Part shown: in pieces, positions 1 to 64,000 of the stretch
Layout: each line of letters opens with the position of its first letter
Numbering within the stretch: position 1 is the stretch's first letter
Virus record (IMG/VR): IMGVR_UViG_3300042891_002161
Strand: one strand, 5' to 3'
DNA length: 64,000 nucleotides
Source of the DNA: a virus
Taxonomy: Duplodnaviria > Heunggongvirae > Uroviricota > Caudoviricetes
Program-made: the position numbers and the translations under genes
The notes under the pieces: model-generated
What the model was told of the DNA's origin: nothing
Seen by the model: only the letters and a program-made list of their open reading frames with translations
Databases searched by the model: none

Positions 1-221
1 AACCAACTGATTTCGTCAGCGTGTGCCTCAATAACTACTTTGAACTCAGAGTCCATATTACCCATAATACCGTAAGCGGTGCCATAGTTATCAATTTCTA
101 CTTTATCAGCGAACTTAGCAATGTTTTCCATCCAAAGTTTTTGACCACCTAATTCGTATTCAAATCCGGTCGGTGAATTGCTATTCAAATAGCTTTCAAG
201 GAATTTTTCGTTTATCTTCAT
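1..221 (-). CDS. hypothetical protein (N-terminal part; gene continues past window start)
   Basis: Open frame on the minus strand from ATG (rc) at 219-221 to the window edge, translating MKINEKFLESYLNSNSPTGFEYELGGQKLW... It is absent from the ORF track because it is truncated by the window. Confidence 0.4.
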   Translation of the reverse strand, partial: MKINEKFLESYLNSNSPTGFEYELGGQKLWMENIAKFADKVEIDNYGTAYGIMGNMDSEFKVVIEAHADEISW

Positions 222-399
222 ATAATTTACTTTGTTTTAATTCTTAAAATTCTAATTGGTTCATAGATAAAAAATAAACCAAATATTGTGTATAGTATTT
301 TATACTCAATATTACACTCATTGTTTATAACTAGATTAAATATCATACCGGCTAAGGCAAACATTGGTATTGTTAAAATCAATTTCATTTTATTTGGAC

Positions 400-888
400 T
401 CATTTGAAATCTTCGTTGCTTCTATAATTACCTAAATTGATTGTATCAAATTCATCCATACCATCTTTACTTTTAATACCCATCTTTTTTAATACAGTAT
501 TTATAGGTCTTTCTGACCAATCATATTCGCTAGATTTATCATACTCTTTCTTATTATTTACAAATAATTTGGCTTCTTGGTGACCAGAACCACCAAAGTA
601 ATCAGTTGATATACTAGCGATAGTTTTATTTTTACCAAAGGCTCTTACATTAGGAATATGAGTAGTGGTTAAAATACCTTCTGGTAATTCAGTCCATTTT
701 ATTTCTTCGGAATTTTCTTTATTCTCTAAGACAGAGTTAATCTTTTCATTTCTTAACTCTGACTTATTCATTAAATATACGCTTATACAGTGTCCCATAA
801 TTTTGACAAAGATAAAATATAAAAGCCATTTGACAAAATAATATATAGAGTATATAAAAAAAATTATTATAGATGAGTATAATTTCAC
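400..888 (-). CDS. hypothetical protein
   Basis: 162-aa ORF. The first 30-40 residues are hydrophobic low-complexity and overlap the 5' end of the divergent gene at 873. The true start is probably an internal Met near 798 or 771. Confidence 0.4.
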   Translation of the reverse strand: MKLYSSIIIFFIYSIYYFVKWLLYFIFVKIMGHCISVYLMNKSELRNEKINSVLENKENSEEIKWTELPEGILTTTHIPNVRAFGKNKTIASISTDYFGGSGHQEAKLFVNNKKEYDKSSEYDWSERPINTVLKKMGIKSKDGMDEFDTINLGNYRSNEDFK

Positions 889-2531
889 TTTCTACTTTCA
901 CAGATATGTCTGGAGCAGCTACTCCATCATCCGGTATTTTAATAGGTTTAGACACATTAGACGGAAAACTTAAACAAAAAGATTCTTCTGGAGTCGTTAC
1001 TGAAATTGGCTCTGGTGCTGGTTCAGGATCAGCCGGTTCATCGGGTACATCAGGCTCGTCAGGCACATCAGGCTCGTCAGGCACAAGTGGTCTTGCTGGA
1101 TCAGCTGGACCAAGTGGATCAGATAGCGGTAACTCATTAAAATGGATATATGGTAATAGGACTATTAACGGTGAATTTGTATTAGGTAGTAATGACTTTA
1201 CACAATTAAATAATCAAGTTTTCATGAATAATTTTAGTCAAGTTGGTGACTCATCATCTTGGTTAGAATCCCTATCTGATTATAATATCTTATTTCCTGG
1301 TGCTACTTATATAAAAATATCAGAGTTAGTAAATCCTAACATATATGGTATTTATCAAATTACTGGTAATAATGATGATAGTCCATCAGTTTATAGAGGG
1401 TATGATATTACTAAGATTTCAGCTAATGGTACACCCACTGACGGTCTTGAATATTCAATCAGTTGGATTATAATGGGTCAAAATGGATCAAGTGGAACAT
1501 CAGGATCAAGTGGAACATCAGGTACATCGGGAATTAGTGGATCATCAGGTACTTCAGGAACTAGTGGATCATCGGGTACTTCAGGAGTGAATGGATCTTT
1601 CTTTGGTTCATCAGGAACTTCAGGAATTAGTGGATCATCAGGAACTTCAGGAATTAGTGGAACATCAGGATCATCAGGAACATCAGGAGTTGATGGATCA
1701 GGAACATCAGGAACATCAGGAATTAGTGGATCTTCAGGTACTTCAGGAGTTGATGGATCAGGAACATCAGGAACATCAGGAATTAGTGGATCTTCAGGTA
1801 CTTCAGGAGTTGATGGATCAGGAACATCAGGTACTTCAGGAGTTGATGGATCAGGAACATCAGGAACTTCAGGAGTTAATGGATCAGGAACATCAGGAAC
1901 TTCAGGAGTTAATGGATCGGGCACTTCAGGAACATCAGGAATTAGTGGATCATCAGGTACTTCAGGAGTTAATGGATCGGGCACTTCAGGAACATCAGGA
2001 ATTAGTGGATCATCAGGTACTTCAGGAGTTGATGGATCAGGAACATCAGGTACTTCAGGAGTTAATGGATCAGGAACATCAGGAACTTCAGGAGTTAATG
2101 GATCGGGCACTTCAGGAACATCAGGAATTAGTGGATCATCAGGTACTTCAGGAGTTGATGGATCAGGAACATCAGGTACTTCAGGTGTTAATGGATCTTC
2201 CGGAACTTCAGGTGTTGCCGGATCTTCTGGAACTTCAGGTGTTGCTGGATCTTCTGGAACTTCAGGTGTTAATGGATATACCGGAACTTCAGGTGTTGCC
2301 GGAACTTCTGGAACATCTGGAGTTGATGGTGTTAGTCCAATGGCTTTAACAGCGGGTGGATTTGCGGCTCTATGGGGTTTACCAGGAGGAGGTGAAGATT
2401 GTGTTATAGATGGTGTTGCTGGAACTTGGCAATTCTCAGCAGATCCAGGAGTAGGTGGTGTGGAAGGCGCTACATATTCATGTTTTGGACTTAGAATTTG
2501 TTGTGTGCCTAATAACTTCGGTGAGTCGTAA
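873..2531 (+). CDS. collagen-like Gly-X-Y repeat protein (putative fibre/fibril)
   Basis: 552 aa. There are two collagenous segments of uninterrupted G-S/T-S/T triplets (about 45 and about 83 triplets) with X-Y = SS/TS/IS/VD/VN and no proline. A roughly 110-aa globular domain lies between them. The C-terminal domain is Cys-containing and non-collagenous ([12 protein letters not shown]...[10 protein letters not shown]). Confidence 0.85.
1480..2340 (+). repeat. near-identical tandem nucleotide repeats (about 60-nt units) inside the collagen-like gene
   Basis: Units such as gttgatggatcaggaacatcaggaacatcaggaattagtggatcttcaggtacttcagga recur exactly at 1690-1760, 1760-1830, 1900-1970, 1960-2030 and so on. 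Confidence 0.8.
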
Positions 2532-2641
2532 GCCTATGTGCATGTGCAATATTACGATGTAAATCCATAAGGATAAAAAATAAATTAGAATAAACTTAAT
2601 AATTTAATCTAGAGTTAATTCTCCAATTAATATACATTTTT

Positions 2642-2697
2642 AAAGGCTTTATTATAATAGACAAAATTTTCATAAGTCTATATATAATAAAGCCTTT
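2642..2697. terminator. bidirectional hairpin between convergent genes
   Basis: Perfect 15-bp inverted repeat aaaggctttattata ... tataataaagccttt (2642-2656 and 2683-2697), followed by a T-run. Confidence 0.5.
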
Positions 2698-2704
2698 ACT
2701 CTTT

Positions 2705-3535
2705 TTAAATATTCTTTGACTTAAAATAGTTTATAGCTATATCTAATTCAGTTTTATCTTTAATACCATGATATATCATTATATCAGAAGAATTTTCACA
2801 TTTCATATTTGAATTACCAAAGATGCCCATATTATAAGCATCACCAACAATGCTTTCATTTTCTTCAATATGTATTAAAGGCTCGGCTTGAATTGTATTA
2901 AGATAAACTCTATTTAGATTTTGTGTTATTCCTCTTTTCCAAAGAATAATGTTTAATGGTGTTTCATCTTTAAACGGGTAATATTTACGAACATCTTGTA
3001 AAAGATAATTATTGTCACATATAGATTCCCATTCTTTGAAAACATCTGAACACTTATCATTAAAACTAAAAACACAAGTATAAACATAGTTCATACTTCT
3101 TGAATTAACACCAAAGTAATTCATAAGAGGCTCTTCATTGCTAAAATCAATATACTCACCATTTTGGTCTTGACCGTTGCATAAAAATGGATAGTCCCAA
3201 TTACCATATGGAAATAAAGGAAAATCTAAATCATTATTAAGTCTTGATACAGTGAATCTTTTACCAATTAAAATATCTGTATCTACAAATAAAAATTGAC
3301 CACCAAATTTAGAGATAGCATCCAACATAATAGTTGGCTTATAAAACTCAAAAAATCTTTTATTATTATTCCTTTGATAAACTACCTTAGTTAGATTTGG
3401 ATAATCTAATGATGATTCAAACCCAATTGTATAGTATATCATTTGAACCTCATCTTTAACATTTAAAATAATAGATTCAATTAAAGCCTTTGCTTGATAT
3501 TCATAATTTGCGTCTGAAAAAAAAATTATATTCAT
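2705..3535 (-). CDS. putative glycosyltransferase (GT8 / nucleotide-diphospho-sugar transferase-like, DxD)
   Basis: The N-terminus MNIIFFSDANYEYQAKALIESI resembles the GT8 N-terminus. A candidate DxD motif sits in FLFVDTDILIG. Confidence 0.4.
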   Translation of the reverse strand: MNIIFFSDANYEYQAKALIESIILNVKDEVQMIYYTIGFESSLDYPNLTKVVYQRNNNKRFFEFYKPTIMLDAISKFGGQFLFVDTDILIGKRFTVSRLNNDLDFPLFPYGNWDYPFLCNGQDQNGEYIDFSNEEPLMNYFGVNSRSMNYVYTCVFSFNDKCSDVFKEWESICDNNYLLQDVRKYYPFKDETPLNIILWKRGITQNLNRVYLNTIQAEPLIHIEENESIVGDAYNMGIFGNSNMKCENSSDIMIYHGIKDKTELDIAINYFKSKNI

Positions 3536-3542
3536 GTTTTAT

Positions 3543-4160
3543 TTATTTTTTTACATACCAAGATCCTAACCATTCACTAGTTACTCTTAATTCATATCCA
3601 TTTTTTTCACAAAACTCATCTACTGCTGGATTAACACCAAAAACACCCATATAAGTACCATCAGTTCCCCATATAAATTTATCTTTATTATTATCAGAAT
3701 AGTTTGGATCATCATACCAATCAAGACCAAGATAATCATGACCACATATAAATCCACCTTTTTTAACTTTAGGATACCAAAGTTCTATATCCTGAACAAC
3801 ATAATCATAAGCGTGATTAGCATCAATATAAACAAAATCTAATGAATTATCATTAAACATATCAGCGGCTATTTCTGAAGTAGCTCTAACCATTATAGCT
3901 CTATCTTCAAAGCCTTTAATATTCTCCATAGCGTCAGTGTAAACGCCACCATCATATCTACCGTGATTGCTAGAATCATCATAGCCAGATTCTAGTGGTC
4001 TCCAAACGTCTACCATATATAAAGTACCTGACCAGTTGTTCATTATTTGATTTGAGAAGTTGCCTTTGAATGTACCAACCTCAACTCCTTTTCCTTTTGG
4101 AAATTCTTGACCAATATTTCTTATTAGTTCAACTCTTGTTATATTTTCTTTAATCATCAA
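3543..4160 (-). CDS. class I SAM-dependent methyltransferase (TylF/FkbM/MycF-like O-methyltransferase fold)
   Basis: Contains a G-x-G motif (GVEVGTFKG), LDFVYIDANHAYDYV and GGFICGHDY, typical of the Methyltransf_24 family. Confidence 0.6.
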   Translation of the reverse strand: MMIKENITRVELIRNIGQEFPKGKGVEVGTFKGNFSNQIMNNWSGTLYMVDVWRPLESGYDDSSNHGRYDGGVYTDAMENIKGFEDRAIMVRATSEIAADMFNDNSLDFVYIDANHAYDYVVQDIELWYPKVKKGGFICGHDYLGLDWYDDPNYSDNNKDKFIWGTDGTYMGVFGVNPAVDEFCEKNGYELRVTSEWLGSWYVKK

Positions 4161-4188
4161 TTATTATATTGATAAATTAAAGATAGGT

Positions 4189-4500
4189 TTAAATAATTAT
4201 ACCGTTTAATATATTTTCTGATAAAGAAGTAATAAATCTCTCAATTAATTCAATTTCCTCATCTAAATTTCCATCAGTTCTGAATTGTCTAAATGATCCA
4301 GTGTCTAAAAATCTCATAGTATATTCACCTCTATTTGGAAATATAGTAAAGCAGAATCTTGTTCTACCTGAATTAGAAGCTTGTGCCCAGATTCTTCTAT
4401 AGTCTGGGGACAATCTTTCCATTAATAAGTCTTGTAACAACATCAATGTTGTTTCAAATGATGTTCCTCTTCTTGCGTGATATGAATAAATTTCTTCCAT
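4189..4500 (-). CDS. hypothetical protein
   Basis: The ORF track extends it to 4596, across tRNA-Ser. A likely true start is MEEIYSYHARRG near 4500. Confidence 0.35.
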   Translation of the reverse strand: MEEIYSYHARRGTSFETTLMLLQDLLMERLSPDYRRIWAQASNSGRTRFCFTIFPNRGEYTMRFLDTGSFRQFRTDGNLDEEIELIERFITSLSENILNGIII

Positions 4501-4514
4501 AATTTTTAATTTTT

Positions 4515-4602
4515 GCGGAGAGTGAGGGATTCGAACCCTCGGTACCCTTTCAGGTACACACGCTTTCCAAGCGTGCTCCATAAACCACTCGGACAACTCT
4601 CC
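4515..4602 (-). tRNA. tRNA-Ser (anticodon GGA), type II
   Basis: Acceptor GGAGAGT/ACTCTCC. Anticodon arm CACGC-TTGGAAA-GCGTG. Long variable arm. T-arm GAGGGTTCGAATCCCTC. Discriminator G. CCA is not encoded. Confidence 0.8.
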
Positions 4603-4612
4603 AGTTATCTTT

Positions 4613-4699
4613 GCGGAGAGCAGAGTATTCGAAACTCACACATTTTATTGTGCCACTCGCTTAGCAGGCGGTGCTAGTACCCTGACTAGTTTACTCTCC
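4613..4699 (-). tRNA. type II tRNA, Ser-like (possible anticodon GCU; imperfect anticodon stem)
   Basis: Same GGAGAGT acceptor, GTTCGAATACTC T-arm and roughly 87-nt length. The candidate anticodon loop CTGCTAA has only a 3-bp stem in my fold, so it could be a pseudo-tRNA. Confidence 0.5.
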
Positions 4700-4704
4700 A
4701 TTAG

Positions 4705-4787
4705 CGGAAGAAGAGGGAATCGAACCCCCAAAGCCTTACGACCCAGCCGCTTTCAAGGCGGTGTCCTCGTCCATTCGGACTCCTTCC
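4705..4787 (-). tRNA. tRNA-Ser (anticodon UGA), type II
   Basis: Acceptor GGAAGGA/TTCTTCC. Anticodon loop CTTGAAA. T-arm GGGGGTTCGATTCCCTC. Discriminator G. Confidence 0.65.
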
Positions 4788-4792
4788 GGTTG

Positions 4793-4876
4793 CGGAGAGG
4801 TGAGGTATCGATCCCCATACCTTTCGGTACGACTAGTTTTCAAGACTAGCTTTAGCGCCAGCTAAATTACCTCTCC
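4793..4876 (-). tRNA. type II tRNA, Ser-like (anticodon loop CTTGAAA = UGA), with an unusual T-loop
   Basis: Acceptor GGAGAGG/CCTCTCC. Anticodon arm CTAGT-CTTGAAA-ACTAG. Discriminator G. The T-loop ATCGATA is non-canonical. The 5' half overlaps the HNH remnant frame. Confidence 0.55.
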
Positions 4877-5069
4877 TTTCATTAAAGTGATGTATTCTAT
4901 GACAATTTGAACATAAAACAATACACTTTTCTATTTCTTCTAATATCCTATCTTTGTTACAAGATTTTATAATATTTGATACTTCTGATTCTTTTTTACC
5001 AATATGATGAAAATCTAAAGCGGCTGGATGTGAAAATCCACATTCTTGGCATTTTAGAGAACTTTGAAA
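4833..5069 (-). pseudogene. HNH endonuclease domain remnant (no start codon; 3' end reads into a tRNA)
   Basis: The frame translates FQSSLKCQECGFSHPAALDFHHIGKKESEVSNIIKSCNKDRILEEIEKCIVLCSNCHRIHHFNERRGNLAGAK..., a full C-x2-C...HH...N...C-x2-C-H-x2-H HNH core. An in-frame TAA lies immediately upstream and there is no ATG. It lies between tRNA-Arg and the tRNA-Ser block. Confidence 0.55.
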
Positions 5070-5093
5070 TTAAAAATATGTTCGTATCACTTG

Positions 5094-5166
5094 TAGTCCC
5101 AGAAGGATTCGAACCTTCATTTTTGGTTTCGTAGACCAATGTCCTGTCCAGTTGAACGATGGAACC
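5094..5166 (-). tRNA. tRNA-Arg (anticodon ACG)
   Basis: Acceptor GGTTCCA/TGGGACT (with G-U pairs). Anticodon arm TTGGT-CTACGAA-ACCAA. T-arm GAAGGTTCGAATCCTTC. Discriminator A. Confidence 0.75.
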
Positions 5167-5170
5167 ATAT

Positions 5171-5215
5171 AAAAACAAAAAACCCTTCAAACTTGAGTTC
5201 GAAGGGTTTCTTTAA
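5171..5215. terminator. rho-independent, bidirectional-type hairpin
   Basis: A-run, then the inverted repeat ACCCTTCaaacttgagttcGAAGGGT, then TTTCTTT. It lies downstream of the minus-strand gene at 5370-5972. Confidence 0.6.
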
Positions 5216-5263
5216 TATCTTTTTTACTTGACTATTATGAACACGATCGAACCTCACTCATTT

Positions 5264-5291
5264 TTGACGAGCGACTTGACGATTTTGACGA
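5264..5291. promoter_or_regulatory. three direct TTGACGA repeats in the 5' region of the minus-strand gene cluster
   Basis: TTGACGA at 5264-5270, 5276-5282 and 5285-5291, within about 100 nt downstream of the stop of gene 5370-5972. Confidence 0.25.
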
Positions 5292-5369
5292 TGTGTAAAT
5301 AATTGTTTTCATAATCTTATTGTATATATTACAAATGTAATCTTTGTTTTTGTTATTTCCTAATTTTTT

Positions 5370-5972
5370 TTATACTAAATCTTCAGCATCAGCTGGAAGA
5401 GTTATTCTAACAAGTTGTCTTTTAACATCTTCTTCTAATGGTAAAGACTCGTGAATGAATGTTGAATTACCCCAATATAAAGTATTACTCTTTAAGTTGA
5501 AGTTTTCCATTTTAGAAAGATCTAAATGTGAACAATCTCCACCTTGGTTTGGTTGACCTTCATAATCACCATTCCAACCTTTACAAGCTTCATAAGAAGA
5601 AACAATTAACATTCCACCTTTTTCAGAACAATATTGTTCTTCGTGTTTATCTCTTGGTAAAAATCTACCATCTTCTCCAGTTAACCAGCCGCTTCCGCCG
5701 CCACCCCATCCAAATAGATAGTTTCCATCAGTATGTGGTCCACCTCTTCTATGAGATTCACCTTTACTAACAATTTTTTCATCAATTGTTAAATATGCTT
5801 TACCTGTTTTCTTAGGTGAGCAATCAACAATCTCTTTAAGAACAGATTCCCATCTTTCATAACCTATTGGTAAAGTAGGATTCTCCATATCGAATTCGTG
5901 CATATAAACTCTATCACCTCTGTATTCTGGAAGAGATATCGGTTTAATCATTTTTGATTTACTTTTTAACAT
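5370..5972 (-). CDS. hypothetical protein, possible 2OG-Fe(II) oxygenase-like fold
   Basis: Candidate HxD (GGPHTDGNY) and a distal His (NSTFIHESLP) about 95 residues apart. The assignment is weak. Confidence 0.3.
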   Translation of the reverse strand: MLKSKSKMIKPISLPEYRGDRVYMHEFDMENPTLPIGYERWESVLKEIVDCSPKKTGKAYLTIDEKIVSKGESHRRGGPHTDGNYLFGWGGGGSGWLTGEDGRFLPRDKHEEQYCSEKGGMLIVSSYEACKGWNGDYEGQPNQGGDCSHLDLSKMENFNLKSNTLYWGNSTFIHESLPLEEDVKRQLVRITLPADAEDLV

Positions 5973-5988
5973 AATGTTATTTAATTTT

Positions 5989-6171
5989 TTAGTAGTTATC
6001 GTAGAAGTAATCTTTAAGATCTTTTTCTCCGTAACCTTTTTCTCTTAGGACTTTATACATTTCATAAGATGATTTGTTCTTTTTATTAGTATCAATAAAA
6101 TCTTCAATTTCATCTTTTTTAGAAACTTTTTCGCCTTTTACCTTTTCATTAAATTTTTGTAAATGTTTCAT
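5989..6171 (-). CDS. small Lys/Glu-rich hypothetical protein
   Basis: 60-aa ORF with a TAATATATAC-type motif upstream on the minus strand. Confidence 0.4.
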   Translation of the reverse strand: MKHLQKFNEKVKGEKVSKKDEIEDFIDTNKKNKSSYEMYKVLREKGYGEKDLKDYFYDNY

Positions 6172-6221
6172 TTTTTAATCTTTGATTTTATGTATATATT
6201 AAAATCAATATTTATATTTTG

Positions 6222-6350
6222 TGGGGATGGTTGGATTCGAACCAACGACCTTATAATTTCAAAATATACGAAGTAACTCTCTCAATCAACACTCTTTACG
6301 AGGTAAAATTTCAAAAGAGATAGTTTTCTCTACCACTGAGCTACATCCCC
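6222..6350 (-). tRNA. tRNA-like gene with a ~55-nt insertion (intron-like or disrupted; isotype unresolved)
   Basis: The 5' end GGGGATGTAGCTCAGTGGTAGAG and the 3' end AGGTCGTTGGTTCGAATCCAACCATCCCCA are canonical. The middle holds about 55 extra nt with a duplicated TTTTGAAATT segment (candidate anticodon loop: GAA or UGA). Confidence 0.45.
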
Positions 6351-6413
6351 AAATGAATTTATTACGTTACTTGAAAAGTGCCAAGTCGATAAAATTCTAA
6401 ACGGTCTCATAAC

Positions 6414-6558
6414 TAGGGAGAGAGGCAGGGCTCGAACCTGCGACCACGGATTTAAAAGATCGAAGTAACTCTTAACATCACTACTAATATTGATAATCAA
6501 TATCAGAGAATCCTTGTCAGAGTAATTGCGTGCTCTACCAACTGAGCTACTCTCTCCA
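6414..6558 (-). tRNA. tRNA-like gene with a ~70-nt structured insertion (His-like G-1/C73 architecture; isotype unresolved)
   Basis: The 5' end G-GAGAGAG-TA-GCTCAGTTGGTAGAGC and the 3' end GTGGTCGCAGGTTCGAGCCCTGC-CTCTCTC-C are canonical. The central insertion contains nested perfect hairpins (ATATTGAT/ATCAATAT; ACTCT/AGAGT). Confidence 0.45.
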
Positions 6559-6567
6559 TATTATTTG

Positions 6568-6650
6568 TGATTCCGGTGGGACTCGAACCCACGGTGGACT
6601 TTCATCGACAGATTAAGAGTCTGTTGCAATCGCCGCTATGCGACGGAATC
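6568..6650 (-). tRNA. atypical tRNA: Lys-type anticodon loop (CUU) on a type II-like scaffold
   Basis: Acceptor GATTCCG/CGGAATC. Anticodon arm ACAGA-CTCTTAA-TCTGT. D-loop contains AGCGGC. About 15 nt lie between the anticodon stem and the T-stem. T-arm GTGGGTTCGAGTCCCAC. Discriminator A. Confidence 0.5.
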
Positions 6651-6657
6651 ATTTTTG

Positions 6658-6740
6658 TGCGTCTGGTGGGACTCGAACCCACGGTTGAAATTAATCGACT
6701 GGTTAAAAGCCAGCTGCTATAGCCACTAAGCGACAGACGC
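6658..6740 (-). tRNA. atypical tRNA: anticodon UUU on a type II-like scaffold (paralogue of 6568 and 6750)
   Basis: Acceptor GCGTCTG/CAGACGC. Anticodon arm GCTGG-CTTTTAA-CCAGT. A 15-nt variable region. Identical T-arm GTGGGTTCGAGTCCCAC. Discriminator A. Confidence 0.5.
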
Positions 6741-6749
6741 AATACTTAG

Positions 6750-6834
6750 TGATCCTGGTGGGACTCGAACCCACGGTTGAGAATTAACTCTACTGGTTAA
6801 AAGCCAGTTGCTATAGCCGCTAAGCGACAGGATC
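6750..6834 (-). tRNA. atypical tRNA: anticodon UUU on a type II-like scaffold
   Basis: Acceptor GATCCTG/CAGGATC. Anticodon arm ACTGG-CTTTTAA-CCAGT. Variable region AGAGTTAATTCTCAACC forms a GAG/CTC hairpin. Same T-arm as 6568 and 6658. Confidence 0.5.
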
Positions 6835-6847
6835 ATTTGTATTTTAG

Positions 6848-6920
6848 TGATCCCGGTGGGGTTTGAACCCACAACCTTCCGATTAAAAGTCGGAAGCTCC
6901 ACCAATTGAGCTACGGAATC
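6848..6920 (-). tRNA. tRNA-Lys (anticodon UUU), canonical type I
   Basis: GATTCCG-TA-GCTCAATTGGTGGAGC-T-TCCGA-CTTTTAA-TCGGA-AGGTT-GTGGGTTCAAACCCCAC-CGGGATC-A. Confidence 0.85.
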
Positions 6921-6934
6921 ATTGTCTTTTTGAG

Positions 6935-6960
6935 GGCAACGATCCGTATGAATCGTTGCC
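6935..6960. other. 9-bp stem hairpin in a tRNA spacer (possible processing or termination signal)
   Basis: GGCAACGAT-ccgtatga-ATCGTTGCC. Confidence 0.3.
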
Positions 6961-7007
6961 TAGCGTTTATATTTCAATTTTGTTTTCATTTCTTTTAATT
7001 TATTTTA

Positions 7008-7079
7008 GCACGCCATTGAGGAATTGAACCCCACCGTCGAGGTTTTGGAGACCTGACCGACACCTTGTCTGTATGACGT
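7008..7079 (-). tRNA. tRNA-Trp (anticodon CCA)
   Basis: Acceptor ACGTCAT/ATGGCGT. Anticodon arm AGGT-CTCCAAA-ACCT. T-arm TGGGGTTCAATTCCTCA. Discriminator G. Confidence 0.65.
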
Positions 7080-7091
7080 ATTTTATTTTAG

Positions 7092-7173
7092 CACAGGTAA
7101 AGAGACTCGAACTCTTAGCCACTCTTACGAATTACCGGGTTGGAGCCGGCTGGTCACACCAATGAGTACCTGT
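7092..7173 (-). tRNA. atypical tRNA with candidate anticodon loop CTCCAAC (CCA) and an extended (~17-nt) variable region
   Basis: Acceptor ACAGGTA/TACCTGT is perfect. Anticodon arm GCCGG-CTCCAAC-CCGGT. T-arm AAGAGTTCGAGTCTCTT. The identity is uncertain. Confidence 0.4.
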
Positions 7174-7179
7174 ATGTTG

Positions 7180-7251
7180 TGGAGACTGACGGAATCGAAC
7201 CGACCTCTTCCGGGCTTCAACCGGACGCTAAACCAACTTAGCTAAGTCTCC
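7180..7251 (-). tRNA. tRNA-Phe (anticodon GAA)
   Basis: Acceptor GGAGACT/AGTCTCC. Anticodon arm TCCGG-TTGAAGC-CCGGA. T-loop TTCGATT. Discriminator A. Confidence 0.75.
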
Positions 7252-7254
7252 TTT

Positions 7255-7331
7255 TGGGTGAATGACGGGTTACGATCCCGCTACCTCTGGTACCACAAAC
7301 CAGCGCTCTACCGATTGAGCTACATTCACCA
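7255..7331 (-). tRNA. tRNA-His (anticodon GUG) with encoded G-1 and 3' CCA
   Basis: G-GTGAATG-TA-GCTCAATCGGTAGAGC-G-CTGGT-TTGTGGT-ACCAG-AGGTA-GCGGGATCGTAACCCGT-CATTCAC-C-CA. Confidence 0.85.
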
Positions 7332-7484
7332 TAATACCCCACTTCATCAGATTACCGGACTGACTGCCATATGGGAGTGGGGGTCTCCTGTTTATCTCAG
7401 GACTCCGTGGAACCTCCCGGTAACGATCCGGGCTCCCTGGATTTTCAGTCCAGTGCTTTCACCTGATTAGCTTAGGTTCCAATT
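7332..7484 (-). ncRNA. unassigned GC-rich (about 50% GC) structured spacer between the two His tRNAs
   Basis: Local GC is far above the 28-30% background. Hairpins include CCCGG-atcgtta-CCGGG and TCCTG-agataaa-CAGGA, and a CTGATGA element is present. No tRNA cloverleaf could be drawn. Confidence 0.3.
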
Positions 7485-7572
7485 TGGGTGTCGTACGGGA
7501 TTTGAACCCGTCCCCTAACTTTCACAGAGTTAGATGCTCGTCCGAAGACTCACCGCTGACAATAACGACACC
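7485..7572 (-). tRNA. second tRNA-His-like gene (GUG) with a ~12-nt hairpin insertion in the D region
   Basis: G-GTGTCGT acceptor pairing with ACGACAC, C73 and CA. Anticodon arm TAACT-CTGTGAA-AGTTA. T-arm ACGGGTTCAAATCCCGT. An extra GTC-TTCG-GAC tetraloop hairpin sits in the D region. Confidence 0.5.
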
Positions 7573-7579
7573 ATATAAA

Positions 7580-7618
7580 ACAAAAAAGTCCGAACTTTTT
7601 TGAAGTTCGGACTTTTGA
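7580..7618. terminator. bidirectional rho-independent terminator
   Basis: Perfect 12-bp inverted repeat AAGTCCGAACTT/AAGTTCGGACTT, flanked by an A-run and a T-run. Confidence 0.65.
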
Positions 7619-7835
7619 AATATTGTTCTTTATATAAATAGACTTGTTACATCTTATTTGAGAGCAATACACTTTCAGTACCGAACTGGTTGCTAAACCA
7701 CTTATTCGATTTACTAAAATGTTTATGTGTATTATTTGTTCTCATTGTAATTATATATTAAAAAGTTTTTGTTCCTTTTGTTGTTTTTGTTCTTATTTTA
7801 TACAAATATAGATAAAAGTTTTAAATCTACCTAAT

Positions 7836-8177
7836 TTATTTTAAAATATTTTTTATTTTTTCATTTCTTCCTACCATTTTATAGACTGATACTGTCTTTG
7901 AACCAAATCTTTTTTTAGACTTACCAGAATACTGGTATTCTTCGTTTGGTTCCATTTTAACAGAAATATATCTAACACTTAGATATCCGTCTGTTGTCAA
8001 ATCGGATAGGTGATTTGATATAACTTTATCATCATAACCAAACCAATAATGGTCGTGTTTTGATTTTTTGATTTGTTTAATTAAAGATTCAGTTGTAAAT
8101 TCAACTTCTGTCTCTAAAAAATTTGCTCTTAGGTAATTAACAACATCGTGTTTTTCCCATTGCCATAATGATTTCAT
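7836..8177 (-). CDS. hypothetical protein
   Basis: 113-aa ORF with no recognisable motif. Confidence 0.5.
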   Translation of the reverse strand: MKSLWQWEKHDVVNYLRANFLETEVEFTTESLIKQIKKSKHDHYWFGYDDKVISNHLSDLTTDGYLSVRYISVKMEPNEEYQYSGKSKKRFGSKTVSVYKMVGRNEKIKNILK

Positions 8178-8315
8178 AATTTCCTTTTTTAATTTTTAAG
8201 GAAATTTCTAACGTGAATTTCAATAACGGCTCCACTGACTATTTACAGTTATCAGTTCTGTTTTGTTATACAAATATAAGATGGATTTTTTAATCCACCA
8301 AATTATTTTTAATTT

Positions 8316-8528
8316 TTATCCTCCGTAGGCAGAAGTTATATAACCACCCTTAACTCTAAAGTTAATTCTATTAGATTTAACTTCCATAGTAAGCATTTTA
8401 GATTGACCATCAACCTCAACAACTCTTACTTCAAATCCACCATCATTAGCATATTGTGTTGCTTCTTCTAATGATTTTCCTAAATATTCTCTTTCGGTAA
8501 TCATACCATTATCTCTTAAATAAGCCAT
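8316..8528 (-). CDS. hypothetical protein
   Basis: 70-aa ORF. Confidence 0.45.
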   Translation of the reverse strand: MAYLRDNGMITEREYLGKSLEEATQYANDGGFEVRVVEVDGQSKMLTMEVKSNRINFRVKGGYITSAYGG

Positions 8529-8627
8529 AATTTATTTTTCTTTTTATATAATAAAATTAGTAATTTGTTTTTTTATAAAATTGCAAACATGATTTTTAAT
8601 ATATACACTAAAATATAAAACTACAAA

Positions 8628-9167
8628 ATGGATTTAAATAATTATTTAAGAAAAGACTATGCTACCCCATCCACATATTATGGATATTCAAGTGACTCAA
8701 ATGCTGCTTCTACAGATTTTAATTGGTCTATTAGAAAGGTAACAACATCTGGTAATGTTGAAACTGTTACTTGGACTAATGGTGATCCTGGAAAACCATT
8801 TGCTAAATGGAATGATAGAGTTAACTCATTCGCAACACCAACTGGTTCATTAGGTCTTACATGTAGTAAAGGAACTCAAATAGGAAATAATGTACCATTA
8901 AATATCACTTGGAACCAATTATCTGGTGTTAATAGATATCAAGTAGTTGTTTCAAAAAATAGTATAGTTTACTCAGATTTGGGATCTCAAATTTATTATA
9001 ATCCAAACACAAATCAAATTACTAAAGAGATAGTAAATGATGGTATTTATATTTATAATTTTGCTGAGTCAACTAATGGTCTTTCACCAAGTAATATTTA
9101 CTCTATTACAGTAACAGCTGTTAATGTTGCTGGATCTTCAGCATCAACTGTTACTATTACTACTTAA
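8628..9167 (+). CDS. Ig/FN3-like beta-sandwich protein (possible capsid decoration or adhesin)
   Basis: C-terminal YSITVTAVNVAGSSASTVTITT, Thr/Ser-rich strands and a WTNGDPG motif. A TAATATATAC motif lies about 21 nt upstream. Confidence 0.45.
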   Translation: MDLNNYLRKDYATPSTYYGYSSDSNAASTDFNWSIRKVTTSGNVETVTWTNGDPGKPFAKWNDRVNSFATPTGSLGLTCSKGTQIGNNVPLNITWNQLSGVNRYQVVVSKNSIVYSDLGSQIYYNPNTNQITKEIVNDGIYIYNFAESTNGLSPSNIYSITVTAVNVAGSSASTVTITT

Positions 9168-9564
9168 TAACTTCTTTGATAGATTCAGAAACCATTTTCT
9201 TATCAGCCGGAAGAGTTGCAAATTCTTTCATAATAGCACCGATTTGAGTGATGCCAGAATTTACAAGTTCTGTTACTTTAGCAGTAACTTCTTCTTTAGA
9301 CATTTGTGTTGGAAGGTAAACTTCAACAATAGCCAATTCAAGTTTAGATTTTTCGTCATTGCTCAAAGTGATAGTTTCTTTTAAAGACTTAACAGTTTTT
9401 GTTAAAATCTTCATTACCTCAGCATCTGAAAGATTATCAGAACCAATATTCTTTTCTACGGTTTGAATTTCTCCTTTAACAACAGATAGTATGCTTTTTG
9501 CTACCATGTTTTTAGACTTAAATGCTGTCATAAAGTCTGCGTTGATTTTTTCTTTCAGTGTCAT
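9160..9564 (-). CDS. GatB/YqeY domain protein
   Basis: Full-length match of the pattern to bacterial YqeY (DFMTAFKSKN...LSVVKGEIQTVEKN...LSDAEV..IL.K.VKSLKET...EL.IVE.YLP.QMS.EEV...V.ELV...G....IG.IMK). Confidence 0.7.
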   Translation of the reverse strand: MTLKEKINADFMTAFKSKNMVAKSILSVVKGEIQTVEKNIGSDNLSDAEVMKILTKTVKSLKETITLSNDEKSKLELAIVEVYLPTQMSKEEVTAKVTELVNSGITQIGAIMKEFATLPADKKMVSESIKEVIK

Positions 9565-9597
9565 ATTATTTCTATTTACTTATTTACAATTAAAAAA

Positions 9598-9736
9598 GAA
9601 GATGTTTGGAACGCCTGTCAAGTATGGTCGGAATCCGAGAACCTTTATCTTGACTTTTAGTGACCTCATCACTTAGGATTACCTTTTAATATGCTTTCGC
9701 CTCGGTTGAGCAGTGTTACCATTCTGCTCGTTTTAA
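9598..9736 (+). ncRNA. candidate small structured RNA ending in an intrinsic terminator
   Basis: Nested inverted repeats (GTCAAG...CTTGAC enclosing TCGGAaTCCGA; AGTGA...TCACT), then GAGCAG-tgttaccatt-CTGCTC followed by GTTTTAATCTTCTTT. No plus-strand CDS lies here. Confidence 0.3.
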
Positions 9737-10048
9737 TCTTCTTTGAGTTGGGTTTAATCATTAGTTATTTGAGACATCTATCACCAACACGACTTTGACA
9801 TCTACACCCTTACTATTTATCATATAGTTATATTACAAGGTAGTTCACTGTGTTTAACAAGGGTGTTAACTTATTTAACAGCTACTTACTACCATAATTT
9901 CGTTAAGACTCACACCGTTTTATCATATTATTAATGTGAAATCTTTCAATCTGTTGATTTCTCAACTTTTGCCTTAACGACTCTTTGTTTGTTATACAAA
10001 TGTATAAAGAAAGTTTTAATTTACCAAATAAATTTTAATATATAGAGT

Positions 10049-11713
10049 ATGTCAGACATGAAATATTTAATGTTATTTGAAGCTTTTGAATCCAATGCTT
10101 TATCAAAAATGATGACCTTTTTAGGTAACAAAGTAGATAATAATTCTAAAGGAAGATTCCAAGATAAATTAAAAAGATTAATTAGTAATTTTGATATTCC
10201 TATTGATAAAATAGTTGATAAAGATGTTAAGTATCTTAACAGAAATCAGGCTCTTAAATTAAAGAATGAAGAAAGATCTGATAGTGGTCTTTATTGTTTG
10301 AAATTTTGGTTTTCAATGGATGAGGGGTTTTTAGGATTTACAGGTACCGGAAATAGAACCATGGATTTTAATGAGTATCTTGAAGGTAATAGGAGAAGAA
10401 GAAGATCATCGGAAAAAAATGAACCTTTTAGTAATAAAGAATTAAATTATATTAAAAATGATTTAGATATTAAAACCGGAAAACTTACACCACTTAAAGA
10501 CTATGAGGATTTAAGACACGGTCAATTAGTTGTTGGTTTTTTTTCAGATGATGAAGATGATGAGTCAAGAATAGGATTGTCTAAAATTTGGAGAGATGGT
10601 AGTAGAATATTTGCTATACAAGATGTTGCTTCTGGTGGAACACCTGATTATGATGTAGATGGTGAATCATGGAGTGATTGGAGAAGTGGTAATCAATTTA
10701 GGTATTCTTGGTCATTGGACACTGTTGATTCGCCTGGTAATGATCATCACAAATTACATATTTATACACCATCAGATGAGCCTTTAAGAATAGAAGGTGT
10801 TAAAAAAGAAGAAGAAGAAGAAGAAGTTAAAGTATCAAGTCCATTTGACTTTAATCTACCATTAAATAGTAGTTATGAATTAAGAGAGTGGGGTGAAACA
10901 TCTTACTCAATAGATGAGTATAAAATGGTTGAAAATTCCGACTTTGCTATTGTTTTAATGATTGATGATATACTTAAATCTGTTAAAAAGAAAGTTACAC
11001 AACTTAGAACAGATAGATTAGAATTAAGACAAGGAGCTAGTAAACTAATGTCAGATGACCAAATTAAAACGGCTAATATTGAAAGATATTTAACTATTTT
11101 AATTAGTAAAATGGGTATTAAAAGTGATGTTAAAGAATTAAAAAATCTTCAAAAGTTAGTTATAAAGTCTATATGTAATGATTTTGCTTTTATTTCTATT
11201 TATAAAGGTAGACCAGGATTTGATGGCTTAAATAGTATAACCAGAGATATCTATAATATGATGAAAGTTGAAGATAAGAGTGATAAAGAATACTACTTAA
11301 AATCTATAATTAATAGATTCAAGTCATTAAATTCATCTTCAGAAGATTATATTAGAAGTTATATGCAGGGTCTTAAAATTATTAATGATAGTAATATAGA
11401 GCCAATTAAAGAACTATTCAAAATACTTATGAATATTGGTAAGAAAATAAAAGATTATTTACTATCTCAAAATATTCAAACGCTTGAAGATTTAAGAATG
11501 GTTATGGCTAAGTTAAAGTCTATTAATATTTTAGTAGGTGATGATGAATTTTCATTTAATGGATATACACGTTCTATTTTAAATGAGCTTCATTATGATA
11601 ATGATGTTAAATATTACATGAATGAATATAATGAAAGAAGAGAGCCACAAATTTTAGAAGATATTAAAAAGGCTAAACATATTGAAAGATACATTGACTC
11701 CTTATTGAGATAA
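10049..11713 (+). CDS. hypothetical protein with a CTS-like N-terminus, a poly-Arg run and a poly-Glu run
   Basis: 554 aa. N-terminus MSDMKYLMLFEAFESN. Contains RRRRR and EEEEEE runs. Confidence 0.6.
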   Translation: MSDMKYLMLFEAFESNALSKMMTFLGNKVDNNSKGRFQDKLKRLISNFDIPIDKIVDKDVKYLNRNQALKLKNEERSDSGLYCLKFWFSMDEGFLGFTGTGNRTMDFNEYLEGNRRRRRSSEKNEPFSNKELNYIKNDLDIKTGKLTPLKDYEDLRHGQLVVGFFSDDEDDESRIGLSKIWRDGSRIFAIQDVASGGTPDYDVDGESWSDWRSGNQFRYSWSLDTVDSPGNDHHKLHIYTPSDEPLRIEGVKKEEEEEEVKVSSPFDFNLPLNSSYELREWGETSYSIDEYKMVENSDFAIVLMIDDILKSVKKKVTQLRTDRLELRQGASKLMSDDQIKTANIERYLTILISKMGIKSDVKELKNLQKLVIKSICNDFAFISIYKGRPGFDGLNSITRDIYNMMKVEDKSDKEYYLKSIINRFKSLNSSSEDYIRSYMQGLKIINDSNIEPIKELFKILMNIGKKIKDYLLSQNIQTLEDLRMVMAKLKSINILVGDDEFSFNGYTRSILNELHYDNDVKYYMNEYNERREPQILEDIKKAKHIERYIDSLLR

Positions 11714-12064
11714 GGAATCAATCTCTTTTTTACGTTCATCAATCTCATATATCAAAGCCAAACAATCACTTTTTAACTTTTTTAATTCTTTTGCTTCTGT
11801 TATACTAACCTTTTTTAACTCAGATTCAATCGTATCTATTTCAGTTTGTATAGATTTTCCTATTTTATCTAATTCTAATTTTATAGTAGATTGTATATCA
11901 GGTATTAATGATTTGTAATAAGGATTATTATAAATAACTTCTTTATACTGATAAGGATCAAATTTTTTTACCAGTTCAATAAGATGTTTCAGTATTTCTT
12001 CTTCAGTTAGAGATCTTTTGAGATTCTCTAATAACGAATTGATATCTTTAGGTTTGCGAGCCAT
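11702..12064 (-). CDS. hypothetical coiled-coil protein
   Basis: The track start at 12151 overlaps smpB. The likely start is MARKPKD at 12064, directly after the smpB stop. Confidence 0.5.
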   Translation of the reverse strand: MARKPKDINSLLENLKRSLTEEEILKHLIELVKKFDPYQYKEVIYNNPYYKSLIPDIQSTIKLELDKIGKSIQTEIDTIESELKKVSITEAKELKKLKSDCLALIYEIDERKKEIDSLSQ

Positions 12065-12065
12065 T

Positions 12066-12500
12066 TTACATACTACGACGGATCTCACGATCCATATCTC
12101 TTTTTTTGATTGTTTCTCTTTTATCGTATAACTTTTTCCCTTTAACAACACCCAATTTAACTTTAACTCTGTTATGTGCTGTAAATATTTCTAACGGAAC
12201 CATAGTTGTTCCTTTATCTTGAAGTAATTTTTCAATTCTATCAATTTCTTTCCGATTAAGAAGTAATTTCTTATCTCTATTTTCATCATGTGGTTGAAAT
12301 GCGTGACTTTGTGAGTATCTAGCAACTTTCATGTTTTTAATCCAAATTTCACCTTTTTGTATGTAAGCAAAACAATCAGCAATAGTTACATTACCTTTTC
12401 TAATAGATTTAACCTCGCTACCCAATAGCATTACACCTGCGTCAAAGTCTTCCAACACAAAGTATTCATAATACGCTTTTCTATTAGTTGTTATTTTCAT
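12066..12500 (-). CDS. smpB: SsrA-binding protein SmpB
   Basis: Alignable along its length to bacterial SmpB (KAYYEYFVLEDFDAGVMLLGSEVKSIR.G...IADCFA...GE.W..N..V.....S.....D..R.KKLLLNRKEID..EK....KG.T.VPL.......VKV.L.V.KGKK.YDKRETIKKRD..REI.R). Confidence 0.85.
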   Translation of the reverse strand: MKITTNRKAYYEYFVLEDFDAGVMLLGSEVKSIRKGNVTIADCFAYIQKGEIWIKNMKVARYSQSHAFQPHDENRDKKLLLNRKEIDRIEKLLQDKGTTMVPLEIFTAHNRVKVKLGVVKGKKLYDKRETIKKRDMDREIRRSM

Positions 12501-13083
12501 AGTTACAAATATAGTTATAATCTTTTAATTTATCAAATGATACTAGTATATCATCTCCATTCTCACCGAATCTATTCTTTATTACTTTCATTGATTCATC
12601 TTGCATTATAATAGCCACATCACTTGCATAAATTGGCTTACTGCCACCTTTGAAATTTGTAATACTAGCATCATCAACACTCTTTCCACTACTATATAGT
12701 GATGTTAATATTAAAAGTTTATAAGGTGGTGTTTGAGGGTAAACACCAGAATAATTTGAGTATAAATCTTCTCTGATTTTACCAATAATATTTCCTATTT
12801 GATTTTGTCTACCTCCCAAATCATCTGAATTAAATCTGATATCATTTAAATCTAAAACAAGATACTCTGGATTGTTTACAGTGTTACCAGTTTCTAAAAT
12901 TGATTGAAGTTTCAAATCTCTTAAAAAAGATTTAAAAGAAAAAGACGAGTCTATTTCAGGAACCACCAGGTGAGGTAGTTTAGAAATAATCTCGTCTTTG
13001 AGTCTTTCCTGCTTGAATCTATACCCCAAAAGAGATATATCAGATTTTTGTATTAATTCAAAAAAATATTCAATGTTTTTCAT
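12484..13083 (-). CDS. hypothetical protein
   Basis: 199-aa ORF. Confidence 0.5.
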   Translation of the reverse strand: MKNIEYFFELIQKSDISLLGYRFKQERLKDEIISKLPHLVVPEIDSSFSFKSFLRDLKLQSILETGNTVNNPEYLVLDLNDIRFNSDDLGGRQNQIGNIIGKIREDLYSNYSGVYPQTPPYKLLILTSLYSSGKSVDDASITNFKGGSKPIYASDVAIIMQDESMKVIKNRFGENGDDILVSFDKLKDYNYICNYENNN

Positions 13084-13094
13084 TTGACTTTATT

Positions 13095-13463
13095 TTAAAA
13101 GTCAGTGTCAGTGTTGTCAATAGAATCAACTGATTCAGATGGTGCTAATAAACCATCAATAATTTCAGTTAATTTTTTCTTAGTTACAGCCCCGTGTGTT
13201 GATTCAACAATTTGACCATCTTTATAAAAGAAGATTGTTGGAATATTTCTAACACCAAGTTCCATGACTTTATCTCTGTTTGCATCAGCATCACATTTAC
13301 CAACTTTAATTTGATCAACATAATCTGAAGAGATTTGATCCACAATAGGAGAAATCATTTTACAAGGACCACACCAAGGTGCCCAAATGTCAACAAGTAC
13401 TATTCCTTCTTTAACGAAATCATCATAGTTCTCACCGTTTAATTCTGTTATATATGCTACCAT
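13095..13463 (-). CDS. thioredoxin
   Basis: Active site WAPWCGPCK with a thioredoxin-fold context (VLVDIWA...C.M..P). Confidence 0.85.
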   Translation of the reverse strand: MVAYITELNGENYDDFVKEGIVLVDIWAPWCGPCKMISPIVDQISSDYVDQIKVGKCDADANRDKVMELGVRNIPTIFFYKDGQIVESTHGAVTKKKLTEIIDGLLAPSESVDSIDNTDTDF

Positions 13464-13507
13464 AATAATATTTTATTTTATTTTTATATTGAATTTATTG
13501 ATAAAGT

Positions 13508-14818
13508 TTAAAATGACCAGATATCATTATTCTTCTTCTCAATAACCTCTTCTATATTTAGTATTTTATTTACTTTTCCTCTTGTATCATTAACAATCTT
13601 TTTTCTAACAGAAAGTTCTAATAATAACATTGTTTGTTCATCTAAAATAATATTTTTATCAACCTTAACACTTTCTAAAATAGAAATCGCTACAATTGGA
13701 TCTTCTTTGAATGTATCTAAGAATTTTTTAATGACATCAATTTGCTCAGAAATTTTTAAACCTTTTAAGTTCTCAATAGAATCTGGCGCATATTTAACAA
13801 ATCTTTGCAACAATTCAAAATCATCATTACTTACTTCTCTATCAATATAATGAACATCATTAAAGAAATAATAAAGTTTAGACCACATATCTTTTAGACT
13901 TTGGTCTTTACCATAAATATTTCTCATATAGAATAAGAAGTCAGTTGACTTAAATATTTTATTAAGATTACTATCTTCAAATATTTGTGGAAGATTGCTA
14001 TAAACTATTTTTTCAAAATCGTCAGTTAATGGAATTTCTGTTACTTCTGTTTTAACTTCTCTAGAAACTAAATAGTAAAGTTCAACTTTTTCACCTGTCT
14101 TTGTTAAGACATACTCTTCCGCTTCTAAATCTCTTGACATTTGAAAATATGGTGATAATAAATCCTTATTATCTTTACACATTTCTAAATATCTCTCTCT
14201 GAATCTTAACTTTATTCTATCAATGAATCTATAGGTTAGAGCGTATTGAATAATTTTAAATTCAAATTCATCAAGCTTGGCTTTTAATTCTTTAGATTTT
14301 TTAGCTATACGAACTGCTGTATGAGAAGGTGTCATTAGGTTTGAAACTTTTAATTCACCTGTTTTTAAGAATTCTTCAAATTCGTAAGTCCAGTATATTT
14401 TATCATTATCAATATCATAGCCAATTCTAGTTGCATTAATATCAAATGATTTAATGATTAAAGAAGGGTCTGATGTGTTTGATTTATACTTAATAGTATT
14501 AAACATATCGTCTCTCTCAGACTCAACTATAGAATAGAAATCTTTGGTATAATTATTAAAATTCATACCATTGTAGTCTTCATAATACTTTGTTTCTTTT
14601 TCTTGATAATTAAAAAGAGACTTCTTATTAGTGTCTATTTCTTTTTCAATACCATCAAAAACAAAGATGTCAATATCATTGACCACAGCTTTGTTGCCTG
14701 ATACCAATTCCCAAACAATGTTTGCGATGGCACCTCCAGCGACAAATCCGTGTAGGGGCAAGCCCCACTCAGACTTGATTCTATCTATAGCCTGTCTTCC
14801 TAGAGATTCTATATTCAT
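13508..14818 (-). CDS. nucleotidyltransferase-superfamily (Pol-beta-like) protein, possibly tRNA-NT/poly(A)-polymerase-head-like
   Basis: The N-terminal FVAGGAIANIVWELVSGNKAVVNDIDIFVF fits the hG[GS]-x(9-18)-DhD NTase signature and resembles the class II CCA-enzyme GGAVRD...DIDI. Confidence 0.4.
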   Translation of the reverse strand: MNIESLGRQAIDRIKSEWGLPLHGFVAGGAIANIVWELVSGNKAVVNDIDIFVFDGIEKEIDTNKKSLFNYQEKETKYYEDYNGMNFNNYTKDFYSIVESERDDMFNTIKYKSNTSDPSLIIKSFDINATRIGYDIDNDKIYWTYEFEEFLKTGELKVSNLMTPSHTAVRIAKKSKELKAKLDEFEFKIIQYALTYRFIDRIKLRFRERYLEMCKDNKDLLSPYFQMSRDLEAEEYVLTKTGEKVELYYLVSREVKTEVTEIPLTDDFEKIVYSNLPQIFEDSNLNKIFKSTDFLFYMRNIYGKDQSLKDMWSKLYYFFNDVHYIDREVSNDDFELLQRFVKYAPDSIENLKGLKISEQIDVIKKFLDTFKEDPIVAISILESVKVDKNIILDEQTMLLLELSVRKKIVNDTRGKVNKILNIEEVIEKKNNDIWSF

Positions 14819-14831
14819 AAATAAATTTTAA

Positions 14832-15602
14832 TTACATTAACATTTCATCAATAGCGTCAAACTCTTTCTTAGTTTCACGAACTAAGATAGCTCTTCCGTT
14901 ACGAATTTGTGATTTAACTGTTGATAGGTTTAGGTTAAGTTTATCAGAGATATCTTTATAAGACATTCTTTTTAACTCACGCATTTCAATTACATCACGA
15001 TAAGGATTCTTCAAGTTCTGAATATGTTTCTTCATAATGTCAGCTTTCTTAGCATGAATCTCATGCATGAAATTGTCACCTTCGTCTTCTTGAATGAAGT
15101 CTTTCATTGTTGTGCCTTCATCATCAAACTCAATATCTAATGACATTGTTTTCTTTTCGTTTTTAAGGTCTTGTAATGCTAGATTTTTTGCTATTGTAAA
15201 TAGCCAGGTAGAGAATTGAGATTTTTCTTTTTCATATTTCTCAATCTTCTCAAAAGCCGCCATGAATGAATCTGTTGAGATATCTTCTGCCTTTTGAGGG
15301 TCATTAGTAATTTTAGCTGTAAAATATACTAGTTTTGGGTAATACTTTGTGTACAATGAAGAGAAGTCTTTACCCGTTCTTTCTCTAAAGATTTTTTCTT
15401 GTTCACTGAATAAAATCGCTTTTGATTCCATAATTTGCCGTTTCTTTTTTTGTTGAGGAGTCATTAATTCATCCTCAATATTGCCTTCTTTTGCCGTTAA
15501 TGGTGATTGCTCACCCGAATAATTTATATCATATATATCAGCAAAAGTTGTGTCTGTTTCAAAGTTTTTTTCACTTTGATTTTCTAGTTTTATTTCTATC
15601 AT
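14832..15602 (-). CDS. sigma-70 family (ECF-like) RNA polymerase sigma factor
   Basis: Region 2-like FMAAFEKIEKYEKEKSQFSTWLFTIAKNLALQDLK. Region 4.2-like helix-turn-helix MRELKRMSYKDISDKLNLNLSTVKSQIRNGRAILV. Confidence 0.75.
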   Translation of the reverse strand: MIEIKLENQSEKNFETDTTFADIYDINYSGEQSPLTAKEGNIEDELMTPQQKKKRQIMESKAILFSEQEKIFRERTGKDFSSLYTKYYPKLVYFTAKITNDPQKAEDISTDSFMAAFEKIEKYEKEKSQFSTWLFTIAKNLALQDLKNEKKTMSLDIEFDDEGTTMKDFIQEDEGDNFMHEIHAKKADIMKKHIQNLKNPYRDVIEMRELKRMSYKDISDKLNLNLSTVKSQIRNGRAILVRETKKEFDAIDEMLM

Positions 15603-15628
15603 AAAGATTTTTTTTCATTGTTTTCATT

Positions 15629-15937
15629 TTATTGATTTATTATTTGGTTAATTTTTCTATCGCGCAGGTCAGCAAAGGTACCGAAATTAATCAGATTTAT
15701 TTGACAAACTTTACCTTTGTTTTCATCATCGGAACATATCCAAACACTTACTCGTTCAATATCATTTGACGGTGAATAAGAAGCAGTTCTTAACTCATAT
15801 TCTTTATGAATAGTTAGTCTACTATGATTTTCTTCAGGTTCACCACCTAAATAATAAAGTGTTCTTTCTTCTTTACTTTTTGATTGTATTTCAGAAATAT
15901 ACTTTATATGTGGAAATTTTAGTTTATCAAAATCCAT
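15629..15937 (-). CDS. hypothetical protein
   Basis: 102-aa ORF. Confidence 0.5.
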   Translation of the reverse strand: MDFDKLKFPHIKYISEIQSKSKEERTLYYLGGEPEENHSRLTIHKEYELRTASYSPSNDIERVSVWICSDDENKGKVCQINLINFGTFADLRDRKINQIINQ

Positions 15938-15938
15938 A

Positions 15939-16322
15939 TTAATTTAATATTTCGTCAATTTTTTTGTTTCTTTTATCAGCAGCAGTTGTAATCCAAGTAA
16001 TCTCACTAGAAATAACCCAAGTCTTATCAACCATATCAGTCAATCTTTTTTTATTATAATCTGTATTATACTCAGACTGATTTGATTTAATCTCAATAAC
16101 TTCAATCTTTGATAATTTATCAGTTGATTCCAACTCACCTATTTCACATACTACTTCAACTGTGCTTTTTCTAGTTGTGAGAGCATCAGTTACAGAAAAA
16201 CTTTTCTCTAATAAACCTCGTCTTGAATACTTTTCAACAATTGGTACTGGCTTTTTCTTCCACTTAATAAAACCAATTGGAACACCTAAAATAAATCCTA
16301 TTAAAATTCCTAAATATATCAT
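15939..16322 (-). CDS. hypothetical membrane-anchored protein
   Basis: N-terminal transmembrane helix MIYLGILIGFILGVPIGFI. Confidence 0.5.
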   Translation of the reverse strand: MIYLGILIGFILGVPIGFIKWKKKPVPIVEKYSRRGLLEKSFSVTDALTTRKSTVEVVCEIGELESTDKLSKIEVIEIKSNQSEYNTDYNKKRLTDMVDKTWVISSEITWITTAADKRNKKIDEILN

Positions 16323-16327
16323 TGTTA

Positions 16328-18157
16328 TTATTTTAACATATTTTCTAATTGTTCAACTGTAATCACTTCAACACCTAATTCAATAGCTTTCTTCTCTTTA
16401 GAAGAACCACTACCAATTGACTTCATTACAAGATGAGTTGTTGTTTTTGATACACCAGAACCAATCTTTCCACCACGAGATTCAATATCAGATTCTAAAT
16501 CTGGTCTACGAACTCCGGTAAAGACAAATGATTTACCCTCAAGGTCTGTGCCAACTTTAACAGCCTCAACTTTTTCAGTAATAGTGACAGGTAGATCTTT
16601 AATGAAGTCAAAAAAAATGTCATATGAGTCAATGTATGATTTAGCAGATACTTCAGCAAATCCTTCAATTGACATTACTTGGTCAACAGTTGGTTTAGTT
16701 TTGAAATTTTCTAAAAGAACTAATTTCTTAGAGCCTAATCCTTTGAAGATACCGGTAGCGTGTTGTAGTTTAGACAACTGAACATTACTAACAGACTTTT
16801 GAATAGATTTATAAACGATGTCAGCTTTTCTCTTACCAAAACGGTCAATCTTCTCTAAGTCAGAAGTTGTAAGAGTAAGAACATCTTTGATTGTTTTATA
16901 ACCAGCATCCCATAATTGAGTAATAACTCCTTCTGACACATTGTCTGCTTCTAAGATTTCAAAGAAAGCAACAATCTTTTTCAACTTCTGATCATCAGTT
17001 TCAGTTAAAGTGATTAACTCAATACCCGCATCATTCCAATCTACTTCAACACCTTCAATTGTAGGTTGAACAAATTCAACTGGAGTGATAACATCAGCAA
17101 TGATTGGAATAACCATTCCGGAACGTTTTACGACTACTTTGGCACCTACACCAAGTCCTAAGTCTTTTACAAATCTGGCGTTATTACCAGTCACGTTAGA
17201 CACTGTTACACCGTCAAGTTTAACTGGGTTAATATGTAGAATAGGTTTTAGTAAACCTTGTTTGGAAATATTCCAAGAGATTCCAATAACATCGGTTTCA
17301 GCAGATTGCTCAAAACTTGGATGTTTGAAGGCACGAGCCCATACTGGATTGTTTGAAGAAGTTTCACGACCTAACTTATCTTGAAGTTTTAGGTCATTTA
17401 ATTCAATAATCAAACCGTCAATTTCATATTCAGTAGAGAACTTATGAAATAAGTCAATAAGTAAATCTTCTGATAAATCAGATAATTGACAAATATGATA
17501 TTGTACTTTTGATACTTGCCCTTTGTTAAGTTCGTTAATAACTTCTTGTTTAGTAGAAAAGTTTCTTTTACAAACAGCACCGTATTTAATATACTGGCAA
17601 TCTTTTAGAGAATCACTTACAGTTTTAGAGTTTAACAAACCAGCAACTAAGTTACGAGGATTTGCGAAATCAGCTGAGAATTTATCAATGAATACTTGTT
17701 TAGGTATCATTACTTCACCGTAAGTAAAACTAAATGGATCTTCTTCTAAATTTAAGTGATTTTGAATTAAAGCGTAATGTTCATTTGATTTTTGACCAAA
17801 TTCTCCATCACCACGAGTCCAAGCTTCAGATGTAGTCTCGTTTACGCATAGTGACAAGCCATCAAATTTTGGTGTGATAATAACATATTCAGATTTTGAA
17901 ATACCTTTTAGACGAGACCAATCATCAACATCATTCATTGACTTAATTTTGTTCATTGAAGCCATTTCAATAGGAAGACGAGATTTGCGTGTTTCATCAG
18001 CAATTTCAACACCTACTTTAGTAAGTAATTCATCATCTGGTGATAATAAAGACAGTTCTTCAACTAGTTGGTCATACTTAGCATCAGATATGATTGGTTG
18101 TCCCAACCTATAGGCATCATTTGCCTTAATAATTTGCTCTTTTAATTGTTCAATCAT
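16328..18157 (-). CDS. ligA: NAD-dependent DNA ligase (LigA)
   Basis: N-terminal Ia domain YRLGQPIISDAKYDQL. Adenylation motif I ITPKFDGLSL (KxDG). OB fold. C-terminal BRCT domain (GKSFVFTGV...LGVEVIT). Confidence 0.85.
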   Translation of the reverse strand: MIEQLKEQIIKANDAYRLGQPIISDAKYDQLVEELSLLSPDDELLTKVGVEIADETRKSRLPIEMASMNKIKSMNDVDDWSRLKGISKSEYVIITPKFDGLSLCVNETTSEAWTRGDGEFGQKSNEHYALIQNHLNLEEDPFSFTYGEVMIPKQVFIDKFSADFANPRNLVAGLLNSKTVSDSLKDCQYIKYGAVCKRNFSTKQEVINELNKGQVSKVQYHICQLSDLSEDLLIDLFHKFSTEYEIDGLIIELNDLKLQDKLGRETSSNNPVWARAFKHPSFEQSAETDVIGISWNISKQGLLKPILHINPVKLDGVTVSNVTGNNARFVKDLGLGVGAKVVVKRSGMVIPIIADVITPVEFVQPTIEGVEVDWNDAGIELITLTETDDQKLKKIVAFFEILEADNVSEGVITQLWDAGYKTIKDVLTLTTSDLEKIDRFGKRKADIVYKSIQKSVSNVQLSKLQHATGIFKGLGSKKLVLLENFKTKPTVDQVMSIEGFAEVSAKSYIDSYDIFFDFIKDLPVTITEKVEAVKVGTDLEGKSFVFTGVRRPDLESDIESRGGKIGSGVSKTTTHLVMKSIGSGSSKEKKAIELGVEVITVEQLENMLK

Positions 18158-18179
18158 TTTACAAAGATAGTTAATTTTT

Positions 18180-18497
18180 TTAATTTATCAATAACTTATT
18201 TAATTTTTCTTCTCTTGATGCCTTCTTTTTCCAAACTTCATATGAGTTTGGTTCTTTTGAATGTTTATTATTTACAGCTAATAGATTACGTTCCATTATA
18301 GTTAAATAGAAATTTGTTTCACCTCTTGATTTATCATAATATTTTTCTTTATATTTTAATATAAATATTAAATCGTCAAAAATGACTTTTTTTAAGATAT
18401 TAAAATATGATAAATCTTCAAAAGAAGATAAAATACCTTTTGATAAAAGATAATCAAAATGATTTCTTATACTGGTTATATTTGATTCAACTTTCAT
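18180..18497 (-). CDS. hypothetical protein
   Basis: 105-aa ORF. Confidence 0.45.
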   Translation of the reverse strand: MKVESNITSIRNHFDYLLSKGILSSFEDLSYFNILKKVIFDDLIFILKYKEKYYDKSRGETNFYLTIMERNLLAVNNKHSKEPNSYEVWKKKASREEKLNKLLIN

Positions 18498-18739
18498 AGT
18501 AATTCTTCAAGATTTTTATCACGATTGTATGTTTTTTCATCATAAACTTCAATTACATAGCCTTCAATCTTGAATTCAGAAGCCCAAGCATCATATCCTG
18601 TCTTATATTGAGGATTATCTTTTAAAACTTTTTGAATTGCCTCATCTTTTGATTCAGCGACAACATCAAAACTTGGTCTTGATCCACTGTACCAACCACC
18701 ATTATTAAATGTAACTGTGTAAATCTTCATCATAAACAA
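18494..18739 (-). CDS. hypothetical protein
   Basis: 81-aa ORF with a 4-nt overlap to its neighbour. Confidence 0.45.
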   Translation of the reverse strand: MFMMKIYTVTFNNGGWYSGSRPSFDVVAESKDEAIQKVLKDNPQYKTGYDAWASEFKIEGYVIEVYDEKTYNRDKNLEELL

Positions 18740-18821
18740 AGATAAGGAATTAATTTGTTAAAAACAAATATTAAAGAAATGAGTAGAATTTAATATATAA
18801 GAAAAATCAATAGATTAAAAA

Positions 18822-21800
18822 ATGCCAATTCAAAGCTCATTTCCGACAGTCGCTGACCAGGTGATTTCTTCTAATAAGAATATTATAGAAATATTAGGTC
18901 AGATTAATAGTTTAACAACTACACAAGATCAATCCGTGAATATTAAAATTTATGATGAAAATGGAATTTTAAGAACTTTTGCAGTTCCTTCATTTACATC
19001 ATTAAAAAATGATATAGACAGATTGAATAATAATATTAATTCTCTTTATAGTATTGATGCAAATGGTTCAATGATTTCAACATCAAGTCAAAATAAATAC
19101 AAAAAGATAATTACTGTAGATTTAAATAGAGAACCAAATGCAGTCGGAACACTTGGAGCTCTTACTAAATTTAAAGCTGTTAATAACTGGTTTTTTGATG
19201 GACTTATGAGTCCTATCATTTCTGTTGAATTAGATTTAAGTGGTAAAGTAGAGAATAATGTAAGAAAAGTTTTAAGTAGAAGATATATTGTTGATTTTGC
19301 TTCTGATGGTTCAGGTAATTTAACAGCATTAGGTCAGTCAGCTCTTAATAGTTTCAATACACAATTCAGAGGAAATTCTTCAATATTAGTAACAGATTTT
19401 GAAAACTGGCATAATACAACACCAGGTGTTCTTTATCCTACAAATCCTCAATTTGATGAGCAAGTTTTTGATTTAGATCCACATGATTTATTATATGATG
19501 GTCAATTTAATGTGAGAGAAATACAACAAGATAAAATTAATAAAAAACTTTGGTATGTTTTAGATACATTAACCTATTTAGTTAGATCAAATAATGAAAC
19601 AGCTCAATTATCTATTGGTAGTGAAGTTATTATCAATTCAATTCAAACATCAACAAGATATAAAGTAATTGAAGTATCAACTGCTGAATCTAGTCCAAGA
19701 GTTAGATTTGAAAGAGTTGAAGGTATGGAAGCTATTCCAGTTGGAATTGGAACTCTTAAAATATATTCACCAGTTATTTACAATAAGAAAGTGAAAATAA
19801 GTGTTGGATATAACGAAAGAAATGTAATCTTTATTAAGCCTATAAATGCTGATCTTAATTTATTATCAAGAAATTGGAGTTTAGGTACTGGATTGTGGAC
19901 TAATGATTTAATATTAGACTCAACAGCTCAACAAAATGGTCTTACTATGGAACAGTTCTATACAGATTATGTATATGACTATGGAACAGTATTAAAAGAT
20001 TTAGTTGCTAAAAAAACACCTAACTCTTTAGCGGGTACACCGGCTTCACCAACATTAAATGCGGCTAACTTCAAAGTTGTTCAAATTAATAAACATTTAA
20101 CAGATACACCTGATTCAAATTTACTTAAACAAAAGCATAATTATCAATTAACATTAAACTCTGAAATTCAACAAATACAAGATTCTATTGTAAGTAAAAA
20201 TTCTAAATCTAAATTTGTTAGATTCAAATCAGAATCTGATAAAAAGCAAGTTAATCTTGAGATTGAAGAACTTTCAAGAAAAAAAGATAGTAAATCTAAA
20301 TTACTTAGTACTACAACTCAAGAGATTATTCAATTGTCTAATAGTCCTCAAACAAAGGTAAAACCTAAGTTTAGAATTAGAGGATTCTGGACTGTACCTT
20401 CAGCTGTTATAACAAGAGGTACAAAACCTCAAGAAGTTGTTCAGTTTAGAGTTCAATATAGATATTTAAGTAAAGATGGCTCAGAAGCACCTGTTGAAAC
20501 ATTTGCAATTGATGCTACTCAGAAAAAAGGAGCATTCTCAAATTGGAATGAATTTAAAACAGATGCAAGAAAAAGAACTTATAATAAAGGAACAGGTGAA
20601 TATACTTGGGAAATTGAAGATGTTGAAAAAGCAGATACACCAAATATCAATCAACTGGATTTAGATATTCAAGCTAATGAAAAAATTGAAGTTAGAATTA
20701 AATCTATATCTGAAGTGGGTTGGCCCGAATCTCCAGTAGAATCAGATTGGTCTGAAATTTTATCTATTGAGTTTCCAGACGATTTGAATAACGTATTAAA
20801 TGAAAATGACTTTATATTAAAAGCGGCTACTTCAGAAGATTTGAAAATTAAAATGAATCAAGAGTTATCATCTAAAGGTTTAGATGACCACTTAGCTGAT
20901 ACTATTGTTGTTAATAATGTTACTTTTCATCACGAGGCTACTAAGATTTTATCAGGAATGAAAGATGAGAATGGAGTTGCTTTAGACTTATTTACTTATT
21001 TAAAATCTCTACAAGAGAGAATTACTTCACTTGAAGAAAGAATACAAAGAGTTAAAGGTGAACTTGAAATTGTTATTCTTAGAAATAATCAAGAGTTTGT
21101 AGTTGCTAATGGTAGTGAGACTACATTTAATATTGAGTGCGAGGATTATCTTGATAACTATACAGGATCTGGTATACCAACTGGTAGAGTTTATGCCAAT
21201 AATATTTATGTAATTAAAGACTTTGTTGTTAAAGTTAGAAATAAATCAACAAGTTCTGCATTAGGTTTACTTTCTAATAGAACTTATTTACAAAATCCAA
21301 ACGTTTATAACACAGGAGTTCCTCAAACATTCTGGGTTAATGATCAAAATGAGTTAATAACATCTGATATCTCAGGACAAACAAGAACTCAATTAAATAA
21401 TCAATATTTATGGACTGTAAATTATGATTCAGTTTTAGAAACATCAGTTACTAAATTAACAGAGAATATAGGAAATACATTCAATACAAACGCATCAAAC
21501 TCTATCACCAGAGTTTTATCATCTAATGAATATAATGTCGGTTTTAATGAAACATCTATACTTTCATTTGTTAGTAATAATAAATCATTATTAGATCCAT
21601 CTAAATGGATAGATACAAATATTTCAGTTTCTTCTACAACTAAACTATTAACAACTATACACCCTGTTGTTCCTAACTTAGAAACAATTGTTGAAACAAA
21701 CTCTGAAAAAGTAAAAACAGTAAATACTGGTGATGCTAATTCTACTGTTATTCCAATTAATATTTATTTTAAAATGAACGCATTGGATAATAATCAACCT

Positions 21801-21989
21801 GCATTAAACTATAAATATATTAATCTAAATTCATCTAAACAGACAGTACAACATGTTAAGAGAGTTAAATTCTTCTTAGAAAATGAAGCTGAAAATAGAC
21901 CATTTATATTTAGTATTAAATTTAACATAAATAGAAGTAAAGTAATTGTTAGAAAGGTAACTAACGCAATTAACGCTTCTGTCAGATAA
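18822..21989 (+). CDS. large putative virion structural protein (1055 aa)
   Basis: Long uninterrupted ORF, Asn/Ser/Thr-rich with a coiled-coil segment. A TAATATATA motif lies upstream. It abuts the next giant ORF. Confidence 0.55.
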   Translation: MPIQSSFPTVADQVISSNKNIIEILGQINSLTTTQDQSVNIKIYDENGILRTFAVPSFTSLKNDIDRLNNNINSLYSIDANGSMISTSSQNKYKKIITVDLNREPNAVGTLGALTKFKAVNNWFFDGLMSPIISVELDLSGKVENNVRKVLSRRYIVDFASDGSGNLTALGQSALNSFNTQFRGNSSILVTDFENWHNTTPGVLYPTNPQFDEQVFDLDPHDLLYDGQFNVREIQQDKINKKLWYVLDTLTYLVRSNNETAQLSIGSEVIINSIQTSTRYKVIEVSTAESSPRVRFERVEGMEAIPVGIGTLKIYSPVIYNKKVKISVGYNERNVIFIKPINADLNLLSRNWSLGTGLWTNDLILDSTAQQNGLTMEQFYTDYVYDYGTVLKDLVAKKTPNSLAGTPASPTLNAANFKVVQINKHLTDTPDSNLLKQKHNYQLTLNSEIQQIQDSIVSKNSKSKFVRFKSESDKKQVNLEIEELSRKKDSKSKLLSTTTQEIIQLSNSPQTKVKPKFRIRGFWTVPSAVITRGTKPQEVVQFRVQYRYLSKDGSEAPVETFAIDATQKKGAFSNWNEFKTDARKRTYNKGTGEYTWEIEDVEKADTPNINQLDLDIQANEKIEVRIKSISEVGWPESPVESDWSEILSIEFPDDLNNVLNENDFILKAATSEDLKIKMNQELSSKGLDDHLADTIVVNNVTFHHEATKILSGMKDENGVALDLFTYLKSLQERITSLEERIQRVKGELEIVILRNNQEFVVANGSETTFNIECEDYLDNYTGSGIPTGRVYANNIYVIKDFVVKVRNKSTSSALGLLSNRTYLQNPNVYNTGVPQTFWVNDQNELITSDISGQTRTQLNNQYLWTVNYDSVLETSVTKLTENIGNTFNTNASNSITRVLSSNEYNVGFNETSILSFVSNNKSLLDPSKWIDTNISVSSTTKLLTTIHPVVPNLETIVETNSEKVKTVNTGDANSTVIPINIYFKMNALDNNQPALNYKYINLNSSKQTVQHVKRVKFFLENEAENRPFIFSIKFNINRSKVIVRKVTNAINASVR

Positions 21990-22003
21990 AATAATTTTTA
22001 AGT

Positions 22004-25000
22004 GTGAAGAGCTTCGCTATATTAAGAACCAACGTGGGATTAACAACTAACATCAAAATAATGGTGGATAGTAGTTATAATTTATCACTTAGTAGTATTG
22101 AATCAAAAGATGAATTGTCAAATAGCAAATTCAAAAAAGTTAATTTTGTTAAAAAGAATTACTATGATGAATTGATAACTTATTTCTATGATGGTTTACC
22201 AGCAGATACTGCATTTTATATAAAGTATGAAAATGATGTAGATTCAATGTCTAATGATTATTCAGCGCAGTATGATGAAATTTATCAATATGGTGCTAGA
22301 AATATAACTAATAATAAAAATTATAAAGAAGAGTTTGAATACTTTGCTCCACTTTATATTTCACCAAACAACCTACCAAAGAGTTTTATTATTTTTAGAG
22401 TAGATGGTGCTGGAATTGACACAATAACTAAGGATAATTTTAAAAATAATATACTTAGTAAATTTAAGACAGTTAAAATATTTGATTTAACTAGAAACAC
22501 CGGTATTGGTGAATGGTTAGATTTTAATTTTAATAAAAATTCTTTCTTTCCTTTAACGCCATTTGAAATGAGTTTTCAAAATTTAGAATTTTCTAAATGG
22601 AATGGTATAGATTATGAAACTGGTGGTTACACAAGTAAGTCACAATTTTTAGAATCAATTTATGAAGAAGAAAAAGAAATATATGAATTTGAAAAATTTG
22701 TATTTGATGGATATCAAAATAATAAATTAGTATTCCCTAATATACTTAATATGTCATTTTTGTTTGATGATACTCCAGCAAACTCTGACACTCTTAGAAA
22801 ATGGTCTATAAATAGATATTATGGATTCTATTTAGAAGATATGATTAAAGTAAAGGCTATTTCACCTTATATAACACCTTTTATTAAGTCAGATGCTGTT
22901 GTACAAGAAGGTAATATACTTTATTCACCAACAGGTGATCCATTTGTAGAAGGATTTTTAGACCATAAAGTTTATTATACCGAATATAACGGTGAGTATT
23001 ATAAAGTTGAAAAGTTCCAAACTGTAACACCAAATGTTTTACAATCAGTTCAAAGTGGAAATGTTGTTACACAACAATATACCAATCAAGTAACAAACAA
23101 ATATAGAATCATATCAGATATTGATTTAAAGGGTAAACAATCTATGTTAAATAAAGGATTTGGTACTATTGCCGGTGATGATACAATCTATCCTAATAGA
23201 TTATTAAATTATGATAATAGTAACTATCTATTTGATGAGTGGGATTCTGCTGATGCTTGGTTAATTGAGATTGATGGTATGTACCACAATTTAGTTAGAG
23301 AAACTGGTCCGGAAGCAGTAAATAATGTTAAAAAGGTTACAACTAGAATTAGAATCAATAGTGATTACTCGTTCAAAGTAAATCAAAATGATTACATGTA
23401 TTGGATTAATAAAAACGATCCAAGTTATACTAAGAAAGTAAGTTTTGTAGTTGATAAAGATAATGCTCCTAAAAAATTCAATATTTATAAACTTAAATTT
23501 ACAGATATTAAAGATTTTGATGATAAAATTATTGATACTGAGTATTCTAAATATGAATATGAAAATAAGTTTACTTTAACCGATACGGATGAAACTAAAA
23601 TGTATCTTACTAATTTAGATAGTAAAACTTTTCCAAAGAATTATGATGACTTTACTTATAACTCGGAAGTAGTTAATATTCCAGTTTCATCTGAATATAC
23701 CGCTAACTATGAAACATTTAAGATAGATAGAGGTGATCTTTCAGAAATATGGAGAAAGAATGCTACTTATTGTAGATGGGGGTTTCAAAACTCGTTATCC
23801 GCAAATGATGTTCCATACTTACTAAATAATTCATTGACGTTTGAAGATTATAATAGAACAGCTAATCCTTTTGATCCTGATACAAAAAGAATTGAAAGAA
23901 ACTTAGACTATTTTTATACTATTAACTCTTCTACATCATCTTATATTCATCATACTTTGCATGTTGAGAAACAAACAACAGCTGGTATAGATAGTACATT
24001 TAAGTTTGAGCTTAATAAATATTTAAACTTAGCAACTTACTCTGTAGGTACTGGTTCAGCAACTTATAGTTTTGATTATTTTTCTTATTTCTTTGAAAGA
24101 AATGCTAATTTTGATAACTTTAAAATAAATAAGAATGTTAAAAAATACTCATTACTTAACACTGGTAATAACTCAATACCAAACATATCATTGTTTAAGG
24201 GTATTAAGTTTTTATTTTATAGTGTAGATGATATTAAAAAAGATGAAACTGGTGCAATAAGTGTCTTAAACTTAAAAACATCAAATGAGTTTGATGGGTA
24301 TAAATTTTCTATTTTATTATCTGATAATGACTGGTCAGTTGTAGATTCACCAAATGGTAATAATATTGGTGTTTTAACTCAATCTCAAAATTTAATGAAC
24401 TGGACTATATTTGATGACTGGAAGATGGACAAAACTTATAACTTAGGTGATATAGTAGTAAAAGATGATATTTTATACAAATCATCAATCATAAGTAATA
24501 TAACAACAAACCCTGTAAGAGAATACGCATTTGCTAAAAAAGCTATGTCTGCTCCCTATAATCAAGTTGGTTGGGCACCATACGGATCAACACCTTCAAA
24601 TGGCAAATCTGTTTTTTGGAGTCCAGTTGGTACTTATCCAGGTTCTGGAGTTGGTGATAATGCTGATATTGTTTATAATAATGATGATTACTATTTTTAT
24701 AATGCAAGCGGTTCTCAAGATTTCTGGAACCCAACTAAATCAGATTCCATTACAGGCTATACAACGAATGAGGTTGTTTTATTTAAAGGTAAGTATTATA
24801 GATCAATGACTGCTTCAAATCGTTATAGACCAGACTACCAACAACCTTATAAAGTAACAAGATCCTATAGTTCAATTAGAAGTGGTTTAGAAGGTATATC
24901 TGTTTTTGAAAGTGTAGGTAGTTATTATTGGACAGAGACTCAACCATCTAATCCAAAGTGGAAAACCATAGGTGTTTGGAATCCAAGTGTTTCATATAAT

Positions 25001-26110
25001 AATACTTACATTGTTCACAACGGAGTAGTTTACTATTGTATTTCATCAGCAACTGGAAATGAACCAGGTGTATCAAATGATTGGAAAAGACAGTATAGTT
25101 TAGTACCAGATACTTCTATAGTTTACAACTCGTCAACAAATCCTATAATTGAAATGAATGATTCTTATTATATGATTAATACCAATGCTTCAAATTCAAC
25201 TTTAGAAAATGGTATTAACATTTATATAAATAAAAAATGGAAAAATATATTAGTTAATATAAATATTGCTGATAATACTATACCAAATGTATCAGAGAGT
25301 GATAGAGATATTATGTACGGTGAACTTAATAAAAAATTAACAGCTAATAATTTTATACAATGTATAAATGATTTATCAAATAAATATGGATTTACAGACT
25401 ATGTAAACTATGTAATTATCAATGAAGATGGAAGTATTAAAAGATATAACTACAATAATATAGAAGGTTTGCCTTATTATATGTCTTGTGAGACACCTGA
25501 TGAGGTTGTTATGAAACTTTATTCAATTGTAAAAAAGCCTATCAGTTTGCCTAAGAAATTAAAGCCAATTAATATTCTATCATCTATTTCGGCAAATTTA
25601 TCAAACCTAAACTACTACAATAATATATCAGTTGCTGCTGAAATATTATCAAATAAAGATACGCCTAGACCAAGAGTTAATTTTCATGGCGGTAAAAATA
25701 TAACTGAAGATGTTATTTATAGATTTAGTGGATTTTATATGCCTATTTTTTATGATATACAATTATTTAATAAAAATTTCTTCACATCTTCTGTTGGTAA
25801 TTATAAATTTGACACAACTTTAACTGACTTTGGATTAATAAAAGAAAGAAAGGTAAGAAAGATAAATCATAATGGTTCGGTTCTTAAATTAAATAATGTA
25901 AAAGATGAAAAATCTATATATCCAATGGTTCAAGAATTTGGATATATAACAATTGATACATTTATATTTAAATCAACTTGGGATTTGAACTATCATTATA
26001 TAACATCAAACAATACGATTATTGCTTCAAATTTAGAATCTAAATCAAGATTAGTTAGAAATCCTGGTTTGATTGGTATTCAAAGTAGAATTAAAAATAT
26101 AAATTTATAA
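22004..26110 (+). CDS. large putative virion structural protein (1368 aa)
   Basis: Long ORF with Asn/Tyr-rich beta-rich composition typical of tail or baseplate proteins. Confidence 0.55.
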   Translation: MKSFAILRTNVGLTTNIKIMVDSSYNLSLSSIESKDELSNSKFKKVNFVKKNYYDELITYFYDGLPADTAFYIKYENDVDSMSNDYSAQYDEIYQYGARNITNNKNYKEEFEYFAPLYISPNNLPKSFIIFRVDGAGIDTITKDNFKNNILSKFKTVKIFDLTRNTGIGEWLDFNFNKNSFFPLTPFEMSFQNLEFSKWNGIDYETGGYTSKSQFLESIYEEEKEIYEFEKFVFDGYQNNKLVFPNILNMSFLFDDTPANSDTLRKWSINRYYGFYLEDMIKVKAISPYITPFIKSDAVVQEGNILYSPTGDPFVEGFLDHKVYYTEYNGEYYKVEKFQTVTPNVLQSVQSGNVVTQQYTNQVTNKYRIISDIDLKGKQSMLNKGFGTIAGDDTIYPNRLLNYDNSNYLFDEWDSADAWLIEIDGMYHNLVRETGPEAVNNVKKVTTRIRINSDYSFKVNQNDYMYWINKNDPSYTKKVSFVVDKDNAPKKFNIYKLKFTDIKDFDDKIIDTEYSKYEYENKFTLTDTDETKMYLTNLDSKTFPKNYDDFTYNSEVVNIPVSSEYTANYETFKIDRGDLSEIWRKNATYCRWGFQNSLSANDVPYLLNNSLTFEDYNRTANPFDPDTKRIERNLDYFYTINSSTSSYIHHTLHVEKQTTAGIDSTFKFELNKYLNLATYSVGTGSATYSFDYFSYFFERNANFDNFKINKNVKKYSLLNTGNNSIPNISLFKGIKFLFYSVDDIKKDETGAISVLNLKTSNEFDGYKFSILLSDNDWSVVDSPNGNNIGVLTQSQNLMNWTIFDDWKMDKTYNLGDIVVKDDILYKSSIISNITTNPVREYAFAKKAMSAPYNQVGWAPYGSTPSNGKSVFWSPVGTYPGSGVGDNADIVYNNDDYYFYNASGSQDFWNPTKSDSITGYTTNEVVLFKGKYYRSMTASNRYRPDYQQPYKVTRSYSSIRSGLEGISVFESVGSYYWTETQPSNPKWKTIGVWNPSVSYNNTYIVHNGVVYYCISSATGNEPGVSNDWKRQYSLVPDTSIVYNSSTNPIIEMNDSYYMINTNASNSTLENGINIYINKKWKNILVNINIADNTIPNVSESDRDIMYGELNKKLTANNFIQCINDLSNKYGFTDYVNYVIINEDGSIKRYNYNNIEGLPYYMSCETPDEVVMKLYSIVKKPISLPKKLKPINILSSISANLSNLNYYNNISVAAEILSNKDTPRPRVNFHGGKNITEDVIYRFSGFYMPIFYDIQLFNKNFFTSSVGNYKFDTTLTDFGLIKERKVRKINHNGSVLKLNNVKDEKSIYPMVQEFGYITIDTFIFKSTWDLNYHYITSNNTIIASNLESKSRLVRNPGLIGIQSRIKNINL

Positions 26111-26111
26111 T

Positions 26112-26801
26112 ATGAGAAGAAGTTATATATCACCAGAATATACAGAATTATCAGCATATGGTACTTTCAATATGGTTGAAGAAAGTAATTTCTTTGGTGC
26201 TAAAATGCTAGAAGTTGAGGATACTATTAGTATATCAAATCAAAATATAATCTATTATCAAAAATCAACAGGTGAGCAAGTTGATATATCAATTGAATCA
26301 TCTTTAACATCTCAAGTTTATTCGGCTTCTGATAATATGAAATCACATCAAACTCTCGTTTTAGATCCTACTCAGTTAAACTATCAAAAAGACGGTAATA
26401 CTAAATGGGTTTTAACAATAGATTTAAAAGACATATTAACTGATTATCTTTTTGCCATTATGAAAAGATATAGAACATTTGAAGGTATTAGTAATAACTT
26501 AACAAGAACTAATGATGTTAACACAGCTATTAGACAATATATATCTAATAATGTCTTGAATAGATATAAATTTAGTAAGTTAGACCTTTATGTTTCCTAT
26601 AAAGATTTAATGCAACAAAATGTTTTAAGATATAAAAATACTTGGAACTCAAATATAGTATCTGATGCTAATTTATTAAAAAAGGCTCAAAAAGATTTAG
26701 CCTTTGATGAATCTGAATTAAAGATTTATTTTAGTCAAGAAAAGTCATCATCTCAGTATAATTTTGATTACTATTTTAATATTTTATTTGAAAAAATCTA
26801 A
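26112..26801 (+). CDS. hypothetical protein (likely structural, co-transcribed)
   Basis: Starts 2 nt after the upstream stop. Confidence 0.5.
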   Translation: MRRSYISPEYTELSAYGTFNMVEESNFFGAKMLEVEDTISISNQNIIYYQKSTGEQVDISIESSLTSQVYSASDNMKSHQTLVLDPTQLNYQKDGNTKWVLTIDLKDILTDYLFAIMKRYRTFEGISNNLTRTNDVNTAIRQYISNNVLNRYKFSKLDLYVSYKDLMQQNVLRYKNTWNSNIVSDANLLKKAQKDLAFDESELKIYFSQEKSSSQYNFDYYFNILFEKI

Positions 26802-26831
26802 ACAAGTGCTTACTTATTCCATAAAACTTAT

Positions 26832-27242
26832 ATGGAAAATGAAGAATTATATCGTAGTTTAGTAATACTATTGAAAATGTTCAAAAATAGACCTTATCAC
26901 TTAGCTAAGTATTTGGTAGAAAACTCTGCACTTACTGAAGAGTTTATAAGAAAACTTAAAAATAGTGATAGATTAAAAGAGCTAAAAGATGATGAAAAAT
27001 CTTCTGAGCAAAAGCTCTTACCTGTTCCCGTGCCTGTTTATTTTGTAGATATATCTCAAATGGAAAACTTTTATAGTTCATTCATTGATGATATCCAACA
27101 ACTTTCTAAACAAAAAAGTATAGAAGAAATCACTAAGGAACTAAATAAAAAACTTGACGACTTAATTAAAAAAGAAAAATACGAAGAAGCGGCAAGAGTT
27201 CGTGATTATATGATGAGAAATAATATAAAAAGAAATTTATAA
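26832..27242 (+). CDS. small coiled-coil protein with a UVR-like motif
   Basis: C-terminal KKEKYEEAARVRDYMM resembles the UvrB/UvrC UVR domain. Confidence 0.4.
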   Translation: MENEELYRSLVILLKMFKNRPYHLAKYLVENSALTEEFIRKLKNSDRLKELKDDEKSSEQKLLPVPVPVYFVDISQMENFYSSFIDDIQQLSKQKSIEEITKELNKKLDDLIKKEKYEEAARVRDYMMRNNIKRNL

Positions 27243-27299
27243 TTTTTCTAAACTAAAGAAGCCGAACTGAATATATTAACTTGTAACTCTATAAAAAAT

Positions 27300-28397
27300 A
27301 TGAATATGAATAATAACACAATTGGAAATGAGGAAATGATGGATATCTTTGATGAAACCATATTTACTCGCAAAGGTACTCGCAACAAAAGCACTAAAGA
27401 GTACCAAGAAATGATTAAACTTTATAAACTTGACGAAATCGCTATTCCAGAAGAAGGTCAAGTAGTATCCGCTAAATACGTTGGCATGGCAGCAGGTCAA
27501 TTTGTATTCAGTGTAGTTGGATACAAAGATGACGTAAGAGTTGACGATAAAGTTGGTGAATCAAAATACTTCAAGAACTTAAACTTGAATGATATGATTG
27601 ACGTTTTAATCACTGAAGTTAATCAAGATGCTTTTATGATTAAAGGAAGTGTATCTTCTCTTTATGAATCAAGAGCTCATGCTAAACTTAAAGCACTTGT
27701 TGAAGGTGAATCAGTTATGGTTACAGTTAAGAGTCTTAACCCAGCTGGTTACGATGTTGAATTAAATCACGGTGGTGTTACACTTCCAGGATTTATGCCA
27801 AACACCTTAGCCGGAATCAACAAGCTACACGACCCAATGTCTATCGTAGGACAGACATTCAGTGTAATGATTGAGTCTTATGCTCAAAACGAAGGAACTT
27901 ATATCGTTTCAAGACGTAAGTATCTTCAAACTCTTATCCCTGATGCGGTTAAAGAACTTGAATATAATAAAATATATCAAGGTCACGTTACAGGAACTAC
28001 ACCATTTGGTGTGTTCGTGGAGTTCAACGAATGCTTAACTGGAATGATTCACAAGGCAAACGTTAATCCTGAATGGGCAGAGAAGTTAACTTCAATCACA
28101 CCAGGATTTGAAATTGACTTCTACATCAAAGAAGTGATTAAAGATAAAATTATCTTGACTCAAATTCTTCGTGAGACTCTTTGGGACAACATCAAAAACG
28201 GTCAAATCATTGAAGGTACCGTTAAAGACACCAAAGCATTTGGTACTTTAGTAAACCTTGATGATGAGACAGTGGGTCTTATCCACACTTCAGAAATGGA
28301 GAAGCTTGGTAAGAAATTCACTTCGGGTCAACCGATTAAAGTGAAAGTTTTAAGTGTAGATCGCATGTCTCGTAAAATCTTCTTGACCTTAGGTTAA
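27300..28397 (+). CDS. ribosomal protein S1-like protein (about 4 S1/OB domains)
   Basis: Repeated S1 signatures: GQVVSAKYV..AAGQFVFSV; GHVTGTTPFGVFVEF.ECLTGMIHKANV; GQIIEGTVKDTKAFGTLVNLDDETVGLIHTSEM...GQPIKVKVLSVDRMSRKIFLTLG. Confidence 0.7.
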   Translation: MNMNNNTIGNEEMMDIFDETIFTRKGTRNKSTKEYQEMIKLYKLDEIAIPEEGQVVSAKYVGMAAGQFVFSVVGYKDDVRVDDKVGESKYFKNLNLNDMIDVLITEVNQDAFMIKGSVSSLYESRAHAKLKALVEGESVMVTVKSLNPAGYDVELNHGGVTLPGFMPNTLAGINKLHDPMSIVGQTFSVMIESYAQNEGTYIVSRRKYLQTLIPDAVKELEYNKIYQGHVTGTTPFGVFVEFNECLTGMIHKANVNPEWAEKLTSITPGFEIDFYIKEVIKDKIILTQILRETLWDNIKNGQIIEGTVKDTKAFGTLVNLDDETVGLIHTSEMEKLGKKFTSGQPIKVKVLSVDRMSRKIFLTLG

Positions 28398-28415
28398 GAT
28401 TGATTCTACCAGAAA

Positions 28416-28450
28416 AAGAAAAGCCTCAGACTTATCTGAGGCTTTTTTTA
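28416..28450. terminator. rho-independent terminator (bidirectional)
   Basis: AAAAGCCTCAGActtaTCTGAGGCTTTTTTT. Confidence 0.7.
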
Positions 28451-28927
28451 TTTATATAGTTGTAATATTAGATTAAATCTATCAGGTACATCACCTTCAT
28501 CATATCCACCATATTCTAAATGAACTTTTGATTCTTTATTAGTATGAGTATTACTACCAATGTATTGATAATCTTCTTCTTCTTTTATCTTATTAAAACA
28601 AGATTGAACTTCTAATACCAATTCATTTAATTCCTCAGTGTATTTAACTAAATCTATTATTCTTGAAGGTCTATATTTTTTAGAAGCCATATTAGCCAAG
28701 TTAAGAAATATTCTATATCTTTTGACTTTTTGTTTATAACTATTTCCACCCAAACCTTGTCCTTGATAGTGTGTTATTTCACTTTCATATAATTCAGAAG
28801 TGGCGCCCATATCTATAAACTCAGCAAATACAGCATCAAAGAATTTTTTATCATCTTCTGTAAAGTCTTTAGCTAATCTATCTTCATCTGGAACCCAATT
28901 TTCATTAAATCTATTTAAGTATCTCAT
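28448..28927 (-). CDS. hypothetical acidic protein, CTS-like N-terminus (MRYLNRFNEN)
   Basis: 159 aa. Member of the N-terminal leader family. Confidence 0.5.
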   Translation of the reverse strand: MRYLNRFNENWVPDEDRLAKDFTEDDKKFFDAVFAEFIDMGATSELYESEITHYQGQGLGGNSYKQKVKRYRIFLNLANMASKKYRPSRIIDLVKYTEELNELVLEVQSCFNKIKEEEDYQYIGSNTHTNKESKVHLEYGGYDEGDVPDRFNLILQLYK

Positions 28928-29406
28928 GATTTTACTTCAATTACATATTGACCAGGGTAAGCTCTGAAATCCGACTTAACCATTACCGTAATAACAGTTA
29001 ATCTGAATTCATTATCACCTGGCACTAATTGACAAACAACATTTAAGTTATTTGTTTTATTTTTAATTAAAAATCTATTTGGCTCACCTTCTTTGACACC
29101 TTTAGTTGGGTAATTATCTTCTAATTGATAGATATTGAATTTATCTTGCATGAGAGCAATAGTCAACTCTTCAATTGCTAATTCAATTGTGTCAATGATA
29201 TCCTCATCTTTAATTTGATTTTCTAAAGCACCGTGTCTGAATTGTCTATCACCAGCATGATTTACTTTCTCAACATCAATTCTGATTTCAACAGGTTCTT
29301 TTAAGTAAGCAATTTCCTTAGGAGGTCTACTCGCAGCAATTCTTCTATCAATATAAGGATTGTTAAAAGCTTCAAATGTTTTTAGATTTTTCATTAATAT
29401 ACCCAA
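28924..29406 (-). CDS. hypothetical protein, CTS-like N-terminus (MKNLKTFEAFNN)
   Basis: 160 aa with a 4-nt overlap to the downstream gene. Confidence 0.5.
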   Translation of the reverse strand: MGILMKNLKTFEAFNNPYIDRRIAASRPPKEIAYLKEPVEIRIDVEKVNHAGDRQFRHGALENQIKDEDIIDTIELAIEELTIALMQDKFNIYQLEDNYPTKGVKEGEPNRFLIKNKTNNLNVVCQLVPGDNEFRLTVITVMVKSDFRAYPGQYVIEVKS

Positions 29407-29432
29407 TTTTTGTATTGGTATATATTAATTTA

Positions 29433-30176
29433 TTAAGCCAGTATTTTTAAAACAATATCTTCTGTAAACTCTCTCATATCATCAACACTAATTGTGTCAA
29501 TTGTATCTTTAGAAGAGTGACAGTTGTATAACATAGAAAAGTCTAAGTAAGTATTATCATCCCATTTAACTTGAGATTTACCTTCATTCAAAGGTGGAAT
29601 AGGATTAATAACACAAGAGTCAATTCCATTCTTTCTAAAAGTAACAGAATCGTTATAAGGAGTATTTGTGATAGGACAATCAAAGATTGATTTAATATGA
29701 TCCGATAGTTTACCAGGATAATTACCAATAAAGAAATACTTACCACCTTTACCAGTTAATTCTAAGTTAAGAACCCAGTCAATAGTGCCAAAATAACCTT
29801 CATTAATCTGTTCTGATGCTCTTTGAGAGCCTAAACCACCACATTCTTCACCATCTAAAAGAACAACGTTTATATGAGGCATTAACTTTTTAATTGATAT
29901 AGCATTAATAACAGATGCTGAGTTGTCGTTAGCATTATCAATGTGTGGATTACTAACATCGTGATGAGCAACCACCATTCTATCAGAGTCGCCTTTTAAG
30001 ATAAGATTATAACAAGTAGTTCCTCTTGACTGATAAGTATCTAACTCATAGTCAATATTCTCAGACTGTAAAAGATCCATAAGAAATTGTACCCTTGGTG
30101 TAGGTTTATCTTCATTTGAGTAAACACTACCAAAGTTTCTTACTTTACAAAAATCATATATCTTATTATACAACAT
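29433..30176 (-). CDS. M28-family zinc peptidase-like protein
   Basis: HHDV (HxD), NANDNSASVINAISI (the GxDDxxG(V/A) metal-ligand region) and LLDGEECGGLGSQ (the EE motif). Confidence 0.55.
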   Translation of the reverse strand: MLYNKIYDFCKVRNFGSVYSNEDKPTPRVQFLMDLLQSENIDYELDTYQSRGTTCYNLILKGDSDRMVVAHHDVSNPHIDNANDNSASVINAISIKKLMPHINVVLLDGEECGGLGSQRASEQINEGYFGTIDWVLNLELTGKGGKYFFIGNYPGKLSDHIKSIFDCPITNTPYNDSVTFRKNGIDSCVINPIPPLNEGKSQVKWDDNTYLDFSMLYNCHSSKDTIDTISVDDMREFTEDIVLKILA

Positions 30177-30178
30177 AA

Positions 30179-30712
30179 TTAAACTTTTTCATCAAAAAAT
30201 ACTTCACAGTGATCTTTAGAATAAATACCAGTAATTCCTCTTGGATAAATTTCACCACCCATTTCTTTACTTCTACCCCATTTCATAATAGTAGACATTT
30301 TAGAGAATGACTTAGCCCAAACTTTGATATCTGTTTTAATCCAAGATCCATTTCTTTGTAAAACATCTTTGTGGTCGGTATATTCATCTAAGTGATGCCA
30401 GATTTCCCCAGTATCTTTTCTGAATTCTTTTCTCATATTAGAGATAGACTTTTCATATCTTTTATTGAAAGCATCCCATTGTTCTTCGGTCCAAGTTGAT
30501 GAATCTTTAGGGTGTTTAGGAACAGTATTTGGTTGATATGAACTCATTCCACCTATTAAGAAAAGTTCTTGAGCAATTTTAGGCATAGCATAAAACCCAC
30601 GAGTAGCTGGTGGTTGATGATAAGTCTCTGGTGTCTTTGAAAAACCTTTTTGATTTTTCAAATCTAAACCACCAAATCTTACAAATGTGAATATATCTTT
30701 ACCTTTTAACAT
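30179..30712 (-). CDS. hypothetical protein
   Basis: 177-aa ORF. Confidence 0.5.
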   Translation of the reverse strand: MLKGKDIFTFVRFGGLDLKNQKGFSKTPETYHQPPATRGFYAMPKIAQELFLIGGMSSYQPNTVPKHPKDSSTWTEEQWDAFNKRYEKSISNMRKEFRKDTGEIWHHLDEYTDHKDVLQRNGSWIKTDIKVWAKSFSKMSTIMKWGRSKEMGGEIYPRGITGIYSKDHCEVFFDEKV

Positions 30713-31005
30713 TATTCTAATATCTTTCTTAATTGAAATTCACGCCAAACATCCATAGGCATAAAGTGTTTATCATCAAATATACTAATAAATTCACCAG
30801 TTGTAACTTTACTCACACTTACTAAATTCTTTTCAGCCATTTCAATCCAATCATCAATTTGATATTGTTCACCAACTTCTAATAAGTAGGTCATGCCATA
30901 CATCTTATTAGTCACACAAATTACAATATCTCCTTTTCTGTATCTTATCATTATACAAATATACATAAATATTTTAAAATAAAAAAACCCTTTGAAATTA
31001 ATCAA
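30712..31005 (-). CDS. hypothetical protein
   Basis: 97-aa ORF. Confidence 0.45.
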   Translation of the reverse strand: MINFKGFFYFKIFMYICIMIRYRKGDIVICVTNKMYGMTYLLEVGEQYQIDDWIEMAEKNLVSVSKVTTGEFISIFDDKHFMPMDVWREFQLRKILE

Positions 31006-31018
31006 AGGGTTTTCTTTA
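30981..31018. terminator. bidirectional rho-independent terminator
   Basis: AAAAAAACCCTTTGAaattaaTCAAAGGGTTTTCTTT. Confidence 0.65.
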
Positions 31019-31028
31019 ATAGAAGTGA

Positions 31029-32951
31029 TTACTTCTTGTCTTTCCTTTGGACAGAAAGATCTTCAACAGGCACATCAGTAGTTACTGACTTCACTGTTGT
31101 GTCATTCATACTCTTTCCCATTTGGTTACCCATCATGTTTAAGATTTGAACTCCCAATAATCCATCTATTGCACCGTTCCCGCTTTGTCCACCTCCGTTG
31201 ATTAACAAGTCTGGCATGATTTTCACACCGTTTTTACCAATCTCTTCAGTAACCTTAAATGTTGTAAAGTTTTCTTTACCCATCGCCTCAACGGCTAGTT
31301 TGTATGACTCAGCAGTAGATCTACCCTTGGCAAGGATAGCTTCTGCTTCAGCATTACCAATCAATGATGTTCTTGTAGCATCTGCTTCAGCTTTTAATTT
31401 TGTAGATTCAGCATTAGCCTCAGCCGCAATTTTAACAGAATCCGCATCACCTTTAGCTTTCTTAACAGAAGCATCAGCGTGACGTTCAGCAATTTGAACA
31501 CCTTGATCAGCTTTTACAACTTCACCCTGCATATCCGCAATCGCAGTTTCTTTTTCATAAGTTTGACGAGAGATAGCGGCTTTCTTTTGAGTTTCAAAAG
31601 TTACTTCTTGCTCTTGAGCAATCTTACGGTCAGTTAACGTTTTCATCAACTCTTGTGGTGGTACGATATCACCAATCAAAGTATCAACAGCGTGAACGTT
31701 ATATTCATCTAATACTTTAGAAATGTGTTGTTTCGCTGAATCTTGACGTTCTTTACGAGTAGTTAAGAAAGCGATTACATCAGAGTCTTGAGCACTATTA
31801 CGGAAGTAGTTACCAATTGTTGGTTCTAACACTTGAGATACCAAGTTATTCATATTACCAAATCGTGCAATTACTTTAGGTGCTTCTGTCATTGGAATGT
31901 GAATAATTTGTGATACGTCTAAGTTGAATGGAAAACCATCTTTAGAACGAACAGTGATTGTGTTAAGTCCTTTATCTAAGTTGTGAGACTCAGTGCGAGC
32001 ATTCGCCCAATTAAGAACTAAGTTTGTTGTTGGTACTAACTCAATCTTATTAGTGTACTTATTGATAGGGTATTTACCAGGTCCGAATGGTTCAGCCCAA
32101 ACACCTTTTTGTCCTTTACCAACTAAGTTACCATGTTTGAAGTTAACACCGGTTACGTCAACACCATCTTCACCAACGAAAGAGATAACAACACCAACGT
32201 GACCAATTGGAATCTCAGTCATTTGTACTTCTTCTACTTGAACAGCCCAAGGATTTAAGTTGTAAGTACCAGCCAAGATAGTTTGTTGTTGTAAACCACG
32301 ATTACCACCTAACTCAAGGAATTTATCAAAATCTTGGAAGTTATTATGTCCTTCAACATTTTTACCCGCAATCTGACCATTCTCCAATGGTTCACCATCT
32401 AATGATGTGATTACACCCACCATATTTTCTTGAATAGTAGCTTGTTTAACAATAGACACTTCAAATAAGTGAGTATTGATTTTATAAACTCCATTTGTGA
32501 TAAAAGATGATTGACGACCTTTTTGACCACCGTTAGTTAAGAATGTAACAGAATCTTGAAAGTTTTCACATTCTACTCTACGTCCTAAGATTCGTCCAGT
32601 TTGTGGAACTAAACCATCTTTTGCCGATACTAAACCAATATGTCCTTCTGGGATAACAACGAATCCCTGCATATCAATGTTATACTGCCAAGGCCACATC
32701 CACCAATGTAATCCGGGTGAAAGCATCTTTGCTTGTAAGCCAGCCTCACCATTTACCGCAATAATACGGTCACCTGTAAGTTCTTTATGTTCTCCAAAAA
32801 GAACAAACTTTTTTGTTACTAAACCAATCTTGTTCTCAGGAACAATAACTAGTCCGAAAAATACTCGTAGTATGAATTTATACATCACTACACAAAGGAT
32901 GATTGCTGCTATCCACCAATACCCTGCCATAAAATTTAAAATGTTTGTCAT
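31029..32951 (-). CDS. SPFH/band-7 (flotillin/YqiK-like) membrane protein
   Basis: N-terminal transmembrane helix. SPFH core (FFGLVIVPENKIGLVTKKF...GLHWWMWPW). C-terminal Ala/Glu-rich coiled coil (AEANAESTKLKAEADATR...AEAEAILAKGRS) as in flotillins. Confidence 0.7.
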   Translation of the reverse strand: MTNILNFMAGYWWIAAIILCVVMYKFILRVFFGLVIVPENKIGLVTKKFVLFGEHKELTGDRIIAVNGEAGLQAKMLSPGLHWWMWPWQYNIDMQGFVVIPEGHIGLVSAKDGLVPQTGRILGRRVECENFQDSVTFLTNGGQKGRQSSFITNGVYKINTHLFEVSIVKQATIQENMVGVITSLDGEPLENGQIAGKNVEGHNNFQDFDKFLELGGNRGLQQQTILAGTYNLNPWAVQVEEVQMTEIPIGHVGVVISFVGEDGVDVTGVNFKHGNLVGKGQKGVWAEPFGPGKYPINKYTNKIELVPTTNLVLNWANARTESHNLDKGLNTITVRSKDGFPFNLDVSQIIHIPMTEAPKVIARFGNMNNLVSQVLEPTIGNYFRNSAQDSDVIAFLTTRKERQDSAKQHISKVLDEYNVHAVDTLIGDIVPPQELMKTLTDRKIAQEQEVTFETQKKAAISRQTYEKETAIADMQGEVVKADQGVQIAERHADASVKKAKGDADSVKIAAEANAESTKLKAEADATRTSLIGNAEAEAILAKGRSTAESYKLAVEAMGKENFTTFKVTEEIGKNGVKIMPDLLINGGGQSGNGAIDGLLGVQILNMMGNQMGKSMNDTTVKSVTTDVPVEDLSVQRKDKK

Positions 32952-32996
32952 CTTTTTCTTTTTTAATTGTTATTTAATTTAATTTAACTTATTTAA

Positions 32997-33485
32997 TTAT
33001 TCGTGTTCGTATTCGTCAACACTTACACCATCTACTGTTACAGTGATTTCAGCATGGTCTCCAAATTGAGACATAAAGAAATCCTCATCAAAGTTACGCA
33101 AAAATTCTCTAATTTCATCAGAAGATTTTACTAATTCTGGATCATAATTTAAGTTTGGAACTTCTGTACGACCTTCATACTCTCTTTTTTCACGGTTCCA
33201 AGTACCATAATTTGTGATTTTAGTTTCACTAATCCAATCAGACTCATCTACCGACACACCATTGACATAGATATAGTCTGTATTAGCCGAGAAAGTACAG
33301 GTTTCGCCGTCATTAAAATAAGGTGTGTATTGATTCCAACCAAAAGATTTTACTTTAGGATTTTCTTCAAAAATTGTCTTTGTTAAATCTGTAAAGATTT
33401 TGTTAGAAGCTTCTAACATTTCTTCTTTCAATTTTTTAATTTCTTCTTGTTTCTCGCGAAGAACTGCGAATTTTTCGTTATTCAT
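32997..33485 (-). CDS. hypothetical protein
   Basis: 162-aa ORF. Confidence 0.5.
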   Translation of the reverse strand: MNNEKFAVLREKQEEIKKLKEEMLEASNKIFTDLTKTIFEENPKVKSFGWNQYTPYFNDGETCTFSANTDYIYVNGVSVDESDWISETKITNYGTWNREKREYEGRTEVPNLNYDPELVKSSDEIREFLRNFDEDFFMSQFGDHAEITVTVDGVSVDEYEHE

Positions 33486-33507
33486 ATTTGTCGTATATTA
33501 TCAATTT

Positions 33508-34233
33508 TTATTTTGTTTCAATTTTTTCAAGAATATCTTTCAAAGACATATTTAATAAAGCAGAGTAATCATCTGATGTAATTCCTAAATTAGTTCCAGA
33601 CTTTTGACAAGCCCAATCAATAATAGAAAGATGATGTCTGTTTGGATCAATAATTGATTTAGATAGCATACTCATTAGTTCTAATTCTTTATTAGTCACT
33701 AATTCAATCTTTCTTATGTCTTTTGATTTTACAATTACTGGTTCTTCACCATGTAATACAGAGTTTAAAGAAATCTCACGAGCTTCTTGAGCTGTTAATT
33801 TTCTAAATCTCCAAGAAGAAAATTTCAATGTACGAGGAATACCAACAAACTTAATACTTTTTTCAACGTGAGTATAAGGTTGTTTATTCCAACCCATTTT
33901 TTGAGAAGAAACTGATTTCAATTCTTCAATCTGATACATACAACCCTTACCAAGAGTTTTGTAACTATCTGATGTACAAACAACAATATCACCTTTCGTG
34001 AGTTGTTCAAAAGTAAGTTGTTCTAAATGAGTTGGTTGTACAATAATATTTGTTTTAGGTAAAGGATTGCCGTCTGTTGTTGTGAAATTATCAACAACAA
34101 ATCTTCCAATTCCAAGAATTTCTACAGTGCCTTCTTGCCAACGTTGGTTAGTACCACTATTGTAAAGACTTCCCGTCTCATACCGAACACCTTTAACTAA
34201 TCTCTTAGTTGGTCTTTTACAAATTACTATCAT
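33508..34233 (-). CDS. hypothetical protein
   Basis: 241-aa ORF. Confidence 0.5.
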   Translation of the reverse strand: MIVICKRPTKRLVKGVRYETGSLYNSGTNQRWQEGTVEILGIGRFVVDNFTTTDGNPLPKTNIIVQPTHLEQLTFEQLTKGDIVVCTSDSYKTLGKGCMYQIEELKSVSSQKMGWNKQPYTHVEKSIKFVGIPRTLKFSSWRFRKLTAQEAREISLNSVLHGEEPVIVKSKDIRKIELVTNKELELMSMLSKSIIDPNRHHLSIIDWACQKSGTNLGITSDDYSALLNMSLKDILEKIETK

Positions 34234-34234
34234 A

Positions 34235-34630
34235 TTAATCTAAATTTACTTTAATATTTCCTTTTTGTGAAAGTTTTTCAAAAGATGATGGATGACCTTT
34301 GATGCCATTTTGCATCCAATTAGCAAACTCCATGTTTTCAATATAATCTTGAGGAGTAGGAATAAATCTCATACCAAAATCTTCTAAGATGTGTTGCTCA
34401 CAAACATCTTTCACTGAAAACTCTCTACCAGCCGAATTTTTCATAGTGTACCCAAAAATAGGTATCATTACTTCATGAATCCAAAAACTTGTGTGAGTTA
34501 GTACTCTATGTCTGTTATCAGATACATAAGCCTTAGAACAATCCATTTTCATATGGATATGAAGATAATCTTCTGGTTCGCCTCCAAACTTTCGGGCAGA
34601 GGACTTTGAGTGTATATAAGCGTTAGCCAT
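34235..34630 (-). CDS. hypothetical protein
   Basis: 131-aa ORF. Confidence 0.5.
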   Translation of the reverse strand: MANAYIHSKSSARKFGGEPEDYLHIHMKMDCSKAYVSDNRHRVLTHTSFWIHEVMIPIFGYTMKNSAGREFSVKDVCEQHILEDFGMRFIPTPQDYIENMEFANWMQNGIKGHPSSFEKLSQKGNIKVNLD

Positions 34631-35095
34631 TTATATTTCTATGTTAATTTTATTGAATGCTTCTTGTAAATCTTTTTTAGAAAACTTATTGAGTACAAAG
34701 GTAAGTAAATCTTCTGAATTGTCAAATTTATTTAAAATATAATCTTTCATAAACTCGGTATAGTCAGATTTATCAGCTATTCCAAGTTGTAACATTTTTA
34801 CATTTCTATCCCACTGAACTCCACCGTTAACAACAAATTTGCCCTCAATATTTTTAATTTCAGTAGTAAATTTTCTACGATAGTCTGTTGTGGCTGGTGT
34901 AGTTACTCCTGTGTTATAATCATAAGTTTCCCAATCACGAATAGTCATTTCATGAACTCGTTCTGGATAATCATGTATATTGTCGCACAAATCTTTTGCG
35001 TCTCTTAAACCAAGACCACTACACTCTTTTATTAGCTTAACAAAAGCCAATTTCTGAGTTGTTGGTTGGATTAATTTTATTTTAATAGTTTTCAT
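34631..35095 (-). CDS. hypothetical protein
   Basis: 154-aa ORF. Confidence 0.5.
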   Translation of the reverse strand: MKTIKIKLIQPTTQKLAFVKLIKECSGLGLRDAKDLCDNIHDYPERVHEMTIRDWETYDYNTGVTTPATTDYRRKFTTEIKNIEGKFVVNGGVQWDRNVKMLQLGIADKSDYTEFMKDYILNKFDNSEDLLTFVLNKFSKKDLQEAFNKINIEI

Positions 35096-35703
35096 TAATA
35101 ATGCTTTGATACGATACTTTGTTCTAAACTTAGATAAGAGTCAATAACAAATTGGTCAATTTGATGAACTTGGTCTAATACATTTCTACCATCGTAGTTA
35201 TGAACTACAAAGTTAGCCATTTTATTTTTATCTAAATCGTCAATTTCTGTTCTCATTAAATAAGCAATATCAGAAATTTTATTCTTTGTTAATTCACGAC
35301 ATCTTTCCATTCGTGTAATTTTTGGACAAAAAACAGCAATGTTATGATTCATTAATTTATGCCATTCTTTTTCAAAAAGAACCGATGAATGAAATATAGT
35401 ATAAATAGATGATTTGTTTTTTTCTGAGAATTTATCATAAGCAGACATTAATTCATGTTGAGCAGATTCAAGAACAATTTCAGCTTCTTTTTTTGTTTTA
35501 ATTAAACGAGGATCAATATAACCGGAATTATTATGCAAATGTTTTAGTTTTGATCTAATATCAGAACTTACTGTAATATCATGATTTATGATAAATTTCA
35601 AAACAATATCAGCCTCAAAAACAGGAATAGTTAATTTCCTGAAAACATCACAAATCTGGTTAGTGCCAGAATATCTATTGCCCGAAAGTCCAACTTTTAT
35701 CAT
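35095..35703 (-). CDS. dephospho-CoA kinase (CoaE)-like protein with a degenerate P-loop
   Basis: MIKVGLSGNRYSGTNQICDVFRKLTIPVFEADIV parallels CoaE M..IGLTGGIGSGKST...F...G..V.DAD.IA, but the P-loop Lys/Thr are missing. Confidence 0.35.
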   Translation of the reverse strand: MIKVGLSGNRYSGTNQICDVFRKLTIPVFEADIVLKFIINHDITVSSDIRSKLKHLHNNSGYIDPRLIKTKKEAEIVLESAQHELMSAYDKFSEKNKSSIYTIFHSSVLFEKEWHKLMNHNIAVFCPKITRMERCRELTKNKISDIAYLMRTEIDDLDKNKMANFVVHNYDGRNVLDQVHQIDQFVIDSYLSLEQSIVSKHY

Positions 35704-35780
35704 TTTTTAGAATATATTATTTCTACAAATATAGTAACTATATTTTAATTCGGCAAATTTTTTCTAAATATATAAACAAA

Positions 35781-36743
35781 ATGTACACAAACGAAGAACT
35801 CGGTTTTATTCTTTATAACAACCGCTCAGTAAAAGGCGTTGTTTCTAATTTTTTGCCTAATTTCAATCCTATAAAACTTATGAAAATTGAAAACCAATTT
35901 AGTAAGTGTAAAGAGATGTTTAATAATGACAACAGAATGGTTGAAATCAACATTGATGAATTAGATATTGAAGCTAATGACATTATTGTAACACCTGAAG
36001 AATTGGCATCGCTTACTGATTTAATCACTGAGAATATAGGCTTATTAAATACCGATGAATTTGAGTATTTAGAGAACAGAGGATTTGGTGAGAAAACAAT
36101 ACTAGACTGGGATATATTAGGGTTATCTAATATTACAAGTTTAAAACACCATGAGATATTAGGTTCTACTTGTCACCCAGTTCTTAAAAAAATAATGAGT
36201 GATGGTATTGAAAATGGTGGTATATTAATTCCACTTTTTAAAGATGGTGTTTTAATTAATTGTGCTGTTAGAAAGATAAATTCTTCTAAGTCATTAAAAT
36301 ATTCATTGGCTTGTCCTGATATTCCGGTTTGGGGATTAGATAAGTTTGAAAAAGGCAAAGAGATTTGGATTGCCGAAGGCATATTTGATACGATAGCTCT
36401 TTTTAATTTAGGTAAAAAGTCTGCTAGTTGTTCATCTGGTATGTGGTCTGGTTTACAGCTTTATCAAGTTCTAGAAAAAGAGCCAAGTTCAATTGTGGTA
36501 TTTGCTGATAATGATTCTGTTGGTTTAAGAACATCGGCTATTTTGAAGGAATTTTTTATAATGAATCATATTCCAACACGAATAGTTATTAGTAAAATAG
36601 CGAAAGATCCCGCTGAACATTATTTTCAAAAAAATCAAACTTTAGATAATCTTATGGAAATTGATGTAACTCTTGATATGATTGAAGAACATAAAGATGA
36701 TGTTTTTAATTTCCTCAGACATATGAAAAATAGAAAGTATTAA
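35781..36743 (+). CDS. Toprim-domain protein (DnaG-type primase-like C-terminal half)
   Basis: IWIAEGIFDTIAL (conserved Glu) and VVFADNDSVGLRTSA (DxD) match the Toprim motifs. No zinc-ribbon or RNAP domain is recognisable. Confidence 0.55.
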   Translation: MYTNEELGFILYNNRSVKGVVSNFLPNFNPIKLMKIENQFSKCKEMFNNDNRMVEINIDELDIEANDIIVTPEELASLTDLITENIGLLNTDEFEYLENRGFGEKTILDWDILGLSNITSLKHHEILGSTCHPVLKKIMSDGIENGGILIPLFKDGVLINCAVRKINSSKSLKYSLACPDIPVWGLDKFEKGKEIWIAEGIFDTIALFNLGKKSASCSSGMWSGLQLYQVLEKEPSSIVVFADNDSVGLRTSAILKEFFIMNHIPTRIVISKIAKDPAEHYFQKNQTLDNLMEIDVTLDMIEEHKDDVFNFLRHMKNRKY

Positions 36744-36778
36744 TTAATATATACTTTACAAAAAATTTCTAATATTTT

Positions 36779-36913
36779 ATGCCTAATAAATTACAATTTT
36801 ACAACGATAGTGATGTTGGTTATGATCATGAGTGGTACTCAGATGAGTTAATTGAAGAAGTTAAAATAGAAGAACAAATAGAAGAAGATGAAAAAAAACC
36901 TAAAGAAGTATAA
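36779..36913 (+). CDS. possible small acidic ORF (44 aa) overlapping the start of the next gene
   Basis: ATG is 22 nt downstream of a TTAATATATAC motif. The product is MPNKLQFYNDSDVGYDHEWYSDELIEEVKIEEQIEEDEKKPKEV. Not in the ORF track (below its length cutoff). Confidence 0.25.
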   Translation: MPNKLQFYNDSDVGYDHEWYSDELIEEVKIEEQIEEDEKKPKEV

Positions 36914-37871
36914 TGACTTTATAAATGAGTCTTTAGTTGCTAAGCCAAAATTAACAAAACAATCACTTGATTTTATTATAAGTAGAGTTATTTTAAAAGT
37001 ACCAGGTACTGGTAAAGAAACTATACAAGAGTTAAGAGATGATTTTGAAGAGTCAGTAATTGCTATGTCTGATTTTTATCCTGGTTGGTTTTCTGATATG
37101 TGTAAAAGGAAAGATGCTAACCCTGAAGCTGATTATCAAGAAATGCAAAATTTGCTTAATAAAAAAGGTTGGGACTTTGAATCAATTAAAAACTTATTCA
37201 GCGAAGAAGCTAATAAATTAGTTGATAAAGATTTTGATGGTTGGTTTAATAGTTATGGACAAATAGGAAGTCAAAATGGTCACTGTGATGTTTATCTTTA
37301 TTTTACTGCTAAAAAATTAGGATTAAATGCTAATGATATTATTTCATTAGGTGGAGATGGATGGGCCTCTTATGCTGAAGGTGATGAGATGTACATCAGA
37401 TATAAATATGGTTATCATCAAACTAAATATGGTCAATTAATGTTAGATCAAATAGGTTATACAGTTGAACAATTTAGAGAAGAAGCTTTAGTTTATTTAC
37501 AACAAGATATTAAAGATAACTGGAGTGAGATGATATCATCAAGTGTTATGCGTAATGGTGTAATTAATAAAGTTCCAGTTAGAAGATCCGATTTAGGTGA
37601 TAATCTGATAAAAAATTTAACTTCTTTTTTAAGATCATCAATTCAAATTGAAGATTTTACTTTAGTTGAAGATGATAGAATGATTATATACACAAATGAA
37701 ATGGCTGATACTATTAATAAAGCTTTTCCAGATACAACAACATCAGAAGAAATGTCGGCTGGTATAGTTAAGTATTTAGAATGGGCCGGAAATGATACTG
37801 AAGAAGATGAAAGAATTGAAGTTATTGATGGTGATGTTGTCATTTGGGGTAAATTCAAAGTTGATTTCTAA
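36888..37871 (+). CDS. hypothetical protein with a CTS-like leader (MKKNLKKYNDFINES)
   Basis: 327 aa. Best match to the leader consensus. Confidence 0.6.
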   Translation: MKKNLKKYNDFINESLVAKPKLTKQSLDFIISRVILKVPGTGKETIQELRDDFEESVIAMSDFYPGWFSDMCKRKDANPEADYQEMQNLLNKKGWDFESIKNLFSEEANKLVDKDFDGWFNSYGQIGSQNGHCDVYLYFTAKKLGLNANDIISLGGDGWASYAEGDEMYIRYKYGYHQTKYGQLMLDQIGYTVEQFREEALVYLQQDIKDNWSEMISSSVMRNGVINKVPVRRSDLGDNLIKNLTSFLRSSIQIEDFTLVEDDRMIIYTNEMADTINKAFPDTTTSEEMSAGIVKYLEWAGNDTEEDERIEVIDGDVVIWGKFKVDF

Positions 37872-37918
37872 ACTTATCTTTCAATAGATTGTATAAAATA
37901 CAAATTAAATTAATTTAA

Positions 37919-39034
37919 ATGATAATAAATCTTAAATCCGAAACTGAGTTATCTGGTTTCTACGTTGTATATGAAGGTTCAACTAATCTTGAGAAAAAAG
38001 GTTGGTTTGGTATCTCTCACTTAATGGAACATTTAATGTGTAAAAACTTTGACCATCTTCAAGAAGATTTTGACAAAGACGGCATTGATTGGAATGCTTA
38101 CACAAGTTCAAATGAAATTGTTTTTTATCTAACAGGTTTAGATGAAAAAGTAAATAAGTGGAAAGGTGAGTTTATGGACTTACTTGGTGAATTTAATGTT
38201 ACTAAAGAACAATTTGAAAATGAAAGAAACATTGTACTTGAAGAGTACATGGATTGTTTCAATGACCAAACTCAAACACATATGTTAAATCTTTCTCGTA
38301 AATTATTTGGTGATTATGATCCAATTGGGTTAAAAGAAGATTTAGAAAAATTAAAGTATATGGATTGTTTGAATTTCTTTGAACTTCAATATGCTAAGCC
38401 TACTAAGATTATTAACGTATCTAAAAACAAACCTTACAAAAACAACACTATTGATTTTGCTAAAAGAGATATTACAAAAACTTTAGAATTTGGTGAAAAT
38501 GATGTTCCTTTAGAATTGAGTAATGAGTTCAAAGACAAAACATCTATCGCAATTCTTTCTCCAGTGATTGAAGAAGATTTTGCTTATGTTCACTTTATTA
38601 ACGCAATGTTATCACTAGGTTTGAAGTCTCCTTTATATCAAGAAATTAGAGAGAAAAGAGGTTTAGTTTATTATGTACATTGTTATCAATCAAGAGTTAA
38701 TAATCAAGGTATCAATACTATCTCAACTCAAACTTCTAATAAAAACTACAATGGTGTAGTTGATGCGGTTAAAGAGGTAATTACAAACCCTGATAAGTAT
38801 TTAACAAAAGAAAGATTTGATTTAGTTAAGGATTACTATAAAGTAAGAATGGCTAAAGATGAGATTCTTAGATACAAGAATGTTAATCAATACATAAATC
38901 CTGAGGGTTGGTCAGTTTATGATATTTTAGATAAAGTTAATATGAAGAAAATCAAAGAAGTGTATAAGAAATACTATAATTTTGATAACTTTTATGTTTC
39001 TAATGATAAAAAAGAATTTAAAAAGTCCAGTTAA
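37919..39034 (+). CDS. M16-family (pitrilysin/insulinase-like) zinc peptidase
   Basis: Inverted zinc motif HxxEH in GISHLMEHLMCKNFDH near the N-terminus. A single M16 domain of 371 aa. Confidence 0.6.
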   Translation: MIINLKSETELSGFYVVYEGSTNLEKKGWFGISHLMEHLMCKNFDHLQEDFDKDGIDWNAYTSSNEIVFYLTGLDEKVNKWKGEFMDLLGEFNVTKEQFENERNIVLEEYMDCFNDQTQTHMLNLSRKLFGDYDPIGLKEDLEKLKYMDCLNFFELQYAKPTKIINVSKNKPYKNNTIDFAKRDITKTLEFGENDVPLELSNEFKDKTSIAILSPVIEEDFAYVHFINAMLSLGLKSPLYQEIREKRGLVYYVHCYQSRVNNQGINTISTQTSNKNYNGVVDAVKEVITNPDKYLTKERFDLVKDYYKVRMAKDEILRYKNVNQYINPEGWSVYDILDKVNMKKIKEVYKKYYNFDNFYVSNDKKEFKKSS

Positions 39035-39096
39035 TCTGGACTTAAACTTTTTAAATTATTATACTATAATATTTAACAACATAACATAAAAATAAT

Positions 39097-39339
39097 ATGG
39101 AAAACAAATCAACAAAAGCACCAAGTATGAAATCTAAGACTTCTACAGGTACGACAAGGAAAACAAAAGCTACAGCAAAAACTGCTACAGCAACTGTTTC
39201 TCCTGTTAGTGAAAAAATGAGTAAATTAGAAACTGCTTATATGGCAGCAATTAGCGGCGAAATGAAATTTGGAGAAGTTAAATCTATCTTCAAAAAACTT
39301 CACAAAGAGATTAAGAGTTCTGTGAAGTCAAAAAATTAA
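39097..39339 (+). CDS. small basic Lys/Thr/Ala-rich protein (possible DNA-binding, histone-H1-like composition)
   Basis: KSKTSTGTTRKTKATAKTATATV. Confidence 0.4.
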   Translation: MENKSTKAPSMKSKTSTGTTRKTKATAKTATATVSPVSEKMSKLETAYMAAISGEMKFGEVKSIFKKLHKEIKSSVKSKN

Positions 39340-39346
39340 TCATTCA

Positions 39347-40069
39347 ATGCTGATACCTTATTTAGGAGAAAAATCTAAATTTGCGAACTTTATAGTACCA
39401 AACATTCCTACAAATATTTCTACTTATGTAGAGCCATTTGGTGGGATGTTTGGTATTTTTTTTGCCTTAGATTTTACTAAGTTTAAGGATATTAATTTTA
39501 TCTACAATGATAAAAACAATCTAAATTATTTACTATTCAAAAATCTAAGAAATCCAGATTTTATTGAACTATTTAAGAACACTGAAGTAGATGAAGATTA
39601 CTACAGAAGTTGTTTGAAAAATATGGTAACCGAAAAAGATGAAATGTTACTTTCTCTTTATTGGCTAGTTGTTTTAACTTGCTCATCTCCTTATGAAATT
39701 GGTAAAGATTCGTGGAGAGATAATACTGAGTTCAATATTCTCAAAATGAAACATCGTGCTTATGAGTACCATTTAGATAAAATTGATAAAATACATAACT
39801 ACGATTATAAAAAAGTAATTGAAATGTATGATTCGGAATCAACATTCTTTTATGTGGATCCACCTTATATGGGTAAAGAAGAGTATTATATAAATCACGA
39901 TTTTAATAAAGATACTCATGAAGAACTAGCTAAAGTTCTTAATAATATTAAAGGAAAATTCTTATTAAGTTATTATTACTTTGATGGGATTGAAGACCTT
40001 TATCCTAATTGCAAATTTGATTCTAAGATAACAATAATGGGAACAGAGTTAATAATTATGAATTATTAA
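39347..40069 (+). CDS. dam: DNA N6-adenine methyltransferase (Dam/D12 class)
   Basis: N-terminal PYLGEKSKF...YVEPFGGMFGIFFAL and the catalytic DPPY motif (FFYVDPPYMG). Confidence 0.8.
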   Translation: MLIPYLGEKSKFANFIVPNIPTNISTYVEPFGGMFGIFFALDFTKFKDINFIYNDKNNLNYLLFKNLRNPDFIELFKNTEVDEDYYRSCLKNMVTEKDEMLLSLYWLVVLTCSSPYEIGKDSWRDNTEFNILKMKHRAYEYHLDKIDKIHNYDYKKVIEMYDSESTFFYVDPPYMGKEEYYINHDFNKDTHEELAKVLNNIKGKFLLSYYYFDGIEDLYPNCKFDSKITIMGTELIIMNY

Positions 40070-40497
40070 ATTCTAAATAAACCAGATTCATCAGATTCAT
40101 CTAAGAAATGACCGACTCTAATCATAACATCATCATATTTACCACCTACTGGCATTATATGATGTGTTGAATCCACATTGGTGTCTTTAATATCACCAGT
40201 TGAGTAAACACATCTAACTGAATTAGGAATTCCTTGTCTATCGGCTAATTCTAAAAATTGATTATACATATCAGTTGCGATTTCTTCTACTGATTCTTTA
40301 GTAGTTGTACAACCAGGATGAACTGCTATATCCATAGGTATTACAACACTATCCGAATATTTAGTATTGATATAATTAGCAATCTCTTTAACATTTTGTT
40401 GAAATGAAGCAGGAGTTGAAGAAAATATATGACAATGTTTTATCCAAGCACTTGAACCCTTTGGGCAAATTTTAATATAAATTACTCCATATTCCAT
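40066..40497 (-). CDS. hypothetical protein
   Basis: 143-aa ORF. Confidence 0.45.
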   Translation of the reverse strand: MEYGVIYIKICPKGSSAWIKHCHIFSSTPASFQQNVKEIANYINTKYSDSVVIPMDIAVHPGCTTTKESVEEIATDMYNQFLELADRQGIPNSVRCVYSTGDIKDTNVDSTHHIMPVGGKYDDVMIRVGHFLDESDESGLFRI

Positions 40498-41025
40498 TTA
40501 TACAATAATTAAAAATTCTTTACAATCACCGTCGCCATTTCTAGTGATAGTTACAGCCCAACCTTCTTTAGAAGTCCAAGTTGCTGATTGATTTTCATCT
40601 AAGTTAAATCTTTTACCAGCCATTGGTATTGCCGCTTCAACTGGGTTATCATATAAAACAGCATAAGGTTGACCAACCTGTGGATTATTTACAGTTATTA
40701 AAAAAGTACCACTTACTGGGTGAATAATCTCAGCGGTAACATCTTTGATTAAACCTTGATTATACATTAATAACCAAGCAATATTACTATTCTCTTTGAA
40801 TGGATTAAAAATATCCCAAGGATTTAATCCATAAGTTCCTATCATATCAACACTATCTTTATCATCGCGTAGTACAGAAGTTTTAGTTTGAGCTGGACTA
40901 AAAGTAAGCATATTGACAGTTACACTTTTAACAACACCACCATCAGGTAAAGTTGATTTTTTTCTTTTAACAGTTAAATGACTGTCTTTGTAAAAAAAGT
41001 TTTTAATAATTCTTCTTAATTTCAT
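40498..41025 (-). CDS. hypothetical protein
   Basis: 175-aa ORF. Confidence 0.5.
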   Translation of the reverse strand: MKLRRIIKNFFYKDSHLTVKRKKSTLPDGGVVKSVTVNMLTFSPAQTKTSVLRDDKDSVDMIGTYGLNPWDIFNPFKENSNIAWLLMYNQGLIKDVTAEIIHPVSGTFLITVNNPQVGQPYAVLYDNPVEAAIPMAGKRFNLDENQSATWTSKEGWAVTITRNGDGDCKEFLIIV

Positions 41026-41028
41026 TTT

Positions 41029-41586
41029 TTAATAATTATTTTTTACCCACTCAACTAGTTTAAGTAAGTTTTCTGTGTTATGAGGATATTTATCTAAGAT
41101 TGATTCTAAGAATTTCAATCTACCTTCTTTATAAGCTTCACCATAAGCTTTAAATTCTTCGTGAATTCCGTTTTCCCATTCTAATAATTGATCGAAATCT
41201 CTTTCTACAATACTCATATCATAGTAATTAAAAGACTCTGAAAGGTTTGTTGTAGCTTCGTGAGTCTTTGTATCTAAAATCATTTGTCTTACTTCTAAAA
41301 CGTCTGAATTTGATTTATCTGAACAACATTCCATAAAGAAGTCAGCTGACTTTTCTTCATTATCACTTTTCATTGGATCATAAACACAATCGTGAAAAAG
41401 AGCTGTTAACATCAACTTCTCATATTCTTTATCAGAGTATTTTGACTTACTTTCGTTGATTTGGTCAATCACATCATTTAAGTGATTTAAGGTATGATAA
41501 GATCTATGAGATTCATTCCACATTGATAGTAATGTATTAACATCACATTTGATATTCCATTTGTTAAGTAATTCCTGTAAATTCAT
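41029..41586 (-). CDS. putative HD-domain phosphohydrolase
   Basis: His...HD...D arrangement: HRSYHTLNHLND ... LFHDCVYDPM. Confidence 0.4.
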   Translation of the reverse strand: MNLQELLNKWNIKCDVNTLLSMWNESHRSYHTLNHLNDVIDQINESKSKYSDKEYEKLMLTALFHDCVYDPMKSDNEEKSADFFMECCSDKSNSDVLEVRQMILDTKTHEATTNLSESFNYYDMSIVERDFDQLLEWENGIHEEFKAYGEAYKEGRLKFLESILDKYPHNTENLLKLVEWVKNNY

Positions 41587-41610
41587 AAAATTTTATTTCT
41601 TTTTGTTGAG

Positions 41611-41799
41611 TTATATATTAAAAAGCCGTTTTATGGTTTCTTTTCTTAGTCTTACTCTTTCATATTTACTATGAAGATGTTTCCAAGCCATTAAAGAAGC
41701 GGTGGCACTTGACTTACCAGTTTGCCTAGCCTTCAACATCATAATTTGTTTATTACCATTTAGATATTGACCAAATATATCAAGAGTTTCTTTATTCAT
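41611..41799 (-). CDS. small hypothetical protein
   Basis: 62-aa ORF. Confidence 0.35.
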   Translation of the reverse strand: MNKETLDIFGQYLNGNKQIMMLKARQTGKSSATASLMAWKHLHSKYERVRLRKETIKRLFNI

Positions 41800-41948
41800 A
41801 AATTCTTTTTATTTTTTCTTTTCGTTTTTCAATACGACCTCTATACTTACGAATATTCTTAACACGAATATTAAGTTTTTCCAATATGGATGGGTCTACC
41901 GTAGTAGCACTTATCATACTGATATGGTCAACTATTACAATGTCTCTT

Positions 41949-42503
41949 TTAATCATTTAATAAAGCATTAAGTTTATCTTCTCTTTTAATAGAAGTTATT
42001 TCACTATTTAATAGTTCATTTAGATTTTCAACTCCATCAAGTTGAACAGACTCTTTCATAAGATTATCAACTTTTTTTTGAAATCTGTCATTTAGAATTT
42101 GAGTAAATAAACAATTTGAGGTTTTTATCTCAACCATATTATTATTCCAGTTATCATTTTCATGTTTACAATATTGAATGTGAAGTGTATTAAAAGTACC
42201 TTCTTTTTTAGAAAGAACTAATAAATTATCTTTATTAATAACTATTGGGAAAAAATGATTAGTTTCAACTTGTGTAAATGTTTTTGGATTAACACCGGTA
42301 TAAGAATAAGCTTGATTTACTTTTACTTTATAACCCGTTGATATTTTCTTAAACATTGTTTTCAAAAGTACCAATTGTTCTACATAAGCTTTGAATCCAA
42401 GTTTATACATAGAGATAAAACTTGGAATTGATATAAGTAAAGCAAATAAAGGCACGACTATTAATAAAGCCGTAATCCAATCAACAATTGATATTTGTGA
42501 CAT
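41949..42503 (-). CDS. hypothetical membrane protein
   Basis: N-terminal transmembrane segment ISIVDWITALLIVVPLFALLISIPSFISMY. Confidence 0.5.
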   Translation of the reverse strand: MSQISIVDWITALLIVVPLFALLISIPSFISMYKLGFKAYVEQLVLLKTMFKKISTGYKVKVNQAYSYTGVNPKTFTQVETNHFFPIVINKDNLLVLSKKEGTFNTLHIQYCKHENDNWNNNMVEIKTSNCLFTQILNDRFQKKVDNLMKESVQLDGVENLNELLNSEITSIKREDKLNALLND

Positions 42504-42504
42504 A

Positions 42505-42735
42505 TTATTCTCCTAAAAGTTGGTCAATCTTATTATTTCTTTTCTCAGCCTTTTCTTTTGCTTCACGAATAGCTTTTTGTTCTTCAGATTCTTCAGTGAA
42601 GGATGTTGCGTTCATTTGGTCAAGTAAATCAGTGTAATCACTATATGTAGATTCTTTAGATTTATCTAAACCATAAACCATATAGTCGCCATATTTTTTA
42701 CCACCAAATATGTCTTTGTAATATTCTTCTTTCAT
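42505..42735 (-). CDS. small hypothetical protein
   Basis: 76 aa. Confidence 0.45.
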   Translation of the reverse strand: MKEEYYKDIFGGKKYGDYMVYGLDKSKESTYSDYTDLLDQMNATSFTEESEEQKAIREAKEKAEKRNNKIDQLLGE

Positions 42736-42736
42736 A

Positions 42737-43471
42737 TTAAATATTTTTTAAATCGTTTTTAACTTTTTCCATACCAGTTGATGCCAATTCTTGGTAATGA
42801 GTAAATAAGTCATTTCTGTATTCTGGTACATAGAAATCAAGGTCTGATAAATCCACATAGTAAATCTTAGCAGTTTCTCTAGTCAAAAATGGAATTGTAT
42901 TAGCAGGTGAAACTTTCATTGAAGTTCCAACAACAATACAAACATCACATTCTTTAGCCGCTTCTGTAGCCATATCAACAAAATCTGGATCTAGATTTTC
43001 ACCAAACCAAACAATATGCGGTCTTAATTGAGAACCAGTTGTTGGACATTTATCACCAATATTAATTGGATTATATCCTATATCAATAATATTATCTAGC
43101 GGTGATGTTTTGTGGTCATACATACAACCTCTCGCCTTTGTTAATTCACCGTGTAAGTGAATAATATTAGTTGAGCCTGCTCTTTCGTGTAAATCATCAA
43201 CATTCTGAGTTACAACAGTAACATCAAAATCTTTTTCTAAATCAGCAATTATTTTATGCGCCAAATTTGGCTCAACATCTTTCATTTGAGCACGACGCAT
43301 ATTGTAGAAATTAAGAACTTTTTCTCTATCTCTACGCCACCCACTAGGTGTGGCAACATCTTCTACTTTGTGATTATACCAAAGTCCGTCATCTCCAGTT
43401 CTAAAAGTAGCAACGCCACTTTCAGCTGAAACTCCTGCTCCAGTAAAAATCAATACTTTTTTCTTATTCAT
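42737..43471 (-). CDS. Sir2-family NAD-dependent deacylase (sirtuin)
   Basis: GAGVSAESGVATFRTGDDGLWY (NAD-binding GAGIS..SGIPTFRG..GLW), zinc-ribbon cysteines, VGTSMKV and a catalytic His context (HLHGEL). Confidence 0.85.
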   Translation of the reverse strand: MNKKKVLIFTGAGVSAESGVATFRTGDDGLWYNHKVEDVATPSGWRRDREKVLNFYNMRRAQMKDVEPNLAHKIIADLEKDFDVTVVTQNVDDLHERAGSTNIIHLHGELTKARGCMYDHKTSPLDNIIDIGYNPINIGDKCPTTGSQLRPHIVWFGENLDPDFVDMATEAAKECDVCIVVGTSMKVSPANTIPFLTRETAKIYYVDLSDLDFYVPEYRNDLFTHYQELASTGMEKVKNDLKNI

Positions 43472-43558
43472 ACTATTTTACAAAGATAATTAAATAAAGT
43501 TTAATAACAAAGAACGTCTTGATAAATAATATATACATAAAATTCCTTTGTTAAATAG

Positions 43559-46500
43559 ATGCCAACATATTCAGTAGATATAAATGTTAGAAAAAAAATA
43601 TTTAATATTCCATTAGATCCTATTAGTATTAGTTATACTGAGCCTTCTAGTAATGTTCCGACTTTAACAAATTCAAGTATTAGAACAATTGCTAATACAA
43701 TAGCTACAAGACCACAGTTAATAACAAGAGCTCAATTACAAAGTCTTGGTAATAATATTAATCTTGTAGGTTATGATCCATTGATTGGACTTGTTACAAA
43801 TTCAAATAAAACATTTAGTCCTAAATTATTAAATTGGGTTGAACCTTATGATTTGAATGCGAGTGGTACATATAAAACTATTTTCTATACAGAGGTAAAC
43901 TCTGAATTAAAAGTTGGTGATAAGGTATTTATATTAAATGGTAACTATGATAGTGACTTATTAATTCAAAAGAATAAATATAAAAAGGGAAGAGATGGTT
44001 ATAAAGTTTTATATGTTGATAAGTGTAAAATTGCATTAGATATAGATTATACTGGAGTTCTACCTTATAAATCAAGCATTGATGATGATTTTATCAAAAT
44101 ATATTATATTAGAAATCAGTCAGAGTTTTTACATGCTAACAGATCAGTAACTACAAAAAGCGGTAAGTTTGAAAATAAATTTAGTTATTACAATAATAAT
44201 ATAATTTATGTTGATAGTGCTTACACAACAACTGAATTTTGGGGTATAAATACCGGCGTTGCTGGACCAGGATTTTATGTTAGAAGTTCAACAGCAAGTT
44301 GGACAAATATTACAACTCCATTTATTACAACTGGTTCTTACTCATATGCAACACAGTCAGTGTCAAATAGAGTAAAAGTAATGAATGCTGACTTTACTTA
44401 TAATGGTAAAGAGTATAAAGAAGGATTTATTTATAAATGGTTTGTTGGTCCAACTCAATCTGAGTGGATTACAGATGTAACTTATTTTCCACCATACATT
44501 TCTAAAAGTAATTTTAGAGATGGTGTTTTTAATGGCAAATGGAATTCCGGTATATTTGGTCAATATTATAAAAAAATTAATTGGTTTGGTAATGGTTCGG
44601 TTTGGAATGTAGGAACACTTATTAATACAGATTGGAAAAAAGGAACTTTAGATTCATTATACACAGCTTCACAAAGTTATTTTTCAGGATTTGATAATAA
44701 TGGCTTACCATATCAAAAAGCCAACTCACCTAACAATGCTGGTAGAGGTTATAATTTTGTTTTAAATTCTAATATTAATCAATCAACAATTGTTAATGGT
44801 TCAATTTATAATACAAAAATTGGAACTCAATCTACAGCAACTTACTCAATTGTAGAAAATGAAATATTAGAATATAACACAACATATTTAAATACTATTA
44901 AAAGTGCGTTTTTTAATAAGTGTGAATTTAATAATTCATTTATTGAAAATTCAGAGTTAAAAAATACAATAGCTAATAATTCTAAGTTTGAAAAAGTAAA
45001 ATCTATAAATTCTTACTTTAACAAATCTGTTTTAAAAGACTCAAGTTATAATAGTGATAATATTATAAAAATATTTGCTTATGATGAATTAACCGCTTCT
45101 GAAAGTCCAAGTTTAGCCGGTTTAACATATAGTAATATAAATGATGTTGTTCAAAAGGTTTATAAATTTTATATTGACAAAAATGGTTATGAAAGACTTA
45201 GAACAGGTGATGCTTTTTATCTAAAAGGTATTAAAATAAACGATAATAAAAAAGAAGTAATTAACTTTTTTGATAAAAAGTTTAAGATAGGATCTTGGAC
45301 AGAATATATTGAAAGTGACTTCGGAACAGTAGTAAATGGTAAAAGAGGATATCAATATTCGGCTTTTCTATCATCACCATTAGATAATTCTTATAAATTT
45401 ACAAGTGCTACATTTTCTGAGACTTCTGGTATAAAATATCAAACAATCGCTTATACTAATAACAATAATAGTAATTATTATTCAATTGATTTATGGGTAA
45501 GTAACTATGATATAAACAATAGTAATACTGGTGGAGAAAATTTAAATTTCAATACAGGCATGACTGTGTATGGTGCTAGTCAGTTACAAGGTCCTAAGAA
45601 CTTAGGAAATATTGTTGATGTGACATCTGCTTACATTGTTGATGCTGATTTTGATAGTGGTTTAATGGAGAACTCTGATTGGAATAGTGGATCTCATATA
45701 GAATCAAATAATGATAATAACATTACAATACCTTCATTGTCTGGTGGCACTTATAGTCTTTCTATTAATAGCTCTAATTATATTGTTGCGACAACATCAT
45801 ATAGTTCTAATTACTCTGAATCTGATTTAATAGAGGTAGGTGATATAGTATTCTTAGATTCAGTTGATTTTAGTTATGGTTCAACTACAGCGGGATTACA
45901 AGATGCTTATAAAGTTATGTCAAATAGTAATGGTGTGTATCAATTAAAAGAAATTGGAACTGTTAGTAATATAATTGGTCTATATGGATTAAATGGTTAT
46001 TTTCACACTTATGGTGCAGAGAATAGATATGGTCATATTAAAAAATTAAAAATTAACAAAACAAATATTAAATCAGGATTTTTAAGAAGATCTTATATAA
46101 CAGGATCACTAATACAAAATTTAGAATTAAACTATTTAGATAAGGATTTATCTAACTTAGAAAATATTAAAAGTTTAGTTGTATCAGATTCAATATTTTC
46201 AGGTAGTGAAAATATACTTTCTAATGCTACTTATGAAAACTCTTTCTTCTTAAACATAGTAAAAGAATTAGACGGCAATGGATCAGATGTTTGGAATAGT
46301 GGTATTATACAAAATTCTATATGGGTTAGTGGTGTATTTAGCAATGGTGTTATTAGAGATTCAAGATGGATTGATGGTGTGTTCTTGAATGGTTGGTTCT
46401 ATAACTCAAGAACATTTAATGGTAATGCAACAGTTTCAAATCCATATTACTATTCAGAAAATATAAATTCTTATTATAGAAAAGGATTATTACCTAATAA

Positions 46501-48355
46501 TAGAAACTCTTGGCAGAATGGTATTTTTAGAGATGGTGAGTTTTATAAGAGTGATTGGGAATCTGGTACTTTTGGTGGTGGTAGATTCTACTATTCTAGC
46601 TTTTATGATGGTTATATTAATAATGGTGTTTTAGGAAATGATCAAGTATCAACAGCAGATACTAAAATATACAATGGTACAGTAAGTTATGCAATTGTTG
46701 ATAATGCTACTTTATATGCAATTGATACAAGTTATCCAAAAAATGTTAGTCAGAATATATATTGGTTAGGTGGTAATTTTAACAATGGTGTATTTGGTTC
46801 TGATATAACACAAGGTATTACTCATTCGGCTACTTGGTATAATGGCTCATTCTATGGTGGTCAGTTTATAAGTATGGCTAAATGGAAAAATGGTACTTTC
46901 TACGGTGGTAAGTTTTTATCAGCATATGGTTGGACACAAAGTAATTCAACATCTCAGTTAGATTATGGTTGGGAAAATGGTATATTTAATGGTGGTGAAT
47001 TTGGTAATGCAAATGGCTTAACTAACTCAACTTGGTATACAGGTGAGTTTGATGGTGGTATATTCAAAGGTAGAGTTTGGAATGATGGTGTTTTCACATA
47101 TGGTGAGTTACAAGGTAGTGGTAGAAGCAATCCAGTGTCTGGATTGACTTGCTCAAATGCTAATTTCTTTGTTGACGCATTCAGTTATTCATATTGGGGG
47201 CTTTGGAGAAATGGTTTAGTTACTAACACAAAAGATAGATTTATTAAAGATAGAAAGTTCTTTACAAGAAAACTTAGATCATTAGTTGTAGAAAGATTTA
47301 ATGCGCCTCCTAAAACGGCAAAAATTAAAAATGCTTTATGGCTATCGGGTACGTTTAGCCATACAAATGGAGAAATGAATAATTCAGTTTGGTTAGATGG
47401 TGCATTTGAAAGAGGTAATTTTAATAATAGTTCGTTTAATCCTTATGTGGAAAGAAGTCAATTTAATATATCCCCTATTGTATATAGTCAGGAGTTATTA
47501 TATAACGGTGGATTTACACCTAGTGTGGGATGGGCTACTTCATCTACATCTACAGGAGGTTATTATGCAACGTTCAGTGCTGGATTTGGATCACCAACAT
47601 TTAGTTTAGCACATTATGTGGGTGGTTTATCATCATCTGGATTATATCTATATAATACAGTTACTAAATTAAATCCTGGTAAATACGAATTTGATTTAAA
47701 TATACTAACACACTCATCTAATATAAATCTAAAAGTAAATATAGGAACATATTCTTACTTTAATTCGTCAGCTCCACTAACTTTAGGATCAAATATATTT
47801 AAAGCTAAAACAAATGGAGGTAGTGTATCATTATATGTTGATACTAATGGCGCGGGTGGTTCAATATCTATTGATTCTCTTTCTATAAAAGAAATATTAC
47901 CTTCATTTAATTTAAATGATGACACTTGTTATTGGGAAAATGGAAAACTAGATAATAGTGACTTTTACATATCTAAATGGAAAAATGGTACATTTAATAT
48001 AGGCACTGCATCTGGTATGATTTGGCAAAATGGTATTTCTAACTATATGAATGCGTTTAATGTTTTCTGGGAAAATGGAACTTGGAGAAATGGCAACTGG
48101 TATGGTTCATCTTTTGAATATAACGGCACAATTACAAGTGATTATGTTTTACAAATGTTATATAGAGGTATGTCTTGGAGTGGAACATCATCGGCCCATA
48201 TCTGGAATATATTTTTAGATACAGCTGATAATGAAAAAACAATAGCATCAGCACCCGCATCAACTGTAAGTCTTTCAGCAGGACCATCTGTTCCTGTCTC
48301 TGGTTGGTCATCTGTTTCACAAGGTGGTGGCGGTGGTGGTGGCTCAACATATTAA
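43559..48355 (+). CDS. giant fibre-like structural protein (1598 aa) with W-x-N/D/S-G-x-F-x-G-G repeats and a poly-Gly C-terminus
   Basis: Dozens of repeats (WNSGIFGQYY, WENGIFNGGEFG, WYTGEFDGGIFKG, WQNGIFRDGEFYKSDWESGTFGGGRFY). Ends GGGGGGGSTY. Confidence 0.65.
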   Translation: MPTYSVDINVRKKIFNIPLDPISISYTEPSSNVPTLTNSSIRTIANTIATRPQLITRAQLQSLGNNINLVGYDPLIGLVTNSNKTFSPKLLNWVEPYDLNASGTYKTIFYTEVNSELKVGDKVFILNGNYDSDLLIQKNKYKKGRDGYKVLYVDKCKIALDIDYTGVLPYKSSIDDDFIKIYYIRNQSEFLHANRSVTTKSGKFENKFSYYNNNIIYVDSAYTTTEFWGINTGVAGPGFYVRSSTASWTNITTPFITTGSYSYATQSVSNRVKVMNADFTYNGKEYKEGFIYKWFVGPTQSEWITDVTYFPPYISKSNFRDGVFNGKWNSGIFGQYYKKINWFGNGSVWNVGTLINTDWKKGTLDSLYTASQSYFSGFDNNGLPYQKANSPNNAGRGYNFVLNSNINQSTIVNGSIYNTKIGTQSTATYSIVENEILEYNTTYLNTIKSAFFNKCEFNNSFIENSELKNTIANNSKFEKVKSINSYFNKSVLKDSSYNSDNIIKIFAYDELTASESPSLAGLTYSNINDVVQKVYKFYIDKNGYERLRTGDAFYLKGIKINDNKKEVINFFDKKFKIGSWTEYIESDFGTVVNGKRGYQYSAFLSSPLDNSYKFTSATFSETSGIKYQTIAYTNNNNSNYYSIDLWVSNYDINNSNTGGENLNFNTGMTVYGASQLQGPKNLGNIVDVTSAYIVDADFDSGLMENSDWNSGSHIESNNDNNITIPSLSGGTYSLSINSSNYIVATTSYSSNYSESDLIEVGDIVFLDSVDFSYGSTTAGLQDAYKVMSNSNGVYQLKEIGTVSNIIGLYGLNGYFHTYGAENRYGHIKKLKINKTNIKSGFLRRSYITGSLIQNLELNYLDKDLSNLENIKSLVVSDSIFSGSENILSNATYENSFFLNIVKELDGNGSDVWNSGIIQNSIWVSGVFSNGVIRDSRWIDGVFLNGWFYNSRTFNGNATVSNPYYYSENINSYYRKGLLPNNRNSWQNGIFRDGEFYKSDWESGTFGGGRFYYSSFYDGYINNGVLGNDQVSTADTKIYNGTVSYAIVDNATLYAIDTSYPKNVSQNIYWLGGNFNNGVFGSDITQGITHSATWYNGSFYGGQFISMAKWKNGTFYGGKFLSAYGWTQSNSTSQLDYGWENGIFNGGEFGNANGLTNSTWYTGEFDGGIFKGRVWNDGVFTYGELQGSGRSNPVSGLTCSNANFFVDAFSYSYWGLWRNGLVTNTKDRFIKDRKFFTRKLRSLVVERFNAPPKTAKIKNALWLSGTFSHTNGEMNNSVWLDGAFERGNFNNSSFNPYVERSQFNISPIVYSQELLYNGGFTPSVGWATSSTSTGGYYATFSAGFGSPTFSLAHYVGGLSSSGLYLYNTVTKLNPGKYEFDLNILTHSSNINLKVNIGTYSYFNSSAPLTLGSNIFKAKTNGGSVSLYVDTNGAGGSISIDSLSIKEILPSFNLNDDTCYWENGKLDNSDFYISKWKNGTFNIGTASGMIWQNGISNYMNAFNVFWENGTWRNGNWYGSSFEYNGTITSDYVLQMLYRGMSWSGTSSAHIWNIFLDTADNEKTIASAPASTVSLSAGPSVPVSGWSSVSQGGGGGGGSTY

Positions 48356-48403
48356 CACCCGTAAGATAATAAAATTAATATATAATAAAAATTAAAAAAT
48401 TAA

Positions 48404-51400
48404 ATGAGTACATATTGGATTTATAGTAATTCACCTACACCAGGTAGAATGCAGATAGACGGATCTATAGGTGATGTCAACACTGTGTACCCAATGACTC
48501 ATTATGGAGCAACACCATATACATATAGTATTAAGAAAAGTTATCAAATTGTAACACATGTTGTTAAATCATATGTAGCCTCTGCATCATTTTCGGTAAC
48601 ACCTGGTGATTGGACTGATACATTAAGGTATTCGGGAGGAATGACACCTAGTGGTGATCCAGGTACTTATTCTCAAACTTTTTTACATTACTCATCTCCA
48701 TCTTCACCAGTAACAACAAATTCTGAGGTTACTTATAGAGCTAATGGTACTTTTAGTAACACAGCACCAAATAAGCCAGGTATAACTGATTTTAAAATAA
48801 ATGAAATAGATTTTAGTATTCAAGGTTTTGCTTATTATAAATTAAAAGATAGAGAATTACAACCTGATATTACTAACTCATTAGGTTGGTACTATGATAA
48901 AGACCAAGATGTATATAACTGGTATGATAGAATAACTGGTTCGCCTTCTAGTGATGTTGATGCTAAGGCAATTGGTTATTTTCCAGTTGGTGGACCAAAT
49001 AATTCTAAAGTGGCTGATATTGGATATAGATTGAATAACTATTTAATTAAGTTAGTGCCATATTCATATTATAACCTATACTTTAACTATCAAAATTTAA
49101 GTAATTTTCCTCTAAAAGTATATACATCACTTACATCACCAAGTAGTCTACCATCTACTTGGAATAGTAGTTTATATACACCACCGACTGATGCTATTTT
49201 ATTAGCAACAATAACTCAAAGTATATCATATACAAGTCATTCTTTTTATGGACTAAAAGGAAATCAATATTTATACTTTGTTGGTGGTTTTGCTGGTGTA
49301 ACTGCATCAGGTACAACATACTCATTAATAAACTTAAAAAGTCTTAAAGTAGAAGGTGGTTATCATCCAGGTAATAATAGAAGATATGCAATGACAGTTG
49401 GTAATTACTCAAGTACTACACTGACTAGTTTGAGTGGTGCGACATATACAGCTTTTGTGGGTAGTGGTAATACTATAAATGCCACAGCTTCATTATCGGT
49501 TGGTAAAATATTTTCAAAAATAGGAAATGGTACTTTCAATGCTGGTATATGGGAAAATGGAGTTTGGAATAGTGGATGGAGAGTAGACACAAATATGTCA
49601 GTTTTTCACAATATACAACAATTTTTTACATATAATAGACACAAAAGATGGAGAGTACAAATATCAGGACCGACATCATCGGTTGCAAACTTCAATATAG
49701 GTGATAATGTATCAATTGGTAACATAGTTGCAATAGATATAAATGAAGACAGAAAATTACTAAAGAGCTATTATACTATTATTAATAAAACAGTAGATAC
49801 TATAATAGTGGAATTTGATAATAACTTTCCTATAAGAAGAATAGAAAAAGACTCTGAAAATCATAGAATTTATATAACTAAGAATGTTTGGTTATCAGGT
49901 GCATTCTTAAATGGCTATTTCAAAGGAATTTGGAATTATGGTCTATTCAAAGGTTATCCTTTAATTACTGAGATGTATGATTCGCACTGGATTGATGGAA
50001 CATTTGATGGTGGTCACTTTAATACATCATTATATTTAATTCCTGACTTTACTTCAACATCATCAGATAATGGTAAATTAAAATTAACTTTCACTCAGTC
50101 TCACGGGTTAGCTGTTAATGATTTGATAAATATAGATAAAAATAATAAATCAATTAACATAGAATATGACGGAGACCACTATGTAACATCTATTGTGAGT
50201 GATTATCAAGTAGTAACCGATGTTGATTATGGAGTAGATTCATCACTAGAAGGTGGTAAAATTACAGCAGATTTATCAAAAGGTGTTTTACAAAATGTAA
50301 ACTTTAAATCAAATAATATATCAAAAATTACATCAAACACATCAATAGAAAGTGATGCTGTTTTTATTTATAATTCTTGGATAGATGTAACATATAATAA
50401 TTCGTATGCCTCAAATATAGGCAAACCTCAAACTTTATTAAATACATTATCTAAAAAATCATATTCAGAAAATAACTTATATGGTTATATAACTAAAGAT
50501 GTGTTAGAAAGTGATTCAACATTTAGAGATAGTTTTTCTACCACAGTTAGAAAATATAGACTTGGTACAAAGTACAAGATATTTGGTGATTTTATTGGTA
50601 ATGCTGGAAACTTTGAAGATGAATTTAGCAGTACTTCTCTTGTTGGTTCAGCAGGAGCAACGCCCTCTTTCACTTCATCAGGTGAATCAGAATCAACATT
50701 TATAAAATATGGTTGGACATTTTCTAGATGGGATAGTTCAGCTTTAACATTCTCAAGAACTACGGATTTAGGTATTCAAAGTATAATTGGAGAAGAGCTA
50801 AAGGTACAAGCTATTTCAAGTGGTGGTATATTAGATATTACACCATTAAGTGATATTTATGTTGAAAATAAATTAGAGGAAGAAGTAAAAAAACTAAGAT
50901 ATACTAAAATTGAATTTGATTTAGTAACATACTCTAATAATATTGCTAAAAATAGTTACAAATATATTGATTTTGGTTTTGGGCCTTTTTCAATTCTAAA
51001 ACACATACCATACTTATATAAACTTCCTTCTATAAGCGGTCAATATTTATATGAACCACATATACATTTTAATAATTTAAACTATGTTAATAGATCATCA
51101 AATTCATCAGTTTTTGTTGCTACAGCATCTGTAGTATATCCAGCAACTTATCTACCGATATATGAAAATATTAATCATATTGCAACTAAAAAGAAAAGAA
51201 AAGTTGAATATTTTTATAATAAAAGAAACCTATCAATGCACTTTTATGGTATAGCTCCAACATTACCAGATACAGCAGAGTATATAATTGATAACCTACA
51301 CTTTTATGAAGTAGATATGATACCATTTTTTCAGTATTTTACAGATGATAATATCAACAGAGGTGTTCAAGTTCCATTCCAAGGTATATCACCATTTATT

Positions 51401-51625
51401 GATTATTCAAATGCTAGTTTTAATTTCATTGATAATATATCAATTGGATTAGATAGTATTCAAACTCAAAATTCTAATACTGTAGTTAGTGGAGTTGGTA
51501 TTGGTATTGGATCTGTTGGTTTTGGTAGCATGCAGTCTAATGTGCAAGATGTTGCTTTAATTGGCGGTGGTGCCATTTTTGGTGGTGGCTCTGTTGGTGG
51601 TGGTGGTGGTGGCTCACCAAGTTAA
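48404..51625 (+). CDS. giant fibre-like structural protein (1073 aa), paralogue of the upstream gene
   Basis: Same W-x-N-G-x-F/W repeat family (WENGVWNSGWR, WLSGAFLNGYFKGIWNYGLFKG, WIDGTFDGGHF). Ends GGGSVGGGGGGSPS. Confidence 0.65.
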   Translation: MSTYWIYSNSPTPGRMQIDGSIGDVNTVYPMTHYGATPYTYSIKKSYQIVTHVVKSYVASASFSVTPGDWTDTLRYSGGMTPSGDPGTYSQTFLHYSSPSSPVTTNSEVTYRANGTFSNTAPNKPGITDFKINEIDFSIQGFAYYKLKDRELQPDITNSLGWYYDKDQDVYNWYDRITGSPSSDVDAKAIGYFPVGGPNNSKVADIGYRLNNYLIKLVPYSYYNLYFNYQNLSNFPLKVYTSLTSPSSLPSTWNSSLYTPPTDAILLATITQSISYTSHSFYGLKGNQYLYFVGGFAGVTASGTTYSLINLKSLKVEGGYHPGNNRRYAMTVGNYSSTTLTSLSGATYTAFVGSGNTINATASLSVGKIFSKIGNGTFNAGIWENGVWNSGWRVDTNMSVFHNIQQFFTYNRHKRWRVQISGPTSSVANFNIGDNVSIGNIVAIDINEDRKLLKSYYTIINKTVDTIIVEFDNNFPIRRIEKDSENHRIYITKNVWLSGAFLNGYFKGIWNYGLFKGYPLITEMYDSHWIDGTFDGGHFNTSLYLIPDFTSTSSDNGKLKLTFTQSHGLAVNDLINIDKNNKSINIEYDGDHYVTSIVSDYQVVTDVDYGVDSSLEGGKITADLSKGVLQNVNFKSNNISKITSNTSIESDAVFIYNSWIDVTYNNSYASNIGKPQTLLNTLSKKSYSENNLYGYITKDVLESDSTFRDSFSTTVRKYRLGTKYKIFGDFIGNAGNFEDEFSSTSLVGSAGATPSFTSSGESESTFIKYGWTFSRWDSSALTFSRTTDLGIQSIIGEELKVQAISSGGILDITPLSDIYVENKLEEEVKKLRYTKIEFDLVTYSNNIAKNSYKYIDFGFGPFSILKHIPYLYKLPSISGQYLYEPHIHFNNLNYVNRSSNSSVFVATASVVYPATYLPIYENINHIATKKKRKVEYFYNKRNLSMHFYGIAPTLPDTAEYIIDNLHFYEVDMIPFFQYFTDDNINRGVQVPFQGISPFIDYSNASFNFIDNISIGLDSIQTQNSNTVVSGVGIGIGSVGFGSMQSNVQDVALIGGGAIFGGGSVGGGGGGSPS

Positions 51626-51655
51626 TGTCTTTTTCAAAAATAAAAATAAATAACA

Positions 51656-52357
51656 ATGGCTTATAACCTTACAATAGATTTAGATAAAATAAACGAGATA
51701 AAATTCTCATATCAAGTTGGAATAGTTCAAACTACAACTCCATGGAATAGACCTAGCTATGATGTGATTAAAAAATTCCTACGAGATGATATAGTTCAAT
51801 CAGTTCTAAAAAAATATGATGCTTATATAATAGGTGCTGTTTTATGGGATATGTCAAAGACATGGGATGTTGATATATTTCTTAAAAACAAAAATGATAA
51901 TCATCCAAGCACACTAGAAGAATTTACAATTTTAGAAAATGATATACACATCTTATACGATATAGCTCTAAATAAATACTCAATTTTAGTAGATATTCAT
52001 TATAGAACTGGTGGTCATGAACTTCCAACAAAACAAGAGATTATAGACTATAATTTTGGCAACTTTGAAAAAATGAATGAATGGGTATATCCATCAAATA
52101 TTTCATTTCTTTATAGAATTGGATATACTAAAAAAGTTGTTGGAGATTCCGTATCAGAAACAATATTGTATGATAATGAATTTTTTCCCTTAAATGAAAA
52201 ATTGACAAATTCTTATTTAACAAAAGTTATTATAAAATATCCACTAAAAAATAAAATTATCAAGAGAATTATGAATTCAACAAAAGATGTTATAATACCT
52301 TGTATTAAAGTAGAAGAGTATTTAAGTATGGATATTGATGGTCCAACAAACTTTTAA
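51656..52357 (+). CDS. hypothetical protein
   Basis: 233-aa ORF. Confidence 0.5.
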   Translation: MAYNLTIDLDKINEIKFSYQVGIVQTTTPWNRPSYDVIKKFLRDDIVQSVLKKYDAYIIGAVLWDMSKTWDVDIFLKNKNDNHPSTLEEFTILENDIHILYDIALNKYSILVDIHYRTGGHELPTKQEIIDYNFGNFEKMNEWVYPSNISFLYRIGYTKKVVGDSVSETILYDNEFFPLNEKLTNSYLTKVIIKYPLKNKIIKRIMNSTKDVIIPCIKVEEYLSMDIDGPTNF

Positions 52358-52452
52358 TTTAATAATAGTTAGTATTTAATTAATTGTGCTTATTAAACTT
52401 TTTAATAAATTTCATATAAAAATGATAATTCTAAAAATATAAATAGTAAGCT

Positions 52453-53091
52453 ATGAAAAGTAATATTCCAAAGATTATACATCAAATATGGATAGGTGAA
52501 AATGAGATGCCATCACATTGTGTTCAATTTACAAATGAAATGAAACAAATTAATTCTGATTGGGAATATCACCTATGGGGTAACGAGCTTTTAACAGATG
52601 TTTATAAAGATGATCTATTTCTACAAAATTATATTAAAAATCCTGATTTATATAAGTGGGCGTTCATATGTGATAGAATTCGTTTGTTATTGTTAAGAGA
52701 TTTTGGTGGTATTTATGTTGATGTTGATGCTAGACCAATAAGGTCGTTTGATATAATTTTAGATAAGTTACAACCAAATCATACATTTTTCGCAGGACTT
52801 AAACCAAGTCAAGAAAACAATACACTTATAGATTGTACTATATATGGATCAGCACCAAAATCTAGAGCAGTTACTCTTTGTTTAAATACATATAATAATA
52901 TAAACTGGGCAAATGGATGTAGAATGTTCAGTGATGTTTTAATTCAGAATATGGATGTTGATATTGCTTTATTTAATTATAAATGGTTTTATAATTGGGA
53001 TGCAAATGACCAACATACTATAATATTACATGATGTTGAAGAAACCCGATTATTTAGTTGGTTAGGTGAAAATGAGAAAAAAGTATGGTAG
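52453..53091 (+). CDS. glycosyltransferase with DXD motif (Gly_transf_sug/Och1/TcdA-like family)
   Basis: IPKIIHQIWIG...P N-terminus and YKWAFICDRIRLLLLRDFGGIYVDVDA, diagnostic of the PF04488-type sugar-binding region. TATAAATA lies 9 nt upstream of the ATG. Confidence 0.7.
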   Translation: MKSNIPKIIHQIWIGENEMPSHCVQFTNEMKQINSDWEYHLWGNELLTDVYKDDLFLQNYIKNPDLYKWAFICDRIRLLLLRDFGGIYVDVDARPIRSFDIILDKLQPNHTFFAGLKPSQENNTLIDCTIYGSAPKSRAVTLCLNTYNNINWANGCRMFSDVLIQNMDVDIALFNYKWFYNWDANDQHTIILHDVEETRLFSWLGENEKKVW

Positions 53092-53105
53092 TAATTTGAA
53101 AGTTT

Positions 53106-53143
53106 AATTCTAAGAATTAAACTTTCTTTTTTAATAAAAGATA
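53106..53143. terminator. bidirectional terminator between convergent genes
   Basis: GAAAGTTTAATTCtaaGAATTAAACTTTCTTTTTT. Confidence 0.6.
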
Positions 53144-53830
53144 ACCAACCATTCCGGCGACATCTTTAGAGCAATTACCCATAGATTCAATTTTAGTTTC
53201 ATCGCCGGTTAACTTAATACCTGATAGTTTTTGTTTACCTAAGATTCTTTTCTCACCATTACACTTTTTACAAGGTGTTAAACCTACTTTACCTTTACCA
53301 TTACAGAAGTTACAAGAATCACCTTTATAGTCTTTACCTGAACCTTCACAGAAGTCACAACCATCATCAGCATCAAATGTTTTTAGAATATTACCATCAT
53401 TGTCTTTAATAACAATTTTGGCGGAAAGATCTTTACCTGTACCATCACAAGTTTTACATTTAACCCATCTTTCATATTCTAAAGTACCATCAAATTTATC
53501 ACCTATTGTAAGATAAATATCTAAAACTTCATTCTTCTTAAATTTTTCAAAATTTGACTTTTCTTTCTGATAATCAAAATCTATATTAACATCAAATAGT
53601 TCAAAGTATTCATTATAGTTATTACCAAATTTACTTTTAACATCATAGTCTTTTCTTTTTTCACCACAAAGAACATCATATGCCTCTGTCATTTCACCAA
53701 AAGTAACAGGGTTGCCACCTTTATCGGGGTGGTGAGTAAATGATAGTTTATAGTAAGCTTTCTTTATTACCTTTTCATCAGAGTTATTATCAACTCCAAG
53801 AATTGAGTAATAGTTTTTATTCAAATTCAT
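53117..53830 (-). CDS. DnaJ-type J-domain protein with CxxCxGxG zinc-finger repeats (short; no C-terminal substrate domains)
   Basis: J domain YYSILGV...AYYKLSFTHHPDKGG (HPD). Four CxxCxGxG repeats (CKTCDGTGKD, CDFCEGSGKD, CNFCNGKGK, CKKCNGEKR). Confidence 0.8.
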   Translation of the reverse strand: MNLNKNYYSILGVDNNSDEKVIKKAYYKLSFTHHPDKGGNPVTFGEMTEAYDVLCGEKRKDYDVKSKFGNNYNEYFELFDVNIDFDYQKEKSNFEKFKKNEVLDIYLTIGDKFDGTLEYERWVKCKTCDGTGKDLSAKIVIKDNDGNILKTFDADDGCDFCEGSGKDYKGDSCNFCNGKGKVGLTPCKKCNGEKRILGKQKLSGIKLTGDETKIESMGNCSKDVAGMVGYLLLKKKV

Positions 53831-54032
53831 AGAATCCTATTTCTTTTAATTTTTGTTTCATCTCTTGTTTATCTTTTACTTCACTAATAATATCACAAAC
53901 TTGGTGAGATATACCATCACACTCTATAATAAGAGCATCAGGCTTTGTTACATAGCCTATTAAGTAATCTAAGCCATTAGAAGCGGCTGATAATAAACTA
54001 CTTTTACTGATAAATCTTTTATTGAATCCCAT
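53817..54032 (-). CDS. small protein with a DUF559/Vsr-like endonuclease motif fragment
   Basis: DYLIGYVTKPDALIIECDGISHQ resembles the DF....lAIEvDG..H core. Confidence 0.3.
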   Translation of the reverse strand: MGFNKRFISKSSLLSAASNGLDYLIGYVTKPDALIIECDGISHQVCDIISEVKDKQEMKQKLKEIGFYEFE

Positions 54033-54318
54033 CTAATATTTGATTAATTTTCTTTTCTCTTAAAATTGATTTGTTTGTTTTTTCAAACTCACCTTTTTTA
54101 TCTTTATATCCACAATCATTACAAATACTTTGTGATGGAATAGTCGGTTTAGAACCATCTGTTGGTATAAAAAATTTCCATTTTATATTTTTACTTTTAC
54201 AATTAGGACAACCTGATAAATCTTCTATCGGCTTTATAAAGCCAGATTTTTGTAATTTTCCTAAATCATAAGTTTTATTATTTTGATTAGGAAATAAACC
54301 AAGTAATTTATTAATCAT
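54019..54318 (-). CDS. zinc-ribbon protein
   Basis: CPNC...(19 aa)...CNDC. The track start at 54342 overlaps rpsU, so an internal Met is the likely start. Confidence 0.4.
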   Translation of the reverse strand: MINKLLGLFPNQNNKTYDLGKLQKSGFIKPIEDLSGCPNCKSKNIKWKFFIPTDGSKPTIPSQSICNDCGYKDKKGEFEKTNKSILREKKINQILDGIQ

Positions 54319-54499
54319 TATTTCTGTATTTATCTTGAACATACTTAGCTTTGTTAATCTCAGCTCTTCTTTTTACAGATCTTTTAGTGAACTCTTTTCT
54401 ATCTCTTAATTCTCTAAGAGTTTTAGTTTTATCCCACTTTCTTTTAAGGGTTTTAAGAGCTTTCTCAATTGTTGTTCCTTCTACTTTTACTAATAGCAT
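54311..54499 (-). CDS. rpsU: ribosomal protein bS21
   Basis: MLLVKVEGTTIEKALKTLKRKWDKTKTLRELRDRKEFTKRSVKRRAEINKAKY parallels bacterial S21 M..V.V.....E.ALR.FKR.....G.L.E.RRRE.YEKP...RKR. Confidence 0.8.
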   Translation of the reverse strand: MLLVKVEGTTIEKALKTLKRKWDKTKTLRELRDRKEFTKRSVKRRAEINKAKYVQDKYRNND

Positions 54500-54565
54500 A
54501 TTAAAATCTTTTTTTATAGTTTATATATTTAATATATATACTTATATCTATAAAATATAACATAG

Positions 54566-56095
54566 TTGAAAATGATTAAAAAATATTCAGACTTCTTAAA
54601 CGAAAACTTAGAATTCATCATAGAATCTAATGTTGTTTATTCTGATAACTTCAGAAAAGCAATGACCAAAATTGAACACCCAATGGCTAAAGCTATTTTA
54701 GGTGTTGAAAACAATGATATTACGGTTCAGGCTAACTACCTTGATATTGAGTTTTCTAAAAATGATACAATTACTTTTACTCCTGATAGAAAAGCTCAAG
54801 AGATTTTAGGTGATACTAAAGAAGTAGTTAGATTCACTGGTTCTGGTGGTGGTTGGTTAAAACACAAAGACTCAAATGCTAAATTATTTACTCAATTAGG
54901 TTATACATTTGAAGAAGGTTCTGAGCCTTATAAACCAAATTCAAGAGATTTGGGTGAAATAGTTGCTAGAGTTACTTCTGAATCAAGTGGTAAAGTCTAC
55001 GCTTGGGTTAAATTCAAAGATAATTCAGGTAATGATGTTGGTAAAGGTGTTTATAATGTTGAGAAGTTAAGATCTGTTGATGAAAAACTTAAAAAAGTTT
55101 GGTCATCTAATAGACAAGAGGTTAAAGTAGGTAGAGCAATGAGAGCGCTTTTGAAAGCGGCTGGTGCTGAATTTACTGATAGAGATTTTGAACAATTTGT
55201 AAATTTATATAAAGCTACTATTGATAAGATGAATGATAAGTTTTCTTATATTGAAGTTGTTAGAGGTGGAGATATTGCTCACTGGTATCATGCTGAAAAT
55301 TACTTTCAAAGAAGTGGTACATTAGGTTCATCTTGTATGGCTGGTGCTCCAGATAGTTGGTTAGAAGTTTATACCGCTAATCCAGAAGTTGGTTTAGTTA
55401 TTTACAAATCAATGGATGATACTGAAAAGATTATTGGTAGAGCATTACTTTGGAAATTAAAAGATGGTAAAGAATTCTTAGATAGAATTTATACAGTAAA
55501 TGATTCTGATGTTCAATTATTTAGAGATTATGCTAAAGAAAATGGTTGGTACTATAAAGAACATAATAATAGCTCAGATAGTAGTAATGCTATAGCTCCA
55601 GATGGAAGTAGAGTTAGTTTAGACTTAACTGTTAATTTAACTGATGCTAGTATGGATAATTTTCCTTACTTAGATACACTTAAATATTTCAACCCAAGAA
55701 GAAAAACAATTTCAAATGAAGATACTGGTGGATGTTATTTCTTAGAAGATACAGGTGGTGATTATGTTAGACCTTGTGATACTTGTGGTGGATCGGGTAG
55801 AATGGAATGTGGAGATTGTGATGGAAACGGTGACCATCAATGTTCAGATTGTGATGGTGATGGAGAAGTTGATTGTGGTGAGTGTGATGGCTCTGGTAAA
55901 GAAGAATGTTCAAACTGTAGTGGATCAGGAGAAGTAGACGGTGAATCTTGTGGAGATTGTGAGGGAACAGGACAAGTTAATTGTTCTTCTTGTGATGATA
56001 AAGGTAAAATAGAATGTACATCTTGTGACGGAGATGGTAGAGTAGAATGTGGTGAATGTGGTGGTAGAGGACAAGTAGATTGTTACGACTGTTAA
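54566..56095 (+). CDS. CTS-leader protein with nine C-terminal CxxCxGxG (DnaJ-type) zinc-finger repeats
   Basis: N-terminus MKMIKKYSDFLNEN. The C-terminal 100 aa are CDTCGGSG, CGDCDGNG, CSDCDGDG, CGECDGSG, CSNCSGSG, CGDCEGTG, CSSCDDKG, CTSCDGDG and CGECGGRG. Confidence 0.7.
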   Translation: MKMIKKYSDFLNENLEFIIESNVVYSDNFRKAMTKIEHPMAKAILGVENNDITVQANYLDIEFSKNDTITFTPDRKAQEILGDTKEVVRFTGSGGGWLKHKDSNAKLFTQLGYTFEEGSEPYKPNSRDLGEIVARVTSESSGKVYAWVKFKDNSGNDVGKGVYNVEKLRSVDEKLKKVWSSNRQEVKVGRAMRALLKAAGAEFTDRDFEQFVNLYKATIDKMNDKFSYIEVVRGGDIAHWYHAENYFQRSGTLGSSCMAGAPDSWLEVYTANPEVGLVIYKSMDDTEKIIGRALLWKLKDGKEFLDRIYTVNDSDVQLFRDYAKENGWYYKEHNNSSDSSNAIAPDGSRVSLDLTVNLTDASMDNFPYLDTLKYFNPRRKTISNEDTGGCYFLEDTGGDYVRPCDTCGGSGRMECGDCDGNGDHQCSDCDGDGEVDCGECDGSGKEECSNCSGSGEVDGESCGDCEGTGQVNCSSCDDKGKIECTSCDGDGRVECGECGGRGQVDCYDC

Positions 56096-56105
56096 AAATA
56101 TATTA

Positions 56106-56143
56106 AAAAGAAAAAGCCTCTGAGAAATCAGAGGCTTTTTTTA
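56106..56143. terminator. rho-independent terminator (bidirectional)
   Basis: AAAAAGCCTCTGAgaaaTCAGAGGCTTTTTTT. Confidence 0.7.
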
Positions 56144-56431
56144 TATTCCTAAATCTTTTAATCTTTTTTGTCTAATAATTTGCTTTAATGAGTGTGTATC
56201 ATAAATACTACATCCGTATTTTTCTAAACAATACAAATTTATACTTTCATCAAATTTATTATAATTAAAACCACTTACTTTATTCTTGAGTAATAATTCA
56301 TATAATTTGACTGAATATTGTTTCTCACTATCTCTAGCTATAGCCGCCTTCTCATATTTTTGAGAACTAATGGCTTCCTTCTTATCTTTCTTAGCGTTAA
56401 GATATAATTCTAATAAATTATCAATTTCCAT
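56141..56431 (-). CDS. hypothetical protein
   Basis: 96 aa. Overlaps the upstream gene by 11 nt. Confidence 0.45.
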   Translation of the reverse strand: MEIDNLLELYLNAKKDKKEAISSQKYEKAAIARDSEKQYSVKLYELLLKNKVSGFNYNKFDESINLYCLEKYGCSIYDTHSLKQIIRQKRLKDLGI

Positions 56432-58169
56432 AATTAAGATTAACTTCTTCTATTGATGAAAAAACTTCTTTATTAATCTTCAATATTCTATCAAACATTT
56501 CCTGGTTCAAAATAGCATGATGAACAACAAAGATATTGATGTTATAATCATTTGCGAATGATTTTAAGAGTGCCAAAATAGAATCTATACCCTCTATGTC
56601 AATTGATGAGAAAACCTCATCCAAGAAGAGTATATTGATATGTCTTTTAGTTCTAATTAATTTTAAGTAAGCAATTAAGATACTAATATTAACTTTCTTA
56701 GTTTCACCAGTTGATAAAGAATCGTGTTCAATTGGAGAACCTAATTGTTTAATCTCAGCTGTAAAAGTTTCATCTAATCTTACTTCAAATGGCAAACCCA
56801 TCTTTTTGATATTCTCAGCAATAAAGTGATTGATTGGTTTGATAATACCAGAGATGATTGATTTTTTAACACCATCTTCACCGAAGATACGATTCAACTC
56901 TTTATAATAAAGGTCTTTCTCTTTACAAACTGTGATGTTATCGGAACTAACTACTTTCTTTTCTTCAAGTTCTTCAATTGTATTTTGAAACTCTTGAATA
57001 TTAATAGAAGGAGTAGTATTAACCGGAACAGTTTGAGAAGCTTTCTTTTGAACTAATTTATCAATCTCTGATTTATAGTTTTTCAATAGATAACTTAAAT
57101 CATTAAAAGTTGTTGTTGTTGTTTCAGATAAACCTTTTAACTTAACTTGTCTTTCTCTTATCTTAGTAACATTAGCTTCAATTTCAGATTTGATATTTTC
57201 AAAACCTAATTTCTTTTCTTCTAATGCCGTTCTTAGATTAGCAAAGTGAACCGAATCAAAATCTGTTTTACAAGTTGGACATTTACCAGAATCATATAAA
57301 TCTAATTCTCTTTGAACATTCTTAATATCATTTTGACAATTGATAAGTTGTCTTTTTTCTTTATCCATTTCATCAGAAAGTTCAGAGTCTTTTTCTTTGA
57401 TTTTATCCATCTTTTCTTTCAAAGACTTATAGTCATCTTTTCTAGAGTTCATCTCACCAGTGATTCTATCAATCTCAGCTTGAATATCTTCCTTTTCGCG
57501 TTCTAAGGCTAATCTGGCTTCTTCTTTTTGTCTTTCAATGGCTTTATCAATAGACCTTTGAATAGATAAAATTGAATCATTTAAAGTTCTAATTTCACCA
57601 TCAAAAGAAGCCGCTCTAACTTTATTATTCTTTGCGATATCTTTTAAGATACCATTTAAGATATTGATAACTTCTAAGTTGAACAACTTATCTAAAAGAA
57701 GTTGCTTTTCTTCATTTGATAAAGAGATAAAATTTTTGAAGTCATTGATTGATAGACTTATAAATGATTTGAAAGTTTCCAAATCAATGCCTATATAATC
57801 TTCAATTTTTTCATCTATATTAGATTTACCAGCTCTTTCATTCAAAACCCCATTCTCCCAAAGCTCAAGTATAGAAGGTGATATACCTCGTTTGACCTCA
57901 ACATTAACACCATTTGAGATAAACTTGACACGATTCAACAATTCACCATTAATTCTGTTCGGAAGTGTTGATAGTGTAGACCATCTTTTCTTTTTACCGC
58001 GAGTTTTGCCGTATAGTGTGTAATCAAAAGAGTCCAAAAGTGAAGATTTACCAGCACCATTATTACCAACCAATAATATTAGTTCACCCTTTTCGGTGTT
58101 TAATACCAACACTTGTTCGTTATTTCCAAAAGATTTAAATCCTCTAATTCCTACTTCTTGTATTACCAT
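56421..58169 (-). CDS. SbcC/Rad50-like recombination ATPase (T4 gp46-like)
   Basis: Walker A GNNGAGKSSLLD. Long coiled coil with CPTC zinc hook. ABC signature LSTGETKKVNISI. Walker B ILFLDEVFSSID. H-loop VVHH. Confidence 0.85.
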   Translation of the reverse strand: MVIQEVGIRGFKSFGNNEQVLVLNTEKGELILLVGNNGAGKSSLLDSFDYTLYGKTRGKKKRWSTLSTLPNRINGELLNRVKFISNGVNVEVKRGISPSILELWENGVLNERAGKSNIDEKIEDYIGIDLETFKSFISLSINDFKNFISLSNEEKQLLLDKLFNLEVINILNGILKDIAKNNKVRAASFDGEIRTLNDSILSIQRSIDKAIERQKEEARLALEREKEDIQAEIDRITGEMNSRKDDYKSLKEKMDKIKEKDSELSDEMDKEKRQLINCQNDIKNVQRELDLYDSGKCPTCKTDFDSVHFANLRTALEEKKLGFENIKSEIEANVTKIRERQVKLKGLSETTTTTFNDLSYLLKNYKSEIDKLVQKKASQTVPVNTTPSINIQEFQNTIEELEEKKVVSSDNITVCKEKDLYYKELNRIFGEDGVKKSIISGIIKPINHFIAENIKKMGLPFEVRLDETFTAEIKQLGSPIEHDSLSTGETKKVNISILIAYLKLIRTKRHINILFLDEVFSSIDIEGIDSILALLKSFANDYNINIFVVHHAILNQEMFDRILKINKEVFSSIEEVNLNYGN

Positions 58170-58221
58170 ACTTAATATATACTTATTATGAAGGAATGTT
58201 TTAAATGTAAAAATAAAAAAG

Positions 58222-58911
58222 ATGATAGTGACTATATAGAGATAAAAATAAAGAAAAATCTAAAGAATATTTAGAAAAATATTATTTAGATAACAGAGAA
58301 TTATTATTAGAAAAATCTAAGGAATATGTATTTAAAAATAAAGAAAAGGTCGCTGACTATAAAAAATCTCATGCTGTAAAAAATAAAGAAAATTAAAAGA
58401 GTATGGACATGATTACTACATCAAAAATAAAGAAAAATCTCTTAGTAGAAGTAAAGAATATAAAGAAAAAAATAAAGATAATATTAACAAAAGAAGAAAT
58501 ATTAAAAATAAAGAAAATAGAGAGATATTAAATATCAAGATAAGAGAAAGAAGAAAATCAGATCCATTATTCAGAATCTCTCAAAACATAAGGGTATATA
58601 TACGAAACTGCTTTAGATACAAAGGTGTTAAAAAGAATACAAAGACAGAAAATATCTTAGAATGTTCTTTTGATGAATTTAAAATTCACTTAGAGTCTAA
58701 ATTTGATAGTTGGATGAGTTGGGATAATTACGGAAAGTATAATGGTGAGCCCAATTCAGGATGGGATATTGACCATATTATACCAATATCATCTGCTGAA
58801 AGTGAGGATGATATAATAAAATTAAATCATTATACCAACCTACAACCGCTTTGCTCATATATAAATAGAGTAGTTAAAAGAGATAAAATAAATCTTACTC
58901 ACCTTGCTTAA
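58222..58911 (+). pseudogene. HNH endonuclease gene, apparently split by two +1 frame changes in an A-rich repeat region
   Basis: Three consecutive open pieces in successive frames (MIVTI*; 58232-58396 KNKEKSKEYLEKYY...KNKEN*; 58387-58911). The last ends with the HNH motifs GWDIDHIIPIS...NLQPLCSYINRVVK. The largest intact Met-initiated piece is 58714-58911. Confidence 0.5.
58240..58545 (+). repeat. six or more dispersed tandem copies of AAAAATAAAGAAAA
   Basis: The copies encode KNKEK in one frame each and are spaced about 40-50 nt apart inside the HNH upstream region. Confidence 0.6.
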
Positions 58912-59254
58912 TATCGTCTTCATTTATGTCTTCTGCTTCTGTAGATTCTATACTAGCTTCAGTATATTTACTAGCATCAATCTCATCTAAACGATTGATA
59001 ATCTCGTTATAAGGTACAACTTTTTTAAGAATTGAAATAATTAAATCTCTATAACCATCCCAGAATTCAATTTTCATACCCATATCTTGTTCAATACTTT
59101 CATCAACAGTTAAAGCTAACATTTGGTCTGAATAATAGATTGTACCTTCAGTAAATTCACCTTTGTAACCTATAGTTAAAAGCACAAGAACACCATTCTC
59201 GTATTTACCAAGATAGTCTAAAATATCAGCCGTTATTTCAAGTTGATTTTCCAT
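58895..59254 (-). CDS. hypothetical acidic protein
   Basis: 119-aa ORF. Confidence 0.5.
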   Translation of the reverse strand: MENQLEITADILDYLGKYENGVLVLLTIGYKGEFTEGTIYYSDQMLALTVDESIEQDMGMKIEFWDGYRDLIISILKKVVPYNEIINRLDEIDASKYTEASIESTEAEDINEDDIKQGE

Positions 59255-59255
59255 A

Positions 59256-59528
59256 TTAAATTTTTTCGTTTACTAGAAATTCTAATTTTTTAAATTTATC
59301 ATCTGTATCGGTAAATACAATTTGAATTTTATCAACATCAACGAATTCTTTAGATTCACCTGATACTTCATTTACCATTACATCTTTTTTGTAAACAACT
59401 TCAATTCCAGGTTCTTCACCTAAAAATCTACGCATGTTTTCTTTAATTTCTGATAGTTTCCAATCATCATGTTTGAAATCTATTTTAGAGATATAATCTC
59501 TGATAGCCATTTCTTTCATTGAGCTCAT
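59256..59528 (-). CDS. hypothetical protein
   Basis: 90-aa ORF. Confidence 0.5.
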   Translation of the reverse strand: MSSMKEMAIRDYISKIDFKHDDWKLSEIKENMRRFLGEEPGIEVVYKKDVMVNEVSGESKEFVDVDKIQIVFTDTDDKFKKLEFLVNEKI

Positions 59529-59565
59529 ATTTGAAAGTTTTATTTTTTTATTTATATAATATTTA

Positions 59566-59901
59566 TTAATATAGTTTACCTGTTTCTAAGTAGTAAGTAT
59601 TATGTGTAGTTATCAACTCTATAGTTTCATGTGTTGTTTTACACTTATCCATAAAAGATTTAACATCTTCATCATTTAAATCAAACCACTCACCATTTAT
59701 CTTTTTACTTTTGAATGTTCTGTGTAATTGTGATTCTATTTTTGTTCCCCACTTTGACTTAAAAGAGTCTATAACATACATCTCGGAACCATTACCGGTC
59801 TTCAATTCTTTTATTCTTTTAGAGACATCTCTTCTTGTATAACCTATTTTATACAATCTTCTTCCTTCAAATTCAGCACATATTAAGTAGATATTAAACA
59901 T
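59566..59901 (-). CDS. GIY-YIG / T5orf172-like domain protein
   Basis: NIY-x10-YKIGYT spacing with downstream Arg/Glu (RRDVSKRIKELKTG) fits the GIY-x(9-11)-YIG pattern. Confidence 0.45.
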   Translation of the reverse strand: MFNIYLICAEFEGRRLYKIGYTRRDVSKRIKELKTGNGSEMYVIDSFKSKWGTKIESQLHRTFKSKKINGEWFDLNDEDVKSFMDKCKTTHETIELITTHNTYYLETGKLY

Positions 59902-60099
59902 AGAGTATATATTACTCTAACATGTTTTCATTACCAGATTTGTGGAAAGTTTGTTGGACCGTTTGGTGTAGAAGTTATAATAATATGAGGAACATCTATG
60001 TCAAATATTTTACCTATTTTTATTCTTCTTGAATATCTTTTAGAAAAAGTTGGTTTAACAATAGATATATCTACTTCTTTGACGAAAACTCCAGGACTC

Positions 60100-60585
60100 T
60101 TAAATACTACCATTTTTATTTTTCTTTTTACTTCTTCTTGTTTTCTTGTGAGATTTAGATGATTCATCACCATATTTATAATCTAAATAGAATAAAGTGC
60201 CTGATGGTCCAGACATTGGAGTTACTCCTTTTTTCATCAACTCTTTATATTCTTCATCATCTTCTAACTTCTTTTCAGTAAATTCACCACCTTCAATAAT
60301 AGCTTCAATTTTACCATCACGATTTTCAGATTGTACTTTCTTTTTAACCTCATCAATTTCTTCTTTTGAAGCAAATATTAAATCATTTGATATTGTTCTA
60401 GTGGCTACTTTCATTGCGATTGGTAATAAACTTGGAAAATCTTCTGATTTAGTTTCTTCTAATATGTGATTTGATTGATTTTCGGCTAACTGTGATAAAT
60501 TATCTAATTGAGATCCAGTCATACCCATAGGGCCTAAAATATTAGCCCACTTTTTCATTATATCTTCTTTATTTGGTTGTTTCAT
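60100..60585 (-). CDS. hypothetical protein
   Basis: 161 aa with a Lys-rich C-terminus. The overlapping 80-aa ORF at 59931-60173 is probably spurious. Confidence 0.45.
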   Translation of the reverse strand: MKQPNKEDIMKKWANILGPMGMTGSQLDNLSQLAENQSNHILEETKSEDFPSLLPIAMKVATRTISNDLIFASKEEIDEVKKKVQSENRDGKIEAIIEGGEFTEKKLEDDEEYKELMKKGVTPMSGPSGTLFYLDYKYGDESSKSHKKTRRSKKKNKNGSI

Positions 60586-60631
60586 AAAACAAAAAAACTT
60601 TTCTTGTTATAGAAAAGTTTTTATTTTTTGT

Positions 60632-60946
60632 TTAGTAGTTAAAGTTTAAGAACTCATACTCTTTGACTATAAGTTGTTTGACCTTTTCAAAGTTTTCTTC
60701 AGATAAAGAATAATACTTTTTCTGAAACCAACTAATCATATGATTAATAATAACATCCTCTGCCTCACCGTTTCCAGTTCTTGAATAATATTCGGGATCT
60801 TCTTCATCTGGTTTCCATTGATTAATTTCATCATTTAACATATCTTGTATTTCAGATTGGTCTGGAAATCTTCCTTTAATTTTAGCAATAGCAAACTCAG
60901 GATCTTGTTGTTCTTGATTTTCGTTATATTTTTTTAAGTATTTCAT
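60632..60946 (-). CDS. small acidic protein, CTS-like leader (MKYLKKYNENQ)
   Basis: 104 aa. Confidence 0.5.
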   Translation of the reverse strand: MKYLKKYNENQEQQDPEFAIAKIKGRFPDQSEIQDMLNDEINQWKPDEEDPEYYSRTGNGEAEDVIINHMISWFQKKYYSLSEENFEKVKQLIVKEYEFLNFNY

Positions 60947-60961
60947 AATATATATATTAAT

Positions 60962-61705
60962 TTATATGCCAAACATATCTTTCATTTGAGAAAGAAAGTT
61001 GTTAACAAAGTCTTTATCTTTTTCAGAACCACCTTCAAGTATATTTTTCACCCATTCTTTGTTCTCAATATATTGATAAGCTTGTAGTTTATCCGAGTAA
61101 TCAAAATCATCCATTTTCTTCCCAGTATATGATTCAATATCCTTTTCAAATTCTTCTTCAGAAGTCCACATGTCATCTGTTTCTTTTGACAATCTATCGT
61201 CTAGACCAGCAATAGCATCATCAATATCACTTATATCACTATCAGAAATACTAAGATTAGATTCATCAGAAGTATAAATCCAAGTCTCATCCATCTTATT
61301 TAAGATATGGTTAGCTTCTTTTCCTAATCTCATAATATCTTCTTCATCTCTTTCCTCATTATCTAATAAACTATTAAAACAAGATATCAAATCATCTAAA
61401 TGACTAAAAATAGATTCTTCATAAGAAGAAAGTAAATCTTTACCATAAACTTCTTTTTCAAATAAATTAATTACAGATAAGTATTCTTCAGTAATTTTAT
61501 ATTCACCTTTAACAGCACTATCAATTAAATCATTCAATGAAGCTTTAAATCTTTCATAAGATGATAGTTTATTATCATCATAACACTTTTTCTCATGAAG
61601 TTGAACTATTTTAATAATAGCTTGTTTCATTTTACCAATGTTTGCTAAAAAGTCAAAATCAAAATCATTTGATTCTAAAAATAGTTTATAGTTTTTAATT
61701 TTCAT
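60962..61705 (-). CDS. acidic protein, CTS-like leader (MKIKNYKLFLESN)
   Basis: 247 aa and highly acidic (DDxxD-rich). Confidence 0.55.
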   Translation of the reverse strand: MKIKNYKLFLESNDFDFDFLANIGKMKQAIIKIVQLHEKKCYDDNKLSSYERFKASLNDLIDSAVKGEYKITEEYLSVINLFEKEVYGKDLLSSYEESIFSHLDDLISCFNSLLDNEERDEEDIMRLGKEANHILNKMDETWIYTSDESNLSISDSDISDIDDAIAGLDDRLSKETDDMWTSEEEFEKDIESYTGKKMDDFDYSDKLQAYQYIENKEWVKNILEGGSEKDKDFVNNFLSQMKDMFGI

Positions 61706-61707
61706 GA

Positions 61708-62667
61708 TTATTTTAATTTTATATGTATGTAAACATAATATGATGTTGGTTTAAGACTGATTAAAACTTTACCACCCCATCTCTTAGTCATTACCCAAGT
61801 AGTGAAGTTATTTTTAATATTCATAAACTCACCTTCATCAAATTTACCGTTGTCCCATTTACCTAAACCTTTATATCCAAATGAAATAATCTTATCTTGA
61901 ATTTTCACAACATCTTTTGATTCGTGATACCCTGGATTAAATCCTTTCATATCTAATTTAATCTTACCTAATGTCATTAAATCCACTAAACTTAAATTAA
62001 CTAATTCTTTCTTTAATGAATGAGCTGATTTAGATTCAATTTGACAGATCCATTTAATAACAGATTGATTCAACTTAAATTGACCAATTGGTGTTGGTAC
62101 ATCATAATGTAAACCATATTCAAAGTTACCATCACATTTGATACCAAAGTATAAATCAACTTCATTCTTTTGATAATCAACATGGTCTAAGTATCTACTT
62201 AAAGATTTGAATCTTGAAAATACTTGTTTAACATCTTCTGATTGTAAATTAGGATAGTAATAGTATAATAAAAAGTCATCTGGAGATTTAGACCAATTAG
62301 GTCCTAATTCTTTTTGACCTAAACTGGTTAAAGCTTTTAAGAAAGAAGTAAATATACCTTTACCAGCAACTGTAATTTCTGATTCAGTTAATTCTTCTAA
62401 ATCAGTTGAAACTAAGAACTCAGGTTCTTTTTCTTCAATACCATTTTGTAAGTAATTATCAATTTGATATTTAATTTCAGATTGAATTCTCTCATCTAAG
62501 ATATTAATAGCATTTGATAAGTCAATAGAAGCGTCAGAATCTTTCGTATAACGAGCTACTATGTTTCTAACATATTCATCAGATATTAAAGATTCAACCC
62601 ACTCACCAAGTGAGTTAAATCCATTAATTTGACTTTCTTTTATGAAATCTAAGTATCTTTTAATCAT
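61708..62667 (-). CDS. hypothetical protein, CTS-like leader (MIKRYLDFIKES)
   Basis: 319 aa. A TTTAATATATAAAC motif lies upstream at 62672-62690 (rc). Confidence 0.55.
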   Translation of the reverse strand: MIKRYLDFIKESQINGFNSLGEWVESLISDEYVRNIVARYTKDSDASIDLSNAINILDERIQSEIKYQIDNYLQNGIEEKEPEFLVSTDLEELTESEITVAGKGIFTSFLKALTSLGQKELGPNWSKSPDDFLLYYYYPNLQSEDVKQVFSRFKSLSRYLDHVDYQKNEVDLYFGIKCDGNFEYGLHYDVPTPIGQFKLNQSVIKWICQIESKSAHSLKKELVNLSLVDLMTLGKIKLDMKGFNPGYHESKDVVKIQDKIISFGYKGLGKWDNGKFDEGEFMNIKNNFTTWVMTKRWGGKVLISLKPTSYYVYIHIKLK

Positions 62668-62684
62668 AGTTTATATATTAAAAA

Positions 62685-64000
62685 TTATAGACCATATCTA
62701 GATTTAGTAGCATCAAAGTTTTGTAAAACTTCAGTAGAAGTTAATACTCTATTATACATTCTAGATAAAGCAATATTACCAGTCAAATAACCATCCCATA
62801 ATCCTAGTACAAAATCTGATGTTTGATTTTGACCCGCTCTATTAGCATTGAGACTTGTTGTGTTATTCTCAACTCCATTTATATAAATTCTAGCAGTTCC
62901 TGAGGTATTATTAGAATCACCTTCATAAACACAAGTTATATGATACCAAGTATTTGAAGATAATGCACCAGTTGATGTAAAAGATTGTGCAGACTCTACT
63001 TCCCATCTAACATTATTACCTCCTTGAGCTTGTAAATTCATAAAATCTCCATTGCCATTAAAAGCAAACAATCCTTCATAACTAGAACCTGAGAACTTAG
63101 CAACAGATTCAACAGTAAATCCATTACTAAAGTTAATAGTATATGTTGATCCAGAATCCGCAGTATGACTACCATCAAAAATAATATATCCACCATTATT
63201 AGAACTATATGATAAACTGTTCATTGTTAAGTTTCTTGAATTTCCTGAAATATCATACCATGTTGTTCCAGTTCCTGAATAAGAAGATACTTGACCAGCA
63301 TCAACATAAAATTGTAAAGAAGAATCTATAACAACATCAGGTACAAATGTCGGTAAACTACTTGTCCAACCAATGTTAGAGGCAGTTACACTATGTAATC
63401 CTGTCATATCCTTTGATGGATTAACTTCTTGAGAAGTAATTAAAAACTTAGTATTTGAATATGTACCACTTAATTGAACATCTGGAATACTAAATGTACC
63501 AGTATATAAACCAGTTCCATTCAGAACTCTTACATTACTAATTAAACCATTAAAGTAAAAATCATCAACATTGGTAAAATATCTACCAATAACTAAATCA
63601 TTACAATCATAATTGTAAGTATCTGTAATTTGTTTAATTAGTTCACCATTAACAAAGAAACTTGTTGTGTCATCAGTTCTTGATATAGCAGCATGATACC
63701 ATTTATCATTAACAATACTATATGTTCCAAACTCACCATCTGCAAAGAAATCAATTTGAGGATTTGGTGTATTGTATAATTTGATATTTATACCAACTCC
63801 ACTATTAAACTCACCATTTGGTCTTAATGATATAACACCAGAATAATTATCACCACTTGAAGTTGCTGCTCTAAAGAAAGATTCAATTGTAAAATCATTT
63901 GTTCCAAAAGCATAATCAGCTGATGTACTTGATAAATAAGAATTTGAACCATTTAATGTTATACTACCAAAGTCATAACCATATTTAGATTTATTAGAAT
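62685..64000 (-). CDS. structural protein with a C-terminal LamG/concanavalin-like lectin domain (C-terminal part; gene continues past window end)
   Basis: The frame stays open upstream of the track Met (63407) through to 64000. The C-terminus YITFDGSHTADSG...WYHITCVY...GTARIYINGVENNT...LGLWDG...NIALSRMYNRVLTSTEVLQNF is LamG-like. Confidence 0.5.
   Translation of the reverse strand, partial: SNKSKYGYDFGSITLNGSNSYLSSTSADYAFGTNDFTIESFFRAATSSGDNYSGVISLRPNGEFNSGVGINIKLYNTPNPQIDFFADGEFGTYSIVNDKWYHAAISRTDDTTSFFVNGELIKQITDTYNYDCNDLVIGRYFTNVDDFYFNGLISNVRVLNGTGLYTGTFSIPDVQLSGTYSNTKFLITSQEVNPSKDMTGLHSVTASNIGWTSSLPTFVPDVVIDSSLQFYVDAGQVSSYSGTGTTWYDISGNSRNLTMNSLSYSSNNGGYIIFDGSHTADSGSTYTINFSNGFTVESVAKFSGSSYEGLFAFNGNGDFMNLQAQGGNNVRWEVESAQSFTSTGALSSNTWYHITCVYEGDSNNTSGTARIYINGVENNTTSLNANRAGQNQTSDFVLGLWDGYLTGNIALSRMYNRVLTSTEVLQNFDATKSRYGL

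Follow-up and report, generated by a model that had tools for sequence, protein, structure and literature searches.

Genomic context of the target gene

The window, a 64,000-nucleotide stretch of a caudoviricete genome, is part of a member of the >600-kb Bacteroidetes megaphages related to LR756502. Around the gene considered here (hereafter the target gene), it is syntenic with, and about 72% identical in DNA sequence to, the 642-kb uncultured phage LR756502, and LR745206 is also related; genomes of this type have been described as >630-kb "Mahaphage" with a predicted Bacteroidetes host (PMC7162821; PMC9723777). The window has a G+C content of 27–38% and a phage-style gene complement (a sigma factor, an NAD-dependent ligase, an S1-domain protein, ribosomal protein S21, an SbcC-like ATPase and very large fibre-like ORFs). 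One ORF with a BLAST match to the target (873–2531) was rejected as a relative, as the match was compositional and the ORF encodes a collagen-like Gly-rich repeat.

The coding frame at 54566–56095 on the plus strand was confirmed as a genuine ORF. Because more than 100 full-length homologues (50–94% identity) open with MIKKY or MIKRY, we place the translation start at the ATG at 54572 rather than at the TTG at 54566 (Table 1). The encoded protein is acidic (pI 4.65); in it, an N-terminal tag is followed by an SH3-like region, a weakly GNAT-like core and a tail that is optional in the family, four parts in all. Upstream of the gene lies a promoter-like box, AATATATA, set back to back with a minus-strand copy (54522–54529) that serves the S21 operon; 23 boxes of this type occur in the window, most of them just 5' of gene starts. 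Having both its own promoter-like box and its own strong terminator hairpin, the target gene looks monocistronic on these sequence signals.

Table 1. Positions of the target gene, its predicted parts and signals, and other features of the window.
Feature	Position	Strand	Remarks
Second leader-tagged ORF (MKKNLKKYNDFINES...)	36888..37871	+	Otherwise unrelated; adjoins an M16 peptidase gene
Divergent four-gene string	53117..54499	-	S21, Zn-ribbon, 71-aa protein, J-domain protein
J-domain protein	53117-53830	-	Four CxxC motifs; PF00226, E 8e-16; HPD in HHPDKGG
71-aa protein	53817-54032	-	
TackOD1-like Zn-ribbon protein	54019-54342	-	
Ribosomal protein S21	54311-54499	-	
Promoter-like box AATATATA (context TTTAATATATATAC)	54531..54538	+	33 nt 5' of target ATG
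Target coding sequence	54572..56095	+	507 aa plus stop; start set by homologue starts
N-terminal leader, aa 1-18 (MIKKYSDFLNENLEFIIE)	54572..54625	+	CTS-like amphipathic helix; candidate protease sites after E11 and E18
N-terminal region, aa 19-165	54626..55066	+	Alpha/beta part, then SH3/KOW/Tudor-like beta-barrel at about aa 125-170
Conserved core domain, aa 166-398	55067..55765	+	Weakly GNAT-like alpha/beta fold
C-terminal zinc-finger array, aa 402-507	55775..56092	+	10 CxxC half-sites, 5+5 about a central linker
Bidirectional intrinsic terminator hairpin (AAAAAGCCTCTGA...TCAGAGGCTTTTT)	56111..56140	.	Separates target from convergent gene 56141-56431
Third leader-tagged ORF (MIKRYLDFIKES...)	61708..62667	-	Otherwise unrelated; AATATATA box 4 nt before ATG

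A symmetric zinc-finger array of variable length

A preliminary description of this locus counted nine tandem CxxCxGxG units at the end of the protein. The array is real, though its make-up differs: eight strict CxxCxGxG motifs, one degenerate copy (CSSCDDKG) and one terminal CxxC (CYDC) give ten half-sites, spaced by 11, 11, 11, 11, 14, 11, 11, 11 and 11 residues. This tail is acidic (pI 4.05) and contains 20 of the 22 cysteines of the protein. It is not a chance arrangement, since the CxxC array is kept in hundreds of homologues, and no tandem repeat was found at the DNA level in the stretch encoding it, which rules out a recent DNA-level origin of the repeats and indicates an old array maintained by protein-level selection.

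The CxxCxGxG motif is common to the cysteine-rich (CR) domains of DnaJ (PF00684; PDB 1EXK) and BSD2 (PF25436; PDB 6EKB), and the family profile, compared with the PDB, matched the DnaJ CR domain (1exk, E 2.6e-6) and BSD2, which bears out the earlier view of DnaJ-type repeats in an unusually long array. The target protein itself falls below the Pfam thresholds for both models: PF00684 was not reported for it in the Pfam search, and BSD2_CRD (PF25436) reached 16.7 bits, short of the cut-off of 27. Among its homologues, 33 of 52 matched BSD2_CRD at E <= 0.01. Whereas the DnaJ CR domain has four half-sites forming two zinc sites and is an insertion in C-terminal domain I, the target array is a free C-terminal tail with ten half-sites, and presumably five zinc sites, on a chain that lacks a J domain (no PF00226 match). 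It further differs from the DnaJ and BSD2 domains in its strict 11-residue period and in a rung number that ranges from 2 to 8 among homologues.

The layout of the array suggests how its motifs pair. In 173 of about 205 tailed homologues, the array is exactly symmetric about a single longer central linker, most often as the 5+5 arrangement of the target (107 homologues), followed by 4+4 (37), 6+6 (15), 3+3 (10), 7+7 (2), and 8+8 and 2+2 (1 each). Halves with odd numbers of motifs, and the gain or loss of one motif in both halves together, disfavour pairing between adjacent motifs and favour a DnaJ-type hairpin; the DnaJ CR hairpin joins its outer motifs to each other and its inner ones likewise, with which the symmetric layout of the target is compatible. 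From this symmetry and the DnaJ/BSD2 precedent, we infer that the tail folds into a hairpin, a ladder with five Zn(Cys)4 rungs in which motif i would pair with motif 11-i. Such a zinc hairpin would amount to a novel form of the DnaJ cysteine-rich fold, one whose length can be tuned.

The tail is also optional. At least four C-terminal CxxC motifs are present in 84 of 148 family representatives, tail-less members finish with short acidic tails or other extensions, and leader and zinc tail are distributed independently of each other in the family.

The conserved core defines a large phage family

No Pfam, NCBIfam or PHROG model matches the N-terminal 400 residues of the target or the longer family members, in line with the earlier statement that no described equivalent was known, and sequence profiles compared with the PDB recovered the zinc tail only, with nothing for the remainder of the protein. 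A profile of residues 165–398 nonetheless retrieved 5,064 clusters at 50% identity (E <= 1e-3), 1,464 of them at E <= 1e-30. The core thus defines a very large phage family (>5,000 clusters) that is absent from Pfam, NCBIfam and PHROGs, on which known elements (the CR zinc finger and the capsid-targeting sequence, CTS) appear in a new form. Cellulophaga podophages (phi38:1 gp037) and a Thermus phage encode members too, and LR756502 has seven paralogues, five of them leader-tagged. A scan of bacterial and archaeal genomes with three short conserved motifs confirmed no relatives there, and a single-sequence scan with the paralogue that lies beside the phage DnaK gene (see below) gave no match.

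Across 150 divergent members, the near-invariant residues are Y239, Y244, S254-C255-M256, Y267, N270, R290, W294, D304-R305-x-Y307, K329 and P365-Y366-x-D368. The core is modelled by AlphaFold2 (AF2) with pLDDT >90 and drew several GNAT matches, with no Pfam GNAT match and weak fold similarity. In the AF2 secondary structure, several of the conserved residues fall on a strand (301–308), a helix (311–323) and a second strand (327–329); this strand-helix-strand stretch carries cofactor and catalytic residues in GNAT enzymes. When the sequence was inspected against the AF2 secondary structure, the acetyl-CoA pyrophosphate loop (Q/R-x-x-G-x-G/A after strand 4) was absent, residues 308–314 reading T-V-N-D-S-D-V, and the near-invariant cysteine of the target core has no counterpart in the GNAT superfamily. 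In our view the core is probably an enzyme or a ligand-binding effector domain; together with the conserved N-domain it would form the working part of the protein, marked by the near-invariant cluster (S-C-M, R, D-R-x-Y, K, P-Y-x-D). A Frataxin/CyaY match (PF01491) was dismissed as spurious: it scored 17.5 bits against a cut-off of 21.3, and only 3 of 52 homologues matched.

Chaperone genes in the neighbourhood

The divergent gene at 53117–53830 had been described as a genuine HPD J-domain protein with four CxxCxGxG repeats, and the Pfam match agrees (Table 1). It had also been presented as a neighbour of the target without substrate-binding domains. It does belong to a divergent string, but as the fourth and last gene of the S21 operon and not as the immediate neighbour; moreover, its product aligns with the DnaJ model up to position 218 of 354, and therefore the CTD-I-like flanks on either side of the zinc fingers are kept and the distal C-terminal part alone is missing.

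One explanation for the target builds on this proximity, namely that the protein works with the Hsp70 system, its zinc array holding clients or contacting DnaK, together with the truncated J protein or a phage DnaK. The DnaJ/BSD2 cysteine-rich type of the tail fits such a role, the J-domain gene is only about 0.7 kb away, and its operon diverges from the same 72-bp region as the target. Furthermore, in LR756502, as in 12 of the 14 loci from one clade, a paralogue without a zinc tail directly adjoins phage DnaK, an adjacency that persists in two loci where dnaK is inverted, and a full-length dnaJ often lies about five genes beyond this paralogue. By a rough post hoc estimate, the chance of finding two paralogues this near three chaperone genes is about 0.02.

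The wider distribution of these genes argues the other way. Of 47 related loci, only five, all from close relatives, have an orthologue of the J protein within 10 kb of a family member, and target orthologues at 45–56% identity sit in other neighbourhoods; synteny thus rules out the J protein as an obligate partner. Likewise, among 80 DnaK-bearing viral contigs, a family member lies within 10 kb in only 11 and is adjacent in only five, nearly all from the closest clade, so that the DnaK adjacency looks, from gene order, like clade-level synteny that erodes with distance—a hint, not evidence of a module. By its signals the target is monocistronic, and the J gene is part of the S21 operon; the idea that the two form a module is not supported. 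Nor does the proposal that the protein manipulates DnaK or chaperones gain from the tail itself, which is dispensable in the family and missing from the very paralogue that adjoins DnaK; the target has no J domain, and CR-type fingers are not confined to chaperones, anti-TRAP and the HMO-2011 DNA polymerase being examples. On balance, we consider a working partnership with Hsp70 improbable.

A leader resembling the T4 capsid-targeting sequence

The target opens with KKYSDFLNE (as MIKKYSDFLNE; pattern K-K-Y-x-D-F-[IL]-x-E-[NS]-L), which AF2 places on a detached helix at residues 2–17 with a pLDDT of about 50. The same leader heads three window ORFs in total, the target and the two others of Table 1, whose sequences are otherwise unrelated. 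In T4, the CTS of the internal proteins IPI–III (Mullaney and Black, 1996, as cited in PMC5694885) reads MKTYQEFIAE (PMC8442874), and head proteases of the T4 family cleave after Glu (PMC5694885); the N-terminus of T4 gp22 (MLKEQLIAEA) is near the CTS. Target leader and T4 CTS both occupy roughly the first 10 residues of their proteins and follow the pattern K-x-Y-x-[DE]-F-[IL]-x-E; both close with a Glu of the type cut by gp21-type proteases and occur on otherwise unrelated proteins, and the earlier designation of the leader as CTS-like is well founded. They differ in that T4 internal proteins are small and basic whereas the cargo proposed here is larger and acidic, and in that packaging and cleavage are, for the target leader, predictions from sequence.

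LR756502, the closest complete relative, places this leader in the context of a head. Across all its ORFs the strict motif is found 21 times, 17 of them within the first 22 residues, and a broader motif ([YF]x[DE][FY][ILVM]xE) occurs 34 times in its proteome, comprising 14 N-terminal occurrences, 11 in the head-maturation protease and nine elsewhere. This protease belongs to a head module in T4 order—Portal_T4 (1.3e-57), head-maturation protease, Gp23 capsid protein (3.7e-28)—so that LR756502 and T4 have in common a portal, protease and capsid protein of T4 type. It is 699 residues long (phrog_207 match, 6e-28; weak Peptidase_S77) and contains about ten tandem 14-residue repeats, NIxYSEYIAENLDK, seen in the DNA as 9.7 copies of a 42-nt repeat. 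All 80 related proteases examined on viral contigs have 9–12 copies, with the consensus YSEY[IL]AENLDK, and three of these contigs also hold target orthologues. Head module and repeat protease were examined in relatives, the window covering a part of the genome outside the head module. Judged by sequence likeness, the leader resembles one unit of the scaffold repeat, and both are similar to the T4 CTS. The roughly tenfold repetition of the tag motif in the LR756502 protease/scaffold sets it apart from T4, for which we found no description of such an array.

In LR756502, the tag heads, among others, a methyltransferase, a DHH phosphoesterase, an Acb1-like 2H phosphoesterase and the five family paralogues, and in related loci a GH108 lysozyme and a T4 Rnl1-type RNA ligase. 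That the tagged enzymes are first-strike cargo is plausible, and several of the tagged proteins look like counter-defence enzymes. Two tagged LR756502 proteins have a signal-peptide-like segment right behind the tag, which is odd for head cargo.

Tagged genes also share an upstream signal. In LR756502, the AATATATA box is most frequent at -12 and between -27 and -37 relative to the ATG. It precedes 12 of 17 leader genes vs 184 of 900 other genes (p 1.5e-5), as well as all three head genes. These data bear on the possibility that the target is a cytoplasmic protein that is never packaged, its N-terminal motif instead serving near-leaderless translation, coiled-coil self-association or recognition by a phage peptidase, for instance the M16 enzyme encoded in the window. 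Specifically, the box lies merely 4–8 nt from the ATG in 10 of the 17 tagged genes, which implies very short 5' UTRs; it also precedes the S21 operon, an M16 peptidase gene adjoins one tagged gene, and phi38:1 gp037 bears no structural annotation. Yet the remaining seven tagged genes have no close box, the motif shows conservation of its amino acids (the Y, F, acidic and Glu positions), and a role in translation alone would leave its match with the head protease/scaffold repeat unit and with the T4 CTS unexplained. We regard a purely cytoplasmic role as unlikely.

A proposed capsid-targeted protein with a putative zinc ladder

Taken together, the T4 CTS match, the T4-type head module and the protease repeat in LR756502 strengthen the earlier suggestion that the protein is phage-delivered. 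The best-supported function of the leader, from these sequence comparisons, would be to direct the protein to the capsid, with cleavage after E11 or E18 to follow. We propose, with a probability of about one half, that the target is a capsid-targeted and probably ejected protein that joins an effector core to a five-rung, DnaJ-type zinc hairpin. The first 11–18 residues, an amphipathic helix, would be the local version of the T4 CTS and a copy of the protease/scaffold repeat unit, by which the protein would dock into the scaffolding core during prohead assembly. A gp21-type protease would then remove the tag after Glu (E11 and/or E18), and the mature protein would be retained in the head and enter the host cell along with the DNA. 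Folded back as in DnaJ, the ten half-sites may form a thin acidic rod with five putative zinc rungs, which among homologues changes in length by whole rungs or is replaced by an acidic tail; it would most likely act as a protein-binding arm or spacer rather than as a DnaK-specific device.

Two observations, besides the signal-peptide-like segments, count against head cargo. The acidity of the target does so because T4 internal proteins are basic, and so does the leaderless Cellulophaga phage protein phi38:1 gp037, a family member without structural annotation.

The tag and scaffold evidence would serve equally for a head-assembly factor, recruited to the core by its tag, whose zinc array acts as an assembly chaperone for the very large capsid and which is degraded or expelled before DNA packaging. 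BSD2, the closest solved relative of the tail, is an assembly chaperone for Rubisco, and the family is multiplied in megaphage genomes, with the seven copies in LR756502. Against such a factor, the tagged RNA ligase, Acb1-like and DHH phosphoesterases and lysozyme would suit the next host cell and not a prohead, small podophages whose heads are not of T4 type have leaderless members, and strong conservation resides in the core domain and not in the zinc tail. An assembly role accordingly seems unlikely to us.

The head-cargo reading has a parallel in the giant phages SPN3US, phiKZ and 201phi2-1: their heads carry a multi-protein cargo with paralogous families among it, and a T4-related prohead protease cuts off the N-terminal propeptides after Glu (PMC5694885). 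Those propeptides are mostly >100 residues long and cut at A/S-x-E, unlike the short leader of the target, and no sequence relationship was found between such ejected or internal proteins of giant-phage heads and the target family.

A bolder version, which we hold to be unlikely, is that one scaffold-derived tag addresses a whole arsenal to the capsid and that the zinc ladder recruits Hsp70 for refolding after passage through the tail. The arsenal might then comprise the RNA ligase, the Acb1-like and DHH phosphoesterases, the lysozyme, the methyltransferase and the seven family paralogues, and recruitment of Hsp70, whether of host or phage, would account for paralogues lying next to genes for DnaK and J proteins.

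Should the tag direct proteins to the capsid, those delivered by a >600-kb uncultivated phage could be listed from sequence alone. The match between tag and repeat further suggests mimicry of a scaffold unit as the working principle, and with it a testable rule by which foreign proteins could be loaded into phage heads.

The leader motif in the maturation protease and in other proteins

In LR756502—a 642-kb uncultured phage and the closest complete relative of the window phage—the head-maturation protease is fused to ~10 tandem copies of a 14-aa repeat, NIxYSEYIAENLDK (DNA period 42 nt), and another 17 proteins bear this same motif as their N-terminal tag. Every one of the 80 homologues of the protease examined carries 9–12 copies, and the repeat motif of the LR756502 protease resembles the capsid-targeting sequence of T4. 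The tagged proteins of LR756502 and related phages (see table) look like a set of counter-defence and entry functions. Two tagged LR756502 proteins have a signal-peptide-like hydrophobic segment directly after the tag, one with a lipobox-like LLATAC; these segments are unexplained if the tag is a capsid address only.

A promoter-like box

A promoter-like box, (T)TTAATATATA, precedes ~20 window genes. In LR756502, box-to-ATG distances show one peak at -12 and another between -27 and -37; boxes of the -12 class imply mRNAs that are nearly leaderless. The box of the zinc-array protein (ORF 54566-56095) stands back to back with the start of a gene string that encodes ribosomal protein S21 together with a truncated DnaJ that has a J domain and four CxxC motifs, the J protein and S21 apparently being co-transcribed. 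It is unusual for a phage S21 to share an apparent transcript with a J protein.

Elsewhere in the window, a AATATATA box lies ahead of a collagen-like ORF, probably a fibre protein, and ahead of each of three ORFs (10049-11713, 29433-30176 and 5370-5972) with looser tag-like N-termini (MSDMKYLMLFEAFES, MKNLKTFEAFNN and MKHLQKFNEK), perhaps forms of the leader that have diverged.

Paralogues and a phage DnaK

LR756502 encodes seven paralogues of the zinc-array protein, one with 21 CxxC motifs, and phages with a 45–49% identical orthologue have tandem gene pairs of the family (loci L014, L016-L019, L021-L025). Directly beside a zinc-tail-less paralogue lies a phage gene for DnaK, an Hsp70 that matches E. 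coli DnaK at E 1e-138, often with a DnaJ of 353–363 aa ~5 genes beyond the pair.

Coordinates of features in the window, LR756502 and related phage loci (L-numbers; L055 is a stretch of LR756502)
Feature	Location	Strand
Head-maturation protease	L055:25272-27371 (LR756502 225272-227371)	
Tagged Acb1-like 2H phosphoesterase	LR756502 473773-474312	-
Tagged DHH phosphoesterase	LR756502 91808-94084	-
Tagged SAM methyltransferase	LR756502 63708-64268	+
Tagged T4 Rnl1-type RNA ligase	L029:14286-15551	-
Tagged GH108 lysozyme	L004:1116-2126	+
Tag, then signal-peptide-like segment	LR756502 580926-581384	+
Tag, then signal-peptide-like segment	LR756502 395896-396258	-
Promoter-like boxes (examples; others exist)	window 54531, 54529(-), 62679(-), 48377, 43528, 18792, 10037	
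Overlapping genes: S21, TackOD1-like Zn-ribbon protein, 71-aa protein, truncated DnaJ	window 53117-54499	-
Collagen-like 552-aa protein, long Gly-X-Y/GSSGTSG repeat (PF01391, E 6e-26)	window 873-2531	+
Looser tag-like N-terminus	window 10049-11713	+
M28 peptidase, looser tag-like N-terminus	window 29433-30176	-
Looser tag-like N-terminus	window 5370-5972	-
Peptidase of family M16 (insulinase/processing peptidases), immediately downstream of tagged ORF 36888-37871	window 37919-39034	+
Paralogue with 21 CxxC motifs	LR756502 136423-138378	
Phage DnaK	L060:44282-46165	+
Adjoining zinc-tail-less paralogue	L060:46224-47447	-
Further DnaK–paralogue adjacencies	L029-L037, L042, L043, L047, L049, L050

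Follow-up and report, generated by a model that had tools for sequence, protein, structure and literature searches.

An N-terminal leader resembling the T4 capsid-targeting sequence on many unrelated proteins of AT-rich huge phages

Nine of the ~73 proteins encoded in a 64-kb stretch of viral DNA (the window) begin with a common N-terminal tag of ~12 residues and are otherwise unrelated. The source of the window is a huge, AT-rich phage with LR745206 (634 kb) as a relative, and window proteins have homologues on contigs as long as 385-557 kb. In LR745206 the leader stands on 13% of the predicted proteins (120 of 906), compared to 2 of 2,759 internal-Met controls (0.07%). The tag is N-terminal, occurs on more than 100 unrelated proteins and resembles both the capsid-targeting sequence (CTS) of phage T4 and a scaffold repeat found in relatives. 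With a probability of about 0.55, we read the leader as a T4-type capsid-targeting propeptide that has been greatly expanded; it would then be a short peptide, ~10-14 residues long, that can be detached and is a relative of the T4 CTS. In the literature searched, no previous account of the leader in megaphages was found.

The leaders of the nine window proteins start at residues 1-4 and have the consensus M-K-x-[LI]-K-K-[YF]-x-[DE]-F (Table 1). An example is MIKRYLDFIKES, from the 319-aa protein. All eight N-termini quoted in a sequence-only reading of this DNA were found in the window, and three of the genes lie in tandem, as that reading had described, all on the minus strand. One quoted start did not stand: position 54566 is a TTG, and the ATG at 54572 gives MIKKYSDFLNEN, in agreement with the orthologues of this protein. 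The open reading frame at 10049 reads MSD-MKYLMLFEAFESN, and its true start is 10049 or 10058. The 60-aa protein was missing from the original eight. The strict pattern Y.[DE]F[IL].E matched three times in 73 proteins (19,166 aa), each time at residues 5-8, against a shuffle expectation of 0.06 in total and 0.002 at N-termini. With a looser leader pattern, 7 of 15 matches in window proteins were N-terminal, compared to 0.17 expected. No hydrophobic core or lipobox was seen in the leaders inspected by eye, so a Sec, Tat or lipoprotein signal was rejected. Searches of Pfam and PHROGs with the nine window proteins gave no match above thresholds.

Table 1. Leader genes, a neighboring capsid-like gene and promoter-like motifs in the window
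Feature	Positions	Strand	Leader	Remarks
60-aa protein	5989-6171	-	MKHLQKFNEK	PSSM 9.2 bits
551/554-aa protein	10049-11713	+	(MSD)MKYLMLFEAFES	
159-aa protein	28448-28927	-	MRYLNRFNEN	PSSM 8.8 bits
156-aa protein	28924-29394	-	MKNLKTFEAFNN	PSSM 15.8 bits
327-aa acidic protein	36888-37871	+	MKKNLKKYNDFINE, then S	class A
507-aa acidic protein	54572-56095	+	MIKKYSDFLNE, then N	class A; C-terminal CxxCxGxG zinc-finger array
161-aa stand-alone protein	60100-60585	-	none	like N-terminal part of T4-type major capsid protein; poly-basic tail; directly downstream of trio
104-aa acidic protein	60632-60946	-	MKYLKKYNEN	class C, without [LI]-x-E; N-terminus MKYLKKYNENQ; third of trio
247-aa protein	60962-61705	-	MKIKNYKLFLES	N-terminus MKIKNYKLFLESN; very acidic (pI 4.3), helical; second of trio
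319-aa protein	61708-62667	-	MIKRYLDFIKE (codons 62635-62667)	class A; N-terminus MIKRYLDFIKES; first of trio
Promoter-like motif TTAATATATA	62672-62681	-		4 nt upstream of 319-aa gene ATG
Motif copy	60951-60960	-		upstream of leader gene
Motif copy	54529-54538	+		upstream of leader gene
Motif copy	36744-36753	+		upstream of leader gene
Motif copy	29419-29428	-		upstream of leader gene
Motif copy	10035-10044	+		upstream of leader gene
Motif copy	6193-6202	-		upstream of leader gene

Class A leaders were defined as Y-x-[DE]-F-[ILV]-x-E followed by S, N, A or G. The sequence-only reading had likened the whole set to the T4 CTS, MKTYQEFIAE. This resemblance holds specifically for the 36888, 54572 and 61708 proteins of the window. 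When the T4 core YQEFIAEA was used as the query, the N-termini of 36888, 61708 and 54572 scored 23, 22 and 18, and none of 2,260 internal 19-mers reached 18; two N-termini without a leader also scored high, those of SmpB and of the 13095-13463 protein, which we take to be thioredoxin-like from its appearance. In LR745206, scores of at least 20 were reached by 10.8% of N-termini with the leader, 0.1% of those without it and 0.05% of internal windows, a ~200-fold enrichment of this BLOSUM likeness over internal windows. The spacing of the class A residues Y, F, I and E equals that of T4 residues 4 and 7, which act in targeting, and 8 and 10, which act in processing. No class A leader departs from the Y/F-x-x-F pair. 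At positions 4 and 7, classes B and C retain an [LI]...[YF] pair; elsewhere they differ. A sister lineage, whose leader genes lie inside the head module, has leaders such as KTYSEFVNEA, which shares 7 of 10 residues with T4 KTYQEFIAEA; 26 of its 29 leaders are class A and 27 contain [ILV]-x-E. A canonical (L/I)-x-E cleavage site, which the sequence-only reading gave as the place where the T4 sequence is removed, stands in three of the nine window leaders and is absent from the other six, and the 10049 leader contains [LI]-x-E only if translation starts at 10058. Among the LR745206 leaders, 48% have [LI]-x-E at residues 5-18, compared to a background of 17-18%. Classes B and C may be uncleaved or may serve another purpose.

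The gp21-family prohead protease that the sequence-only reading invoked is present in relatives of the window. A profile of five sequences had T4 gp21 (5JBL) as its only PDB match (E = 7.6e-8). The protease aligns with T4 gp21 at the His, Ser and Asp motifs. Single-sequence phmmer searches gave no match, whether the PDB was queried with the LR745206 protease or the proteomes with T4 gp21. T4-type head genes were also found in the relatives (Portal_T4, E = 2.7e-57; Gp23, E = 1.8e-26), and the set of protease, scaffold, capsid and portal occurs in LR745206, LR756500, LR756501, LR756504 and IMG/VR loci. This head module does not lie in the 64-kb window; judging from LR745206, LR756501, LR756504 and 48 IMG/VR loci, it is presumably present in the lineage of the window. 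The window itself has only the stand-alone 161-aa protein, which matches Pfam Gp23 (E = 0.0048), PHROG 138 (major head protein; E = 3.7e-5) and, by phmmer, the LR745206 capsid protein (E = 2.7e-6), and which has an orthologue in LR745206. Neither a remaining Gp23 gene nor the rest of an intron-split capsid gene was found downstream of it within the window.

In these relatives, the protease is fused to a scaffold of 9-14 Y-S-E-Y-[ILV]-A-E-N repeats, which form a regular array with a 13-residue repeat. The LR745206-type fusion is 707 aa long, with the protease domain at residues 1-200. The leader resembles one repeat in a soft BLOSUM comparison, whereas a strict PSSM of the repeat retrieves no leaders. 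Further [ILV]-x-E contexts are LIIE before N at the protease N-terminus (LLIE-9 in T4) and SINE before N in the capsid protein. The P1' residue is small or polar in leaders and scaffold alike, and the specificity of the protease is plausibly [ILV]-x-E. At three loci (L076, L083 and L097), leader genes lie between the portal, protease and capsid genes.

If the leader is a capsid-targeting propeptide, the tagged proteins would be made late in infection, together with the head proteins. A shared upstream motif would fit such co-regulation: T[TA]ATATATA, a candidate late promoter, is found upstream of 45% of leader genes vs 16% of others (p = 2e-11), and genes for portal, protease, capsid and large fibre-like proteins likewise have it, or a variant that differs at one base, on their upstream side. 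The tag is amphipathic, with hydrophobic [LI] and [YF]/F positions between Lys and Glu, and would mimic one scaffold repeat. It would dock its protein on the scaffolding core and thereby bring it inside the prohead. The gp21-family protease would cut class A leaders after the Glu and free the cargo inside the head. The cargo would then remain with the DNA, possibly to be delivered to the next host, or be degraded with the scaffold. We infer docking, cleavage, packaging and delivery. A bolder version, possible but doubtful, is that megaphages load a large share of their late proteome (~10% of genes) into the head by means of a T4-derived, scaffold-mimicking tag. The cargo would include RNA-repair enzymes, a 2H (Acb1-like) phosphoesterase and exonuclease, and other nucleases and phosphoesterases; the virion would deliver a takeover and counter-defence arsenal with the DNA, and the packaged proteome could be read from metagenomic sequence.

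The tagged proteins had been called strongly acidic in many cases; this holds in part, with four of the nine at pI <4.7. The pI of the window cargo is 4.3-5.7, except for the 60-aa protein (8.7), and the leader proteins of LR745206 are net acidic (DE 18.6% vs KR 13.6%). Such cargo does not match the small, highly basic, DNA-associated internal proteins IPI/II/III. Tagged enzymes include a T4-type RNA ligase 1, a polyA/CCA-type nucleotidyltransferase, a GH108 lysozyme-like protein and NFACT-R, for which a cytoplasmic role would be the usual expectation. One protein was correctly said to carry zinc-finger repeats (54572). The Pfam domains of the tagged enzymes begin near residue 30, and the leader lies outside the predicted fold; residues 1-13 of the 319-aa protein are disordered in its AF2 model (pLDDT ~31). 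Several observations speak against capsid targeting: the tagged share of genes is far above any known packaged proteome, the acidic cargo is unlike the basic internal proteins of T4, some tagged enzymes suggest cytoplasmic action, many leaders have no [LI]-x-E, the nearest cultured relative found (PTm1) lacks the leader, and the strict scaffold-repeat PSSM misses the leaders.

The leader could instead be another N-terminal recognition tag on late proteins. It might be a handle for a phage chaperone or for a protease or degron system, or it could send them to a membrane, to an assembly site or to a compartment inside the cell. Such a tag would suit a set that makes up 13% of genes and includes enzymes usually considered cytosolic. 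It would also suit acidic proteins of which about half have leaders without a canonical cleavage site and whose link to the particle is drawn from sequence. We regard this explanation as rather unlikely, since it leaves unexplained why the leader matches the T4 CTS so specifically, down to the four positions with a mapped function, why it is like the scaffold repeat and why leader genes lie inside the head module.

Another explanation is that the tag does target the prohead core, but that the cargo consists of accessory or scaffold components needed only for assembly, which are degraded and expelled. The T4 core proteins gp22, gp67 and gp68 are acidic and helical in composition. The tagged proteins share this character, the acidic 247-aa protein contains four [LI]-x-E sites, and the leader looks like a scaffold repeat. 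However, internal sites are few in many tagged proteins, which are enzymes or folded domains, and more than 100 different scaffold accessories per genome are implausible. Assembly-only cargo is an unlikely reading.

The constraint on the leader acts at the amino-acid level and not on the RNA, because synonymous codon usage in the leader columns equals that of the genome, conservation is higher in the leader than in the body, and the junction after the Glu is hypervariable. Across 115 homologues of the 36888 protein (53-98% identity), conservation is 0.88 in the leader, 0.75 in the body and 0.68 at residues 15-30; purifying selection weighs more heavily on the leader than on the body. The 319-aa protein has 660 homologues, all of ~318 aa, in which K3, Y5, F8, I9 and E11 are invariant; the junction after them (S12-I14, 0.40) is hypervariable and contains indels.

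A further alternative is that the leader merely reflects AT-rich composition, or an mRNA signal for translation initiation (a downstream box, or leaderless starts right behind TTAATATATA), and that the peptide itself does nothing. Codons for the preferred residues (K, Y, L/I, F and N) are all A/U-rich. TTAATATATA occurs 13 times in the window, compared to 1.8 expected, many leader genes start 4-5 nt after it, and no Shine-Dalgarno-like sequence was seen by eye in the upstream regions. The motif also stands upstream of a collagen-like fibre gene and of 1055-, 1073- and 1598-aa genes. However, 87% of genes, including those for capsid and portal, have no leader, and the leader is found at both promoter spacings. 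In the L/I and Y/F columns, codons differ at their first and second bases. Tenacibaculum phage PTm1, the nearest cultured relative found, is equally AT-rich and has the same protease-scaffold architecture, but no leaders. A generic AT-rich start context, which the sequence-only reading had named as a possible refutation, therefore fails on the internal-Met controls, PTm1 and synonymous usage, and an origin in composition or RNA is very improbable. Common descent without functional selection, whether as the "paralogous family" of the original title or as a mobile promoter-plus-first-exon cassette spread by recombination, would suit the frequent co-occurrence of promoter motif and leader and a plastic locus, but it is hardly tenable because the bodies are unrelated (129 leader proteins minus their first 16 residues fell into 114 clusters in all-against-all BLAST), leader DNA is conserved no further than codons require, and purifying selection is stronger on the leader than on the body.

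As in T4, a tag of ~10 residues stands at the N-terminus of otherwise unrelated proteins with variable cargo genes; its Y-x-x-F-[IL]-x-E core has T4 spacing, with a small residue after the Glu. The megaphage clade also shares a gp21-family protease and a Gp23/gp20 head, identified here from their genes. In contrast to T4, tagged genes are ~100-fold more numerous (9 in the window, 120 in LR745206), the aromatic residue has an additional [LI]-K-K element in front of it, and two derived leader classes have no I-x-E site. The cargo, basic in T4, is here mostly acidic, enzymes are part of it, and the scaffold is fused to the protease. The scaffold recalls gp22, gp67 and gp68, acidic helical proteins cut repeatedly under the [LI]-x-E logic of gp21, and the leader looks like one of its repeats; the 13-residue array and the fusion belong to the megaphage clade (and, with another repeat, to PTm1), not to T4. 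Encapsulins, a comparison within the HK97 fold, have cargo-loading peptides. Phage P1 packages its Dar anti-restriction proteins into heads (PMC9024508, PMC12810830). In both systems, functional cargo enters a capsid shell by way of short terminal peptides or dedicated partners, and in P1 this cargo is defence-related; the sequences are unrelated and positions and partners differ. The likeness is an analogy only. In phiKZ and SPN3US, ejection or inner-body proteins have N-terminal propeptides thought to act in targeting (PMC5694885, PMC7411985). These are also large phages with many head-internal proteins and a T4-gp21-related prohead protease, but their propeptides are long (often >100 residues), are cut at other x-x-E sites (for example ALE and SLE) and have no common short leader (PMC5694885, PMC7411985).

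If capsid targeting is correct, the T4 principle would extend from a handful of internal proteins to >100 per genome and would reach the largest known phages, none of them cultured. A simple sequence rule would predict which genes of metagenomic huge phages have products that end in the particle. Mimicry of a scaffold repeat is suggested as the basis of targeting, an idea applicable to T4 itself. Many proteins annotated without a function (acidic, RNA-repair or phosphoesterase-type) would become candidate injected effectors, and the leaders would provide natural CTS variants for T4-based protein-delivery engineering.

The trio locus is plastic across the relatives compared. The 247-aa gene is present in the window and in L106-L108 and is missing at the same position in L109 and LR745206; its 205 homologues are confined to the marine lineage. 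The AF2 model of this protein is all helical, with a confidence (pLDDT 54.9) too low for a fold search, and the fold search with the 319-aa protein gave no informative match. The 104-aa protein has a 96-aa orthologue in LR745206 (MKYLRKYNES, 44% identity) and further orthologues in L107-L109. The genes at 28448 and 28924 overlap and are therefore probably one operon; neither protein has a homologue in LR745206. The LR745206 orthologue of the 10049 protein, LR_333761, starts MRYISLYEAFESS (38% identity). The 54572 protein has an orthologue in LR745206 (LR_90898, 50% identity) and three paralogues there, all with leaders, and its orthologues in L107-L109 have kept the leader.

All eight N-termini that the sequence-only reading had quoted as sharing a leader were found in the window, with the tandem trio on the minus strand, and a ninth member was identified at 5989. 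The shared leader was thus confirmed, and its extent is far greater than first noticed. For the gene first placed at 54566, the ATG at 54572 is the likelier start, and in the ORF at 10049 three additional residues precede the leader. Across 19,166 residues (73 larger window ORFs), Y.[DE]F[IL].E was matched three times, always at residues 5-8, compared with 0.06 occurrences in total and 0.002 at N-termini in shuffles. No family was assigned to the nine proteins by Pfam or PHROGs. The 507-aa leader protein has a long array of DnaJ-type CxxCxGxG zinc fingers in its C-terminal ~100 residues; its family has four members in the huge-phage relative LR745206, in each of which a conserved LESxVV[YF]S motif comes after the leader.

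LR745206 was assembled from 14 segments, and a position matrix of the leader was built, with the consensus M-K-[YH]-[LI]-K-[KST]-[YF]-x-E-F, then acidic residues or Ser. The leader scored above 10 bits at the N-terminus of 120 of the 906 predicted LR745206 proteins (13%), compared with 2 of 2,759 internal-Met pseudo-N-termini. These leader proteins are small, with a median length of 168 aa, and are acidic on average. Four of the window proteins have LR745206 orthologues, all with the leader; no LR745206 homologue was found for the other five. When the first 16 residues were trimmed, the 129 proteins (120 from LR745206 and 9 from the window) gave 114 BLAST clusters. Therefore, the tag sits on unrelated proteins, which do not form the paralogous protein family that had been proposed. 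Pfam domains were found in just ~11 of the 120 LR745206 proteins and, where checked, start ~30 or more residues in, so the leader is an add-on.

Coordinates of the features discussed
Feature	Sequence	Position	Strand	Remark
Leader gene, 319 aa	window	61708-62667	-	trio
Leader gene, 247 aa	window	60962-61705	-	trio
Leader gene, 104 aa	window	60632-60946	-	trio
Leader gene, 327 aa	window	36888-37871	+	
Leader gene, 507 aa	window	54572-56095	+	zinc fingers
Leader gene	window	28924-29394	-	
Leader gene	window	28448-28927	-	
Leader gene	window	10049-11713	+	
Leader gene	window	5989-6171	-	ninth member
TTAATATATA	window	62672-62681	-	
TTAATATATA	window	60951-60960	-	
TTAATATATA	window	10035-10044	+	ten more copies in window
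Genes preceded by TAnnTTTG	window	16328-18157, 42737-43471, 18494-18733, 400-798, 12066-12500	-	
SmpB	window	12066-12500	-	
YqeY-like	window	9160-9564	-	
S1-domain	window	27300-28397	+	
DnaJ	window	53117-53830	-	
tRNA cluster	window	4515-7480	-	nine genes: four tandem tRNA-Lys (three UUU, one CUU), two tRNA-Phe, one each His, Arg, Ser
Gp23-N-like gene	window	60100-60585	-	
Gp23-N-like gene	L003	21407-21880		
Gp23-N-like gene	L109	11516-11983		
Small ORF overlapping Gp23-N-like gene end	window	59931-60173	-	contains VFKSPGVFVKEVD; no Pfam match
MUG113/T5orf172 (GIY-YIG-like) gene	window	59566-59901	-	follows small ORF
2H (Acb1-like) phosphoesterase-DEDD exonuclease fusion	LR745206	448257-449573	-	tagged
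T4-type RNA ligase 1	LR745206	470485-471747	+	tagged
PolyA/CCA-type nucleotidyltransferase	LR745206	516201-517373	+	tagged
DHH phosphoesterase	LR745206	105634-107625	-	tagged
707-aa protease-scaffold gene	LR745206	198546-200669		L008 18546-20669
Protease-scaffold fusion	relatives			loci L008, L022, L023, L024, L026-L105

The T4 capsid-targeting sequence (CTS) is MKTYQEFIAE (10.1101/2021.01.19.427310). In suppressor analysis, targeting depended chiefly on residues 4 and 7, whereas residues 8 and 10 mattered for processing (PMC9026906). These residues (Y, F, I and E) have spacing identical to the invariant Y5, F8, I9 and E11 of the 319-aa family, which also keeps K3 invariant and shows hypervariability, with indels, at the three positions following the Glu. 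Probed independently with the T4 core YQEFIAEA, three window leader N-termini scored 18-23 and none of 2,260 internal 19-mers in the window reached 18; two unrelated N-termini, those of the 13095-13463 protein and SmpB, also scored high. In LR745206, a core score of at least 20 was reached by 10.8% of leader N-termini, compared with 0.1% of other N-termini and 0.05% of internal windows. The leaders fall into class A (Y-x-x-F-[ILV]-x-E; window genes 36888, 54572 and 61708), class B (Y-x-[LIM]-F-E) and class C ([YF]-x-E). A sister lineage, whose capsid protein is nearest to that of LR756500, was sampled through 32 IMG/VR loci. Class A accounts for 26 of its 29 distinct leaders, and some of these, MAKLKTYSEFVNEA or MGKLKTYNEFVNEA, match T4 KTYQEFIAEA in 7 of 10 residues. 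This suggests an ancestral class A, with classes B and C as derivatives that arose in the LR745206-like lineage.

The search for a gp21-family prohead protease succeeded in relatives and failed in the window, where the 64 kb hold no head module and only a 161-aa stand-alone protein resembles the N-terminus of Gp23, the T4-type major capsid protein. In LR745206, Pfam matches identify a portal of T4 type (E=2.7e-57) and a capsid protein of the Gp23 family (E=1.8e-26). The gene directly 5' of the capsid gene encodes a 707-aa protein whose first 200 residues can be aligned with T4 gp21 at the GEFDHP, VSSRAAG and D motifs, and a five-sequence profile of its protease domain had 5JBL (T4 prohead protease, E=7.6e-8) as its sole PDB match. 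The remainder is an acidic scaffold of 9-14 tandem 13-residue repeats with the consensus Y-S-E-Y-[ILV]-A-E-N-L-D-K-N-I. The fusion and its repeats are also present in LR756504, LR756501 and nearly all of 80 IMG/VR loci, whereas the same fusion in phage PTm1 carries another repeat (TKELSEGIEKWI-like). Two repeats of the YSEY[ILV]AENLDKNI type also occur in an 83-aa LR745206 protein (460435).

Several sites point to a T4-like [ILV]-x-E specificity for the clade protease, since every scaffold repeat holds an [ILV]-A-E site, the protease itself begins MKPVLIIE|N, the N-terminal region of the capsid protein contains SINE|N, and P1' is small or polar both in the scaffold and in the leaders (Ser 38% vs 7.5% background). 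We take the protease's own site to be comparable to the LLIE-9 site of T4 gp21 ('LIE-9' in the literature). The scaffold consensus YSEYIAENL scored at least 20 in 10% of leader N-termini, compared with 0.3-0.6% of controls, and the common 319-aa leader form Y-L-E-F-I-K-E-N-L is close to the repeat Y-S-E-Y-I-A-E-N-L. We infer from these matches that the tag mimics a single scaffold repeat; the link is suggestive, but not proven, because a stricter matrix of the repeat retrieved no leaders. Such imitation would account for docking and cleavage alike.

From sequence and context, the best-supported reading, with a probability of roughly 0.55, is that the leader is a T4-type CTS, class A leaders above all. 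On this reading, uncultured huge phages would have expanded the T4 kind of capsid-targeting propeptide to the scale of a proteome. Counting against the CTS reading, half of the leaders lack the canonical site, the head module is outside the window, the cargo is acidic and the tagged gene fraction is without precedent. The main rival, which we consider rather unlikely, is that the leader serves another N-terminal sorting or recognition function for late proteins. The domains assigned to LR745206 cargo would suit pre-packaged takeover or counter-defence proteins and, equally well, cytoplasmic late enzymes. The four tagged LR745206 enzymes listed in the table look like a set for RNA repair and possibly nucleotide-signal degradation; further tagged domains are NUDIX, GH108, methyltransferase and NFACT-R.

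A generic AT-rich start-codon context, which the sequence-only reading had named as a refuting outcome, is excluded, because conserved leader columns have genome-wide synonymous codon usage (Lys AAA 62-75% vs 74%; Phe TTT 71-81% vs 71%; Leu across five codons), the first and second codon positions of the [LI] and [YF] columns vary, and the equally AT-rich Tenacibaculum jumbo phage PTm1 (Bacteroidota host) is practically leader-free (3 weak matches in 310 proteins). Within families, purifying selection on the leader is strong. Across the 327-aa family (53-98% identity), the major residue has a frequency of 0.88 at residues 1-14, compared with 0.68 at residues 15-30 and 0.75 for the body. The AlphaFold model of the 319-aa protein is unstructured at residues 1-13.

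In the sister lineage, leader genes lie within the head module, in the portal-protease gap (L076), in the protease-capsid gap (L083) or directly after the capsid gene (L097). The motif TTAATATATA has 13 copies in the window vs 1.8 expected (~7-fold excess), seven of them 5' of leader genes and others 5' of large fibre-like genes, and also occurs genome-wide in LR745206. There, 45% of leader genes have T[TA]ATATATA in the 60 nt upstream, vs 16% of other genes (p=2e-11); the motif also precedes the portal gene, with one-base variants 5' of the protease and capsid genes. We infer that this motif is a late promoter. The spacing from TTAATATATA to the ATG is bimodal (4-5 nt or ~20-30 nt). If the motif is a -10-like late promoter, mRNAs of genes with the short spacing would be leaderless or nearly so. 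The tRNA cluster has one copy upstream of it, at 7752-7761 (-). Another (36744-36753) lies 25 nt upstream of a 44-aa ORF, 36779-36913 (+), within which the 36888 leader gene begins in another frame; this may be an upstream ORF or a case of coupled translation.

TAnnTTTG, a Bacteroidota-type promoter element, often as TATCTTTG, lies directly 5' of the ligase, SIR2, SmpB and other non-structural or replication-type window genes, and no Shine-Dalgarno-like sequence was seen upstream of window genes. Both observations suggest a host of the Bacteroidota type and a second class of promoter, host-like and separate from TTAATATATA. The window is densely coding, with 27-38% GC, and encodes an NAD-dependent DNA ligase, SIR2, DnaJ, SmpB, YqeY, a Dam-type methylase, a gp46/SbcC-like nuclease subunit, one collagen-like tail-fibre protein and several proteins of 1,000-1,600 aa without a family match. 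SmpB, YqeY-like, S1-domain and DnaJ are phage-borne translation or chaperone genes; among related contigs (L107-L109 compared), ribosomal protein S21 is also encoded, as is GrpE in L106. In the phage collection, the window is related at the DNA level to just two uncultured huge phages, LR745206 (634,780 bp) and LR756502 (642 kb), which were placed beside Mar_Mega_1 in a marine-megaphage paper (PMC9723777).

Metagenomic contigs repeat the exact trio proteins, and near homologues occur on contigs up to 557 kb. The trio locus is plastic: between conserved neighbours, related contigs may have or lack the 247-aa gene, and likewise the Gp23-N-like gene. All orthologues retain their leaders. The conserved, stand-alone Gp23-N-like protein (~160 aa) copies the N-terminal part, propeptide and N-arm, of the T4-type major capsid protein, and has an acidic insertion as well as a tail of poly-Lys/Arg. 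It might enter heads via the capsid protein's own scaffold-binding N-terminus. Its gene is present in some relatives and absent in L107 and L108. Together with the small ORF and the T5orf172 gene it occurs in the window, LR745206 and L109, while L108 has T5orf172 alone and L107 none of the three. This pattern recalls a homing-endonuclease cassette with fragments of genes on board.
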